Assembly: GCA_002269645.1 (NCBI GenBank)
Contig: NIVC01000040.1
Location: forward strand, 558,001-622,000
Source of the DNA: Macrostomum lignano
Taxonomy: Eukaryota
Direction: 5' to 3'
DNA length: 64,000 nt
In this document: positions 1-64,000 of the stretch, piece by piece
Numbering within the stretch: the stretch's first letter is position 1
How the letters are laid out: every line of letters starts with the position of its first letter
Translations under genes and position numbers: made by a program
The notes under the pieces: model-generated
What the model was told of the DNA's origin: nothing
The model's database searches: none
Seen by the model: only the letters and a program-made list of their open reading frames with translations

Positions 1-220
1 AACTAACTGCACTTCAGTAGACTTGAAAGTTTGCAGCGCAGCAGAAATATAAAAATGAAAAGATAAAAAAGTTCAAATGATTTAACAAAAATTAAAGATT
101 TTCTTTTACTTTTTGTTTAAAATGAAAACTGCTGATTAAACTCGCGGAGGGGGGTATTGCAGACAAATAAAAGTAAAGATTTGCTTGCTTTTAATTTTGA
201 CGAATTTTTTTCTTCTCGAT

Positions 221-1580
221 AGCTGGTTCTCATGTCTCACTCATTCACAGTCCCTGGTTCTCATGTCTCACTCATTTACTGTCCCTAGTTCTCATGTCTC
301 ACTCATTTACTGTCCCTAGTTCTCATGTCTCACTCATTCACTGTCCCTAGTTCTCATGTCTCACTCATTCACTGTCCCTAGTTCTCATGTCTCACTCATT
401 CACAGTCCCTGGTTCTCATGTCTCACTCATTTACTGTCCCTAGTTCTCATGTCTCACTCATTTACTGTCCCTAGTTCTCATGTCTCACTTATTCACAGTC
501 CCTGGTTCTCATGTCTCACTCATTTACTGTCCCTAGTTCTCATGTCTCACTCATTCACTGTCCCTAGTTCTCATGTCTCACTCTTTTACTGTCTCTAGTT
601 CTCAGGTATCACTCATTCACAGTCCCTAGGTCTTATGTCTCGCTCATTCACTGTTCCTAGTTCTCATGTCTCACTCATTCACTGTCCGTAGTTTTTATGC
701 ATCACTCATCCAATGTTCCTAGTTCTCATGTCTCACTCATTCACTGTCCCTAGTTCTCATGTCTCACTCATTCACTGTCCCTAGTTCTCATGTCTCACTT
801 ATTCACAGTCCCTGGTTCTCATGTCTCACTCTTTTACTGTCTCTAGTTCTCAGGTATCACTCATTCACAGTCCCTAGGTCTTATGTCTCGCTCATTCACT
901 GTTCCTAGTTCTCATGTCTCACTCATTCACTGTCCGTAGTTTTTATGCATCACTCATTCACTGTCCCTAGTTCTCATGTCTCACTCTTTTACTGTCTCTA
1001 GTTTTCAGGTATCACTCATTCACAGTCCCTAGGTCTTATGTCTCGCTCATTCACTGTTCCTAGTTCTCATGTCTCACTCATTCACTGTCCGTAGTTTTTA
1101 TGCATCACTCATTCACTGTCCCTAGTTCTCATGTCTCACTCTTTTACTGTCTCTAGTTTTCAGGTATCACTCATTCACAGTCCCTAGGTCTTATGTCTCG
1201 CTCATTCACTGTTCCTAGTTCTCATGTCTCACTCATTCACTGTCCGTAGTTTTTATGCATCACTCATTCACTGTCCCTAGTTCTCATGTCTTACTCTTTT
1301 ACTGTCTCTAGTTTTCAGGTATCACTCATTCACAGTCCCTAGGTCTTATGTCTCGCTCATTCACTGTTCCTAGTTCTCATGTCTCACTCATTCACTGTCC
1401 GTAGTTTTTATGCATCACTCATCCAATGTCCCTAGTTCTCATGTCTCACTCATTCACTGTCCCTAGTTCTCATGTCTCACTCATTCACTGTCTCTAGTTC
1501 TTAGGTATCACTCATTCACAGTCCCTAGGTCTTATGTCTCGCACATTCACTGTCCCTAGTTCTCATGTCACTTGCATTCA
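221..1580. repeat. 31-bp minisatellite (CTAGTTCTCATGTCTCACTCATTCACTGTCC) with 155-bp 5-mer higher-order repeat
   Basis: CTAG recurs at 316 and 347 (31 bp). The variant CAGGTATC recurs at 851, 1006, 1161 and 1316 (155-bp spacing). Confidence 0.95.
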
Positions 1581-2481
1581 CTGTCTCTTATTTACTCTTT
1601 CTGATGTGCTCAGCATCAAACGAGATTCTATGGTATACAAAATTGAGGAAAAACCACACCCCACGGTTTCTACTTATCCAGCAAGTAGTATATAAAAATA
1701 AAGAATTAGCTAAGGCTTCTTAACACCGCGCAAAAAAATTGAAATTACAAATGAACAATTAGGTAAGAAATATGAAAATAAATAAACAAACAGAATAGAA
1801 GTAGTAACCTCCTCTAACTATTAATACGAAGACTAACTTTTTTAAAGAAGTAACGCAAACTCAAAATAACTATTAATTTTTTACTCTGAGTATCTGCGTA
1901 AGCTTTTTATATATTTATATACACGGTGTATTACTGTACGTAAATTATGTTATAGAAATATAAATACCGCCAAAAATTAAGAATCAGTCAAAACTTGATT
2001 CAAGCAGTTTTACTCGTAACAAAGGTTATTATTTTTTTTGCCAAACCCTATGGAGTCAAAAAAAATATGCAAATTATATTACAATCAATTTTTTGAAATT
2101 CGCTACATCAGCTGTTTAATTTAATTTAATCCAATTTATGGATAGGCACTATGATGGGAGATTCGCCTATGCACTTTAGCGAGTGAGTTTATATGTACTT
2201 ATAGACATTCTTTTGTACTTTAAGGGTTTTTTGTGTACTTTTATGAGTGGTATGATTATTTTACCTTTATAGGGGCTACTATGATGTACTTTTATGGGTG
2301 ATTTTCTATGTACTTTAGTGAGATTTTTTGATGCACTTTAAGGAGCGATTGTCCTTTTTATTATTATCATGGAAGCTTTCCTAACATGTATAATTCTTAG
2401 AAAGGCTTCAAATAAAGTACGACTACTTTAAAGACAATTCACAATGTTTTTAGCAGAAACCTGACGAAAAAAAGTAAAAAA

Positions 2482-3898
2482 TTAACAGTCACCAGAAGAC
2501 TGAGACGAAGTCTGCAATATTGCTTTCAACTTGGCATTCTCAATTTCAAGCAGTTCCACTTGCCGCTGCATATCTTGCACTTTAGTTAACAGCTGACTTG
2601 ATTCTTCAGCTAAATGTACGTTCTGTATCTGCAATTTGCCGAAATAATCCACCGCCTTGTTTAATACGGCACTTTTTGGCAGGCAGAGCCAAGGCGCTTG
2701 CTGCTGATCAAGCTGTTGTTGCTGATACTGCTGCTGTAACTGAAGCTCCTGGTCTTGCTCTGAGTCCATTGTTAGAGCCTGCTGGCTGTCCATAGAAGCC
2801 GAGGTTGCAGCGGCTGCTGCTGCTGCGTGGCCGCTCCATTCCTGAGCTGGCATCATCTCGGCCAGCTGGTTGATCAGCGTGTTGATCTTGTCACGGCGCC
2901 GCCGCTCCACCTGTGACACAGCGGCGATTTAAAGGCCATTCTTAGAAAGGCGAATCTTACACGGACGGTTCTTAGAAAGGTTAATCCTACAGGGATGATT
3001 CTCAGAAAGGTGAATCCCACAGCGATGATTCTTAGGAAGGTGAATCCTACAGAGGCAATTCTTGGAAAGGCATATCTTTCAGGGGTGATTCTTAGAAAGG
3101 CTAATGAAATAGGAGCGATTTTCAGAAAGGTGAATCTTACAGGGGGATTCTTAGAAAGACGAATTCTACAGGGGCGATTCGTAGAAAGACGAATTCTACA
3201 GGATGATCATTTTAATTTGAGATTAGAAGACAATTATTACAGGGCAATAAAAAATGCAATTCTTACAATACTTAAGTTTCAGGCTACATCAGTTACAGGG
3301 ATTAAAGGGCCAAATGTTGATCAAAAAGGTTTCATTTAATTTGTACCTCATTATGACTTGATTTTCTACGCTTCTCCCGATCGCAGCAAGCCGACAGCTG
3401 TCCATTAGCTGCACTGCCGTTGACATTTCCAACAACAGAAGCAATGACTGGTCCGCCGCCGCCACCGCTGCTGCTGCTATTGCTATTGCTGTTGCTGCCA
3501 ACAAGTCGATCTGAATCTAACAGAAAGTTCTGCTGTTGTTGAGACGGCCTGCTACTGCCGCCACTATAAGGTCGAGGTCGCTTAACAGCATGCTGATGAT
3601 GATTGGCATCTATGGAATTCAGAGCGGCATTAGATTGCAATTGATAAGCGGCAATGTCTGAAGTAGTGGCTACAGACACAGTGGCAGCGGCAGAGCCAGC
3701 AGTGGTGGTAACGGAGCTGCTGGGCGTTACCATTATATAGATGTCACCGTTTGTACCTTGCACCAACTGGCCAGTTGTTATGCTGGCAAGGCTGCCTGCT
3801 GGGCCAATAGGCTGCGGCTGCTGCTGTTGCTGGCCAGCTGATGACGAAGCTTCCAATGCGGCTCTCCAGCTTCCATTGGTGCCAATTCCGGGCCGCAT
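2482..3898 (-). CDS. USF: USF-like bHLH-leucine zipper transcription factor, 2 coding exons (3898-3347, 2910-2482), 326 aa
   Basis: Joining at a phase-0 GT/AG intron gives DREKRRKSSHNE|VERRRRDKINTLINQLAEMMP...LPKSAVLNKAVDY followed by a heptad zipper. HNEVERRRRDKIN is the USF-type basic region. The upstream GDIYIMVTP...RPRPYS resembles the USF-specific region. Confidence 0.9.
2925..3200. repeat. ~30-bp degenerate minisatellite in USF intron
   Basis: Recurring GATTCTTAGAAAGG(C/T)GAATC(C/T)TACAGGG units; source of spurious ORF 2995..3339. Confidence 0.85.
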
Positions 3899-4044
3899 AG
3901 CGATGCAGTACTCAGAAATTTGAAGGATATTTCAGAAGGTTGACATTTTACCGAAATATAGAAAATGTAAAACGGCTGAACCTCATTCTGAAGCATCTAA
4001 AAAACTGAAACTAAAAAACTAAGTTTCTAGGATGGGCCTAATGG

Positions 4045-4500
4045 GAAAGTGAGATGAGAGCTTATAGAATATGGGAAAGTGAGATTGGAGCTTACAGAAT
4101 ATGGCAAAGTGAGATTGGAGCTTACAGAATAAGGCAAAGTGAGATTGGAGCTTACAGAATATGGCAAAGTGAGATTGGAGCTTACAGAATAAGGCAAAGT
4201 GAGATTGGAGCTTACAGAATATGGCAAAGTGAGATTGGAGCTTACAGAATAAGGCAAAGTGAGATTGGAGCTTACAGAATATGGCAAAGTGAGATTGGAG
4301 CTTACAGAATATGGCAAAGTGAGATGGGATGGGAGCTTACAGAATATGGGAATGAGAGATTGGAGCTTACAGAATATGGGAAAGTGAGATTGGAGCTTAC
4401 AGAATATGGCAAAGTGAGATTGGAGCTTACAGAATATGGCAAAGTGAGATTGGAGCTTACAGAATATGGCAAAGTGAGATTGGAGCTTACAGAATATGGG
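4045..4500. repeat. 30-bp minisatellite (GCAAAGTGAGATTGGAGCTTACAGAATATG)
   Basis: About 15 near-identical tandem units between the DNAJA 3' end and the USF 5' end. Confidence 0.95.
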
Positions 4501-4510
4501 AGTCTGAAAA

Positions 4511-4815
4511 AGTGATTATGGGTGTGGTAAAGGAGTGTGGGAAAGTGATTATGGGTGTGGTAAAGGAGTGTGGGAAAGTGATTATGGGTGTGGTAAAGGA
4601 GCGTGGGAAAGTGATTATGGGTGTGGTAAAGGAGCGTGGGAAAGTGATTATGGGTGTGGTAAAGGAGTGTGGGAAAGTGATTATGGGTGTGGTAAAGGAG
4701 CGTGGGAAAGTGATTATGGGTGTGGTAAAGGAGTGTGGGAAAGTGATTATGGGTGTGGTAAAGGAGTGTGGGAAAGTGATTATGGGTGTGGTAAAGGAGC
4801 GTGGGAAAGTTATTA
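4511..4815. repeat. 33-bp minisatellite (GTGATTATGGGTGTGGTAAAGGAGYGTGGGAAA)
   Basis: About 9 tandem units directly abutting the 30-bp array. Confidence 0.95.
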
Positions 4816-5453
4816 TAGGAAAAGCGATTAGACTGCTATTTAAAAATGCTTTGTTCTGTTACAACCAGCAAGGAAGAAAAGATGAGTCATACTATTTTAA
4901 TAATAAAGACGCATATCATGTTCTTAATTATGCGACAAGCCCAAATTATTTCATTTAGATTAAGTTGTTTTTGTTTATTTGTTTTGTTAATTCTGAATAA
5001 AATTGTGTTACAGGCAGACAGACAGCAAACTTTCCAACAGAAAGAGCTAGTGTTATTTGTTTCAAAGGCGCTATGATCATAGCGGATTAAATAATGTTAT
5101 TTAGTTGCTATGTTGCTATTCAGGTAGTGTCCTTACCTGTCCTTAACACTGCAGGTCTACAACTGCACTATAGGAGGAGTTGATAATTAACGAAGAAAAA
5201 AAATAAAAAAACGTAGGAACAGAGACTTGAAATACAATATAAAAAAGCACAAAGATTAACAGACAAGCATTAACATATAGCTTTTGAGGTGCGAGCAACT
5301 TATTTGTCTTATATATTGACTAATATAATTGTATATTGGAACAACAGTTGACACCCAAGTGAGGGAGGGACTGAGACAGCTAAAAGTTGGTTTGGGAAAA
5401 AGAACATAAATTGTTTCTTATTATTATTATTATGATTATTAAACTCGCCGAGC

Positions 5454-8400
5454 TCAGGACGAGGCACACTGCACTCGCTGACCGCCGCCAGCTCCGTCTT
5501 CATCGTCGGAGTCTGCGCCGCCGGCTGCGGCCCGCATGAAGCCGCCGCGACCGCCTGCGGGTGAGTTTAGGTTAATAGTTAATTATTAACGACTTAAAAT
5601 AGGAAATAATATGATTATTAGGAATTATAAATAGTTAAAAAACAATTTTCAAAATTAGATTGCGACACGCCGTGCATAAAAAATCTTACTTTGGAAAACA
5701 TCTCTGCATAAATTTGGATAGTATGGTTGGCTGTGCTTTTTGGGTGGTGGTCTAATGTACATTAAGAGATGGGGTTTTGGGAGTGAAGGTGGTCTAATGT
5801 ACATTGAGGGACGGGGTTTTGGGGGTGAAGGTGGTCTAATGTACATTGAGGGACGGGGTTTTGGGAGTGAAGGCGGTCGAATGTACATTGAGGGACGGGG
5901 TTTTAGGAGTGAAGGTGGTCTAATGTACATTGAGGGACGGGGTTTTGGGAGTGAAGGTGGTCTAATGTACATTGAGGGACGGGGTTTTGGGAGTGAAGGT
6001 GGTCTAATGTACATTGAGGGACGGGGTTTTAGAGTGAAGGCGGTGGAGTGTACATTGAGGGACGGGGTTTTGGGAGTGAAGGCGGTCGAATGTACATTGA
6101 GGGACGGGGTTTTAGGAGTGAAGGTGGTCTAATGTACATTGAGGGACGGGGTTTTAGGAGTGAAGGTGGTCTAATGTACATTGAGGGACGTGGTTTTGGG
6201 AGTGAAGGCGGTCGAGTGTACATTGAGGGACGAGACTTAGCGGGAAGAGATTGAATTGTAATTAGTTGAAGAACGACCGCTGCCAAATTTCTTTAGATAA
6301 AGAGGCAAAGAAGACACTGCTTTATTAATAATCAACTACTAACTAATGCTGTTCAGTAGTGCAGCGCAGAAATATATTGTCTAAAAATAATAAATCTAAT
6401 AGTCAGACAGTTGATAAGAGCAAGCTGATTAATAAGCGGCATTAATGCGTATGGTTAGGTAAGAAACTACATAAGGTATAATATAAAATCAGACAGATTT
6501 AGTTACCAAACTGGCTCCTCATTCTCTCTAAAATGTTTGAGGAGCACGGGGTATTGTGAAGAAAGAGATTTAAATTTAATATCAAAGGCGAGGGTCGAGT
6601 ACAAAATACAAAGTGCATTATGTATTATATAAACTAAAACACTAAAGCAAGTGATATAAAATTTGCACAGTTGTCTATACTCTTAGTAAATTTGTTTGCT
6701 TGGTTAGTAACAAATTATTAATTGGCTAATGTTTGCGGAGAAATTAATCGAATTTACTACCGATATGTTTTGTAAGACACTTTTACTGAACTCTCATTGG
6801 ATTTAACAGCTTGTAAAGCAATAATAAACGAACATTACAAATAATTTTATAGCCTAAACATGCCATGTACATCTGCGTTGAGACCTAATCGAAATTCGAT
6901 CTAATATACCGATATGTTGTGTAATAAACATTTTCCATTAGAAAACTTACCGTCTCTCTGCTGCCTGGCATCCATTTCAGGGTCGAATTCGGTCATGACA
7001 GTCTCCTCAGCATCGTCGGGAACGATGACTTCCTGTCCTGGCGGAAGCAGTTTGCGCAGCTGCTTCAACTCTTTCTCGCTAAGGAAACCAGTTGGCGGGA
7101 ACTCCACAGTGAAATGTATTATAAGGCGGCCCTTCTCGAACGGATTCTTATAAGTTGGCATGCCCTCGTGTTCGACAGTTTTATAGGAGCCGTGGCGAAT
7201 CACTTCGCCAGGTCGCGACTCAATTAGCAGGCTGCGCTGATCCAGGGTGCCAATGACGCGTTTGAATCCGGTCAGCGACTCGTTCAGATTGATGGTGAGC
7301 TTCAAGATGAGGTCGCGACTCCGACGAATGAAGGTCTCGTGCTCGCGCTCCTCTAGCACGATGACGATATCCCCGGGCTCGAGTTCGGGATCTTGATCGC
7401 CTTCGCCGGTGAAACGAATCTGCTGGCCATCCTTCATGCCTTTGTCGATGTTTACTTCGAGTATCTTCTTCTCGCGATTTACCTGCATTTTTTGGATGTC
7501 AAGGGGATTTTTAATCTCAGATTGTACGCCTAGCAGTAGTATATTGCAACACAAACATTACTAACCTTTCGTCCTTCGCACTTTTTGCAACGATCCTTGG
7601 CGTTGATCACTTCGCCTTGGCCCTGGCAGTTGCGGCAAACAGTCTGGATCTGCTGCACCATGCCAGGAGCCAGCTGGCGAAGGTGCACCTCCATGCCAGA
7701 GCCGCGACAGTTCGAGCAGGCCTGAACAGCGCCGGCTTTGCCGCCCCGACCTTCGCATTTGTCGCAGACGACATTCTTTTGCACGGCTAATTTCCTAGTG
7801 GCGCCGTTGTACAACTCCTCCAGGGTGACGCCTAGCTGGTGGACAACGTCTTTACCGCGTCGGGGACCGCGCGAACGGCCGCCACCGCCAAAGAACATGT
7901 CGAATATGTCCATGGGATTGTGGAAGCTGAAGCCTTCGCCCGGCGTGCCCTCCTTCAGGGCCTGAAGTTGTAGGGGTAGGGAGAGAGCATTGTGGGTGAG
8001 TGAAGTCAGCGGGTAAAATGAGCACGCGAAATTATAATTTCATGCGAAATAGCAACTTCGGCGTGCAAATGGGGGAAATCATAAGGCACTTCATATTATA
8101 GCATGGGATAAATGGAGATGGGAATGGGATCAGTGATGGCGGGGAGAGGGGAATGGGATCAATGATGATGGGAGAGGGGAATGGGATCAATGATGATGGG
8201 GAGAGGGGAATGGGATCAGTGATGGTGGGCAGAGGGGAATGGGATCAATGATGATGGGAGAGGGGAATGGGATCAGTGATGGTGGGCAGAGGGGAATGGG
8301 ATCAATGATGGTGGGGAGAGGGGAATGGGATCAATGATGGTGGGGAGAAGGGAATGGGATCAATGATGATGGGAGAGGGGAATGGGATCAATGATGATTG

Positions 8401-8848
8401 GAGAGGGGAATGGGAGATCAGTGATGGTGGGCAGAGGGGAATGGGATCAATGATGATGGGAGAGGGGAATGGGATCAATGATGGTGGGCAGAGGGGAATG
8501 GGATCAATGATGATGGGGAGAGGGGAATGGGATAAATGATTATAATGGGAGGAGCAAAAGGGGAGAGAAATGGAGAAAACGGGAAGTGGATTAAGAACAT
8601 AAAAAAGCAGAAGCTAATAACAGAAAGCAAAGTCTCACCTGCTCGCCACCCTCATCATAGATCTTCTTCTTCTTAGGATCGGAGAGCACCTCAAACGCCA
8701 TGGCAATCTCCTTGAACTTGTCGCCAGCCTCCGGATTCTTGTCTGGATGATATTTCAATGCCAATTTTCTGTAAGCCTTCTTGAGCTCCTGCTCAGAGGC
8801 GTTCGGGGTCACGCCTAGCAAATCGTAGAACTTTGTTTCCTTAACCAT
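5454..8848 (-). CDS. DNAJA: DnaJ/Hsp40 type I co-chaperone (DNAJA subfamily), 4 coding exons (8848-8639, 7961-7566, 7482-6951, 5554-5454), 412 aa
   Basis: J domain with HPD, G/F region, four CxxCxGxG-type zinc motifs ([32 protein letters not shown]) and the C-terminal client-binding domain. The last exon, absent from the ORF track in this frame, reads [33 protein letters not shown], ending in a CaaX prenylation motif. All intron phases are consistent. Confidence 0.97.
5745..6240. repeat. 42-bp minisatellite in DNAJA last intron
   Basis: GGAGTGAAGGTGGTCTAATGTACATTGAGGGACGGGGTTTTG units, about 12 copies. Confidence 0.95.
8105..8535. repeat. ~27-30-bp purine-rich minisatellite in DNAJA intron
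   Basis: GGGGAATGGGATCAATGATGATGGGAGAG-like units. Confidence 0.9.
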
Positions 8849-10499
8849 TGCTGCTGCCTTTAACTGTAAGATTAATATATAAATAAATAAATTGTAGTAT
8901 TCACGGTCTCTTTCTGCAAAGATTTGTTTAAATCACAGAGATGGAAGCTTGCAGAGATGCCTGGACTATAAGTGTAGTTAATAAAGCAAGTAGCTTTTAA
9001 GCTGAAAAATAAAGCAATTTTATGGGTAGGATAGAATTGTGATGTACTTTTGCTTCTATTTACAAAGTTTGTCATAAAATAAAGCGCAAATTAAATTTTT
9101 TCAGTTTGACTAAATTATGTTTGTTTGGTATTTAGAAAAAATATCAATAAACGACTACACACTTAAAGATTACTCAAATTCAGCAATTGATAGAATTATT
9201 ATGAAATGCTAAGAATGTGTATACTTCTAATGAAATAAAATATTTATTATTGCTTGATGGTAATAAGGCCTATTATTAGCCAAAGTGCCATTGAATCCAA
9301 ATTGTAATCAAAAGGTAAAAATAGATTTATTGACAGATAACTATATAGTAGAGGTCTGTAGATGCTTATTCGCTATTTTGGGTCTTGCTTGCCCTCACTA
9401 GGCCCTACAGATAAGTAGTTCTTTAAAGATCTACCAGGTCAGCACTAAATGGTTAGCAGTTCTATTCTTAAAGAAAGTGCATTTTAAACAAAGGCTTTAG
9501 GTTTAGAACTCTATAGACCTCTACTTTATGTTTAATTAAAGCTTTAGTGCCTTTACAAGTGCAGAATGACCAAAAAATTACCCAAAAAAGTTTACCTGAT
9601 TAAAAAAGTCTCTATGTAAACATTTTGATAGGATTTTATTTTACTAATACAGAACTATATATAATGCAGATAATATACTCAATGATATAATTTTCAAATA
9701 TATATGAGCCCCTTGTTTTGTTGTTTTTTGCTTGCATATTTATATAAAAATTAATATGCCTACAACACTTGAGATTATGCTTGGCATATACCAAAATGTG
9801 CATAGTGCATGTGCAAATATGCATTGGAAAACTTAGGTCTAAAATTTGTTAGCAATTAATAATGAGAACAGTACTAAAACACTAATATTAACTAATGATA
9901 TACATAGTTGAATATGTTGACTATCAACTAAATTAATACATGCGCAACTGCCTTGATTTACATCATAGGTACTAGAATAACTAGATGGGCCACTTAGCAA
10001 ATTTGCATATAAACTACTTTCAGTTCAGTAGTAAATGAAACAAAGCATTTTAATATACTCTTAAATTCAAGGCTCATCTAGCCAAAACCTTCCAACTGCT
10101 ACTTTTATACTACTCCCCACCCCAATTTTTATTGCTTTTCTTAGAATTCTAGCCTAAAGCTGCCATGTACATTTCAGTTGCTGGCTAATATACATTAGTG
10201 CTAAACCAATTAATAAGTTATTTAAACCTGCAAGCTTGGGCTTCTAAACTTATTAAAGTCATTTCAGTTGCCTTTTTATATTAGGAGAGACAACTTATAG
10301 AAGTTGGTCATAGTTTATCCTATTATAATTGATAAAATCAGATAAATAGCACATGATTAAACTACTTATTAGCTGATAAGGCAACTAACTCAGTCATAGT
10401 TATTCCTATTTACCTGTTTGCCCTCTAGATTAATGATGGTTTATACACAAAGTGTATGATGCTTGGTGCACATCTATAGACTTTGAGAATTTATTCCAA

Positions 10500-10800
10500 T
10501 CCACCTTTACTAAATTCTAAGATTTGTCTATCTAGATGTAATGGTCTACAGATTGCAATCCACCTTTACTAAATGTCTAAGATTTGTCTGTCCAGATGTA
10601 ATGGTCTACATCTATCCACCTTTGATAAATGTCTAAGATTTGTCTCTCCAGATGTAATGGTCTACATCCATCCACCTTTATTAAATGTCTAAGATTTGTC
10701 TGTCCAGATATAATGGTCTATATCCACCTTTACTAAATGTCTAAGATTTGTCTGTCTAGATGTAATGGTCTACAGATTGCAATTCTTGACCAATTTTTGC
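10500..10800. repeat. ~60-70-bp tandem repeat in putative DNAJA 5'UTR intron
   Basis: TCCACCTTTACTAAATGTCTAAGATTTGTCTGTCCAGATGTAATGGTCTACA, about 5 copies. Confidence 0.85.
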
Positions 10801-12299
10801 CGTTTCTTTGCCAAAAAAAAGATGTCAAATGTGCATGGGATGGTATATATATTTTTATTAAGCTCAAGCTCATTGCTAAAGGGATTAAACATTCAAAAAA
10901 CTGTTTTAAATAGGCTTTTTAATTCAAATTATATTAGCCTGTGCGCAGTGAAAAACTTCACAGCCAATTTTAATGATTGCACCAGTGCCAACTGATAGGA
11001 AAACTCTATTTAACTTGAATTGAAACTCTAATTGACATTGTGCCATAACTTTTCTCTCTCCACTATGTAAGTTTCAATATTGGCTGCAATGTGCAAAGGA
11101 GAGAAAAAAAATGCTCAGTGGCTGCGTATGTATATTCTGATCTTGGCTGACTGGCTGACTGCATAGACAATTGCTATTTATGGATTTCACTTAACTGTGC
11201 ATTGGCTCTGCCTGCGCACTGAGCAGCCTTTCACTGCTATGTATTTGACTGTAGTGCCAAAGCTTATATGGCTGATTTTCTTGCCTTTCTATCAATAGGT
11301 GGAGTAGCCGCATGTAGGCACTAGGTTTAGGCTAGGCGTAAGGTCCTAGGTTTGACTTTGAAACAACCTTGCTGCAAACAATTAAATTTTAATTAATTAA
11401 TTTTTATTTGTAACTTATATATCAGCGAATTGGGACATCTTTTGATTAATAGCAATTGAAGCATTTTTTATTAAATAGCAATTAATTATTTTTGCTAATC
11501 GGAACAAGCCTAGCAAATTTGATTTGTAAAACTACTTTGAGTGTTGCTAATCTCATCAATGGGTGTTTCCTAGCTCCATTTAAAGTATGAAATTGCTAAA
11601 CTACAGACAATGCTGCTAAACTGCTAAAGGCATTGCTAAATTGCTAAAAAAGCCATCAATATACCAGCAAATAAAACACTAGGCCTACTAACTATGCATT
11701 AAATAATGCATTATTTGTTTTTAATTTGGCACTTCACAATATTCTTACACTTTCTATAGGGGGGCCTATTGAACTATTCTCAAATGCCAGGCCCATTCTT
11801 CAAAGTTTGAGAATTTCTTGAAATGACTGAAAAAGGCTAAGTCTCAAAATTTTGGAATTGAGATTGAGATCTCAGTCAGACTTCACTATGCTTGCAGTTT
11901 TAAAATTCATTGAAACTGTTCAGGCAGGGTCAGGGATTTGTCATCACAACATCAGAGATAAAATTAGCCTAGCACTAGGAGTTTTGTTAAAAATTGTTAA
12001 GCCCCCCCACACACTACACATTAAATAAAGTACACTGCACATGGTGTGCATTATTATTTTAATGGGTAATTTTTTGTCCATCTGCACTTGACTTGTGTAG
12101 AAGCGTCGGGATGCTGAATAACTTTTTAGTGTGTTCAACAACGCACTTCAGTTCAAGTCTAAAAAATAGCAAATAGGCCTATGCTTTGTAATTGTATCAT
12201 GGCTATTTTACTATTTACAATAAAGATTGAGGTAGGATTTGAGTCAAGAAAACTTCCGATAAAAATAAGCAAATACAATAAAAAACAATTGACACTTAC

Positions 12300-12390
12300 C
12301 TTACTGGACAGAGACGTTGAAAGACGTGTTTAGCCCAAGCCCACAAGAGTAATTAGGAAAGTGAAAAAGTAAATAAATGAGGCCGTTTGT
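12300..12390 (-). other. Putative non-coding 5'UTR exon of DNAJA
   Basis: Strong donor AAG|GTAAGT at 12300/12299. A matching acceptor TTACAG| lies at 8864, 15 nt before the ATG, and the heat-shock element is immediately upstream. The 5' boundary is unknown. Confidence 0.55.
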
Positions 12391-12391
12391 C

Positions 12392-12406
12392 CTTCTAGAA
12401 ATTTCT
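12392..12406. promoter_or_regulatory. Heat shock element (three inverted nGAAn units) in DNAJA promoter
   Basis: cTTCtaGAAatTTCt is a perfect TTCnnGAAnnTTC. A 2-unit TTCtaGAA also occurs at 12727-12734. Confidence 0.75.
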
Positions 12407-13679
12407 TTCTTTCCGGTTTTTTTTAGTTAAACAAAGTTTTAATAAGTTTTTACTGTTGGTTTGCATTTTTTTAGTTCAAAGTAAAAAATTTTTATATAGT
12501 ATATTTTTTTAATGATTTAACGGTTTGTAAATCGTTAGCTAAAGTTTGTATGATAAAAACGAAAAGCTCTATTAATATCAATAGAACTATAAAGGCAAGA
12601 AATATCAAACGATGAACATTGGGTCTGCCTCCTATGAGAAGAAATAATTTTTTCACTGAACAATGAGAGGCTCTCCAGTCTCCTTTCTCCATAAAATTTA
12701 TTGGTAAGTCGCCCTCCTATAATTTTTTCTAGAAACGAAACATGTACCGTAGTTTCCCGTCTTTACTACTAGAGTAGTCCTTCGAAGATTTACCTTCAAA
12801 TCTACAGGCATGTGCATATGCAGCGTCTTTAAAAGTATACTCTTATGTAACTCTTTGCGGCCGAGAAAGTACATATAACAAATAAACACCTACATGTACA
12901 ACTTGAATTGTACATGGACATGATAGTCAAGTCAAGGACAACGTGCACGTGTACTATACTAGCTATGGATCGAGTAAACTACAGCGTATACTACTGTACT
13001 GTAGAGTGTTCTACCTCCCTCAGAAAGTGATAAAATTGTTAACGTACTACTTACAGTAGTAAGACAAGTATATAAGAATAAGCGTTGAACCTGACTGATT
13101 AAAATATATTTTTGATGAGGACGCGCTTTTTCCCAAATCCCGCGCTAGCACATGGGCTCAAAACTTACTTACCTACTAACAGCAGGCTATGGGCATTTTT
13201 ATTCTTTTTCTGCGAAATGTCATAGAATCTATACTAGATATAACGTTTGGTCATACTAGTAGTCATAATAACATAGGCGCACTCGTAAATCATCGCTTTC
13301 AAAGTTGGTCTGACAGCCACCTGCGCCTCACTCAGTGTTGAGGCTGGCGCCAGAGATGGTCTGAGGGGATGCGAATAGTAGCTTTTTTCTCATCATTTTT
13401 GACAGGCCATCAGATTTATGAGGTCAGAGCCATTGTTCGGATTCACTCATGCGTGTGACAGCTTTGACAGCTATGCGTTTTACCCCTAAAAGTACTTTGT
13501 GATTAGCGATTAGCGATTTCTCTTCATTATCTTCACCTTCTATTTAATAAGAGCTTTCTAATGTATATTTTTTCATTAATTTCTGTCAATCCTACGCGAA
13601 AAGCCATAAATCATTTTGTTGCGATTTTGATTGATTTATGGCCGCACCTGTCATCTTTTTACGACCCTGTGGGAACTGA

Positions 13680-13830
13680 TAGGATCTCCCGGTCACGTGA
13701 TTCTGGGTAGCAACAAGCTTAGCCAATCAGAAAATTCGGCGCTCATTTTAACAAAACGGCTCAGCCAATCAGAATCGACGTGTTCCATTATAACAAACTG
13801 CGGTCCAGTTGGCGGCTATTTAAACCGGTG
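13680..13830 (+). promoter_or_regulatory. Promoter-like module 1 (E-box, two CCAAT boxes, TATA-like) with no assigned gene
   Basis: GGTCACGTGA (~13691), AGCCAATCAG twice (~13721, ~13762) and GGCTATTTAAA (~13814), followed by a GC-rich stretch. Confidence 0.45.
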
Positions 13831-15109
13831 TTTTTGGCCCGCTCGGACCTCAACCTCATGGGACCTTAGCCTATAGCTTGAGACATCCCGGAGCGCGACC
13901 GTCGTTTCTTGATCCCCGGATTGCGACTTCCCCCCATCATCATCAAGGATGAATCCCCCGGTCATCAGCAGCGAACATCAAAGTTAAGAGCATCACCTGC
14001 TAGCTATCTGCGAAGACTGTGACAGCATCATCACGAGTCTACAGATGCGAAGCATCAAGCCGATTCGGTCACTGTGGATTTCCTGGTCTCCGGCTGTTGA
14101 GTTTCTGATTGGTTGGGTGAGAGGCTATCTAGACTTTCTTGATTGGGTGATCCCTTATCTGTCCCCTGTTTCAGTAGCTGAATTAGGCGCACACTTTTGC
14201 TCATTTTGTTCAGTAGTGCTGTTGCTGTGGCAGAAATCATTCAATAATACTGCTAGTAGTCTAAAACTCCAATTCAATCTGAAGTGTGAAGTGATCTAAG
14301 GAGAAGGTTAAATCTAACAGTTATTTTTATCGGTTTTATTTCTTTGTTCGCCGATGGCTCAGATGAGTAGCTAAGCTAGTAGTCGCCGGTCACAGTGGAC
14401 CAATGGCAAGGCAGTTCTCAGTCGACCAATCTATCAAATCAGTGAGCAAAACTGCCAGAAGTGCAGAATCGGCGCCAGAGGTGTACTTTGTGCACTCTAG
14501 GATAGCCAAGCGGCTCGGGTAATGAATCATGCGAGGTCTCTGAAGTTCAAGTTAGCCTATCATCAGCGCTAGGAGAGGCTAGTTGGCGCGTTGAAGGCCA
14601 AAAGTACATATCTTCGTATTTAGCAATGTAATAGTACGCTCGTACATGTAGCTACCCCATAGACTCGCCACTGCAAGAATCCCCTGCACAAGTCCCCTCT
14701 GTACCTGCATGGCCAATGCGATCTAGTCCCAGCAGTGTCCCTTATCATCGGCTATGACTTCGAGATTGACAGCAAAAAGACACTAGTTGGCAGGTAAGTG
14801 CAAAGCCCCTTCTAGTCGGAAGCCCGATTTCGAGAGTCCCGGTGTGGTGAGCCAGGGCGCACGGTCTGGTGGCAGCAAGTTAGTTGATCTGCGGATTAGC
14901 TAATTTCTATTTTCAAAATTCTCCCTGCTTGTCTCTCGCTGTCCCTCTCTTAGCTATAGGACCTAGGCTGCTCGCCACACGATCAAGCTACCATGGGGCT
15001 GACCATCTGACAGGAGGGGGGGGCCAGGTCTCTAATTGATTTATTTCTGAGCCTGAGGCCCGAAGGCTTCCCCACAAGGGGGCCGAAAGGTCGAAACCCA
15101 TCATTTTTT

Positions 15110-15600
15110 TATCATGCAACCAATCAAAAGAGAGAAAAGTCGGGCATATTATTTTTTGCAACCCACCAATCATGCGTGACCTACAAATTGTCAACTTAAA
15201 CCCCATCTGCGATTCATCATTGGTCACGTGCGACCTACATTTGTCAGTTCAAACCCCACCTACGATTCATCATTCGGCTTGTACCCGGATGAACCAATCA
15301 GAGGTATCTAAAAATAGCTCAGCTACGGTAACCAATCATGCGCGCTTACACTAGACTAGTTGCTTAACTTTATACCCTGTCATGCTTGACAGCAACCAAA
15401 GCGTGACCCTTTGACATTTACGAAAAAGGTGATGGACGACCTCACGAGGGGTCTGCTTCTCTATAAATACAAGTGCTCCGAAGCGGACCCGGAGCCAACT
15501 CCCGACGAGAAGAGAATTGCTCCGAAGAGGAAGCCTTAGGAGGACTTCCTGATCACCAAGTCAATCGAGACTCGGTCGAGTTGTTGCGGTAAGCCTTTCT
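15110..15600 (+). promoter_or_regulatory. Promoter-like module 2 (four CCAAT boxes, E-box, TATA, downstream splice donor) with no assigned gene
   Basis: CCAATCA at ~15121, 15166, 15294 and 15333; GGTCACGTG at ~15222; CTATAAATA at ~15461; GCG|GTAAG donor at ~15589. Confidence 0.45.
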
Positions 15601-17091
15601 CATTTGCGCCAGTTGTTGTTGAGTCGACTCACTATTGTTATAGTGTTAGAGTCTGTTGAGACTCTTGAGTCATATTTAGACTCCATTGGTTGTAGTCTCT
15701 AGAAGGACTACCCTGATAGATCTTAGAGGACTATCAGTGATTACCGGAGCTTTACCTAGAGTGCGTTAAGGCACTGCTAGAAGGAGAAGACTTATATTGA
15801 ACAGCAGTTTGGCGCAGGGTTCCCATAGTTAATTCGAAGCTTCTGATTGGTCCGAACGACAGATACCGACCGGAAACGACTTCGTTGGAAGTAAAGAGGA
15901 GCCTGGACCAGGACAACTAAATCTAGACATCTAGACTGATTGAGACCGAGAACTACGCAAAGGAAGAGCTGTCCAATTCAGGACTCAAGGTAATATAGAT
16001 AACCTTCATTTGATTACTGGGTTGCCTAGCAGTAGCTAGAAGTGATTGTTCCTTGATTACTAAGGTCTTGGTAGTAAGGAACACATCACTACTAACTGAG
16101 AGCGCGATATCACAATATCACTTCTAAGTTTTAAAACCCATGCAATACTACAGTGTACATTTATATTACAACGATCAAAGTTTCCTATAGATCAAATTAA
16201 AATGAGTTAGCTTTATGCATATTGTATGGCCGTTCATTTAAAAGGCACCGTGCAATTGCATTTTGGTACGATCGGAGAGATCAGCAGAGCAGCTCGACGG
16301 TACGCTCGTATATAGAGACATCTGAGAGATCTGATTCTCGGCGGGACCCCTGATGGCTTGATTCATTGCGCGGCCGTCATTATTACATGTATTATACCTT
16401 GGAGTTTGTGCACGAAAACTGGCCGGTGGGTTGTCGTCGGGGTGATCTCACCGAAGGCGTTCACAGCAGGGTTCCTACAATGCTATAGCTCGTGCAACTA
16501 CATGTAAAAAAGTGTAGCATCCATAGAAGGAAAAACACTTTCGCTATTGTACATGTCGTTAAACGAGTTGGTCTCCTCTAGTACTGTACATATGTAATCA
16601 TATACAGCCTTATTTTAGAGCAATAAATTAAGAATTTGACAAATCAACTACAATTATTGTCAGACTTAAAAAGTATATTACTCGCAAGCTGCAGGGGTAA
16701 AGATAGCTTCCAAGTAGCTACATGTACTATTACATTGCTAAATACGAAAATATGTACTTTTAGGTTGAATAAAAACGCTCATGTTTTGCACCCGCTTTTT
16801 AGTTGTTAAAAAAACAGGATTAACTTCTAAAAATTGATAAACGAGTATATGCATGTACTACGCTTATAGTCATTCTCTGTGAACCACGAGAATATCATTC
16901 ATCACTACTGTCCAAATTCAATCCGTAGTAGTATGGCTTGAAGATAATACACGCATAGGTCTGGTGGATTTTCTCTTCGACACCAACGATCTGCTTGGCT
17001 TAAACGGCGGATGCTGTGGCGAACGTTCCCATATCGAGTTCGGACTTTCTTCTGTAGGTCTGAATGGTTTACGTGATACGAAAAATGGTCT

Positions 17092-20000
17092 TTATTCCTG
17101 TGTAGACATCTGTAGCTCCTTTTGCTGTCTTTTCACCGTTTCACTAAATTCTTATCTAACACTATAACTCCCATATCCCCTCTCGTAATTGAGATTTCTC
17201 ATTTCTTTCTACATCTTTACCGCGTCACCTTATATCTCTCCCCTTTCACATCTCTCAGCAGCTGTCTCCTCACATCTCTCCTCTACTCAAATCTCTCCCC
17301 TCTACTCACACCTCCCCCTCTACTACTCACATCTCTCCCCTACTCAATATCTCCCCCCTCTACTCACATCTCTCCCCCCTATCTCCCCCTCTACTCACAT
17401 CTCTCAACTCTCCTCACATCTCGCCTCTCTCCTCACATCTCTCCCCCCTATATCCCCCTCTACTTACATCTCTCCCCTCTACTCACATCTCTCCCCTCTA
17501 CTCATATCTCTCCCCTCTAATCACATCTCCCCCCTCTACTCACATCTCTCCCCCCTATCTCCCCCTCTACTCACATCTCTCCCCTCTCACATATCTCCCC
17601 TCTCCCATATCTCCCCTCTCAAATCTCTCCCTTCTCAAATCTCTCCCCTCTCCCATATCTCCCCTCTCAAATCTCTCCCTTCTCAAATCTCTCCCCTCTC
17701 ACATCTCTCCCCTCTCACATCTCTCCCCTCTCAAATCTCTCCCTTCTCAAATCTCTCCCCTCTCACATCTCTCCCCTCTCACATCTCTCCCCTCTCACAT
17801 CTCTCCCCTCTCACATCTCTCCCCTCTCACATATCTCCCCTCTCACATATCTCCCCTCTCACAGATCTCCCTTCTACTCACATCTCTCCCCTCTTACATC
17901 GCTCCCCTACCCTACTCACAACACAGCCGTAGCCACTCGATCTTCATCCAATCGATCCCCTTGTCTTAAGCCCTCCGTGCGCTGATTGTGAATCCAATTT
18001 GTCCCCTCAGTAATCCGGAGCTGATCGCCAGATGAATTGTGAACCGCCTTATTGCAGACATCTTGCGGGAAGGAAGGCGAAGCATAGACGCCGTTATTTT
18101 GAAATTCAGATTGATCAACGAAATCATTTTCAAAGCTCAACAACAAATCGCGAGATTTCAATTTGTATTCTGCAATTGGTTTTTGTAGCAATTTTTTGGC
18201 TTCCTTTTGTGCCTCTCCCTTATCTATTTGTCCTCTTTTATCGATTTGTCCCTCTCCATTATCGATTTGTCCCTCTCCATTATCGATTTGTCCCTCTCCA
18301 TTATCGATTTGTCCCTCTCCATTATCGATTTGTCCCTCTCCATTATCGATTTGGAACTCTTCATTATAAATTTGTCCCTTTTCATTATCGATTTTTCTCT
18401 CTAATATTGATTTTTCTCTCTATCGATTTTTTTCGCTAATTACGCTCGTATCGATTTACCCCTCTACATGATCGATCTGTCACTCTCAAGTATCGATTTT
18501 TCTCTCAATCATAGATTTTTCTCTGTCCGATCCCACTATCTCTCCACCTCTTTTACTAGCTCGTTGTCTGCTCCAAGCCAGCTCAGTCCAGAACAGGACA
18601 CCCACCATCCGAGCAGATCTGAATCGAATCCCCTTCGTCGTTCGCCTCGACCTCCATCTCTACAGTTGCAGCCTCTGAACCCGGAGACGACGTAGATGAA
18701 GACGGAGGCTGCGGTTGAGTCTGTGGAATCGTTGATTGTATGAAAGTCGACATTTTTCCGTTTGCACCTGTGGGTGGGACACATTTTTTGACATGCTATT
18801 TGCTTTCTTGATAATTCATTTTAACTGAACCAATTATTTTTTGACCCTATCTGTAGCTGGCGCCCCCACTGTAGCTGGCGCCCCCACTGTAGCTGGCGCC
18901 CCCTCTGTAGCTGGCGCCCCCTCTGTAGCTGGCGTCCCCTCTGTAGCTGGCGCCCCCTCTGTAGCTGGCGCCCCCTCTGTAGCTGGCGCCCCCTCTGCAG
19001 CTGGCGCCCCCTCTGTAGCTGGCGCCCCCTCTGTAGCTGGCGCCCCCTCTGTAGCTGGCGCCCCCTCTGTAGCTGGCGCCCCCTCTGCAACTGGCGCCCC
19101 CTCTGCAGCTGGCGCCCCCTCTGTAGCTGGCGCCCCCTCTGTAGCTGGCGCCCCCTCTGTAGCTGGCGCCCCCTCTGTAGCTGGCGCCCCCTCTGTAGCT
19201 GGCGCTCCCTCTGCAACTGGCGCCCCCCTCAATCATCGGGTGTAAGAACAGACTTACCCTTAATTCTCTTGGACGAGAGTTTCTTTGTCGGTGGCAACGT
19301 CGACATCAGAGCGACAACATTTGCTTCGTTGTTTGCCCAAATGGCCATCCGTTTGTAGCTTTCTCGGCCCTTCTCGGTCAGTTTTGGCCACGGCTTCGGC
19401 TTGCTTAGCAGCTCGGACACCGTGCCCTGGGACAGGCCCAGCACGCGTCTGGAAATTCATTGATCTTATCTGTACATGTTGTGTACTCGATAGAGACACA
19501 TCTTCGGACAAGACACCTTTTTCGGACAACAAACATTTTCGGACAAGACACGTTTTCGGACAAGATAAATTTTCGGACAAGATACATTTTCGGACAAGAT
19601 ACATTTTCGGACAAGATACATTTTCGGACAAGTCACATTTTCCGACAACAAACATTTTCGGACAAGACACATCTTCGGACAAGACACATTTTCGGACAAG
19701 AAACATTTTCGGACAAGAAACATTTTCGGACAAGATACATTTTCGGACAAGTCAAATTTTCCGACAACAAACATTTTCGGACAAGACACATCTTCGGACA
19801 AGACGCATTTTCGGACAAGTCACATCTTTGCTGGAACTTTTCCTATCTGAAATATTGAGTCACTGAGCCCTTCTATATTTTTAAGTTACTTTGGTTCAAA
19901 ACAATGTATAAAAATATAATTAAAATTAAACAAAAAATATTTTTTACCTGGCAAACAATCTCTGTCCAATCCCGTGCCTGCCTAATAGCTTTCTGACTTT

Positions 20001-21421
20001 GCTGGCAATGCTTGCCGTGTCTAGGATGTCAGCTGTGGCTAATTGAAACTGACTGACAGATTCGCTGTTGTATTGCATTCGACGCTTCTGGCCTTCCATT
20101 TGAGTGCAGTCACTGCGGCATGTGGGGTGTGGGAAATGGGGGGTAAGCATCCAGTGACACGGGTGGGATGTGGGGTGTGGGAAATGGGGGGTAAGCATCC
20201 AGTGACTTGGGGGGGTGTGGGGTGTGGGAATTAGGTGGTAAGCATCCAGTGACACGGGTGGGATGTGGGGTGTGGGAAATGGGGGGTAAGCATCCAGTGA
20301 CGCGGGTGGGATGTGGGGTGTGGGAAATGGGGGGTAAGCATCCAGTGACGAGGGTGGGATGTGGAGTGTGGGAAATGGGGGGTAAGCATCCAGTGACGCG
20401 GGTGGGATGTGGGGTGTGGGAAATGGGGGGTAAGCATCCAGTGACTTGGGGGGGTGTGGGGTGTGGGAAATGGGGGGTAAGCATCCAGCAGCCACGTGAT
20501 CAATAGGGAGCCACTTGGTCAATAGGGAGCCACATGATCAGTAGGGAGCCACGTGATCAATAAGGAGCCACGTGATCAAAAGAAATCACGTGATCCATAA
20601 GGAGCCACGTGATCAATAAGTAACCACGTGACCAAAAGAAATCACGTGATCCATAAGGAGCCACGTGATCAAAAGAAATCACGTGATCCATAAGGAGCCA
20701 CGTGATCAATAAGTAACCACGTGACCAAAAGAAATCACGTGATCCATAAGGAGCCACGTGATCAAAAGAAATCACGTGATCCATAAGGAGCCACGTGATC
20801 AATAAGTAACCACGTGACCAAAAGAAATCACGTGATCCATAAGGAGCCACGTGATCAATAGGGATCCATGCGATCAATAAGGAGCCAGGTGATCAATAAA
20901 GAGCCACGTGATCAATACGAAGCCACCACGTGATTGATAAAAACCCCCACGTGATCAATAAGAAATCACATGATCAACAAGATATCACGTGATCACTAAG
21001 AAGTGGTAAATGATGCCAGCCCACCTTAAAAGTCGCTCCTTCACACTGGCATAGTCGGCGCAGTGAGCCAACTCCAGTTTGAGCTGTCGTATTGTCTCGT
21101 CACGCTGGGCGATCTGACTTCTCAGGCGATCCAACTGTTGTTTCAATTTGTGGTGGATTCTTACTATGAGTCAATATATGGCTAGGTGAAGGAGATAGGG
21201 GTCACTGAGGACAGTTTTACCTTTAATTGCACGCTCTCTTTCAGCACAAAGACCGCCGTCGTAAGTTGTTCAATCTGAAAGAATTGTGAACTTCCAGTCA
21301 AGGTCAATGTTAATATTGATTCTGTGAGTTTATTTTCTAAATGAGTCCGCAATATACACTGCACCTGAGCCTTTTGATCGAAATCTGACAGAATTGAGGA
21401 CTTTGATTCCTCCAGTGACAT
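17092..21421 (-). CDS. CUX-like: CUX/Cut-derived protein: short coiled coil + single CUT domain + divergent homeodomain, 8 coding exons (21421-21365, 21274-21221, 21134-21025, 20112-19948, 19448-19258, 18767-18606, 18169-17920, 17143-17092), ~346 aa
   Basis: The CUT domain spans a phase-2 intron: LDTASIASKVRKLLGRHGIGQRLFAR|RVLGLSQGTVSELLSKPKPWPKLTEKGRESYKRM. The preceding IAQRDETIRQLKLELAHCADYASVKERL resembles the end of the CUX/CASP coiled coil. TNWIHNQR resembles CUX helix 3 (WFHNYR). All phases are consistent. The start codon and the acceptor at 21135 are less certain. Confidence 0.8.
17215..17910. repeat. Pyrimidine-rich degenerate minisatellite (CTCACATCTCTCCCCT)n in CUX-like intron
   Basis: Direct inspection; generates spurious SPL/LTS ORFs. 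Confidence 0.9.
18215..18500. repeat. 21-bp minisatellite (TTATCGATTTGTCCCTCTCCA)
   Basis: Five or more perfect units plus degenerate flanks; intronic. Confidence 0.9.
18848..19228. repeat. 18-bp GC-rich minisatellite (CTGTAGCTGGCGCCCCCT)
   Basis: About 21 units; intronic; open in several frames only because the unit is a stop-free multiple of 3. Confidence 0.95.
19495..19830. repeat. 18-bp minisatellite (TTTTCGGACAAGACACAT)
   Basis: About 18 variable units; intronic. Confidence 0.9.
20120..20490. repeat. 48-bp G-rich minisatellite
   Basis: GGGTGGGATGTGGGGTGTGGGAAATGGGGGGTAAGCATCCAGTGAC, about 8 units, starting a few nt from the 20113 acceptor. Confidence 0.95.
20490..21000. repeat. ~19-bp minisatellite whose core is the E-box CACGTG
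   Basis: About 22 intact CACGTG copies in the contexts GCCACGTGATC, ATCACGTGATC and ACCACGTGACC. Confidence 0.95.
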
Positions 21422-21524
21422 TTTTATTGATTCGCGCGAGTTCTGTGTTTAAAGAAAAATATGAATAACTAAGGCTTATTATACTCGTAATTATATATAG
21501 ATGCATATACAATTACCATTGTAT

Positions 21525-21903
<379 letters not shown>

Positions 21904-22748
21904 TGTAGGCTGTGAAAAATAGGATATCTGCTTACCTGCCTCTGCAAGTCTCATGCAGCTTAATTAGAATCCTGATGCTAGCTTTAAAGATACCATCCGA
22001 GAACAATTACGTCGTAAAAGATATTCCTATTTTTGCTACCTTCAGCTTGCCAATGAAAGCCACGGCTGAACTTCTGGAAGCTGCCCGGATAGATTTTGGT
22101 AAGAAATCAAAGGCGCAGGCAAAACGGCGTGTTAAATAAGACGCGATGGCGATACACAGTCTGCAAACATGAGAGCTCCCCTGGGAGAGGGAGCCAGCCA
22201 CATCGCGGATCCGGGGCATTTGCTGCAAAAAGGGGAAACAGGAGACGCCATGGCAGGGGGTGGGGAAGACATTGGATTTTTAAAAGCCGCACACAGCAGC
22301 GCGCGATCCTTGATAATCTGCTATCGATTTTACCTTTTCACTTGGCCCCGGCAACATGCAGGAATTTATTTCTTCCCTCTCGCCACGATCCCCGGACCTC
22401 TCCCTCATTTTTGCAGTGTCTTTCAGCCTCCGTTCGCCTGGCCACAGACTTCTGGCAGCGGCGCCCCCCCTCAGGCCACTCTGGTGCAGCAGTGTCCGCA
22501 GTTTAAAAGTCGTCAAGCAGAGGCTTGCATATTTCCATTAGAGCTCGAGGGATCGAGGCCCTCTCTCTTAACATTTGCATTCTGCTTTTCATCTTTAAAT
22601 CCTGGATACAGGATACGTAGCGGTGGGAATCAGTGGCGTACCAAGCACCACTGTGGTTGCATGTATAACAGGACGTAAATCGCAAATATATTGTATTTTT
22701 AGACCAATTTATTGAAAAAATGCACTTTCAGAGTTCATTACATTTGAT

Positions 22749-23091
22749 CTGGGGGCAGTGAATATTATCATTCTTTTAATTTAGCATTCACTGCAAGTTA
22801 CTCTGTTGTGCTTTATATAGCTGTGCAGTGATCATTTCATATTGTTTTCTTAATTTGTATCTAGATAAATCTTTAGCCTGAATTTGTATATAGAATCAAT
22901 CAATAATGGCTTCAGAGTAATTGCATGCAACATTTTATTGCAAATATACTTGATTCTTGTATTTTTACAACTTTGTGAAAATTGTGAAATAAAAGTACAT
23001 GTACTATGATAATGAAACTCTACACAGCTATATAACAGAGTAACTTGCTGTTCATGCTAAATTAAAAGAATGATAAGCTTCACTGCCCCAG
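22749..23091. mobile_element. MITE/foldback-like element with ~75-80-bp terminal inverted repeats
   Basis: Left arm CTGGGGGCAGTGAATATTATCATTCTTTTAATTTAGCAT...GCAAGTTACTCTGTT...TATATAGCTGTG is mirrored by right arm CACAGCTATATAACAGAGTAACTTGC...ATGCTAAATTAAAAGAATGATAAGCTTCACTGCCCCAG. No TSD identified. Confidence 0.7.
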
Positions 23092-24629
23092 TCATTGATT
23101 ATGTGATGATGTAAAATGATTTTTCCTATCTCCGCAGTGTATTTTTCTAGGAAATCGGCCTTCAAAAAATTACACGATATTTGAGTGTAGCGTCGTGATA
23201 TATGTGCTAGTGGTCCTTGGCAGGTTTGTGTGAGCAGACTGCCGCTCATATCAAATCCTGATGATTGGCAATTAGAATTAATTAACGGTTCTGCTGGATT
23301 AACAATTTTTCCATTAGCGCCCAGTGCAGCCTTGTCAAGCCTCTGGACCTGGAAGCTTCTGGACAGGTGGTACCAGGTGATAATGTACATTATTGTTGAT
23401 CAAGCCGGGACAGCGGGCATCCTCCTTCAACGGGTGACATAAGAGGCAACCAATCGTAGCTTAGTGCCTAACTTACATTACATATTATTTATGAAGCATC
23501 AAATTCATTTAAGAAGGTAACAAAGATAAAATCAAAGATTTGTCGTCTGTATAAAAATTGAAATGAAATATTAATAAAATACGCGTTTGCAACGACTGTG
23601 CAATTGAGAGCCCCACACACGCGCGCACAGAGAAAAGTAACAATTTAATTAAATTTTATTTAAGTAACACAACGAGATTTTCAGCCAGCAGTGACAGTAC
23701 AAGTTTTAAATTTATTATTATGTTATTATTTAACAGTTAATTTATTACTATGGCAGAATTTTGATAGAAAATTGTTAGTATCGCCCTACAACATAAAGTT
23801 GTATTAATATACTATAAAATAAAGTTATAAACTTTACTTATTTGCATCTCAGTTGACATAATAATAAGAATTGACTGGCTGACTATGAGACAATATTAAT
23901 CAATAGCCTGATAAATAGACACACAACAGCGATATTTCAAACGGATATTCGTCGCTATGGTATATAGAAAAAGCAGCGCCTATACTAAATAACTACTAAT
24001 AGTAGCTACATCAACTACTAAATTAGCAGTTTTTTGCAGTCATTTTGTCAATATTAAAAAAACACACAGTCAGTTTTGATTTGCATTCGGTGCGGTTGAA
24101 ATAATAAGCATTACTGCTACATATTATTACTATTATATTTATATAGAGCAAAAAATAAATAAATATACAATAGTTACTGAAGTCAAATTATTTATTTATT
24201 TATTGCTTGGAAAAAAGGCATTGGTCTATTATTTGAGTGCGTGTGACAAGAAAGAAATGCACGATATAATTAATATGAATATGCATTAACCTTTTCGTTT
24301 TAGTTTCAACAGTACATGCAAATTCACAAACAAAGAACACAAGACAGATTACTTAGTTGTAAGTAGTACAGTTGGAATTGCTGTCAAAAATAATTACAAG
24401 ACAAAATTTAAATTATTAGCCGACGAAATGGACGAGGGAAGGAACAAAATTTTAACAAAATTACATAAAGATAATTATTCAATTAATTGCTTGAATTCCA
24501 TTTTCGAAAGTAAAATGGGCTGCACTTGTCGCCACACTTCTGATAATTAATTACCAACTTTATGACGATACTTGGTTTATGATTTCTATTATAACTGAAA
24601 TGTACATAAACTCTACCCCTCATATCTTA

Positions 24630-25105
24630 GAACTGGAACCAATGTACATTGCCTCTATCCCCATAGCTTAGAACTGGAACCAATGTACATTGCCTCTTCT
24701 ATCCCTATAGCTTAGAACTTGGGCCAATGTACATTAACTATCTATCCCCATAGCTACAACTGGAACCAATGTACATTGCCTCTCTATCCCCATAGTTTAG
24801 AACTGGAACCAATGTACATACCTCTCTATCCCCATAGCTTAGAACTGGAACCAATGTACATTGCCTCTCTATCCCCATAGTTTAGAACTGGAACCAATGT
24901 ACATTGCCTCTCTATCCCTATAGCTACAACTGGACCCAATGTACATTGCCTCTCTATCCCTATAGCTACAACTGGACCCAATGTACATTGCCTCTCTATC
25001 CCTATAGCTACAACTGGACCCAATGTACATTACCTCTCTTTCCCAATAGCTTAGAACTGGAACCAATTTACATTGCCTCTCTATCCCCATAGCTACAACT
25101 GGAAC
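24630..25105. repeat. 42-43-bp minisatellite with AATGTACATT core
   Basis: AACTGGAACCAATGTACATTGCCTCTCTATCCCCATAGCTTAG, about 11 units, just past the BAZ1B stop. Confidence 0.95.
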
Positions 25106-25220
25106 CCGTCATTGTTCATTAAGTCTTGATATATACCACAAAAAATTAAAGTACATAAGCCCTATACCCTTAAGTGCCTACTAATAATATTTAGAACCTA
25201 TTACAACGTAAACTTCGCAA

Positions 25221-28200
25221 TCAAATATAGAAGCTACGCCTCGGATACCGGCCAATCAAATCGTGCTGATTCAACAATTTCGCCAGCTGCTGCTCCAGCC
25301 GGAGAGCGCAGTTCAATTCCTCGCTATTAGCCGGATTATACTCGGTAGCGTTGCCGAATAGCAGGGCAAAATCCGACATCATCTGATCGGCATTGGCGTA
25401 GCCGCCGCGTTGCTGACGCTTGCGCATGTCCAACAGGCAGATCGGCTTAGAGACAATCTGATAATAGTCGGGCGCATCCTTGGGATCGACAGGATCAACG
25501 AATGGCCAGGCGTCTTTGTGCCGATAGATTTTATCAAGCAGAGCTTTGCACAGCCTCTGCTGCTGCTCTTGCTGATCTGGCGCTAATCTGGCGCGCTTGC
25601 CGGGCGGCTGCTTGGCGCCGCCGCTGCTGTAGCGAACGCGCTTGCCGCGAACTTTCTCTTCTTCAGCCTCTTGTTCCAGTTGTTGGTCTTCGTCTTCACT
25701 ATCTGCCGCAGTTTTCGAAGATCGTTTCGAAATTTTCTGCTTTGAAGAAGCAGCAGCAGCAGAAGCGGAAGCAAGCGAATGACGACGATTGCTGACCGCC
25801 GGCTGTTGCTTCTTCGAGCCGCGCCGATTGCTTTCGGAAGCAACAGAAGAGGTTGACTTCCTGCCGCGCTTAGCCGGCGGAGCAGCGGCTCCAGACTTTT
25901 TGCTAGCTTTCTGCGTCTTCAAACCGGAAGATGTGGAAGATCGCTGCTTTGACCGCGACTTCGCCGCGACGGCTTCTTCCTCAGCATCGTCGCTCCCAGA
26001 CTCCTCTTCTTCATCTTCATCGTCTTGCTGGTCATCAACTTCCATGCCTTCATCGTCGCTGGAGTTGTCTGGCGCAGCTTCTTCTTCTTCGTCATCATCG
26101 TCTTCGAGCTCCTCCTCCTCTTCTGTTTCTTCGTTAGCCTCGTGCTCAGCCTCGTTCCCTTCATCTTCCTCATCGGCAGTCTCCGCCTCTTCTTCCTCAT
26201 CGTTGTCGAATTCGTCCTCGCTGAGGGCAGCTTTCTTCGACTGAAACGAAGTTTAATAGTGGGGTTAATGACAGTTTTATCCGTTTCTATCGCTGCAGAA
26301 ATCAATGTGCATTGCATTCTCTCTGACCTCCACTGCAGGAATCAATGTACATTCTCTCTACCCCCCACTGCTGGAATCAATGTACATTCTCTCTGACCTC
26401 CACTGCAGGAATCAATGTACATTCTCTCTACCCCCACTGCTGGAATCAATGTATATTCTCTCTACCCCCCAATGCAGGAATCAATGTACATTCTCTCTGA
26501 CCTCCACTGCAGGAATCAATGTACATTCTCTCTACCCCCACTGCTGGAATCAATGTACATTCTCTCTACCCCCAATGCAGGAATCAATGTACATTCTCTC
26601 TACCCCCCAATGCAGGAATCAATGTACATTCTCTCTACCCCTAATGTAGGAATCAATGTACATTCTCTCTGCCTCTTCACTGGAAGCAATTATGTACTCA
26701 ATCATTATCTTGGCAGCCTTCACTTACTCTGCTCTGAGGCGACCTCTTTCCATTGACCGCAGCAGATTTCTTAGCAGCTCCTCCAGCGGATCTAGGCCTG
26801 CCCCTTTTGCCGCTGCCACCGTTTATGCCGGCATTTTTAGAAACAGATTTACGGCCCTTTCGACAGACAGCACAACGAAATGCCGACCTAGTATTAGACC
26901 GCAGCGGCGGCTCGTGACAGCCTGCATGGTAGTTCGAGCGGCACTGCACGCACTGGATCAGCGGGGCCCCGGCGTGGGCGGAATGATCGCACACCTGACA
27001 GCAGGCCCGCTCGTCGTCGTCAGCTCCCATCCCGTCGTCGTCTTCGTCATTGTCAGCATCGTCGTCGACGTCATCTTCGTCGTAGAAGCGTCTAGATCGA
27101 CGCTCTCGCCTACGAGATGTCGAGGACTTTTTGCTACCAGTGGAGCTAGCGGCGCCGGCAGGAGCGCAGGCTAGGCAGTACCAATCCCCGGTTGGCCGCT
27201 CAGTCAGGCGCGGTCGCAAACAGTCTGGATGAAATGCTCGATTACATTTTTCGCATAGCAACAAATTTGGCGGATCGCGTCTAACCCGGCAGACTTGGCA
27301 TTTGGCATTGGCGGTGCTTTTGTCCCAGTTGACGCTGCTGTCTAACACGGACAGTAGGAAGTTTAGGCGGCCCCAGGTGGTGCAAGCAGACACGCTGGCC
27401 CGCCACTGCTCACAGAATTCCGGATCTTTGAATGCGCCGTAGCGGAACCGATCGAGCACGTGTTTTTCAACCTGGGGGTAAATACGGGTGGAGAATAGGC
27501 ATCAGATTAAGTGATGGTCTACAAAAAGAAAACACAATGGAGGCGCCAATAGCCAATCAGAGAAGGGCAAGATAAGGCAATGGGGCTAGCAGCTAATCAG
27601 AGAAGAACAAGATAAGGCAATGGGGCTAGCAGCCAATCAGAGAAGGGCAAGATAAGGCAATGGGGCTAGCAGCTAATCAGAGAAGAACAAGATAAAGCAA
27701 TGAGGCTAGCAGCCAATCAGAGAAAGGCAAGATAAAGCAATGAGGCTAGCAGCTAATCAGAGAAGAACAAGATAAAGCAATGAGGCTAGCAGCCAATCAG
27801 AGAAGGGCAAGATAAGGCAGTGAGGCTAGCAGCCAATCAGAGAAGAACAAGATAAGGCAATGGGGCTAGCAGCCAATCAGAGAAGGGCAAGATAAAGCAA
27901 TGAGGCTAGCAGCCAATCAGAGAAGCGCAAACAGTAGCTCACCAAAAGCATGCAGTTAGCCATCTGACTGATGCTAGCGGAATCGCACTGATCCAGCATT
28001 TTCTTTAGCTTAGCCGGATTCGGCACTCCGCCAAGTCCGCCCTGACTTAGTCCGGCCTCGGTTCTGGCCAACTCTTCAGCAAAGACAGAACGCAGATTAG
28101 CGATAGCCGATAAAGAATCGCCACTAGCGGTTGCTAGGGAAGCTTCCGTGGTCACCGCCGCTGAACGATGCTTAATCTCACGGCGTAGACGAGCAGAGAC

Positions 28201-30071
28201 GCGATCGACCTCTCGATGGAGAGCAGATTCACGAACTCCGGTTGGCAACAGGGAGGTCAGCAGCTCGTCCAGTTCAGTCTCAGAGTTCAACTGACGCCAA
28301 ACATTCGGAGCGGAGTCGTCCTCAGTTGGCCAGGTGAGCTCTTCGCAATCGTCTTCTTGAGCGCTGTCCGGCTTTGACGATGTCGATGGTTTGGCGTCGG
28401 TGTTCAATTTGGATGGCGATTGCTGTTGCTGCTTTCGCTGCTTGTCGGGCGACTTGCTGTAAAATGTTACCAGGGTAAAAAACATTGGTACTGATGGAGT
28501 ACTACTCAGGTTGATCTTCTAGGGGCGATTCTACAGGGGGTCTAGGGGCGATTCTAGAGGGGGTCTAGGGGCGATTCTAGAGGGGGGTCTAGGGGCGATT
28601 CTAGAGGGTCTAGGGGCGATTCTAGAGGGGGGTCTAGGGGATATTCTACAGGGGTCTAGGGGCGATTCTAGAGGGGGGTCTAGGGGCGATTCTAGGGGGT
28701 CTAGGGGCGATTCTAGAGGGGGGTCTAGGGGCGATTCTAGAGGGGGGTCTAGGGGCGATTCTAGGGGGTCTAGGGGCAATTTTAGGGGGTCTAGGGGCGA
28801 TTCTAGAGGGGCTCTAGGGGCGATTCTAGGGGGTCTAGGGGCGATTCTAGGGGGCTCTAGGGGCGATACTAGAGGGGCTCTAGGGGCGATACTAGAGGGG
28901 CTCTAGGGGCGATTCTAGAGAGGGGTCTAGGGGCGATTCTAGAGGAGAGTCTAGGGGCGATTCTAGCGGGGGGGTCTAGGGGCGATACTAGAGGGGGGTC
29001 TAGGGGCGATTCTAGGGGGTCCAGAGGCGATTCTAGGGGATCTAGAGGCGTTTCTAGGGGGGTCTAGGGGCGATTTTAGAGGATGGTCTAGGGTTGATTC
29101 TACAGGGGGTCTAGGGGCGATTCTACGGGGTCTAGGGGCGATTTTAGGGGGTCTAGGGGCGATTCTAGAGGGGGTTCTAGAGGCGATTCTAGGGGGTCTA
29201 AATGCGATTCTATAATTCTAGGGTTCTAGGAATTATACTATAACTAGGATACACAAGACGGGATCTTAGCAGACCAACACTCACCCGGACGAAGCTGGGA
29301 CAGCCTCATCCCCTGATGACCCGCCGGCGGCCCATCCGGTTTCAATCAGCAGCCGGCCAGGTGCGCACCGCAAATGCCAGTAGCGGGCATGGCCGCGATC
29401 TCGGCCAAGCGGCCGGACACGGGTAGCCGCCCGACTGTCCGACATGGCCCGCTCGTATTCGCGATCGGCCGCGGCGATGGCCGAATCTATGCGGGCCCAT
29501 TCGGTCTCCTGGGCCCGGCGCTGCCGCTCCGCCTTCTCTCGAACTTCCCGTTCGCGAGCCTGGCGGTTGTAAGTGATGCAACAGTGCAGGGGCTAAATAT
29601 TCAGGCAGAGAGACTGCTATACGGACGGCCAGGCATACGGGTAGATACGGGAGAGAATAGTAATGACAGACACAGGGACAGACACACAGACACCAAGACA
29701 GACACTAAGACAGACGCTAAGATAGACACGAAGACAGACACTAAGATAGACACTAAGACAGACAGACAGACACAGACAGACAGAAAAACAGACAGACAGA
29801 CAGACAGACACACAGACAGACATACACTAAAACAGACATACAGACAGAGACAGACAGAGACAGACAGAGACAGAGACACTAAAACAGACATACAGACAGA
29901 GACAGACAGAGAGACAGACAGACAGACGGACAGACAGACGGACAGACATACACTAAGACAGACAGACAAACAGACAGACAGACGGACAGACAGACAGACG
30001 GACAGACAGACAGACGGACAGACAGACAGACGGACAGACAGACATACACTAAGACAGACAGAAAAACAGAA

Positions 30072-30164
<93 letters not shown>

Positions 30165-30175
30165 CTAAGAGCCTA

Positions 30176-30216
<41 letters not shown>

Positions 30217-30325
30217 CTAAGAGTCTAAGACACACACACAGACAGACAGACAGACAGACAGACACTAAGACAGAGACAGAAAGACGGACAGACAGACATA
30301 CACTAAGACAGACAGACAGACAGAA

Positions 30326-30374
<49 letters not shown>

Positions 30375-30539
30375 CTAAGACAGACAGACACTAAGACAGA
30401 CAGACAGACAGACAGACAGACACTAAGAGTCTAAGACACACACACAGACAGACACTAAGACAGACACAGAAAGACGGACAGACAGACAGACGGACAGACA
30501 GACATACACTAAGACAGACAGACAGACAGACAGACAGAA

Positions 30540-30572
<33 letters not shown>

Positions 30573-30583
30573 CTAAGAGTCTA

Positions 30584-30664
<81 letters not shown>

Positions 30665-33600
30665 CTAAGAGTCTAAGACACACACACAGACAGACAGACA
30701 GACACTAAGACAGAGACAGAAAGACGGACAGACAGACAGACGGACAGACAGACATACACTAAGACAGACAGACAGACAGAAAGACAGACAGACAGACAGA
30801 CACAAAGAGTCTAAGACACACACACACAGACAGACAGACAGACACTAAGACAGAGACAGAAAGACGGACAGACAGACAGACGGACAGACAGACATACACT
30901 AAGACAGACAGACAGACACTAAGCCAGACAGACAGACAGACAGACAGACACACACACACACACAGACACACACACACAGACACACACACACAGACACACA
31001 CACAGACACACACACAGACAGAGACACCAAGAAAGACACTAAAACAGACACTAAAATAGACACCAAGACAGACACTAAGATAGACACTAATACAGACACT
31101 AAGATAGACACTAAGACAGACAGACAGACACAGACAGACAGACAGACAAACAGAAGAAGCAGTAGCGCACACCCACCTGCTCAGCCAGAGCAATCAGCCT
31201 GGAGGACATTTTAACCGACGCGGCCACGGGCGGTTTAGTGGAGTCGTCGCCGCCGCCAGCCTTCGACGTGGAGGCTCCAGTAGAAGTGGAGCCGTTGGCG
31301 GCGGCAGCCTGCGCTTTCTCAGTCTTCCGCTTTGCTTTCTCGAGTTTCAGTCGATCATTTTTAGCTTTAAGAGCGGCAACGCGCTTCTTGTGCGCCGCCG
31401 TGGCCCGCTGGACGCAATCATCGATGTAATCCGCGAGCACGTCGGATTTGAGCAGCTTCTCAGTGAGCTGCTCCAATACGGATAATTTGTCCTCGACAGA
31501 TAAATCCTGCAGTTCGAAGCGTTCCATTCGTTCTAATAGGCTGGCCAGTTCTGGGGTCAGCTTCTCGTCTTCGTCATCTTCTTTCTCGTCGTCGTTGTCG
31601 TCTTCGTCATCTTCGTCGCCGCCGTTGCGACGTCTGTCGTTGTCATCGTCGTTGTTGTCCGTGTTCTCAGCGTCCTCGTCATCGTCATCGCGCTTTCGCT
31701 TCTTGTCTCGACTTTTTTGCTTGCCGCTGTTGCTTGTGGAAGCGGCGCCGCCGTTAAGCGCTTTCTCGGCTGCGGCTGAAGATCGGGCAGAGGGTAGGCA
31801 GGGTAGGCAGGGTAGGGTGGGTTGCAGCGCTACTGTTCTTACTTTTTCGACTGTTAGACAGTAATGAGAGACTAGAAATGGATTGTTAACACCTGTTACG
31901 TATGGACTACTAACGCCTGCAAGACACGGACTACTAACACCTGTTAGACACGGACTACTAACACCTGTTAGACACGGACTACTAACACCTGTTAGACACG
32001 GACTACTAACACCTGTTAGACACGGACTACTAACACCTGTTAGACACGGACTACTAACACCTGTTAGACACGGACTACTAACACCTGTTGGACACGGACT
32101 ACTAACACCTGTTAGACACGGACTACTAACACCTGTTGGACACGGACTATTAACACCTGTTAGACACGGACTACTAACACCTGTTAGACACGGACTACTA
32201 ACACCTGTTAGACACGGACTACTAACACCTGTTGGACACGGACTATTAACACCTGCAAGACACGGACTACTAACACCTGTTAGACACAGACTATTAACAC
32301 CTGTTAGACACGGACTGCTAACACCTGTTAGACACGGACTACTAACACCTGTTAGACACGGACTACTAACACCTGTTAGACACGGACTACTAACACCTGT
32401 TAGACACGGACTACTAACACCTGTTGGACACGGACTATTAACACCTGTTAGACACGGACTACTAACACGTGTTAGACACAGACTATTAATACCTGTTAGA
32501 CACGGACTGCTAACACCTGTTAGACACGGACTACTAACACCTGTTAGACACGGACTACTAACACCTGTTAGACACGGACTACTAACACCTGTTAGACACG
32601 GACTACTAACACCTGTTAGACACGGACTACTAACACCTGTTGGACACGGACTATTAACACCTGTTAGACACGGACTACTAACACGTGTTAGACACAGACT
32701 ATTAACACCTGTTAGACACGGACTGCTAACACCTGTTAGACACGGACTACTAACACCTGTTAGACACGGACTACTAACACCTGTTAGACACGGACTACTA
32801 ACACGGTTAGACACTGACTACTAACACCTGTTAGACACGGACTACTAACACGGTTAGACACTGACTATTACTAACACCTGTTAGACACGAACTACTAACA
32901 CCTGTTAGACACAGACTATTAACCTCTGTTAGACAAGGACTACTATTAACACCTGTTAGACACGGACTACTAACACCTGTTAGACACGGACTACTAACAC
33001 TGGTTAAGACACTGGTTAAGCTACATTCACAAATCTATAATATTAGACATGAGTTTTATAGTGTACTATTAGATATAGAAATCCTACCTTCTTCGCTTCG
33101 CTTCCTCGGTGCAAGCAGCACCCTGGCCATCTCGGCGGCAGTATACTCGCTAACAGGCATATCAGTTAACAGCGTGCCAAGTTCTCTTCTACCGCCAGCA
33201 ATATTTTCATCTTGTAGCAGAGCTCTCAATAGCATAGTTAACAATTTGCTTAGATAAGCGTAGCCGCTAGGCTCCTTAGAAACCAGGGCTGCTAGGAGAT
33301 TATCAACCGACAATGGGATATTTTCATCGCCAACTGTAGCCACCACCCCAGCAACATCGTCGTTAGCAGAAGCGGCGACAGAGTTCGGGCCGCTAGCAAC
33401 CGACGGAGCCAGCAGAGGCCGGTAGGCGCACATGAATTCGGCCAGCATAGCAGCTCGGCCCAGCTCGCTAGGCGGAAAATCCGGCGGTAATTCAATCGGC
33501 TTAGCCGTTGGCAGGCTTTTGGTCTGGGCTGATAGCAGCAGGCTGTCTTCGAAGCGGCGCTTCTTGGCGTCTAGCGTCATCTGCGAGCGTTTGTGCGTGG

Positions 33601-36600
33601 GCGGGTTGTCAATATAACACGATATGTATTCGCTGCATATTTGACTTTGATGATATCCGCTTTAATATTTGTAGTTTAACTTATTATTTTATTGTCTATG
33701 GCTGTATCTCATTACTGGCCTATGGGGTATGGGATTAAACTGGCTATGGGATTCTAATTAGGGATGGGGATAACTAAACTGGCTATGGGATTCTAATTAG
33801 GGATGGGGATAACTAAACTGGCTACGGGATTCTAATTAGGGATGGGGATAACTAAACTGGCTACGGGATTCTAATTAGGGATGGGGATAACTAAACTGGC
33901 TATGGGATTCTAATTAGGGATGGGGATAACTAAACTGGCTATGGGATTCTAATTAGGGATGGGGATAACTAACTGGCTATGGGATTCTGATTAGGGATGG
34001 GGATAACTAAACTGGCTATGGGATTCTAATTAGGGATGGGGATAACTAAACTGGCTACGGGATTCTAATTAGGGATGGGGATAACTAAACTGGCTACGTG
34101 ATTCTAATTAGGGATGGGGATAACTAAACTGGCTATGGGATTCTAATTAGGGATGGGGATAACTAAACTGGCTATGGGATTCTAATTAGGGATGGGGATA
34201 ACTAACTGGCTATGGGATTCTGATTAGGGATGGGGATAACTAAAATGGCTATGGGATTCTAATTAGGGATGGGGATAACTAAACTGGCTATGGGATTCTA
34301 ATTAGGTATGGGGATAACTAAACTGGCTATGGGATTCTAATTTGGGATGGGGATAACTAAACTGGCTATGGGATTCTAATTTGGGATGGGGATAACTAAA
34401 CTGGCTATGGGATTCTAATTTGGGATGGGGATAACTAAACTGGCTACGGGATTCTAATTAGGGATGGGGATAACTAAACTGGCTATGGGATTCTAATTAG
34501 GGATGGGGATAACTAAACTGGCTATGGGATTCTAATTAGGGATGGGGATAACTAAACTGGCTATGGGATTCTAATTAGGGATGGTGATAACTAACTGGCT
34601 ATGGGATTCTAATTAGGGATGGGATAACTAAACTGGCTACGGGATTCTAATTAGGGATGGGGATAACTAAACTGGCTACGGGATTCTAATTAGGGATGGG
34701 GATAACTAAACTGGCTATGGGATTCTAATTAAATATGGGGATAACTAAACTGGCTATGGGATTCTAATTTGGGATGGGGATAACTAAACTGGCTACGGGA
34801 TTCGAAAGGGATGGGGATAACTAAACTGGCTATGGGATTCTAATTAAATATGGGGATAGCTAAACTGGCTTTGGGATTCTAATTAGGGATGGGGATAACT
34901 AAACTGGCTACGGGATTCTGGTTCAGTAGGGATATCTTAACTGGCTATGGGATTCTGGTTTAGTGGGAAGTTCTTATCTAGCTATGGGATTCTGGTTTAG
35001 TGGGAAGTTCTTATCTAGCTATGGGATTCTGGTTTAGTAGGGATATCTTAACTGGCTATGGGATTCTGGTTTAGTGGGAAGTTCTTATCTAGCTATGGGA
35101 TTCTGGTTCAGTAGGGATATCTTAACTGGCTATGGGATTTTTAATCCAACAATTAGGGATAGTTAAACTAGTTATGGGGACTATAAATGTACATAATAAA
35201 ATTTACATTTCTACAGAGCAGACGAATACAAAGACTCTAACCTTAGCTTTGAGCTTGGCCTCCTCTCGTTTAGCCTTCTTATACTCCTCACGCTGCTCCG
35301 GCGTCATGGCTTCAATGCGTTTCCTCTCGTTAAGCCTGGCCTGCACAGCTCGCAGGCGTTCCCGAACAGCCATCGGCAGTGCGGTGACCTGACGCTCAGT
35401 TAACACCTGGGCGCATTTATTAAGCAGCACTTTAATCATCTGTTCTGACCGTTCCATTTTAACTGCTCGAACTAGCTTTAATCCAATTGGTGGCAATTGT
35501 TGCAGAGCTCGACTACTTGGAGTTTTACTACCGGAAACCGTAGCGCCGCCTGACATCACTTTGAACGGCGATTTGCCCTGCAAAAAGAAATTGTTTTATA
35601 TTTACGTATAGGACTACTAATTTAGTTAGCTTAGTAGTCTGAGAGCATTATAAGTTAAGCAGACTTGGTTTGGGTTAGTAACTTAGTACACGCACACTTC
35701 GCCGACAGTGTTATAAGTTAAGCGAAGTCGGTTTGGGTTAGTACACAGTTTAATATGCCATAAATATATCTCAGAAAATATATGATACTACTACTTTTCA
35801 AGTCGATAAGTAGTGTAGTATAGTTGATCTCGCTTAGATACAACCCTACGAGTTGTGGTTCCTGACACAAATTTATACACACACAGAGAACAAGCAAAGC
35901 GCCTAACTGAGCTGACCTTCAAGTCGAACAGCGTCATTTGCTTCATCTTCTTGCCGCCGGCGCCAGCGGCGGCTGACGATCTGGCGGCGTCTTTGCGCTT
36001 CTTTGACGAACTAGCACCAGCCGTGTCGCCGTTAGCAATGGGAGCGGCATTGGCACCGCCGGATTTTCTCGCCACCGGCAAGCCGTCCAGTTTGCGTAAG
36101 GCGTCAATCTCAGATTCGACGCTATTTAGCATAACCTGATGCTTATCCAATACTAAATCGGCAATTTTCGGGCGCAATCGATATTTCTTAACTAAATCCT
36201 CGTCGACAATCCACGGGCCCGTGTTGTTGGAGCCGTAGCGCAGGGCGCTAGCCCGAATAAATAGACGAATATTCTCCTTTGACGGCATGCGTGTCTCGCG
36301 GCTAAAGAATTATTAAGACAGCACAAAAATATGACAATATTCTCTACTTGCCTACTGTAAGTAGATAAATTCGAAATTGAGGCGCATCACTTACACAATG
36401 GCTGAAGCTGGAACCCGAGAAATCACCTGGTGCTCGTCGTCGTCCAATTGAATTGCGTAGGTGAATGGCAACTAAAATAAGTTAAAGCAAGGAAATCCGT
36501 GTTTTAAGACTTAGTCGCAGTTGGCCAGATAAGATAACCGATATGTATCGTAGACAACTTTTTACACTACAATTAGCATGAGCGCGGATGAAAAATTCGA

Positions 36601-39600
36601 CTTAAATAAAAAACAAAACCGGTTTTGTCTTTGTATGGAGTCAATGGGATCCCAGTCAGAGGGAATCGCAATCAGTGGGAATCCCTAATCAAAGGGAATC
36701 AGCAGTCAATGGGAATCCCAGCCAGTGGGAATTCCAGTCAGTGGGAATCCCAATCAACGGGAATCCCAGTCAGTAAGGAATCCCAGTCGGTAAGGAATCC
36801 AAGTCAGTAAGAAATCCCAATTAGTGGGAATGCCGTCAGTGGGAATCCCCAGTCAATGGAAATCCCGTCAGTGGGAATCCCAATCAATGGGAATCCTCAG
36901 TCAGTGGAAATCCCGTCAGTGGGAATCCCAATCAATGGGAATCCCCAGTCAGTGGAAATCCCGTCAGTGGGAATCCCAATCAATGGGAATCCCCAGTCAG
37001 TAAGGAATCCCAGTCAGTAAGGAATCCCAGTCAGTAAGGAATCCTAGTCAGTAAGGAATCCCAGTCACTAAGGAATCCCAGTCAGTAAGGAATCCTAGTC
37101 AGTAAGGAATCCCAGTCAGTAAGGAATCCCAGTCAGTAAGGAATCCTAGTCAGTAAGGAATCCCAGTCAGTAAGGAATCCTAGTCAGTAAGGAATCCCAG
37201 TCAGTAAGGAATCCCAGTCAGTTGGAATTCATAGTCAGTGGAAATCCCCAGTCAGTGGAAATCCCCAGTCAGTGGAAATCCCCAGTCAGTGGAAATCCCG
37301 TCAGTGGGAATCCAAATCAATGGGAATCCCCAGTCAGTAAGGAATCCCAGTCAGTTGGAATTTATAGTCAGTGGAGTCCCCCGTCAGTGGAAATCCCCAG
37401 TCAGTGGAAATTCCGTCAGTGGGAATCCCAATCAATGGGAATCCCCAGTCAGTAAGGAATCCCAGTCAGTAAGGAATCCCATGGAATTTATAGTCAGTGG
37501 AGTCCCCCGTCAGTGGAAATCCCCAGTCAGTGGAAATCCCGTCAGTGGGAATCCCAATCAATGGGAATCCCCAGTCAGTGGAAATCCCCAGTCAGTGGAA
37601 ATCCCGTCAGTGGGAATCCCAATCAATGGGAATCCCCAGTCAGTGGAAATCCCCAGTCAGTGGAAATCCCCAGTCAGTGGAATCCCACTTGCACTCACCA
37701 GAGTAACCTTCTGCGGTGGACTTTTATTTTTATTCTCCTTATCTTGACCGGGCGATTCAGATTTCTTATCGGCTGATGTAGCGCCAACTGCAGAGGCGCC
37801 GGCTTCATCTTTAGCCGGAGAAGCAGTAGCAGAACCGCTGCAACCATTCTGGTTGCTATTAGAAGCAGTAGAAGCGTTAGCTGCCGCTGTGGCCGAAGTA
37901 TTAGAGGCAGATTCAGCGCCAGCAGACGAAGCGGATGGTGAAGTTGCCTGCGGTACCGCCGGCTCATCTTTGCGATAAATTGTACCTTTGATTCTGGTAA
38001 AAACAGGAAAAGCAAATAATAGGCGATATGTATCGAAAAACAACTTTCCAAAGCACGCAGCAACACACTTTATAGAGACTACAAAAAACAAAAACTTACA
38101 TTTTATCGCGAACTTTATTTTTTAGGCAAACCGGCTCGTCTAAGTAAAACTCTTGATGCAATTTGCGATAGACGCGGTTCACGGCGTTATCGATTGTGTC
38201 CGTGCCTGTCGTTTAGAGAGCGGGGTTGCTATTGAACTTGGACCGGCAACTGAGGATCTGGGAGGATGGTCCAGCAACTGAGGATCTGGGAGGCTGGCCC
38301 AGCAACTGACACTCTGGGAGGCTGGCCCAGCAACTGAGGATCTGGGAGGCTGGCCCAGCAACTGACACTCTGGGAGGCTGGCCCAGCAACTGAGGATCTG
38401 GGAGGCTGACCCAGCAACTGAGGATCTGGGAGACTGGCCCAGCAACTAAGGATCTGGGAGACTGGCCCAGCAACTGAGGATCTGGGAGGCTAGCCCAGCA
38501 ACTGACACTCTGGGAGGATGGCCCAGCAACTAAGGATCTGGGAGGCTGGCCCAGCAACTGACACTCTGGGAGGCTGGCCCAGCAACTGAGGATCTGGGAG
38601 GCTGGCCCAGCAACTGACACTCTGGGAGGCTGGCCCAGCAACTGAGGATCTGGGAGGCTGACCCAGCAACTGAGGATCTGGGAGACTGGCCCAGCAACTA
38701 AGGATCTGGGAGACTGGCCCAGCAACTGAGGATCTGGGAGGCTAGCCCAGCAACTGACACTCTGGGAGGCTGGCCCAGCAACTGAGGATCTGGGAGGCTG
38801 GCCCAGCAACTGAGGATCTGGGAGGCTGGCCCAGCAACTGACACTCTGGGAGGCTGGCCCAGCAACTGAGGATCTGGGAGGCTGGCCCAGCAACTGAGGA
38901 TCTGGGAGACTGGCCCAGAAACTGAGGATTTGGGAGGATGGATCAGCAACTGACGATCTGGGAGGCTGGCCCAGCAACTGGGGATCTGGGAGGATGGCCC
39001 AGCAACTGAGGAGCTGGGAGGCTGGCCCAGAAACTGAGGATCTGGGAAGCTGGCCCAGCAATTGAGGATCTGGGAGGCTGACCCAGCAATTGAGGATCTG
39101 GGAGGCTGGCCCAGCAACTGAGGATCTGGGAGACAGGCCCAGCAACTGAGGATCTGGGAGGCTGGCCCAGCAACTGGGGATCTGGGAGGCTGGCCCAGCA
39201 ACTGGGGATCTGGGAGACTGGCCCAGCAACTGAGGATCTGGTAGACTGGCCCAGCAACTGAGGATCTGGGAGGGCGGGTTTCCTGGCAGCCAATAAACAA
39301 GCCCAACTCACTGTGATGCACAATCTCCAAAGCAGCCTGAACATAGTACTTGGGGAACAGCTTCTTCAACAGTCTCTGGCAGGACTTCTCAGACTTGACA
39401 GCATCCTTATAACTGAGACAGCTGCGGCCAGTGCAACGGCAAGTCCAAATTGGCTCGGCATAGATTCGATTCTTTCGTTCCAATTCGCCGGCGCTGCTGC
39501 AAATCTCCTGGGTGATGTCCGCCACGAATTCGTGCTGCTGCTGGCCAGACTTAGTTGGAGAGTCCGGAGGCGGAGCAGTACTGGTCTGAGCTGTGCTGGG

Positions 39601-39663
39601 CCTCTTGCGTTCCTTTTTAACCAACTGATTAAGCACGTGCGGCCGCGAACCAAGTAGCGGCAT
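25221..39663 (-). CDS. BAZ1B: BAZ1B/WSTF-type bromodomain adjacent to zinc finger protein (WAC-DDT-WHIM-PHD-PHD-bromo), 12 exons (39663-39312, 38205-38100, 37993-37699, 36471-36395, 36301-35917, 35577-35242, 33580-33088, 31775-31177, 29559-29285, 28456-27943, 27471-26728, 26240-25221), 1731 aa
   Basis: WAC: MPLLGSRP...[13 protein letters not shown]...[20 protein letters not shown]. Segments I recall as WSTF-specific: [65 protein letters not shown]: [16 protein letters not shown]2: [15 protein letters not shown]: CQVC...[12 protein letters not shown]...WYCLAC. Bromodomain: AWPFVDPV...DYY...NATEYN. All 11 introns are GT-AG with matching phase (5196 nt in total). Confidence 0.9.
26300..26680. 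repeat. ~36-40-bp minisatellite with AATGTACATT core in BAZ1B last intron
   Basis: GCAGGAATCAATGTACATTCTCTCTACCCCCACT-like units. Confidence 0.92.
27551..27925. repeat. 40-bp minisatellite carrying AGCCAATCAG and AGATAA in each unit
   Basis: Ten units start at 27551+40n. Seven have CCAAT and three CTAAT, alternating at first as an 80-bp dimer. Nine carry AGATAA. Confidence 0.95.
28520..29215. repeat. ~20-23-bp minisatellite (TCTAGGGGCGATTCTAGAGGGGG)
   Basis: About 30 variable units; intronic. Confidence 0.92.
29660..31150. repeat. Compound (GACA)n/(CA)n microsatellite with CACTAAGA interruptions
   Basis: About 1.5 kb; recurring blocks CACTAAGAGTCTAAGACACACACAGACAG show re-duplication of larger units. 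Confidence 0.95.
31880..33010. repeat. 24-bp minisatellite (GTTAGACACGGACTACTAACACCT)
   Basis: About 45 units; source of the spurious 313-aa ORF and the N-terminal part of the 567-aa ORF. Confidence 0.97.
33735..35140. repeat. 39-bp minisatellite (AAACTGGCTATGGGATTCTAATTAGGGATGGGGATAACT) plus related terminal variant
   Basis: About 30 units followed from ~34920 by a derived GGGATTCTGGTTTAGTGGG variant. Confidence 0.95.
36640..37690. repeat. Variable 15-30-bp minisatellite (CAGTCAGTGGGAATCCC / CAGTAAGGAATCC)
   Basis: Mixed sub-arrays ending 8 nt from the donor at 37698. Confidence 0.92.
38250..39270. repeat. 28-bp minisatellite (GGAGGCTGGCCCAGCAACTGAGGATCTG), partly alternating as a 56-bp dimer
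   Basis: About 36 units in BAZ1B intron 1; AGGAT/ACACT variants alternate. Confidence 0.95.
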
Positions 39664-42600
39664 GGCTAAATTGATTGATCTAGATCGGCTCCAAAGCTGG
39701 CCCTTGTTTTGTCAATTAATTTCTATTTAATTTCTCTCTGTTGCCACTACCTTTTTGAGTTAATGTATAGTAAGTGAACTAAGCATGAAATTATCAGTTT
39801 ATTAGACCTCCACAAATTAATTGGCATTTTGATATCATTAGTAAAACAAAAATTATAAACTAGATACACTGTTTCTTAGAAATTATTAGATTAGACCAAA
39901 ATTTAGGATACATAATTTTCTTATATTGCTACAATAGAAAGGCATATTATTAAAAGTAGAATCAAATAAATTAAAGTATGCTCACTAGGCATTCTATGAA
40001 GTAGTAAAAGTTGCAAATATAAACCATTAATGAATTTTCATTAAAAAATAATGGAACTATGAAATATTTTTATAAGTAAAGACAGATTGCTAGATGAGTA
40101 GTTTCACAGATAGGTTAATCATGATACCAAAAATTATAAAGTTTATATTAGAGATGACAACATCAATACATGTGCAACCCCCCCCCCTGATTTACACTAG
40201 CTATGCAGCTTACTTTTTGACCAAAAAAGTGACCTACCTATGAAAGAAACCTAACTCCTAAAAAATAGTAATGTAATTTTGGGTAAATGGCAAGAGTAAC
40301 TAGAGTGCATTATTACTTCAGTAATAGTAATACTAGTAATACTAAATAATACTAAGTCTGGTTTTAGAGTGGGAACTTTTGTGACTTACCTTGGCTTGGC
40401 CTCTTGCCAGTTGGCCAGCTCAATCAGGTGTGGTGCATATATGGATGGCAAGGTAGTTCTTTTTTAACAGATGTATATTTTTAGTTTTTAATAAAGCTTT
40501 TGTAAAATTTTAAGTTTTTATGGAAATTTCAGATAATAGAGCTCTAATAGTTGTTTATATTTGAATAAATTATTTAATGCCAATTTTAAACAATATACCA
40601 GGTAGATATTGCACCAAAACTTTTTTCATTTTGCACTTTATTAAGTTAAAATTTGATTTTTATAAAATTATAAATATAAAAAGGCCATTAGTAGGATTCT
40701 TAAAAGTTAGCTATAAATATTATAGTTTTCTTACATCAAATACCTATGCCACCAAGTGCAATGCCACTATCACCTTTGCCATTGCTATTATTGCTGATTA
40801 AGCATTGTTAATATCAGGTGCCTATACAAAGAAGGTAAGATTGTATATACTAAACAAGTTCCTATAAGATTTATACTAACATAACTTCTAACAATCTTGT
40901 TTCCCTGATTAGGGTTTATAATTTCCTTGCTAAAAATACTAAAAATGGTCTTTTCCTTGGTAAAAGTATCTGTACATTTAAAATTTAGTTTTGTAACCTA
41001 TACTATATTATAAGGCATGCTAGTATAGCTATAGCTATGGGATCCTAGGGCAAATATGGTGAAATAGGTGCCTACGGCAATGTGCATTGCTATTTTGTTT
41101 TTTGGAGTTGTGATTTTTCGGGTTAATGATATTTTAGGTTTATGATGTGTGTTTCTATCAATTTCGAAGTTATGATATTTCAGGTTTATGATATTTTGGG
41201 TTAATGATAGAAAGTGCTTTTCAGAGTTGTGATTTTTTAGGTTTGTGATGCCCCCTAGTCCATGTACTGTAGCTGTAGCCATAAGTAAAACTATAGCTTA
41301 TTCCAATTCTCCATATTCTATAGCCATAAGGACCCCAATATTACTATATTCCCATAGTTCCTATAGCTATAGCTATATTTTAACAAAAAGTCTAGAAAAC
41401 AATATTTTGAATCAAAAAGATAACCTGGTGCCACTACAGCTATGGGAATCTATAGAAAATGATATCAACTACCATATTTCTGTAGTCGTAGCAGTAAGAG
41501 CAGCTAGCTATCAAAAGTTCTAGCAATGTTCAACACTATTTTGTTTTTTAGAGTTATGATATTTTGGGTTTGTGACATTTAGGGTTTATGATGGGCAATG
41601 CTATTTTGGTTTTTGGAGTTGTGATTTTTTGTGTTTATAATATTTAAATATTTCAATATTGTCAATCCTAATGTAAGTTACTGTGATAAATAATTTTATC
41701 TTTTAAGTTAAACTTAATACTATTTATTATTATATAATAGAAATACTTTATATTATATGTATATTTCCTATATATAAATTTGACATGACTGACAGTCATT
41801 TATTTGTTACTACATATAAATTATACAAATAAAAGCTTTTAGACAATTAATCATTAAGATTATTTTCCTTTTAACAATAGGCCTAGGCCTATTTAAGAAT
41901 TTAAAAACCAAAAAATTTCTGGTTGCATTGCAACTTCTATATATACAAATAGTCTGTAAAATTAGTTTAACAAATTTTGCAAAGATAAGTTTATAAAATA
42001 TAATAATAATAATGATATCAGTATTAAGCCTACCTAGCTATAATAATCTATATATTAAAGGAAATGCTTATCCCCATGGTCCTATGTCAATAATTCCAAT
42101 TTTATCTACATGGAACTGTGTTGATAATTTCCAGCTTATCCCCACAGCAACTTATTGAAATAGCTGCCACCATTCAAGTCTATAGGCCTGATAAACAGCC
42201 TAGGACTATGGGGATAAGCACTTCTTACTAGTGATATCTGAATATTCAGATTCGAAATCCAAATCTGAAAAAAGTCTCACTTTTTTAGAAATCCAAATGT
42301 TTTGGATTTGGAAATTTTATTTTCCAAATTTCCAAATATGCTTTCAAATATGAAAAAATCAAAAAACCAAAACAAAACTATGCAAACATAAAAGAAATAC
42401 AACTTTTTAAAAAAAGGTCAATTAAAAAAACAAGAACTCAAAATTTAATGTCATATTGTTCTTTGTTACAATTGTCTGCTTTTGCAGTAATGTATATTTT
42501 TTAAGTATTATTAAGCAAAGTTACTTAACTTTGGGACATTTGAGGCATTTAACCTAAAGTCGCAGAAACATGTTTAGGTAATCACTGTTTAAGTGTAATC

Positions 42601-44389
42601 TTTACTTTGTTTTTTAAAAATGCAAATGCAATGGACTTTATGTGCACTGTACATGGTAAAGTTATCAAATTGCACAAATATATAGTATTAGTAATTGGAA
42701 TTAGTTAAATTAGATACAAAAGAATTAAGTTCAATTCAATTCAGATACTTGATAGATATAGTATAAGCCCGAGCTAAATTAAATCTTGTCAGTAAATTAA
42801 TGTACAATACTAATATGATTACTAATTAGATGAAAAGGGATTTTTGTCACTAAAAGGTGTCATAGTTACTTCTACCATTTACCTTTTACTTTTTTTACAT
42901 TTGGAAACAAATTTGGATATTCAGATTTGGATTTATAATTTTTTGTACATTCAGATTTGGTTTCAGAAACTTTAAAAAATCTACATTTGGTCCATCAAGT
43001 GCTACTTCCTACATTAAATGCTAAATAATTAATTAAATTGCTTTCACTTCTACTTGTACTACTAGGCTATACCTTCTTGCTGGATTGACTCTTCTAATAG
43101 TTTATTGCCAGACCATCTATCACCAAAACATCTGTCACTGGATTATCTTGTCACCAGATTGACTAGATAGGCCCAGGGCCTACCTAATATAGTATAGGAG
43201 GCCTATAGGCCTAGGCATTATTATTTTCCATTACACTGGGTACACTGGGTACACTGGAAAGCTTGAAAATAATCATCTTAGAGCAAGATAGTTCAGAAAT
43301 CATTGAAAAAAAATAATTTAACGAACGAAACTTGAAGATTGCCTAATAATATAATATAATACTTTAAGATATAATTAAATTTTAACTTAGATTGCATTGT
43401 TATCATATTCTAATGGGGTTATACCTAGCTTAAAATTGGCTAAAAATTACCATAGATATGATTTGTTAGTCTTGACTATCCTAGACTTATTGAATAGGCC
43501 TCTAAACTTGATAAGCAAAGGCTTACCGCTTACCTTAAATCTAAAGAAAAGTTAAATTTCTACAACTAAAGGCATGCTAGTTTTTAAGATAAATCAGCTG
43601 CAAATTGTGTCAATAGCCATGCAATTCTAATCGCTAAGCAACCCGCAAGTTTCATAAAAAAAGTGAAATGCTGTCAATGGATTGGAATCAAGTTATGTGC
43701 ATTTACTACAAATTAAGTTAATACAATTGTATGCAGAACATATTGCACTGCAGAACGATAAGTAATACTGAATAAAAAGATTAAACAGCCATTTAAATTA
43801 TTCACTGTGGAAGAAAAAGTGACAAATATTAAGGAAAATACTCAAACTAAAAGATTCGCGAAAAAATATTTCAATGCTACCCAGACCATTTTTGGACATA
43901 AAACTAAAGTGAGCTTACAACTGACTGACTCATACGTCGAGAATAAAGTAAGGGAAGCAAAAAAACTAACAGAGGTTACGTTAAACTAGACTTTTCACAA
44001 TTTAAAAGACTTACTCACTCATCGAGCTTAAGAAAAATGGAGGTAGGGGATACTGATTTTAAAGAGGTCCCCAACGGCTGAAAACACATTGATCTGTTCA
44101 GTAGGTTTAAATTGCAAAGTTGTGATGTATAACAAAGCTTTTAAATCAAATTACAATTCTAGCCCTATAAATTTCTCAGAACGCAGTTATTGGCATTGAT
44201 CAATGTAGTTAACTTATTATTAATTTTTTTGCTTTTTCTATTTTAAAAAGTTAGCCTCAGTTAATTTTTAAAGTAAGCTGGATTCGCGTGCTCAGTAAAA
44301 TTAATTAGCTTTTAAGGCTTGAGCCTTAAATTGGATGTAAAATACTTTCAAAATTTTAACATTTTACTACTTTTTACATTGCTCAACGC

Positions 44390-44634
44390 GAAAGTGCGGG
44401 CAGAATAGCTTAACATTTTAGGGAAAACCAAATTGGTGGCACACTTACTCAGAATTCTAAATCATCATAATAGAAATTAAAATAATAGTGTTCAAAATAG
44501 TTCGGAACAACCAAGACTTTAATGAGGGGAGCCAGGGGCTTCGCCACCGGGAGGACAGCGGGGACTTGTCTATTGCTTGTCAATTGACGGCCGTTGTGGA
44601 AATCAATAATTTTGCTTTTAGGGCAAACAAAATC
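44390..44634 (+). repeat. 245-bp direct repeat, copy 1
   Basis: Matches 50673-50917 with one visible mismatch (AGAATTCTAA vs AGAATTTTAA). Contains the left end of a hAT-like element at 44533. Confidence 0.93.
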
Positions 44635-45240
44635 CTATATACTAAAAATGGTCTGTCTGTGTCTATGTGATCGATTAGAGAAAAAATGGCTGGACCGATT
44701 TTGTTCGAACTTGCACTGTTCAATCAGAAATTTTCCCGTGACTGTACATGCATCGTGGCTAAGAAATTGCTCGATGCTAAAGGCATTAAATATTCGAAAA
44801 ACATGCTTTTTTGCAAAGGTCAAGCAAACTTTTCGACTTGAAATGCATTGTAAGAATGCTAGAGAAAAAACTGACTGGTTGAATTCTGATTCTGAAATAG
44901 ATTGCATCATAACTGAATTGTAACTCCGACTTGAATTGAAAATGCAGTGTGGAAGCGTAGCACCAGACTTGATTTAAATTGCGTAACCATGCATATTGTT
45001 AACTGATACTGACTGACTGAGAAACTGATTATGTCATAACTGCTTCGTGTAATTTACTCTATGCTTGGATTTTCAAGTGTTGAATTATATAAGTGCAAAA
45101 TTTGATGTTATCAAAACGATGAGAGCTAGCCTAGAGGTGAACAAACTGAGCTGCTAAATGCAGCGACGATGGTTCGAATTTTCATAGAGTATAATTTTTT
45201 TAATTAAAGCTTTTCAACGTCAGGAAAACTAAAAGACTTT
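44633..45240 (+). mobile_element. Possible Helitron-like 5' end
   Basis: A|TC start followed by CTATATACTAAAAATGGTCTGTCTGTGTCT...GGCTGGACCGATTTT, resembling non-autonomous Helitron 5' termini. No canonical CTRR 3' end found. Confidence 0.35.
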
Positions 45241-45242
45241 TT

Positions 45243-48200
45243 AAAAAGAAGCGTCATGTAAAAATCATAGAAGCGTCATATAAAAAATCATAGTAGCGTT
45301 ATATAAAAATCATAGATGCATCATTTAAAAAATCATAGAAGCGTCATGTAAACAATCATAGAAGCGTCATGTAAAAAATCATAGAAGCGTCATGTAAACA
45401 ATCATAGAAGCGTCATGTAAACAATCATAGAAGCGTCATATAAAAATCATAGAAGCGTCATGTAAACAATCATAGAAGCGTCATGTAAACAATCATAGAA
45501 GCGTCATGTAAACAATCATAGAAGCGTCATGTAAACAATCATAGAAGCGTCATGTAAACAATCATAGAAGCGTCATGTAAACAATCATAGAAGCGTCATG
45601 TAAAAAATCATGGAAGCGTCATGTAAACAATCATAGAAGCGTCATGTAAAAAATCATAGAAGCGTCATGTAAACAATCATAGAAGCGTCATGTAAACAAT
45701 CATAGAAGCGTCATGTAAACAATCATAGAAGCGTCATGTAAAAAATCATGGAAGCGTCATGTAAACAATCATAGAAGCGTCATGTAAAAATCATAGAAGC
45801 GTCATGTAAACAATCATAGAAGCGCCATGTAAAAAATCATAGAAGCGTCATGAAACAATCATAGAAGCGTCATGTAAACAATCATAGAAGCGTCATGTAA
45901 AAAGCATAGAAGCGTCATGTAAAAATCATAGAAGCGTCGTATAAACAATCATAGAAGCGTCATGTAAACAATCATAGAAGCGTCATGTAAAAAATCATAG
46001 AAGCGTCATGTAAACAATCATAGAAGCGTCATGAAACAATCATAGAAGCGTCATGTAAAAAATCATAGAAGCGTCATGTAAAAAGCATAGAAGCGTCATG
46101 TAAAAATCATAGAAGCGTCGTATAAACAATCATAGAAGCGTCATGTAAACAATCATAGAAGCGTCATGTAAAAAATCATAGAAGCGTCATGTAAACAATC
46201 ATAGAAGCGTCATGAAACAATCATAGAAGCGTCATGTAAAAAATCATAGAAGCGTCATGTAAAAAGCATAGAAGCGTCATGTAAAAATCATAGAAGCGTC
46301 GTATAAACAATCATAGAAGCGTCATGTAAACAATCATAGAAGCGTCATGTAAACAATCATAGAAGCGTCATGTAAACAATCATAGAAGCGTCATGTAAAC
46401 AATCATAGAAGCGTCATGTAAACAATCATAGAAGCGTCATGTAAACAATCATAGAAGCGTCATGTAAACAATCATAGAAGCGTCATGTAAAAAATCATGG
46501 AAGCGTCATGTAAACAATCATAGAAGCGTCATGTAAAAAATCATAGAAGCGTCATGTAAACAATCATAGAAGCGCCATGTAAAAAATCATAGAAGCGTCA
46601 TGAAACAATCATAGAAGCGTCATGTAAAAAATCATAGAAGCGTCATGTAAAAAGCATAGAAGCGTCATGTAAAAATCATAGAAGCGTCGTATAAACAATC
46701 ATAGAAGCGTCATGTAAACAATCATAGAAGCGTCATGTAAAAAATCATAGAAGCGTCATGTAAACAATCATAGAAGCGTCATGAAACAATCATAGAAGCG
46801 TCATGTAAAAAATCATAGAAGCGTCATGTAAAAAGCATAGAAGCGTCATGTAAAAATCATAGAAGCGTCGTATAAACAATCATAGAAGCGTCATGTAAAC
46901 AATCATAGAAGCGTCATGTAAAAAATCATAGAAGCGTCATGTAAACAATCATAGAAGCGTCATGAAACAATCATAGAAGCGTCATGTAAAAAATCATAGA
47001 AGCGTCATGTAAAAAGCATAGAAGCGTCATGTAAAAATCATAGAAGCGTCGTATAAACAATCATAGAAGCGTCATGTAAACAATCATAGAAGCGTCATGT
47101 AAACAATCATAGAAGCGTCATGTAAACAATCATAGAAGCGTCATGAAACAATCATAGAAGCGTCATGTAAAAAATCATAGAAGCGTCATGTAAAAAGCAT
47201 AGAAGCGTCATGTAAAAATCATAGAAGCGTCGTATAAACAATCATAGAAGCGTCATGTAAACAATCATAGAAGCGTCATGTAAACAATCATAGAAGCGTC
47301 ATGTAAACAATCATAGAAGCGTCATGTAAACAATCATAGAAGCGTCATGTAAACAATCATAGAAGCGTCATGTAAACAATCATAGAAGCGTCATGTAAAC
47401 AATCATAGAAGCGTCATGTAAAAAATCATGGAAGCGTCATGTAAACAATCATAGAAGCGTCATGTAAAAAATCATAGAAGCGTCATGTAAAAAATCATAG
47501 AAGCGCCATGTAAAAAATCATAGAAGCGTCATGAAACAATCATAGAAGCGTCATGTAAAAAATCATAGAAGCGTCATGTAAAAAGCATAGAAGCGTCATG
47601 TAAAAATCATAGAAGCGTCGTATAAACAATCATAGAAGCGTCATGTAAACAATCATAGAAGCGTCATGTAAAAAATCATAGAAGCGTCATGTAAACAATC
47701 ATAGAAGCGTCATGAAACAATCATAGAAGCGTCATGTAAAAAATCATAGAAGCGTCATGTAAAAAGCATAGAAGCGTCATGTAAAAATCATAGAAGCGTC
47801 GTATAAACAATCATAGAAGCGTCATGTAAACAATCATAGAAGCGTCATGTAAAAAATCATAGAAGCGTCATGTAAACAATCATAGAAGCGTCATGAAACA
47901 ATCATAGAAGCGTCATGTAAAAAATCATAGAAGCGTCATGTAAAAAGCATAGAAGCGTCATGTAAAAATCATAGAAGCGTCGTATAAACAATCATAGAAG
48001 CGTCATGTAAACAATCATAGAAGCGTCATGTAAACAATCATAGAAGCGTCATGTAAACAATCATAGAAGCGTCATGAAACAATCATAGAAGCGTCATGTA
48101 AACAATCATAGAAGCGTCATGTAAAAAATCATAGAAGCGTCATGTAAACAATCATAGAAGCGTCATGTAAAAAATCATAGAAGCGTCATGTAAACAATCA

Positions 48201-49510
48201 TAGAAGCGTCATTTAAACAATCATAGAAGCGTCATGTAAACAATCATAGAAGCGTCATGTAAACAATCATAGAAGCGTCATATAAAAATCATAGAAGCGT
48301 CATGTAAACAATCATAGAAGCGTCATGTAAACAATCATAGAAGCGTCATGTAAACAATCATAGAAGCGTCATGTAAACAATCATAGAAGCGTCATGTAAA
48401 AAATCATGAAGCGTCATGTAAACAATCATAGAAGCGTCATGTAAAAAATCATAGAAGCGTCATGTAAACAATCATAGAAGCGCCATGTAAAAAATCATAG
48501 AAGCGTCATGAAACAATCATAGAAGCGTCATGTAAAAAATCATAGAAGCGTCATGTAAAAAGCATAGAAGCGTCATGTAAAAATCATAGAAGCGTCGTAT
48601 AAACAATCATAGAAGCGTCATGTAAACAATCATAGAAGCGTCATGTAAAAAATCATAGAAGCGTCATGTAAACAATCATAGAAGCGTCATGAAACAATCA
48701 TAGAAGCGTCATGTAAAAAATCATAGAAGCGTCATGTAAAAAGCATAGAAGCGTCATGTAAAAATCATAGAAGCGTCGTATAAACAATCATAGAAGCGTC
48801 ATGTAAACAATCATAGAAGCGTCATGTAAAAAATCATAGAAGCGTCATGTAAACAATCATAGAAGCGTCATGAAACAATCATAGAAGCGTCATGTAAAAA
48901 ATCATAGAAGCGTCATGTAAAAAGCATAGAAGCGTCATGTAAAAATCATAGAAGCGTCGTATAAACAATCATAGAAGCGTCATGTAAACAATCATAGAAG
49001 CGTCATGTAAACAATCATAGAAGCGTCATGTAAACAATCATAGAAGCGTCATGAAACAATCATAGAAGCGTCATGTAAACAATCATAGAAGCGTCATGTA
49101 AAAAGCATAGAAGCGTCATGTAAAAATCATAGAAGCGTCGTATAAACAATCATAGAAGCGTCATGTAAACAATCATAGAAGCGTCATGTAAAAATCATAA
49201 AAGCGTCATGTAAAAATCATTGAAGCGTCCTGCAGAAATCGTAGAAGCGTCATGAAATAATCATAGAAGCGTCATGTAAAAAATCATAGAAGCGTCATGT
49301 AAACAATCATAGAAGCGTCATGTAAACAATCATAGAAGCGTCATGTAAACAATCATGGAAGCGTTATGTAAAAAAATCATAGAAGCGTCATGTAAAAAGC
49401 ATAGAAGCGTCATATAAACAATCATAGAAGCGTCATATAAAAAATCATAGAAGTGTCATGTAAAAATCATAGAAGCGTCATGAAAAAATCATAGGAGCCT
49501 CATTTAAAAA
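45243..49510. repeat. 4.3-kb satellite, 22-23-bp monomer (CATAGAAGCGTCATGTAAACAAT), 181-bp 8-mer higher-order repeat
   Basis: Six recurrent monomer variants occur in fixed order. Sequence near 46021 recurs 181 bp later, and 46741 recurs at 46922. Confidence 0.97.
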
Positions 49511-49669
49511 CTAATGAAAGTGTCATTTAAAAAATTAAGAAGCATCATGGTAGAATAAAAGAAGCGTCATGTCAGACATGAAGGGTGTCATGTAAAAATT
49601 AAATGCAGCTATAATGCTGTGCTGGGGAGAAAAACTGAGACGTAAAGGCTCTCAGAGAATAACTGAGAT

Positions 49670-50640
49670 TACGGGGGGGTTCTGAGATGTCAAAGCAAAA
49701 GTCAGAAGCTACTTCAAAGTTCATGTACTTTACTCAATTTTTTTATTGCATTATTTGTTGGCTCGCCACGGGGGGGGCGCTGATAGAAGAAGAGTCATGT
49801 AAAAAATAAAAGTAGCACTACGTATACATAAAAGAAAAGTCATGTCGAAGTTAAAAGATTCATTTGGGAATTGCTACGATGTCAAAGCTTGGTGGAAATC
49901 GTTATAGTGCTGTGATTCTTAAAGAAGGAATCACTAAAATGTCAAGGCTTAGGGGAGAAGAATTGCTGAGATTTCAAGGCTTTAGGTTGGGTTAAAGTTA
50001 GGTTTAGGTCAGGTGTGGGTTGAGGGTTATATTTTATCGGATTTCAAGGTTAACAGAATAACAGGGGATTTTTTAGATTTCAAGGTTTATGGGGGCCATC
50101 GCTGACATGTTAAGACTTACGGGGGGAATATCTGAGATGTCAAGGTTCACGGGGGTATAAATGAGATTTCAAGGCTAAAGTCAGAAGCTACATGTAGTTT
50201 ATTGAAAACTTTTTATTACATTATTTGATGCCTCCTCTGGGGAGGGATCGCTGATAAAAAAAGCGTAATGTAAAAAATAAAATAAGCTTCATGTCGAAGT
50301 TAAGAGATTCATTTGGGAATCTCTACGATGTCGAGGCTTGCAGGGAATCGCTATAATGCTGTAGTAGTGCTATAATGACTCTTAGAGAGAATTACTGAAA
50401 TTTCAATGCTTTAGGGTTAGGTTAGGGTTAGGGTTAGGGTTAGGGTTAGGGTTAGGCTAGGGTTAGGGTTAGAAGGTTGACAGATATTTTTAGATTTCCA
50501 AGGCTTATTTGGGGCATTGCTGAGATGTCAAGGGGGGAAGTTGATATGTTAAAGCTTGTGGGGGGGGGGGGAATTACTGACATGTCAAGGCTTACAAGGT
50601 TTGACAGGAGATTTTTTAAGATTTCAAGGATACATGTAGT
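49670..50640. repeat. Diverged ~470-bp tandem duplication containing satellite-monomer-like motifs
   Basis: AAAGTCAGAAGCTAC, TTTTTTATT(G/A)CATTATTTG and CATGTCGAAGTTAA..GATTCATTTGGGAAT each occur twice, about 470 bp apart. Confidence 0.75.
50411..50472 (+). repeat. Interstitial telomeric-type repeat (TTAGGG)n
   Basis: Seven perfect TTAGGG plus TTAGG/CTAGGG variants; a degenerate paralogous tract lies at ~49981-50030. Confidence 0.85.
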
Positions 50641-50672
50641 TTATTAAAAAAACTAAAGTTTTTTTGCGGGCA

Positions 50673-50917
50673 GAAAGTGCGGGCAGAATAGCTTAACATT
50701 TTAGGGAAAACCAAATTGGTGGCACACTTACTCAGAATTTTAAATCATCATAATAGAAATTAAAATAATAGTGTTCAAAATAGTTCGGAACAACCAAGAC
50801 TTTAATGAGGGGAGCCAGGGGCTTCGCCACCGGGAGGACAGCGGGGACTTGTCTATTGCTTGTCAATTGACGGCCGTTGTGGAAATCAATAATTTTGCTT
50901 TTAGGGCAAACAAAATC
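50673..50917 (+). repeat. 245-bp direct repeat, copy 2
   Basis: See copy 1 at 44390-44634. Confidence 0.93.
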
Positions 50918-52100
50918 TGCGCTAAAATGAGTGTCTGCGACGCTAACATGAGTGCCTGTAGCGCCAAAATGAGCACGTGGACTAATTCTCAAAATAATGT
51001 GTAGGAATTTAGTCATGTACATTTACATGTAGAATTCTTGGCTTTGTCCCCCATCATGAAAATTCAGGTGACGCCCTGGAGAGGGATGGGGCCGGGTGTA
51101 TCCCCTCAAAAAGCCTAAAAAAAATTTGAAGTCTGTTTCCGGTATATTTCTTTTTCCCTCCCTATAGGGGCGGCCTACGAGCAAATATCCGAAGATTTCT
51201 GCAGCTACGCGCCTGAAGGGATCGAGCCTCGCGGGATCGGTGCAGGCCGGTGCAGTACGTGTATCTGCATGGTAGACCGCCAATGCAACTCTCCCACTGA
51301 GTTTGAATGTTTTTTTCTTGAGTGACGATGACTGCGCTGCTGTCTTGTCCTGCGTGATGGTCAAGATCGTGCACAATTAGTTTGCGAAGTCAATTCTACA
51401 CCAAACGTGTTTTCATGCTTATAGCTATAGTTCTTACGCTTCACATATGCAGGCGTCTCAAAAAGCAGCATCAAAAAAGTGATTCATAACTTCTCGTATT
51501 TATCCTAATGAAAACACTTCAACCATTCAAAACGCATATAGTTAAACTGCGAGAGCTATCATCATTAGAACCTGTGTGTTGGACTCCAAAGCTTGCAGTA
51601 AATTTTACTACTCTTCGACGATGTTACATTTTGAGTTTTGAGTCTCGCCTTATGGTTAGCCACGATTTTATATGGCGGGGGCGTGCAAAGCCAAGAACTC
51701 TACATGTATGTACACTATTTTCAGAATCGGTGTCGCCAGCGCTCATTTTGGCGCCGCAGGTACTCATTTTGGCGCCGCAGACACTAATTTTAGCGCCGCA
51801 GGTACTCATTTTGGCGCCGCAGACACTAATTTTAGCGCCGCAGACACTCATTTTGGCGCCACAGACACTCATTTTAGCTCCGCAGGCACTTGTTTTAGCG
51901 CCAAAGGCGGTCATTATATCGCCGCCGGCACTCATTTTGGTGTCGCAGTTGCGATATTTTAGCGCCCTGAAACAGAATTCTTGATTTACACAATGGGTCA
52001 CAAGGTGGGGTGAGGAGAAAAAGCAGTGACATGTCCCCCATAGCTGTTACTGGGGGAGGGACATGTCCCCCTGTCCCCCCCCCCGTTGGCGACGCCCCTG
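50816..52100. mobile_element. Non-autonomous hAT-like DNA element (CAGGGGC(G/T)TCGCC termini, inverted 21-bp subterminal arrays)
   Basis: Left CAGGGGCTTCGCCACCGGGAGGACAGCGGGACTTGTC matches the reverse complement of the right end ...GACATGTCCCCCTGTCCCCCCCCCGTTGGCGACGCCCCTG. GGCGCCGCAGGCACTCATTTT repeats are inverted at 50918-50985 and direct at 51737-51960. No 8-bp TSD seen. Confidence 0.65.
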
Positions 52101-52461
52101 CTCGGCATCATTCTCAGACTTTTGTCCATAGAACACTTTCATGTTGGTCAGAGCAGAAGTGCGTTCCAATCTCGATTCCATCTCAGAAAAACGTCTATGG
52201 CAAAGCAAAAAAGCTCCGAAAGCTAAAGCTGAAGCCAGTCCCAAAATTTTAGAACTCAATTCTGATAATTTCTTACTTTAATAACCTTCTTTTAGTCGGA
52301 ATATATTCCAGAATGCGCCTGCTAAAATTTCCTCGCAAGCAGAGGAAGAGCATCGAACGCAGCAGCTGCAACAGTCAAAACATGCCGCCGAGGCAACCAC
52401 AGACGAGTCTCTGCGCTCGGCTACCAATACACCTAGCTGGCTGAATATTTTGAAGCTGCGC

Positions 52462-55400
52462 ATGAACCACCAACCGCGCAGGGCGTCTGTTGATACTAAA
52501 AGTCAAATCGACAGCAAATCGAAGCCGACTTCCAAAGATCGTCGCAGTGCAAAGCAATACAGGCAAATGGTTTATGAGGAAACTTGCCGTTATCTGTCCG
52601 GCAAAGACTACGCTGAGCACACGGATGCTCAGCTGGAAATGTTCCAGACGTTGATGAGCAACTCTGGCGCCGCGGAAGCTACAACGCAGCCTCAGGCGCC
52701 GCCGCCGGCGCCGCCGCCGGCGCCGCCGCCGGCTCCGCCAATCTACAGTGGCAACAACCGGGGCAGCCTGCAATTCTGGAGCGGCTTCGATCCGGACTTT
52801 ATGCCGACTGCCTACCCGCTGATGCGGTCGAACGCGCGCAGCCAACAGACGGCCAAGTGGGGCGTGCTCAACCTAGCGGCCTCCGCTGCTCTGCTCGAAC
52901 AGCCGCTGAAAGAGTTCGACTCTGTGCGCAATAAACGACCCAGATTCCGTCTGGGGCCTCGCATTCTGGAAGAAGACCAGGACGGGTTCGGTGACAGGAA
53001 CTCCGTTAGTTCGACTGCGTCAAGCCGGTCGCGCTCGGCTCTGGACACGATCGCGCCCAGGTATAGCTTCATCGCTCAGGTGAGACGGTCTTTAGTCAGT
53101 TAAAGTTTGTTCGTTATTCATTACACATACTATAGTGAGTCAGTGTGAGTCCAGTCAGTAGGTTTCTCTAACTAAAAGGCTCAATATGGAGTAGTTGAGC
53201 CAGCGAGAACTAAAGAAATGCATGTATACATGCACTAGCAATCTTCCTTCCCCCATTGTGATTGCAACAAAGAAAGGAGTGTTCTTTAATAAACTCAGCT
53301 CAGCCAATAAAGTAGCTCAGGCGCAGCTATTTTCAGAATCAGTGCTGTCAGCGCTAATTTTGGCGCCACAGGCACTCATTTTAGCGCCGCAGGCACTCAT
53401 TTTTGCGCCACAGGCACTCATTTTAGCGCCGCAGGCACTCATTTTTGCACCACAAGCACTGATCTTGGCGCCGCAGGTATACTAGATTTTGTCGGCCTAA
53501 AACAAAACAAAATTATTGATTACAAAAACGAGTCACAAGGTTTGGATGGGAAAAGGACAAAGCATTGGCATGTCCCCCATAGCTTTTACTGGGGGGACTT
53601 ATCCCCCCATGTTCCCCCGGTGGCGACGCACCTGGCTGGCACCCATTTTACAGCTGGGCAGTGCAGAAGTTAAGAGTCTAGCGTAAGGACACAAATTGTT
53701 CCAGTGGGATCAGGAATCGAACTCCAGACCTTCAAGTCGTGAGTCCGACGCTCTAACCACTAGGCTGCAACCCATACTGCAACCACTACTTGACCTAAGA
53801 ATAACTTCCAATTGACCTTTGACATCTCATCTCAGTCTGAGAAATAAATAATAATTAGTAAATAAATTCTCTCGCCCAGGACGGCAAGCTCGTTGAACGC
53901 GAAGTTCGTCGTTGGCCGCGTCAGAAGTTGCCAAATCTGATGGTTCGCTACAAGGTATGCGAGCCGTACGCCAGCAACTACGGCAAGCGATCGGTGAAGC
54001 GCGCCGCCTCCCTAGCTATGCGACCAATCCTGCCGTCGACCAGGCGAATCTACGAACGCCCGATCTACATGGTGCCGCGTTCCATTGTCAACGATAATAA
54101 GCGACGCCTGCTAGCCAGGCACGCGATGAAGGATATTCGAGAGCCTGGACCGGGCTATGCTTACCGTTTGCCAGCTAAAGTGACTCTGCAGGAAGGAGAG
54201 CAGTGCAAGCGTTATCGAGAGCATCAGGCAGTGAGTAATTCTACTGAGTACGAGAGCGTAAATCGGGGGTCGGCGAACTTTTTCACCTGAAGAACCAGAT
54301 GAAGAACCTAGCTAATGGCCACGGGTCAGGAGAGAAGGGAAGGGAATAGTGGAGAGAAGAGGGAAGAAATGAGAGATGAGAGAAGACAGGAAAGTCAAGA
54401 GAGGAGATGAGATGAGATATGGGATATGGGATGGGAGAAGAGAAAGGAGAGAATATAAGATGAGAGAGGAGAGGAGAGAAAGAGACAGGTTGCTAAGATA
54501 GCTAAGAAGAGATGCAAACCTTGAGCGGGCCGGATTGCTATTATTAAGTTTTAAAGGTTCCGAGGGCCAGCTAGAAAGATTTTGCCTACCCCAGGCAATT
54601 TTTTATTCCTTTATGTCTGCTGAAATCTTTGAAATCTTTCTTCATTTCAGGCGAAGTACGTTAGGGAGACCAAGTAAGTTTTACCGTTTTTCTTAATCTG
54701 TTGACGACAAAAGCATAAAATATTTAAATGGTTCTGAGAAACATTCAGAAGGTTAGCATCAGCTCCATTGCTAATCCAACTATTCGAGTAGCTGTCAAGT
54801 AATCACGATTCCGCATCACGATCAACAAACAAACAAACAAAATTCGAAGCAAATAACAACAAGGTGCGAATGGCTTGGACCACCAAGAGCGGAGCTACGA
54901 TTGTACAGCTCGTCTGATTCGTCAGGTGGACGGTGGACGGTCTTGTTGTAGTTGATTAATGCCACAGAGAGCTCATTCACTCGTAGATGTAGTTCCAGGA
55001 TCCACAAGCTTTTTCCTCAAGGACCAGATAAAATATCTAGCTATCATTGCTGCAAGGGCCAAGTGTGAAAGGAAAGGAGAGGAGAGGGAAAAAGAGGAGA
55101 GAAATTCGAGCTAAAAGAGGAAGAAGAGAGGAGAGAGATGGGAGAAGAGAGAAAAGAAAATATAGAAGAGAGTTGAGAAGAGACACAAAGCTTAAGCGGG
55201 GCGGATTGCTATTGTGAAGTTTTAAAGGACCCCGAGGACCGGATAGAGATATCCTTCGCTGGCAGCATGTTAAGTATGTTAAGCCGGAGTTTGCTGGCAT
55301 ATATGATACACAAGGCAGTCCGGATGCTGAAAACGATTTGTTTTCATGCTTTCCTCAAGATGAGCATGTTTAGAGAACAATGCTGTCAAAGCGAGCTATG

Positions 55401-56276
55401 TCGGCACAAGTCTCACTCTGGAGACAACAGCAGCAGCATTCCCAGTGGGATTTACTCTCAAGCTTCCTGCATGGCAACTAGCCAGCCCTATTCGGCGGCG
55501 CGTCTTTGTCGCTTTGGGGGTTGGGGGGGGGCAGCATCATGTCATGGCAGCGAAGAGCGTGGGACAACGTTGCGGCTTCTGGATCAGTGGCAGGGTGAAT
55601 GTGACTCAATTTGACAGGTACATATCTGGCCGATGCTGGAGTCAAATAGTTCGAGACAGCGCCGCAGGGAGCAGCAGCAACAAAAACAACAAAAACAACA
55701 ACAGTAAAAATCATCAGGAACAGAGGATGAAACAAAGAAATAGGAGAACAATGCCGTAACCTAACATGTAATAAGTAAATGAACAACACTATAGCGACCA
55801 CAGCATGAGGAACACCTGTTGGACTGCCCGGTGACCCGGTGGAAGAGAGAGATGGACATCCGGGATCTCGCGGATCTTAACAACAAGGCCGAGAGGGCGC
55901 TCGACTTCTGGAGATGGATCAGGGGCAGGAAGGTCAAAAGGGCGTCGCATCAGTAGCCTATTGGGATTTACACACACACGCACACACGCACACTCACACC
56001 GCAGCAACAACAGCAGCAATTGCATCAACAAAACATTCTGTTTCAAGAGTATCATATGGTTAATTGATTGCAATTTCAAAAGAGGCTAAACGAACAACTT
56101 AAACAAAAATGATGTGGATTCTCTAGCAGTGCATTTATTAATAATTCATTACCACTCGCTCAACGCGTCCCTGCAGAGAACGAATTGAATACGAGGACCA
56201 ACGGAAGGAGAAGCACAGGCAAGCGGAAGCCAGCTTCAGTAGCGGAACGATTAGCCCCAGCGCGCCTGTCAGTTGA
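52462..56276 (+). CDS. Putative orphan protein, 4 coding exons (52462-53079, 53880-54230, 54651-54673 micro-exon, 56177-56276), ~363 aa from first in-frame ATG
   Basis: GC-rich exons with phase-consistent GT/AG junctions: CAG|GTGAGA, CCCAG|GAC, GCA|GTGAGT, TTTCAG|GCG, AA|GTAAGT, CTGCAG|A. No recognisable domain. The frame stays open upstream to ~52285. The last two exons are less certain. Confidence 0.55.
53327..53634. mobile_element. Second, 5'-truncated copy of the hAT-like element right end (intronic)
   Basis: CTATTTTCAGAATC, then 21-bp GGCGCCGCAGGCACTCATTTT repeats, GTCACAAGGT...CATGTCCCCCATAGCT and GGCGACGCACCTG, paralleling 51715-52100. Confidence 0.75.
53641..53773 (-). mobile_element. 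tRNA-derived SINE fragment with CORE-like central segment
   Basis: Minus strand reads GCAGCCTAGTGGTTAGAGCG (A box)...GGAGTTCGATTCC (B box), then TGTGTCCTT...CTTAAC...CAGCTGTAAAATGGG. There is no intact acceptor stem or CCA, so it is not a tRNA. Confidence 0.7.
54330..54585 (-). mobile_element. Fragment of hAT/Charlie-like repeat family (GA-rich tract + conserved block)
   Basis: GCGGGCCGGATTGCTATTATTAAGTTTTAAAGGTTCCGAGGGCCAG is similar to 55190-55245 and to the reverse complement of 62980-63030. Confidence 0.55.
55040..55305 (-). mobile_element. Fragment of the same hAT/Charlie-like family
   Basis: Ends in CCGGAGTTTGCTGGCATATATG, the reverse complement of a CATA..CGGCAAACTCCGG terminus. Confidence 0.55.
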
Positions 56277-57090
56277 GCAATGCATAAACAATGCCTTGTT
56301 AGGAAGGAACTGGAGGAACTGCTCAAACTCGTCACCTCTAAAGCTATTATTTTCCTTTACCAGCGGTAATAAATAGTTACATTAATAGCTCTTTATTATA
56401 AATAGAGTTCTTTAAGTACTACACGTACAACAAAAATTAGTTATAAAGTTAGTTTTTTTGCAAAAACGTCTACCAATATTTGCATTGTCAGTGCAGTGAA
56501 TTGTCGGTTTAAAACTAACCCAAAACAGTTTATTAAGTTTTTTTCCTTTATTTTCATCTGTTAGTATAAACTGTGTGTGGGTGGTATTTATTTTCACTAC
56601 ATTGTTCTATTAACTGTCAAAACTGAATCGCTTGCTTTCTATACCGTGCCCAAATACATTTCACGCGTATTTATACTTTTACTGCAACTTTCAAAAAACC
56701 AGAGCATTTACAGCACTGATAATAAAATAATAATATCATTAATTATAATAATAATATTATAGTGACTAACAATAATTAGGTCCTTCACTTTCCTATCATT
56801 CCGCTTCACGATATAAATAATGCTAACTTTATAAAACGCATTTCTTATCGTAAGCCTTGTTAAATACCGTAAATATGGAAAAATGTACCTTATGTATTAA
56901 TGACAAAGAATTCATAATATTCAATAATTCGCAATCAGCATATCTAAGTCTTCTACGGTACTGCAATAATAGTAAATCTCTACGCGAGGTCATGTCCATG
57001 AGAATTATGGAACTGCATACTGCATGGTGCTGTGCATCCAGTCCCAATTCAATGCCGATGCAATTGATTCACTTCGACATGCAGAAATTC

Positions 57091-57485
57091 GACGTTGCTG
57101 TCAAATATGTACTTTTTACATTATCTGGACGGATAACGACGTTGCTGTCAAATATGTACTTTTAAATTAAATGACGGATAACGACGTCGCTATCAAATAT
57201 GTATAATTTTGAATTATATGACGGATAACCACGTCGCTGTCAAATATGTACTTTTACATTATATGAACAGTTAACGACTTCGCTTTCAAATATGTACTTT
57301 TACATTATATGAACAGTTAACGACTTCGCTGTCAAATATATACTTTTACATTATATGGACGGATAACGACGAAGCTATCAAATATGTACTTTTACATTAT
57401 ATGGAGGGGTAACGACGAAGCTATCAAATATGCATTTTTACATTATAAGGACGAATAACTACGTCGCTATCAAATATGTACTTTT
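57091..57485. repeat. ~43-bp minisatellite (GGACGGATAACGACGTCGCTGTCAAATATGTACTTTTACATTATAT)
   Basis: About 9 units; two more units in inverted orientation at ~57750-57840. Confidence 0.88.
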
Positions 57486-58179
57486 TGTGAATTGATTTAT
57501 CTTATATCGATGTGAACTGTGTGCCGGCTTGTGCTTTTGAATGCTCAATTTCATTGTACGATTTTACACCCTCTCGCCTCCCCTGTGCTTATCGATTTCT
57601 ATTTCTATGTACAGTACTTTGCTATGTACGTCATTCGAACTATTACTACTTAATTCTAAAATACAATATAAAGACCGACACGTCAGTTTAGAAACGCTGT
57701 CTACAACTTGTGGCTTAAGACAATTCAATCGCTTCGTCTGAATTCATCACACTTTTACATTAAATGGACGGATAACGATGTCATAGGTCGACTGAACATC
57801 GGTGTAATGTAAAAGTACATATCTGTCAGTGACCGTTATTAGACATCAGGAACATTACCGAAGTATGTCCTACTGCTCGGCGACTACGTCGAGAAGAGAA
57901 CGGTACGCACAGACGATGATGATTAGTTGCTTAACTTTGTGTATGTCCTAATTTATTTGCGCCTCGGTGAAAGTAAATGCCGCGACCTCCACGTGGTCAG
58001 GACGGTAAGCCGCGCTTAACTGCTGCGGCGGCCAACAGCGGCAGGACCAAGCGAGGGCAGCAGAGCGAGCGTCGGCGTGTTGAGCGTCGGCGTGAGCGAA
58101 ATCGGCGCTGTCGGCGACGTGGTGCTGCCCGTCGAGCTGCTGCCGCGCTGGCCCATACGGATCCTCGGGTGGCGCCAGG

Positions 58180-61100
58180 GACCGAGAGGTTCATCTACAT
58201 CGAGCTCCAGCCGTACCACAGGGCACGCTTCGGGTCGGGACGCTGAACTGCCGCACGCTCGAGGCCGCCTGGTGGAGAGGGGGGGCTCTGGAAAAGCTAG
58301 CGCTCGACCTAAGCTGTGATGTTATCGCTCTCCAGGAGGTGTCTATCAAGGCTGATCCGGGGCTTCACTGCAAAGATCTGGGCGCCGGATGGATCCTCTA
58401 CTACACATCAGCTGACCAACGAGGCCGTGTCTAAACCTGGCAGGCGACTCTGCGGAGAAGCACAGGAACGAGCTGTGTGAGTTCTTCGCCGCTATTGTCA
58501 ACGCGCCGCCACCCCCGCTGCCGGACATGCATTCTGACGCTGCCGCCGGAGATACCATTGCCGGCAGAGGAGAGTTTCAGCCTAGAACCAGTCAGCACAG
58601 CCGATGTTGTGAGGCTCGCCCAACAGTTACCGGCGGGAAAGCGCTGGGTCCGGACGAGGTGCCCATCGAGGCGCTGCTCATTCACTCCCAAGCAAGGCAG
58701 TACGTCGCCTCGACGTCGCTATGAAGTCGCCATTGGTCGCCATCGTCGCGGGCAAATATTGGTTGCACTGTTTTAGTCGGGGCGACGTCATCTTGCGACG
58801 TAGGCTTTTTTTCAAAAATTATTTGATATGCTATAGAAGATCTTATATCCTTACTTAATTCGGAATAACTTTTTTATGAATTTTTAAACTAGTTGAGCTG
58901 AACTATCCTTTATTTCTACACGAAGGTTATTTGCTCGTTTGTTATACGATGGATAGTAAAATTTTCTTGATCGAAGTAGCAAAATACGAACTGTTTCTTT
59001 TGACAATAAACTTAAATTTATACCGATTAATAGTGACAGAAATAGCTAAATAATTAATTCTGCATTTGATCTCTGTACATTGTGTGGTATAATATTGTAT
59101 GACCTTATATTTATAAGATGATAGAGGTCTGTGGTCAACTGTCTTTAGGCCTAACGATTATTCAAATTTATCATTTTCTTTGTGCTGTCTACATCTTAAC
59201 AAGCAAACCTAATTTTGCCTCAGCCTACCTACCTATAAATATTGTGTTGTGTTTTTGGCCAAACCAAAAGGCTTGTCAAATCAAGTTCATAAAGTGGAGC
59301 CTGTTCCTTAGTAACCTATGATGCTATGTACGCAAATGATGCCATTCTGCTTACAATGACATTAGAAAGCTGGGTTGGAAAAGAGCAATAAAAATTGGAC
59401 TTTAAATAGGGGAAAACAAGCAAAGGGATAATAGAGACTTTATTTTATAAGCTTAAGTTGGCCTTTTATATTGTTAGGCCTTAATTTAATAATGTAGACT
59501 ATTGACTAGACCTAGGCTATCTAATAAGATATGATTTACAAAATTATTTATATTTATAATGACATACATGATACATATTAGGCCTAATGTTAATAGTTAG
59601 ACCCTAACTTTATTTAATCTAATCTTTGGCTAAAATTCATATTTTCTAAAATTAGTCTAGTGTACTATTAATTAGGAATTTAAGAGGTTAGTTTATAGAA
59701 TTTTTTTGCATTTTTTAGGCCTATAATTTTATAATGACTAGGCCTATATTGGGATTGCCATTAGCATGCCATTGATTAGGCCCTATTTTGTCTATTTATT
59801 TTAAATTGCTTTATAATTTATGCTTTGAAAACTTAACTAATTTCTATGTCTAACTTGGCTTTTAGGTAAGCCTATTATTTTTTGCCTTTTATCCCTCAAT
59901 TTATTGATAGAAATTAAAAAATTCTAATAAAATCTAATAAAATTATTAAATATCTAATCTTATTTTAATCTTTAATAATTATCTAATTATCTAATAAATT
60001 AATAATTAAATTAATGTAACTAACTAAAAAGGCCTATAAATCTTTATATAAAATAATAGCTACCTATAGATTATTTAAAATTGATTTTTATAAGCTTTTA
60101 TTCTATGTATTTCCTTGAAAAAAATATTCATTTTTTGTTTCTTATATACAGATAATATATTTTTTATCAAATTTTGCTTTCATGATGGCATACTTTGCCC
60201 AAGAAGTTAAATAATGTCATGCTCCCATCATGTGCACGAGATAAGGCAATTGCAGCTAATTACAGCAGACTACTAAAGAGATTATGTCAACACAAAGCCT
60301 GATGAACATTCATGAGCATTGAGCAGGTCCATCAGGACATCAGCAAGACAATAACTAGACAAGTGCAGGAACTTCCATTTCTGTATTTCCTGATACATCT
60401 GAGTCATGATGTGGAGGACCATGGCGAAGTTGGCTGCTTTCAGTTTCCCACCATTTCCTTTTAAGAATAGTGAGTATGCTTAATGCTTAAAGTCAGATAT
60501 TTCAAGTTAGAAAAATGAAACTTAATTTCTTTCCTGTTGTAAAATGATAATGTTCAGCATTGTAGTCCAATTGTCACTAATGTAATGTACTGATAAATTT
60601 CATTGCAGCATAATTGCTTTGTCCACAAGCTGTGCATGCAGTGCAGTTCCATCGCCGGCTCCAGGACCTAGTTCTCTGCAGTCTGAATCGAGGGGGACTT
60701 GATGAGAAGGAAATGGTTCGATTTAAGTAATAATTATGCTGCCAGCATGTTGTAAGGTTTAACTGGAAAATCTGGAGCAATTTCGTTTGACACTGTTTTT
60801 TATTGTCCCTTTGACCCTTCTTAGTGAGTAAAATATCTGCACTTCAAAAACATTTGTCTTTAAGTGTAACTGTGTAAAAATTACTTTTCTGATAATAATA
60901 ACTAAATAAACCAACAAAAAACCTTTTTTGAATTGAATTATATTGAATAATTTATAAATTCAATCAAGATATTTAACCAGAGCAAGGTAGCTTATTAATC
61001 TTCGTTTAATTTCATCTATAATCTTAGTAAAATTAATTGAATTATGATTTCGAGATTCGCACTATATTGAAGGTGCTAAGCAATCTGTAATAGATGGTCG

Positions 61101-62130
61101 TCGTTTGGTCGCCAGTACGTGAAATTCTGACGTCGCCTGGGGTCGTAATGGCGACGTCGCCGCGCGCGACAAAATGGCTGGTTTGGCGACGTTATTTTGC
61201 GACGTGTTAGCGACGTCGAGGCAACTGCATTGCTTTGACTGGGCTGTGTGGCCAGTGAGGTCGCCAGAGTGATGAATCGCGTGCTCTTCGGTGAGGAGGC
61301 ACCCAACGAATGAACCACAGTGCACATCGTTGCATTTTCTAAGATGCCGGGCACCACAAGTTATAAAAAACATCGAGGTATCTGCCTTCAGACCTGCCCT
61401 GCGAAGCTGTTTAACCGGATGCTGCTATCGCGGTTTCAGCCCGTGTTGGATCCGTACCTGCGCCAGAGCAGCTGATTTCCGCCATCATGGCGATATACTG
61501 CGATACGAAAGCTACTGTTTCAAAACCCGACGGCCTATCGGACTTCTTTGAGACGTCCTTTGGGGTGCTTCAGGGAGATACGCTTACGCCGTTCCTGTTC
61601 GTTCTGGTGCTTGACTGGGTGCTGCGGACCGCTCTTCCTACCAACGACGACGGCTTTCTGTTGCGGCGACGCGTGGGTCGACGTCAATCGGAGAGGCGTC
61701 TCAGCGTTCTTGGCTACGCCGACGATCTCGTTCTGCTGTCCTCAACTGTCGAGGGCGCACAGCGACAACTGGACAAGCTATAGTTGCTGTTGCGGCGAGT
61801 GTCGGCCTGGTGGTCAACACGCAGAAAACCGTCGTGCTCTGCGTGCCGGACGACATTGGGGCTGCGATTTTGTGCCCAGGCGCTGATGGACGGAGCCTCC
61901 ACGTTGTCAGCAGTTCGTCTACCTCGGCGGTCTGGTTCCCGGCGTCCGCGAGGATCTGCGCCGCCGCTGGCTTGCCTGGGCTGCCTTTCGTTCTGTTCTG
62001 TGAGGGCAGTCCTACAGTCCGAGGCCTTACCTGACCGCCAGAGGGCGGCGCTGTTCCAGGCGGTGATCGAGACCGTCCTGTTGTACAACGCCGAGCCCTG
62101 GACGCTGACGGAGTCGCTCGAGCAACAAGA
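58180..62130 (+). mobile_element. Decayed non-LTR retrotransposon (RTE-type LINE), interrupted by a DNA element
   Basis: AP-endonuclease start CDVIALQEV (58315 on). RT segments: GKALGPDEVPIE (frameshifted), HRGICLQTCPAKLFNRML...LDPYLR, GVLQGDTLTPFLF, GYADDL. C-terminal LFQAVIETVLLYNAEPWTL. In-frame stops at 61311 and 61781, plus deletions and frameshifts. Confidence 0.9.
58687..61243. mobile_element. Non-autonomous EnSpm/CACTA-like DNA element, 2557 bp, 2-bp TSD (CT)
   Basis: CCCAAGCAAGGCAGT..GCCTCGACGTCGCTA and TAGCGACGTCGAGGC..ACTGCATTGCTTTGACTGGG are imperfect inverted ends with GACGTCGC subterminal motifs, flanked by CT on both sides. Excision restores the RT frame (EALLIH|CVASEV). The superfamily assignment is inferred. 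Confidence 0.75.
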
Positions 62131-62921
62131 ATGAGTTAGGAGTCGACTGGCAGAGCCACACCCGGGTTCAAATTAATATGTTAAATAATCCAAATTTTCT
62201 GACAAAATGTTAGTTTCGGATAGCGTTTCGAAAGTCCAATGAACCAGTTTTTGAGTGGTATTTTTATCGTATTCTATCTTAAACATTAAAGAAAAGCAAT
62301 TGATTTGTGCCAAACTTGCACCAATAAAGATTAAAAAAAATTCAGGAATCGCTGATTAGTCTCCTGACTTCTGATTATAAAATTTCTTATGCTAAAAGGA
62401 TTAAGATATTTGAGGAACAGGTTTTGCATAATGGTTACAATGGTCCGTCTGAAATAGAGAGATTCCAAGTTGACTACATAGCCCGTGTTAGGGTTAGGTT
62501 TTGGACATGGCTTGAGAGCTACGAGACGCACCCCGAGGACCACGGGAAGACTTTACCAATGCTCAAGGCTGGATGCTGATATTTTAGACTATATAGCTGG
62601 CTTTTGAGGAGCTGATGCTTTCTGCTTTGATTTCACGATTCACATAATTTGCGAGTACATAGCGTCATTATTCTATAATGTCCATTAATCCCCCGACTAA
62701 ACCTTTGAAGAGAATTTGACGTCTGGCGCTACCGTGCAGATCAATCTGGGTATGCCATCAAACTGTGTACATCGACTTATGCAGAATAGCATATTAGGTC
62801 GTATTAAGACGTCAAATTTAATTTTTATTCGGAAAAGTATATGCACTAATATTGCAGAGACTGACAGAATAGTTAAGACAAAGCCAATGCAAGTTATCGT
62901 TGTTTCATCGTTCCTATAAGT

Positions 62922-63230
62922 CATAGGTCGGCAAACTCCGGCCCGTGGGCCACATGTGGCCCGCAGATCTAGAGCATCCCTATCTGGCCCTCGGGTCCTT
63001 TGAAACTTCACAATAGCCATCCGACCCGCGATCTATGTTTATATCACTTCTTAGCACTCTTCTCTCTAATCTCCTCTCGTCTCTCTCCTCTTCTCTCCAC
63101 TCCTTTCATCTACTTTATTTATTTACTCGCCTCTCCCTCTTATCTCCCTTCTCTCTTCGCTATTCTCTCTCCTCTCTCTCCCCTTCTCCAGCCATTCAGC
63201 CATTCTCTAGGTTCTCTACTTGACCCTTGA
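62922..63230 (+). mobile_element. hAT/Charlie-like element left end
   Basis: CATAGGTCGGCAAACTCCGGCCCGTGGGCCACATGTGGCCCG is typical of Charlie-type termini; followed by a CT-rich tract. The right end was not identified. Confidence 0.6.
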
Positions 63231-64000
63231 AGTGAAACGCCGAATCCAGCTATAAGTGCTTTTTCTTAAAGGAATTTAATGAAGAGTAATTAGAATCATG
63301 CCATAAAAGTGCTAATTTGCCATATGTCGGTTGCATGTACGTCGTTACGTTGGCGAACGTTGATTGTTGTACAGCCTCGATGCAGCTCTCTCAGATCGGC
63401 GGGGCTTTGTCAGCGGCATGATGGCGGATGACCGTCCGTGCTTTTCAGAAAGTTCCGCTGTTGGCCTGAGCGCTCCAAATCCTACCCGTTCCAATAGCCT
63501 TGTACAGCAAAACCCTTAAGTGGCCGCTGCCGATGAGGTTTGCGGAGACTCGGCAATAGTCTGCAGAGCCAGCCCGGCTTAAGAACCTCCAACTGTTTGA
63601 CGAAGACTCGAAGCAGCTGCTGCACGTTGCAAGTAGTGGGCTGGAAGTACGCAGCTAGAGATGAAGATCGGATGAATGTCGCGGCTTGCTGCCTTCAGCA
63701 GTTCGCAATGTGGCGCAACAAAAGCAAAGTAAATGGCGATCTGGAATGAAGGACCAGTTCTGGCGTAACCACAAATCATTTACAAGGACGACTTAAGTCG
63801 TCCTTGATCATTTATTTAAACTCAAGCAAATTTGAGATGCATTTAAACATTTTAACAAAGGCACAACAAAAGCATTGTATCTATCTTGTAATGATGAATA
63901 ATGATAAGCTACTATAATCAAGTTGCACTCTTTTAAGTCTTGATAATTTTGTGGCTTTATTTTCATGTTTTTCTTGACAACAACGTTGACGCTCGGGTAG

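What the first reader, a model, noticed from the sequence alone, without database searches (positions are those of the whole stretch)
17092..21442. Reduced CUX derivative: one CUT repeat plus an insertion-bearing His50 homeodomain
Canonical CUX has a long CASP-shared coiled coil, three CUT repeats and a homeodomain. ONECUT has one CUT but a different signature (SQGTLSDLL, FFMN). This gene has only the tail of the coiled coil (ADY.SVKERL) and one CUX-type CUT (IGQRLF..VLGLSQGTVSELL.KPKPW). It also has FQNNGVYASP...NWIHNQR, with W48/H50/N51/R53 kept but F49 changed to I and roughly 8 extra residues before helix 3. It may be an undescribed CUT-class architecture or a degenerating paralog.
Basis: partly seen in the sequence, partly recalled or inferred. 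Interest (0 to 1): 0.7.

Follow-up and report, generated by a model that had tools for sequence, protein, structure and literature searches.

The report
Flatworm one-CUT gene, homeodomain lost

Summary
The window is Macrostomum lignano contig NIVC01000040.1. The gene is BOX15_Mlig012808g1 (PAA92759.1, 340 aa), on the minus strand with CDS 21421-16918 in 8 GT-AG exons.

Confirmed:
- There is exactly one CUT domain (Pfam 86 bits, AF2 pLDDT about 96). It is the invertebrate CUX repeat-1 type, not ONECUT.
- A helix of about 70 aa precedes it and resembles the end of the CASP/CUX coiled coil.
- No other CUT or homeodomain exon occurs in the 64 kb. An Acf1/BAZ1A-like gene lies directly upstream.

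Not confirmed: the insertion-bearing His50 homeodomain.
- Its N-terminal half (18169-18062) lies upstream of the acceptor used by the transcript-derived annotation.
- That stretch is frameshifted, with stops, in both paralogous copies, and resembles a real CUX homeodomain no more than shuffled sequence does.
- Pfam, PDB and an exhaustive 1.84-billion-protein HMMER search find no homeodomain.
- AF2 gives no fold, and residues 181-340 are predicted disordered.

What survives is NW[F/I]HNQR, a CUX-type helix-3 relic; the paralogs still have F49. Between copies, exons are better conserved than introns (3.2% against 8.5%, no indels, dN/dS about 0.45), so this is probably a functional homeodomain-less CUX derivative.

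The parts
21365..21421 (-). Exon 1. ATG at 21421-21419; encodes MSLEESKSSILSDFDQKAQ, the start of the N-terminal helix.
   Evidence: The 8-exon model translates exactly to P0001/PAA92759.1. The called gene starts at window 21421. A stop lies in frame just upstream.
21221..21274 (-). Exon 2, IEQLTTAVFVLKESVQLK (coiled coil).
   Evidence: AF2 predicts a helix over aa 5-61 with pLDDT 82-92.
21025..21134 (-). Exon 3, LDRLRSQIAQRDETIRQLKLELAHCADYASVKERLL. This is the end of the coiled coil and holds the ADY..VK..L motif.
   Evidence: Heptad signal over aa 38-73: 64% hydrophobic at a/d positions against 12% elsewhere; 61 of 5000 shuffles reach this.
19948..20112 (-). Exon 4: linker plus the first half of the CUT domain. 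The domain starts at about 20024.
   Evidence: Pfam CUT; tblastn.
19258..19448 (-). Exon 5: second half of the CUT domain (to about 19304), then the basic stretch PPTKKLSSKRIK.
   Evidence: AF2 predicts five helices over aa 106-177 with pLDDT 94-97. Foldseek top hits are the CUX2 CUT domains.
18606..18767 (-). Exon 6: S/P/Q/E-rich linker, predicted disordered.
   Evidence: Seven nonsynonymous against one synonymous difference from the paralog.
18062..18169 (-). It is an open-frame 5' extension of exon 7, and most likely intron.
   Evidence: It is excluded from all four database models. Both paralog loci have a 35-nt gap plus a 2-nt insertion and in-frame stops here. Its alignment score against a true CUX homeodomain is 19, against a shuffle mean of 20.4.
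17920..18061 (-). Exon 7 as transcribed: DVCNKAVHNSSGDQLRITEGTNWIHNQRTEGLRQGDRLDEDRVATAV(L).
   Evidence: The exhaustive phmmer search matches only this part of P0001, aa 245-294.
17979..17999 (-). NWIHNQR, a relic of CUX-type homeodomain helix 3 (N47 W48 I49 H50 N51 Q52 R53). The paralogs have NWFHNQR and NWFHHQR.
   Evidence: The motif scores 36-42 against a shuffle mean of 18.5 (sd 3.6) when aligned to the P0009 homeodomain. H at position 50 is the CUX subclass residue (PMC4901127).
16918..17059 (-). It contains a basic, NLS-like cluster, SKRKSTRP.
   Evidence: The donor GTGTT|GTGAGT after 17920 removes the TGA at 17918-17916.

Best explanation
The locus is a transcribed gene of Macrostomum lignano, BOX15_Mlig012808g1. 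It is one of three copies left by the species' recent genome duplication. It descends from a CUX/CASP-type CUT-class homeobox gene and has been cut down to three parts:
- the last roughly 70 residues of the coiled coil;
- one intact CUT repeat of the CR1 type;
- a disordered C-terminal tail of about 160 residues, in which only the heptad NW[F/I]HNQR recalls the former CUX homeodomain.

It is therefore a homeodomain-less CUT protein, not an atypical homeodomain protein.

Inferred mechanism: the protein is nuclear (basic clusters after the CUT domain and near the C-terminus). It pairs through its coiled coil, with itself or with CUX/CASP, so that two CUT domains come together. This would make up for the known inability of a single CUT repeat to bind DNA stably. 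It would then act as a low-affinity, fast-exchanging DNA binder or competitor at ATCGAT-like CUX sites.

Shown: gene structure, the CUT domain, the helical N-terminus, absence of a homeodomain, the paralogs, and conservation of exons over introns. Inferred: dimerisation, nuclear localisation, DNA binding and regulatory role.
For: Identity and structure:
- The window is 100% identical to NIVC01000040.1.
- The 8-exon GT-AG model equals PAA92759.1. UniRef lists a second identical entry (A0A1I8H9P7, n=2).
- The GenBank annotation derives from genome-guided transcript assembly (PMC5730564).

CUT domain:
- Pfam 86 bits; CUX2 repeats at about 2e-20 against ONECUT at 5e-12.
- 113 of 130 CUT domains in the top hits share its CR1 signature.
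- It falls in the CR1 clade in the NJ tree, with 78% bootstrap.
- All columns that are invariant in 56 CR1 sequences are kept.
- AF2 pLDDT is about 96, and Foldseek top hits are the CUX2 CUT domains.

Coiled coil:
- AF2 predicts a helix over aa 5-72.
- A heptad signal is present.

No homeodomain: (control).

Single CUT only: tblastn with CR1, CR2, CR3 and homeodomain queries finds nothing else in the 64 kb.

Selection:
- Exons differ by 3.2% with no indels in 881 nt. Flanking introns differ by 8.5% with 19 indel events.
- dN/dS is 0.43-0.46, one-sided Fisher p of about 0.03-0.04. The coiled coil shows 1 nonsynonymous against 5 synonymous differences.

A single CUT repeat needs a partner domain to bind DNA: PMC8231510 and PMC10515288.
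Against: - Purifying selection is weak and rests on only 28 substitutions. The linker has more nonsynonymous than synonymous changes.
- This copy has lost a 42-aa exon that the paralogs keep. It has also changed F49 of the relic motif. Both fit ongoing decay.
- No orthologue outside M. lignano was found, so long-term conservation is unproven.
- Dimerisation, nuclear localisation and DNA binding are untested.
- The homology of the N-terminus to CASP rests on a human sequence recalled from memory, not on a database sequence.
- I could not see RNA reads directly. An alternative transcript using the upstream acceptor at 18169 is not excluded for this copy.
Confidence: 0.72

Rival explanations
1. 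One reading: the gene encodes one CUT repeat plus a functional, atypical CUX-type homeodomain. It would have His50, F49I and about 8 extra residues before helix 3, and be encoded by a long exon 18169-17916.
For: The frame is open from a possible acceptor (ttgcag|AA at 18170) through NWIHNQR in this copy. W48, H50, N51 and R53 are present. BLASTP of the long exon against a CUX homeodomain gives 19 bits, with a pairwise E of 0.003. Homeodomains with loop insertions are known, for example in the HNF1 and CMP classes.
Against: - All four database models start the exon at 18061, and the GenBank models are transcript-based.
- Both paralogs have frameshifts and stops in the extension.
- The extension alone scores no better than shuffles against a true CUX homeodomain, and all the signal is in the heptad.
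- Pfam finds no homeodomain at E<=10. PDB gives no hit at E<=10, while a real CUX homeodomain hits 118 chains. The exhaustive phmmer search finds no homeodomain.
- In either alignment the core positions L16, L34/L38 and V45 are not hydrophobic (reading).
- AF2 gives pLDDT 34 and no three-helix bundle.
- Open frames run through the neighbouring minisatellites too, so an open frame is weak evidence here.
Confidence: 0.05
2. It is a decaying duplicate: transcribed, but on its way to becoming a pseudogene with no function of its own. Its ORF is still intact only because the duplication is recent.
For: - M. lignano is a recent polyploid with much redundancy, and three near-identical copies exist.
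- dN/dS is about 0.45, not low. The linker ratio is above 1.
- This copy lost an exon.
- Two of the three amino-acid changes in exon 7 fall in the relic motif.
- No relatives were found outside the species.
Against: - There is no frameshift, stop or indel in 881 nt of exons in any of the three copies, while the flanking introns have 19 indel events in about 1400 nt.
- Exon divergence is 2.7-fold lower than intron divergence.
- dN<dS with p of about 0.03.
- Every residue that is invariant in CR1 is kept.
- The reduced architecture is shared by both diverged copies, so it predates their split and has been maintained since.
Confidence: 0.13
3. It is functional but does not bind DNA in a sequence-specific way. 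The coiled coil would tie it to CASP/CUX as a modulator or dominant-negative partner. Alternatively, the lone CUT domain would work through protein-protein contacts, as CUT domains do when they stimulate base-excision-repair enzymes.
For: A single CUT repeat cannot bind DNA alone, and CUT domains take part in protein-protein interactions and stimulate base excision repair (PMC8231510). [quoted passage not shown] The coiled coil is the most constrained part of the protein: 1 nonsynonymous against 5 synonymous changes.
Against: There is no direct evidence. The helix-3 region of the CUT domain (SQGTVSELL) and all invariant residues are conserved, which fits DNA binding equally well. The existence of a canonical CUX/CASP partner in M. 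lignano was not established here.
Confidence: 0.1

Closest known systems
CUX subclass of CUT-class homeobox genes (Drosophila cut, vertebrate CUX1/CUX2, C. elegans ceh-44)
   Same: The CUT domain is of the CUX type and falls in the invertebrate CR1 clade. It follows a coiled-coil segment that resembles the end of the CASP-shared region. The relic NWFHNQR has His at position 50, which is the CUX-specific residue.
   Different: It has one CUT repeat instead of three and no homeodomain. The coiled coil is about 70 aa instead of about 400. No CASP-specific exons occur in the window.
Short CUX1 isoforms and CASP (products of the canonical CUX1 locus)
   Same: The canonical locus also yields products that lack some or all of the DNA-binding domains (PMC10515288). 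CASP shares the coiled coil and lacks the CUT repeats and the homeodomain.
   Different: Here the reduced form is hard-wired in a separate small gene of 4.5 kb, flanked by unrelated genes. It is not an isoform of a full locus. The combination of coiled-coil tail plus CR1 only is not among the isoforms described in the papers read.
ONECUT (HNF6) family
   Same: One CUT domain per protein.
   Different: The ONECUT CUT domain is a weaker match (5e-12 against 2e-20) and lies outside the CR1 clade. ONECUT has a real homeodomain with F48/M50, which is absent here.
Pax genes that secondarily lost all or part of the homeobox (Poxn, Poxm, Sv; PRD class)
   Same: This is the precedent for a homeobox-class gene that keeps its second DNA-binding domain while the homeodomain is lost (PMC4901127).
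   Different: It is a different class, with a PAIRED rather than a CUT domain. No CUT-class case of this kind was found in the papers searched.
Amphioxus Acut (Takatori and Saiga 2008)
   Same: A lineage-specific, atypical CUT-class gene 'with a unique domain structure' (PMC10515288).
   Different: The Acut sequence and architecture could not be obtained with these tools, so no comparison was made. Common origin is unlikely, given that both appear lineage-restricted.

Membership tests
CUT domain (Pfam PF02376) | Sequence match above the curated threshold | tested here: met
   86.2 bits against a cut-off of 24.4, covering profile positions 3-73 of 79.
CUT domain (Pfam PF02376) | Five-helix CUT fold | tested here: met
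   AF2 predicts five helices over aa 106-177 with pLDDT 94-97. Foldseek top hits are 1x2l, 1wh8 and 1wh6, the CUX2 CUT domains, at E of about 1e-6.
CUX subclass | CUT repeats of the CUX type rather than ONECUT or SATB | tested here: met
   CUX2 repeats at 2e-20, ONECUT at 5e-12, SATB at 0.15 or worse. CR1 clade with 78% bootstrap. CR1 signature shared.
CUX subclass | Three CUT repeats | tested here: not met
   One Pfam CUT hit. tblastn with CR1, CR2 and CR3 queries finds only exons 4-5 in the 64 kb. The paralogs also have one CUT domain.
CUX subclass | Homeodomain with His50 | tested here: not met
   No homeodomain by Pfam, PDB or exhaustive phmmer. Only the NW[FI]HNQR heptad remains. The tail is predicted disordered.
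CUX subclass | Long N-terminal coiled coil shared with CASP (absent in Drosophila cut) | tested here: inconclusive
   Only a helix of about 70 aa is present. The upstream neighbour on the same strand is an Acf1/BAZ1A-like gene. No database CASP sequence was available to test homology properly.
Homeodomain (Pfam PF00046) | Sequence match to the homeodomain profile | tested here: not met
   No hit at E<=10 for the long exon or for the whole C-terminus. A control CUX homeodomain hits 118 PDB homeodomain chains, while this region hits none.
Homeodomain (Pfam PF00046) | Three-helix bundle with core residues L16, F20, W48 and F49 | tested here: not met
   AF2 on the long exon gives pLDDT 34 and no bundle; this was a single-sequence run, so it is a weak test. 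In the ungapped alignment, positions 16, 20, 34, 38 and 45 are G, S, N, D and G. Position 49 is I in this copy.
ONECUT | ONECUT-type CUT domain plus a homeodomain with F48/M50 | tested here: not met
   The CUT domain groups with CUX CR1. The relic motif has W48 and H50.
Acut (amphioxus) | Sequence similarity or shared architecture with Bf-Acut | not testable with these tools
   The Acut sequence could not be obtained. Only a one-line mention was found in PMC10515288.

The most novel reading that the evidence does not exclude
The coiled-coil tail plus single CR1 architecture, without a homeodomain, may be a stable and functional new CUT-class subfamily. It could even be the only CUX-derived transcription factor left in Macrostomum. 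It would bind DNA as a coiled-coil dimer of CUT domains. This would be the first documented secondary loss of the homeodomain in the CUT class, a parallel to the homeobox-less Pax genes.
Probability: 0.2. Interest if true: 0.55.

Novelty: new variant of a known kind. Interest (0 to 1): 0.35.

Why it matters
If the protein is functional, it is a natural experiment on what a CUT repeat can do without a homeodomain or a second repeat. Biochemistry on human CUX1 says a lone repeat cannot bind DNA, so a maintained gene of this form implies either dimer-mediated binding or a non-DNA role for the CUT domain.

It would also add the CUT class to the short list of homeobox classes in which the homeobox was secondarily lost while the companion domain survived.

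In practical terms, it corrects a tempting mis-annotation. In this minisatellite-rich genome, open frames extend well beyond real exons. Homeobox surveys that search for motifs such as WFxNxR would wrongly count this gene as a homeobox gene.

Tried and rejected
1. It spliced consistently for exons 3-7 but could not be joined in frame to exons 1-2. I abandoned it when the database protein showed the real acceptors at 21134 and 18061 and the extra last exon.

2. A homologous-protein search with the 74-aa N-terminus, meant to find the M. lignano CASP/CUX parent, returned 'no candidate'. The same tool with a 57-aa CUX homeodomain, meant to build a homeodomain profile, returned one protein. Both searches were wasted, because short queries fail the word filter. 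As a result I made no hhalign profile comparison, and I did not identify a canonical CUX/CASP gene of M. lignano.

3. A motif search for a DY..[IVL]K.EL coiled-coil end upstream of CR1 in the 118 other hits found none, because those hits are fragments.

4. The exhaustive phmmer search gave three weak hits, P0145 to P0147. I inspected P0145 and P0146: both are unrelated repeat proteins, and P0146 matches on 'FKVTDGTNW'. P0147 (E=1e-4, six stretches) was not inspected and I assume it is the same kind of hit.

5. Looking up P0011, one of the closest non-Macrostomum CR1 sequences, to learn its organism gave only an SRA run number.

6. I considered arguing that the open extension in this copy is the ancestral homeodomain helix 1. 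The net indel difference from the paralogs is 33 nt, a multiple of three. I rejected it as unsupported, because the extension is no more homeodomain-like than shuffled sequence and there is no outgroup to polarise the indels.

7. Literature searches for this gene, its identifiers, or CUT-class genes in Macrostomum found nothing.


Full report
**Where the window comes from.** A protein assembled from the exons in the finding retrieves two near-identical Macrostomum lignano proteins. Looking up the first, P0001 (PAA92759.1, 'hypothetical protein BOX15_Mlig012808g1'), gives a locus on contig NIVC01000040.1 of assembly GCA_002269645.1. That locus is 100% identical over 16,504 nt to window 27421-10918, reverse strand. 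The called gene corresponds to window 21421-16918 on the minus strand.

**Gene structure.** Eight exons reproduce P0001 (340 aa) exactly, and every intron is GT-AG. The exons are 21421-21365, 21274-21221, 21134-21025, 20112-19948, 19448-19258, 18767-18606, 18061-17920 and 17059-16918. The GenBank annotation of this assembly comes from a genome-guided transcriptome (StringTie/TACO plus a de novo assembly, with ORFs from TransDecoder; PMC5730564). UniRef lists a second, identical protein entry (A0A1I8H9P7, n=2).
- Exon 3 starts at LDRL, not further upstream.
- Exon 7 starts at DVCNK (18061), not at 18169.
- The TGA at 17918-17916 is spliced out by a consensus GTGAGT donor.

**What is confirmed.** There is one CUT domain:
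- Pfam PF02376 scores 86.2 bits.
- phmmer against the PDB gives the three human CUX2 CUT repeats at about 2e-20, ONECUT at about 5e-12 and SATB at 0.15 or worse.
- Of 130 CUT domains taken from the top hits and references, 113 carry the same L[TS]E[KR]G[RK][ED][ST][YF] signature. This signature is present in the first CUT domain of the two-CUT proteins P0003 and P0011. It is absent from the CR2 and CR3 domains of P0004 to P0009.
- In an NJ tree the domain sits in that CR1 clade, apart from CR2, CR3 and ONECUT, with 78% bootstrap support.
- All columns that are invariant across 56 CR1 sequences are kept.
- AF2 with that alignment gives the five-helix domain at pLDDT 94-97, and Foldseek returns the CUX2 CUT structures first.

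A tblastn search of the whole window with proteins carrying CR1, CR2, CR3 and a homeodomain finds nothing besides exons 4-5. The next gene upstream on the same strand, ending at 25224, is an Acf1/BAZ1A-like gene with WAC, PHD and bromodomain regions. There is therefore no room for the long CASP coiled coil or for further repeats.

**The N-terminus.** AF2 predicts one long helix over aa 5-61 (pLDDT 82-92) and a second over aa 65-72. A heptad pattern is present; for aa 38-73, only 61 of 5000 shuffles reach the observed value. BLASTP against the end of the human CUX1/CASP coiled coil gives an ungapped 53-residue alignment ending exactly at ADY..VK..L, with a pairwise E of 6e-6.

**The claimed homeodomain.** Several lines of evidence count against it:
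- *Coding status.* The stretch holding FQNNGVYASP (18169-18062) is not in any of the four database models of the three copies. In both paralogous loci (L001 = Mlig004399g1, L005 = g2) it carries a 35-nt gap and a 2-nt insertion that put stops in frame. From 18061 onward the three copies align without any indel.
- *Sequence searches.* Pfam finds no homeodomain at E<=10 in the long exon or the whole tail. phmmer of the 130-aa tail against the PDB finds nothing at E<=10, whereas a genuine CUX homeodomain from P0009 finds 118 homeodomain chains. An exhaustive phmmer search of the 83-aa long exon against 1.84 billion representative proteins finds only P0001 itself (aa 245-294, the short exon) and three weak, multi-stretch hits. 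The two I inspected are unrelated repeat proteins.
- *Local alignment to the P0009 homeodomain, with shuffling.* All the signal lies in the heptad. The short exon scores 36 (42 in paralog g2) against a shuffle mean of 18.5, sd 3.6. The extension alone scores 19 against a shuffle mean of 20.4.
- *Structure.* AF2 on the long exon gives mean pLDDT 34 and no three-helix bundle; this was a single-sequence run, so it is a weak test. In the full protein, residues 181-340 have no secondary structure and pLDDT of about 40-50.

Open frames here are also poor evidence for coding. The same frame stays open through the neighbouring 21-nt minisatellite.

**What the heptad is.** The paralogs read NWFHNQR (g2 and the UniRef model) and NWFHHQR (g1) where this copy reads NWIHNQR. 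N47-W48-F49-H50-N51-x-R53, with His at position 50, is the CUX-subclass form of helix 3. ONECUT has M and CMP has K at that position (PMC4901127). A chance occurrence of this motif downstream of a CUX-type CUT repeat is very unlikely. I therefore read it as a true relic of the ancestral CUX homeodomain. It does not look constrained now: two of the three amino-acid differences in exon 7 between copies fall inside it.

**Is the gene alive?** Three copies exist. Copies g1 and g2 differ from each other at 1 of 881 sites, so in effect there are two diverged lineages. Comparing this copy with g1:
- Exons 1-7 differ at 3.2% of sites, with no indel.
- The 100-nt intron flanks differ at 8.5%, with 19 indel events.
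- There are 17 nonsynonymous and 11 synonymous differences, giving dN/dS of 0.46 (0.43 against g2), one-sided Fisher p of about 0.03-0.04.
- By region, the ratio is 0.06 in the coiled coil, about 0.6 in the CUT region and above 1 in the linker. These rest on very small counts.

The reduced architecture is common to both lineages, so it predates their split. This copy has in addition lost a 42-aa exon between the coiled coil and the CUT domain, with no DNA match in the window. I conclude that the gene is probably functional under relaxed constraint, and that this copy is the more eroded one.

**Mechanism (inferred).** Work on human CUX1 shows that a single CUT repeat does not bind DNA by itself. 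It does so together with a second repeat or the homeodomain. CUT domains also mediate protein-protein contacts (PMC8231510; PMC10515288). The conserved coiled coil could supply the missing partner by pairing two chains, or by pairing with CUX/CASP. Basic clusters after the CUT domain and near the C-terminus could serve nuclear import.

**What is not settled.**
- I did not establish whether M. lignano also has a canonical three-repeat CUX/CASP gene, or whether other flatworms have this reduced gene. Two of my three large protein searches were lost to short queries.
- I found no relative outside M. lignano that also matches outside the CUT domain.
- I found no paper mentioning the gene.
- A tapeworm 'cux/CASP-like' gene is listed in PMC6225667, so the family exists in flatworms.

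**Verdict.** The single-CUT, CUX-derived architecture is real and, as far as I could find, undescribed. The insertion-bearing homeodomain is not real. This is a new variant of a known kind, of moderate interest to people who study homeobox gene evolution.

Noticed in passing
window 17232-17910, 18206-18402, 18850-19227, 19494-19825, 20120-20488, 20490-21002, 21527-21903: Introns 3 to 7 of this small gene each hold one or two distinct minisatellites, with units of 16-64, 21, 18, 17, 48 and 19 nt. An (AGAC)94 microsatellite sits about 100 nt upstream of the ATG. Several of these arrays keep long open reading frames, which can mislead exon calling by eye.
   Followed up: partly
window 20490-21002 (intron 3): The 19-nt repeat unit AGCCACGTGATCAATAAGG carries a CACGTG E-box palindrome, giving roughly 27 tandem E-boxes inside the intron. 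I do not know whether this is a binding-site array or just a satellite.
   Followed up: no
L001 about 6945-7070 (paralog Mlig004399g1), against window intron 3 (21024-20113): The paralogs have an extra 42-aa exon (ASSSGEPQVESEETPIDLSVGSKKSIEPGYTVDEACLPYQT) between the coiled coil and the CUT domain. It has no DNA counterpart in the window copy, where satellites fill the intron.
   Followed up: yes
window about 39711-25224, minus strand: A large Acf1/BAZ1A-like chromatin-remodelling gene (WAC, two PHD fingers, bromodomain) lies directly upstream of the CUT gene. The same neighbourhood is kept at the paralogous locus L001. One of its introns or exons holds a long SSPCLTGV-type repeat (32817-31114).
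   Followed up: partly
window about 8932-6904 and 3931-2485, minus strand: A type-A DnaJ/HSP40 gene (J domain, CXXCXGXG zinc-finger region, DnaJ_C) and a bHLH(-zip)-like gene with Q-rich regions.
   Followed up: partly
window about 58000-62200, plus strand: Remnant of a non-LTR retroelement. There is a reverse-transcriptase fragment (RVT_1 at 27 bits, below the Pfam cut-off) and an upstream ORF with no Pfam hit. The element is broken into several frames.
   Followed up: no
window 40000-50000: An AT-rich block (GC 0.28-0.35, against 0.40-0.55 elsewhere) with no long complex ORFs.
   Followed up: no
tool behaviour: the search for homologous proteins returned 'no candidate' for a 74-aa query whose exact sequence is part of a database protein. 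It returned a single hit for a 57-aa canonical homeodomain. Short queries are effectively unsupported and still count against the cap.
   Followed up: no

What the first reader, a model, noticed from the sequence alone, without database searches (positions are those of the whole stretch)
25221..39663. Apparent WSTF/BAZ1B orthologue in an invertebrate
WSTF is usually discussed as a vertebrate ISWI partner, and Drosophila has only the ACF1/BAZ1A type. This protein matches segments I recall as BAZ1B-specific: IWTC..TG...FP..Y....LE.VHH; P.KE.IR.FIR..ALR.G....PW.V...LVKKY; KMKQMTL.D; LPP..L.L...K; [11 protein letters not shown]; SRL.A....RERE. This implies the BAZ1A/BAZ1B split predates the protostome-deuterostome divergence and that a WICH-like complex exists in this lineage.
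Basis: partly seen in the sequence, partly recalled or inferred. Interest (0 to 1): 0.75.

Follow-up and report, generated by a model that had tools for sequence, protein, structure and literature searches.

The report
Flatworm BAZ1B (WSTF) chromatin-remodeller gene
The region holds an intact 12-exon gene of the flatworm Macrostomum lignano that is a true BAZ1B/WSTF-type partner protein of ISWI chromatin remodellers, but such invertebrate BAZ1B genes are already routinely annotated in public databases, so the finding is correct and ordinary.

Summary
Window 25221-39663 (minus strand) is exactly the coding span of a 12-exon, 1731-aa gene. All splice sites are GT/AG. The protein has a WAC domain, DDT/WSD-WHIM motifs, two PHD fingers and a bromodomain.

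The organism is the flatworm Macrostomum lignano. UniProt A0A1I8HAX9 matches residue for residue. A second genomic copy is 98% identical, with Ka/Ks 0.18.

In a 130-sequence bootstrapped tree the protein groups with vertebrate BAZ1B, excluding every BAZ1A/Acf1 and choanoflagellate sequence, in 100% of replicates in four analyses. It scores 923 bits on a BAZ1B profile built without flatworms and 447 bits on a BAZ1A profile.

Both clades contain protostomes, deuterostomes and the sponge Sycon, whereas the choanoflagellate sequences sampled form a single group outside both clades.

The biology is right but not new. RefSeq and UniProt already name BAZ1B(-like) proteins in amphioxus, Ciona, starfish, crayfish, nemertean, molluscs, priapulid, sponge and parasitic flatworms.

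ISWI binding and tyrosine-kinase activity are inferred, not shown. No separate BAZ1A gene was found for M. lignano, but that search was not exhaustive.

The parts
39312..39663 (-). Exon 1 (aa 1-117): start ATG at 39663; N-terminal half of the WAC domain (WAC starts about 39528)
   Evidence: donor CACA|GTGAGT; Pfam WAC 46-143
38100..38205 (-). Exon 2 (aa 118-152): C-terminal part of the WAC domain (to about 38129)
   Evidence: acceptor ...CGACAG|, donor |GTAAGT; 99% identical in the second copy
37699..37993 (-). Exon 3 (aa 153-251): low-complexity Ser/Ala-rich linker
36395..36471 (-). Exon 4, 77-nt mini-exon (aa 252-276, [26 protein letters not shown]): start of the 'C-motif'/downWAC-like block
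   Evidence: Missed in my first model. Found from P0001/P0002 and located. It restores the reading phase and is 100% identical in the second copy.
35917..36301 (-). Exon 5 (aa 277-405): [11 protein letters not shown]...[12 protein letters not shown] block and the KMKQMTLFD motif
35242..35577 (-). Exon 6 (aa 406-517): LPPIGLKL... and MTPEQREEY coiled region
33088..33580 (-). Exon 7 (aa 518-681): DDT-like region ([19 protein letters not shown] ... LLRALLQDE)
   Evidence: Pfam DDT is below threshold here, and also in fish BAZ1B.
31177..31775 (-). Exon 8 (aa 682-881): acidic tract, WHIM1-like helix ([13 protein letters not shown]), SRLIALAEQ
   Evidence: P0002's model skips 137 aa of this exon
29285..29559 (-). 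Exon 9 (aa 882-972): AREREV..., [12 protein letters not shown] motif (start of WSD)
27943..28456 (-). Exon 10 (aa 973-1144): rest of WSD (GVRESAL), GGLGGVP motif
26728..27471 (-). Exon 11 (aa 1145-1392): WHIM2/WAKZ motif, PHD finger 1 (27166-27300) and PHD finger 2 (26863-27000)
   Evidence: both fingers have complete C4HC3 ligand sets
25221..26240 (-). Exon 12 (aa 1393-1731 plus stop): acidic/basic tail and bromodomain (about 25305-25550)
   Evidence: PDYY and the acetyl-lysine-anchoring Asn of the ...EYN motif are present; that these are the acetyl-lysine contacts rests on general bromodomain knowledge.

Best explanation
This is the Macrostomum lignano orthologue of BAZ1B (WSTF), one of at least two near-identical copies in this genome. 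SHOWN: it is an intact, selectively constrained gene. Its architecture is WAC, DDT-like region, WHIM/WSD motifs, two PHD fingers and a bromodomain. Its sequence belongs to the BAZ1B clade and not to the BAZ1A/Acf1 clade. INFERRED from what is established for BAZ1 proteins in vertebrates, flies and yeast: it is the non-catalytic subunit of an ISWI-type nucleosome-sliding ATPase, that is, a WICH-like complex. In that model the WAC module contacts extranucleosomal DNA, the DDT/WHIM region binds the ISWI ATPase and helps set nucleosome spacing, and the PHD fingers and bromodomain read histone tails. The 'tyrosine-protein kinase' label carried by database relatives comes from one activity reported for the human WAC plus C-motif region. 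Both segments are present here, but the activity cannot be judged from sequence.
For: Gene model: 12 exons, all GT/AG, one stop. It is identical to UniProt A0A1I8HAX9 where they overlap, and the same structure reproduces P0001 exactly at the second locus. Constraint: exons are 96.5-100% identical between copies against about 80-94% for introns, exon indels are all multiples of 3, and Ka/Ks is 0.18. Domains; complete PHD ligand sets and bromodomain key residues. Orthology: the best named hits are invertebrate 'BAZ1B' at 378-457 bits against 165 bits for a BAZ1A. In the NJ tree of 130 sequences and 840 columns, the B clade has 82-100% support and Mlig plus fish BAZ1B excludes all A-type and choanoflagellate sequences in 100% of replicates in 4 analyses. 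Clade identities were fixed by source names. Profile scores are 923 (B, no flatworms), 447 (A) and 352 (choanoflagellate); deuterostome-only profiles give 715 against 263. At 13 diagnostic columns it has 8 B states and 1 A state.
Against: The trees are neighbour-joining on a fast MAFFT alignment, not maximum likelihood. Flatworms are long-branched. The protein has two PHD fingers whereas vertebrate BAZ1B has one; amphioxus and starfish B-type proteins also have two, so this looks ancestral. Pfam DDT and WHIM1 do not reach threshold, but DDT and WHIM1 also fail in fish BAZ1B. There is no expression, interaction or activity evidence.
Confidence: 0.9

Rival explanations
1. It is really a BAZ1A/Acf1 orthologue, and the BAZ1B resemblance is convergence or long-branch attraction.
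For: UniProt's automatic names call two trematode members of the same flatworm clade 'BAZ1A' (P0003; P0021). The two-PHD architecture is also that of fly Acf1.
Against: No bootstrap replicate places it with A-type sequences. It scores half as much on A profiles. Diagnostic columns are 8 B to 1 A. The B clade is not a long-branch assemblage, since it contains fish, hagfish, amphioxus, starfish and molluscs. Two PHD fingers also occur in amphioxus and starfish B-type proteins.
Confidence: 0.02
2. It is a single, undifferentiated BAZ1 gene (co-orthologue of both BAZ1A and BAZ1B) that merely retains ancestral B-like states.
For: No BAZ1A-type protein from any flatworm appeared among 120 listed BAZ1A hits. 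Choanoflagellates have a single BAZ1 with mixed states.
Against: It sits inside the B clade with other protostome B-type proteins, next to trematodes, not at the base with choanoflagellates. The sponge Sycon, the mussel Mytilus coruscus, amphioxus (Branchiostoma, two species sampled), hagfish and fish carry both types, so the duplication predates flatworms. A missing BAZ1A would then be a loss, not non-duplication.
Confidence: 0.04
3. It is a decaying duplicate (pseudogene), or a gene-prediction artefact joining unrelated exons across repeat-rich introns.
For: M. lignano is highly duplicated. Nine of the eleven introns carry tandem repeats, and repeat copy number differs between the two copies, whose genes span 14.4 kb and 11.8 kb.
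Against: The reading frame is uninterrupted across 5196 nt. Ka/Ks is 0.18 and indels are in frame. Domain order is collinear with orthologues along the whole length. An independent annotation gives the same structure.
Confidence: 0.03

Closest known systems
Vertebrate BAZ1B / WSTF (anchor used here: Pygocentrus nattereri XP_017557453.1, P0023; hagfish P0047)
   Same: Same clade. Same order of WAC, C-motif block, KMKQMTL motif, DDT-like LLQD helix, WSD/WHIM, PHD and bromodomain. Pfam DDT is sub-threshold in both.
   Different: Only about 27% identity in BLAST HSPs. The flatworm protein has a second PHD finger that vertebrate BAZ1B lacks, plus long lineage-specific Ser/Ala and acidic tracts. Kinase activity and WICH/B-WICH/WINAC partners are known only for vertebrates (PMC8536118).
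Invertebrate proteins already annotated BAZ1B(-like): Schistosoma japonicum (P0007), Clonorchis sinensis (P0189), Mytilus coruscus (P0004), Lymnaea (P0005), Liolophura (P0006), Priapulus (P0008), Procambarus (P0029), Asterias (P0027), Branchiostoma (P0024), Ciona (P0038), Tubulanus (P0020), Sycon (P0073)
   Same: Same orthology group. Two PHD fingers are seen in the eight B-type proteins examined: seven invertebrate proteins aligned plus amphioxus P0024 and starfish P0027 by Pfam. The nearest relatives are the trematode proteins, as sister group with 56-94% bootstrap.
   Different: The M. lignano entries themselves are labelled only 'hypothetical protein' or 'WAC domain-containing protein'. 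They are 28-33% identical to the others.
BAZ1A / Acf1 (Drosophila tropicalis XP_068152075.1, P0152; Pelobates BAZ1A, P0053; Batillaria, P0060)
   Same: Same superfamily and overall architecture. The WAC and adjacent block, WHIM motifs, PHD and bromodomain are alignable.
   Different: Separate clade with 82-100% support. A-type proteins give Pfam DDT and WHIM1 hits that the window protein does not. The window protein scores about half as much on A profiles.
Choanoflagellate single BAZ1 (Salpingoeca infusionum P0143, S. punica P0129; P0010)
   Same: WAC, DDT, WHIM, two PHD fingers and a bromodomain.
   Different: They fall outside both metazoan clades and carry mixed A/B diagnostic states. They serve as the outgroup that dates the duplication.

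Membership tests
BAZ1 / WAL family (WAC-containing ISWI accessory subunits) | N-terminal WAC domain | tested here: met
   Pfam PF10537, E 2.1e-18, residues 46-143, full-length match
BAZ1 / WAL family (WAC-containing ISWI accessory subunits) | DDT domain | tested here: inconclusive
   No Pfam PF02791 hit at E<0.01. The region aligns with the DDT helices of relatives, and fish BAZ1B also lacks a Pfam DDT hit.
BAZ1 / WAL family (WAC-containing ISWI accessory subunits) | WHIM/WSD motifs (LG.DR..RYW, G.RES, WAKZ block before the PHD) | tested here: met
   Pfam WSD PF15613, E 3.2e-15. Motifs are at residues 931, 1045 and 1175. Pfam WHIM1 itself is below threshold.
BAZ1 / WAL family (WAC-containing ISWI accessory subunits) | C-terminal PHD finger(s) followed by a bromodomain | tested here: met
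   Two complete C4HC3 fingers (1202-1246 and 1302-1347) and a bromodomain at E 9e-20
BAZ1B / WSTF orthology group | Groups with vertebrate BAZ1B to the exclusion of BAZ1A/Acf1 in a phylogeny | tested here: met
   100% of 200 replicates in each of 4 NJ analyses. B clade support is 82-100%. Clade identities come from source names.
BAZ1B / WSTF orthology group | Higher similarity to BAZ1B than to BAZ1A by profile and pairwise scores | tested here: met
   923 against 447 bits, and 715 against 263 bits with deuterostome-only profiles. BLAST sums are 322-459 for the full-length named B-type anchors against 147-282 for A-type; the 994-aa partial hagfish BAZ1B sums to 199, inside the A range. Diagnostic columns are 8:1.
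BAZ1B / WSTF orthology group | Forms a complex with the ISWI ATPase (WICH) | not testable with these tools
   Inferred only from the presence of the DDT/WHIM region
BAZ1B / WSTF orthology group | Mn-dependent tyrosine kinase activity of the WAC plus C-motif region (H2A.X Tyr142) | not testable with these tools
   Both segments are present (residues 46-143 and about 253-335). There is no canonical kinase fold to check (PMC8536118). I recall a kinase-dead Cys mutation from the original paper, but that paper was not held, so it was not tested.
BAZ1A / Acf1 orthology group | Groups with Drosophila Acf1 and vertebrate BAZ1A | tested here: not met
   Never recovered with the A clade; lower profile score

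The most novel reading that the evidence does not exclude
Flatworms, or at least M. lignano, may have kept only the BAZ1B paralogue and lost BAZ1A. That would be the mirror image of Drosophila, so this one protein would cover both ACF-like and WICH-like roles. No flatworm sequence appeared among 120 listed BAZ1A-type hits or among the named A-clade representatives, whereas five flatworm sequences sit in the B clade. The evidence also supports dating the BAZ1A/BAZ1B duplication to the metazoan stem: the sponge Sycon has both, and the choanoflagellate sequences sampled form one group outside both clades. I could not find that dating stated in the searchable literature.
Probability: 0.3. Interest if true: 0.35.

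Novelty: already known. Interest (0 to 1): 0.15.

Why it matters
It matters little beyond correct annotation. The M. lignano entries are currently labelled 'hypothetical protein' and 'WAC domain-containing protein', and they can be named BAZ1B-type. Two trematode relatives auto-named 'BAZ1A' by UniProt are probably misnamed. For chromatin biologists it is a reminder that WSTF/BAZ1B is an ancient metazoan gene that Drosophila apparently lacks, not a vertebrate invention. A regenerating flatworm with transgenesis and RNAi could be a non-vertebrate system for asking what BAZ1B does. None of this opens a long-standing question, and orthology databases and RefSeq naming already reflect it.

Tried and rejected
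(1) My first 11-exon model used a weak acceptor at 36294 to force the reading phase. It was rejected once the 77-nt mini-exon 36471-36395 was found.

(2) A block-only alignment (A1) given to the word-indexed protein search returned a single hit and wasted one search. Contiguous prefixes were accepted.

(3) A profile search of the N-terminal blocks against PDB sequences gave no hit. The full protein hits only bromodomain and PHD structures, so no solved-structure anchor exists for the WAC-DDT part.

(4) The first bootstrap run had a bug: saturated distances became NaN and support was capped at 62%. It was fixed and rerun.

(5) Literature searches for invertebrate or flatworm BAZ1B, or for a published A/B phylogeny across Metazoa, found nothing relevant. 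The BAZ1B review and the mouse Baz1a paper compare only vertebrates, fly, worm and yeast. The original WSTF kinase paper was not held.

(6) The search for an M. lignano BAZ1A with a gastropod BAZ1A query returned 156 hits, none from a flatworm among the 120 listed. This is a non-detection, not proof of absence.

(7) No Rfam families or tRNAs were found anywhere in the window.

(8) Structure prediction was not run, because it would not bear on the A-versus-B question.
Full report
WHAT IS THERE. The interval 25221-39663 is the coding span of one minus-strand, multi-exon eukaryotic gene. Stop-free segments in the three minus-strand frames carry all the pieces of a BAZ1-type protein, separated by repeat-filled introns. 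I placed the splice junctions by hand. A phase conflict between exons 3 and 4 was resolved when database relatives showed 26 extra residues. These map to a 77-nt mini-exon at 36471-36395 with perfect AG/GT borders.

The final model has 12 exons: 39663-39312, 38205-38100, 37993-37699, 36471-36395, 36301-35917, 35577-35242, 33580-33088, 31775-31177, 29559-29285, 28456-27943, 27471-26728 and 26240-25221. The CDS is 5196 nt and encodes 1731 aa with one terminal stop. Pfam finds WAC (46-143), WSD, two PHD fingers and a bromodomain in the canonical order. Both PHD fingers have complete C4HC3 ligand sets. The bromodomain keeps the PDYY and ...YN acetyl-lysine-pocket residues.

WHOSE GENE. The best database match is Macrostomum lignano. 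UniProt A0A1I8HAX9 (P0002) is identical at all 1594 of its residues and differs only by skipping 137 aa of exon 8. GenBank BOX15_Mlig019865g1 (P0001, 1737 aa) is a second copy with 34 substitutions and 8 gapped positions. It lies on contig NIVC01001014.1 of assembly GCA_002269645.1. Transferring my exon structure to that locus reproduces P0001 exactly, which is independent confirmation of the model.

Between the two copies, exons are 96.5-100% identical and every exon indel is a multiple of three. Introns are about 80-94% identical and differ in repeat copy number, so the genes span 14.4 kb and 11.8 kb. Ka/Ks is 0.18, from 57.5 synonymous and 34.5 non-synonymous differences. Both copies are therefore under purifying selection, and this is not a pseudogene.

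BAZ1A OR BAZ1B? After the M. lignano entries, the top hits to the full protein are invertebrate proteins that their sources already call 'tyrosine-protein kinase BAZ1B': Mytilus, Lymnaea, Liolophura, Schistosoma japonicum and Priapulus, at 378-457 bits. The first BAZ1A, from a fig wasp, scores 165 bits.

To test this properly I ran an exhaustive HMMER search of 1.84 billion cluster representatives, using a profile of N-terminal-to-WHIM2 prefixes. It found 470 proteins at E<=1e-30 and returned 150. I aligned the 136 sequences of at least 900 aa, kept 840 columns with at least 70% occupancy and 130 sequences with at least 60% coverage, and built neighbour-joining trees with 200 bootstraps. The tree has three groups: a B clade of 46 that includes the window protein, an A clade of 78, and a small group of 6.

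Cluster look-ups fixed their identities.
- The B clade holds fish and hagfish BAZ1B, plus amphioxus, Ciona, starfish, crayfish, amphipod, nemertean, rotifer, three nematodes, liver flukes and the sponge Sycon.
- The A clade holds frog BAZ1A, Drosophila BAZ1A (that is, Acf1), amphioxus, gastropod, Trichinella, Anisakis, a mite and Sycon.
- The small group is choanoflagellate (two Salpingoeca species).

Support for B against the rest is 82-100%, and for A against the rest 82-100%. The window protein groups with fish BAZ1B, excluding every A-type and choanoflagellate sequence, in 100% of replicates. This holds with Kimura or BLOSUM-based distances, on all 840 columns or on the 471 best-occupied ones. 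It is sister to the trematode proteins (56-94%).

Profile HMMs built without any flatworm agree: 923 bits on B, 447 on A and 352 on the choanoflagellate profile. Deuterostome-only profiles give 715 against 263. Of 13 columns where the two clades are each conserved but differ, the protein has the B state at 8 and the A state at 1.

AGE OF THE SPLIT. Both paralogues occur in the same species or genus for fish (Pygocentrus: P0023, P0217), hagfish (Myxine: P0047, P0107), amphioxus (P0024, P0044), the mussel Mytilus coruscus (P0004, P0296) and the sponge Sycon ciliatum (P0073, P0083). The choanoflagellate sequences sampled form one group outside both clades. This rests on NJ trees. A maximum-likelihood analysis with more non-bilaterians is the proper confirmation.

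ARCHITECTURE. Vertebrate BAZ1B and BAZ1A each have one PHD finger. Amphioxus A and B, starfish B, fly Acf1, choanoflagellates and the window protein have two. Two fingers is thus the ancestral state, not evidence for Acf1 affinity. Pfam DDT and WHIM1 fall below threshold in the window protein, but the same is true of fish BAZ1B for DDT and WHIM1, and the region aligns.

HOW IT LIKELY WORKS. By homology it is the accessory subunit of an ISWI ATPase. WAC binds linker DNA, DDT/WHIM binds ISWI and acts as a spacing ruler, and the PHD fingers and bromodomain bind histone tails (family knowledge summarised in PMC8536118). This is inference, because no interaction or expression data were available. 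The 'tyrosine kinase' name derives from an activity reported for the human WAC domain plus C-motif (residues 206-345). Both segments are present here, but with no canonical kinase fold nothing more can be said from sequence.

IS THERE ALSO A BAZ1A IN M. LIGNANO? A word-indexed search with a gastropod BAZ1A, stripped of low-complexity tracts, returned 156 BAZ1A-type proteins from vertebrates, molluscs, a brachiopod and arthropods. None of the 120 listed came from a flatworm. That is suggestive of loss but not conclusive. A tblastn against the assembly is needed.

NOVELTY. The biology is right but already embedded in public annotation. RefSeq and UniProt name BAZ1B(-like) proteins in at least ten invertebrate phyla, including flatworms. 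I found no paper that discusses this: the reviews compare only vertebrates, fly, worm and yeast. Small by-products: the M. lignano entries deserve the BAZ1B name, and two trematode relatives auto-named 'BAZ1A' by UniProt belong to the B clade.

LIMITS. The trees are distance-based and built on a fast alignment. The representative set was chosen with a B-biased profile. Many representatives are unnamed. There is no transcript evidence.

Noticed in passing
window 24611-39273 (introns and flanks of the gene): Nine of the eleven introns, and the 3' flank, carry their own distinct minisatellite. Periods are 42 (24611-25106), 35 (26315-26670), 40 (27551-27930), 24 (28518-29212), GACA x about 376 (29665-31154), 24 (31887-33012), 39 (33736-34956), 74/111 (34892-35139), 17/48 (36639-37687) and 28 (38239-39273). 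These arrays create long spurious ORFs on both strands. They account for the size difference from the second gene copy (14.4 kb against 11.8 kb).
   Followed up: partly
L001 (GCA_002269645.1, NIVC01001014.1:61659-79477): A second, 98%-identical copy of the whole gene exists in the M. lignano assembly, with the same 12 exons. Ks is 0.049 and Ka/Ks is 0.18. This is consistent with the recent genome duplication reported for this species, which I state from memory and did not check.
   Followed up: yes
window 6904-8932, minus strand: A DnaJ subfamily-A type chaperone gene in at least three exons: J domain (8594-8932, Pfam DnaJ E 3e-27), CXXCXGXG zinc-finger domain (7533-8039) and DnaJ_C (6904-7557).
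   Followed up: partly
window 2485-3931, minus strand: Exons of a bHLH(-zip)-like transcription factor (VERRRRDKINTLINQLAEMMP...; Pfam HLH E 6e-9), preceded by a Gln/Ser-rich exon.
   Followed up: partly
window 19232-20537, minus strand: A CUT-domain exon (RVLGLSQGTVSELLSKPKPW; Pfam CUT E 1e-14) of a Cux/Onecut/SATB-type homeobox gene, flanked by tandem repeats.
   Followed up: partly
window about 58000-62200, plus strand: A degraded non-LTR retrotransposon: endonuclease-like and reverse-transcriptase (YADDLVLL; Pfam RVT_1 E 4e-6, below gathering score) segments broken across reading frames.
   Followed up: partly
window 40000-50000: A very AT-rich stretch (GC 0.28-0.35, against 0.42-0.56 over the gene) immediately upstream of the gene's start, with no convincing ORFs.
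   Followed up: no
P0003 (Calicophoron daubneyi), P0021 (Opisthorchis felineus): UniProt's automatic names call these trematode proteins 'BAZ1A', but they fall in the BAZ1B clade with the window protein. Clonorchis and S. japonicum relatives are named BAZ1B. This is a probable misnaming.
   Followed up: yes
window 52285-53100 and 53862-54287, plus strand: Two longer stop-free segments (272 and 142 aa) without Pfam hits. They may be exons of an uncharacterised gene, or chance ORFs.
   Followed up: partly
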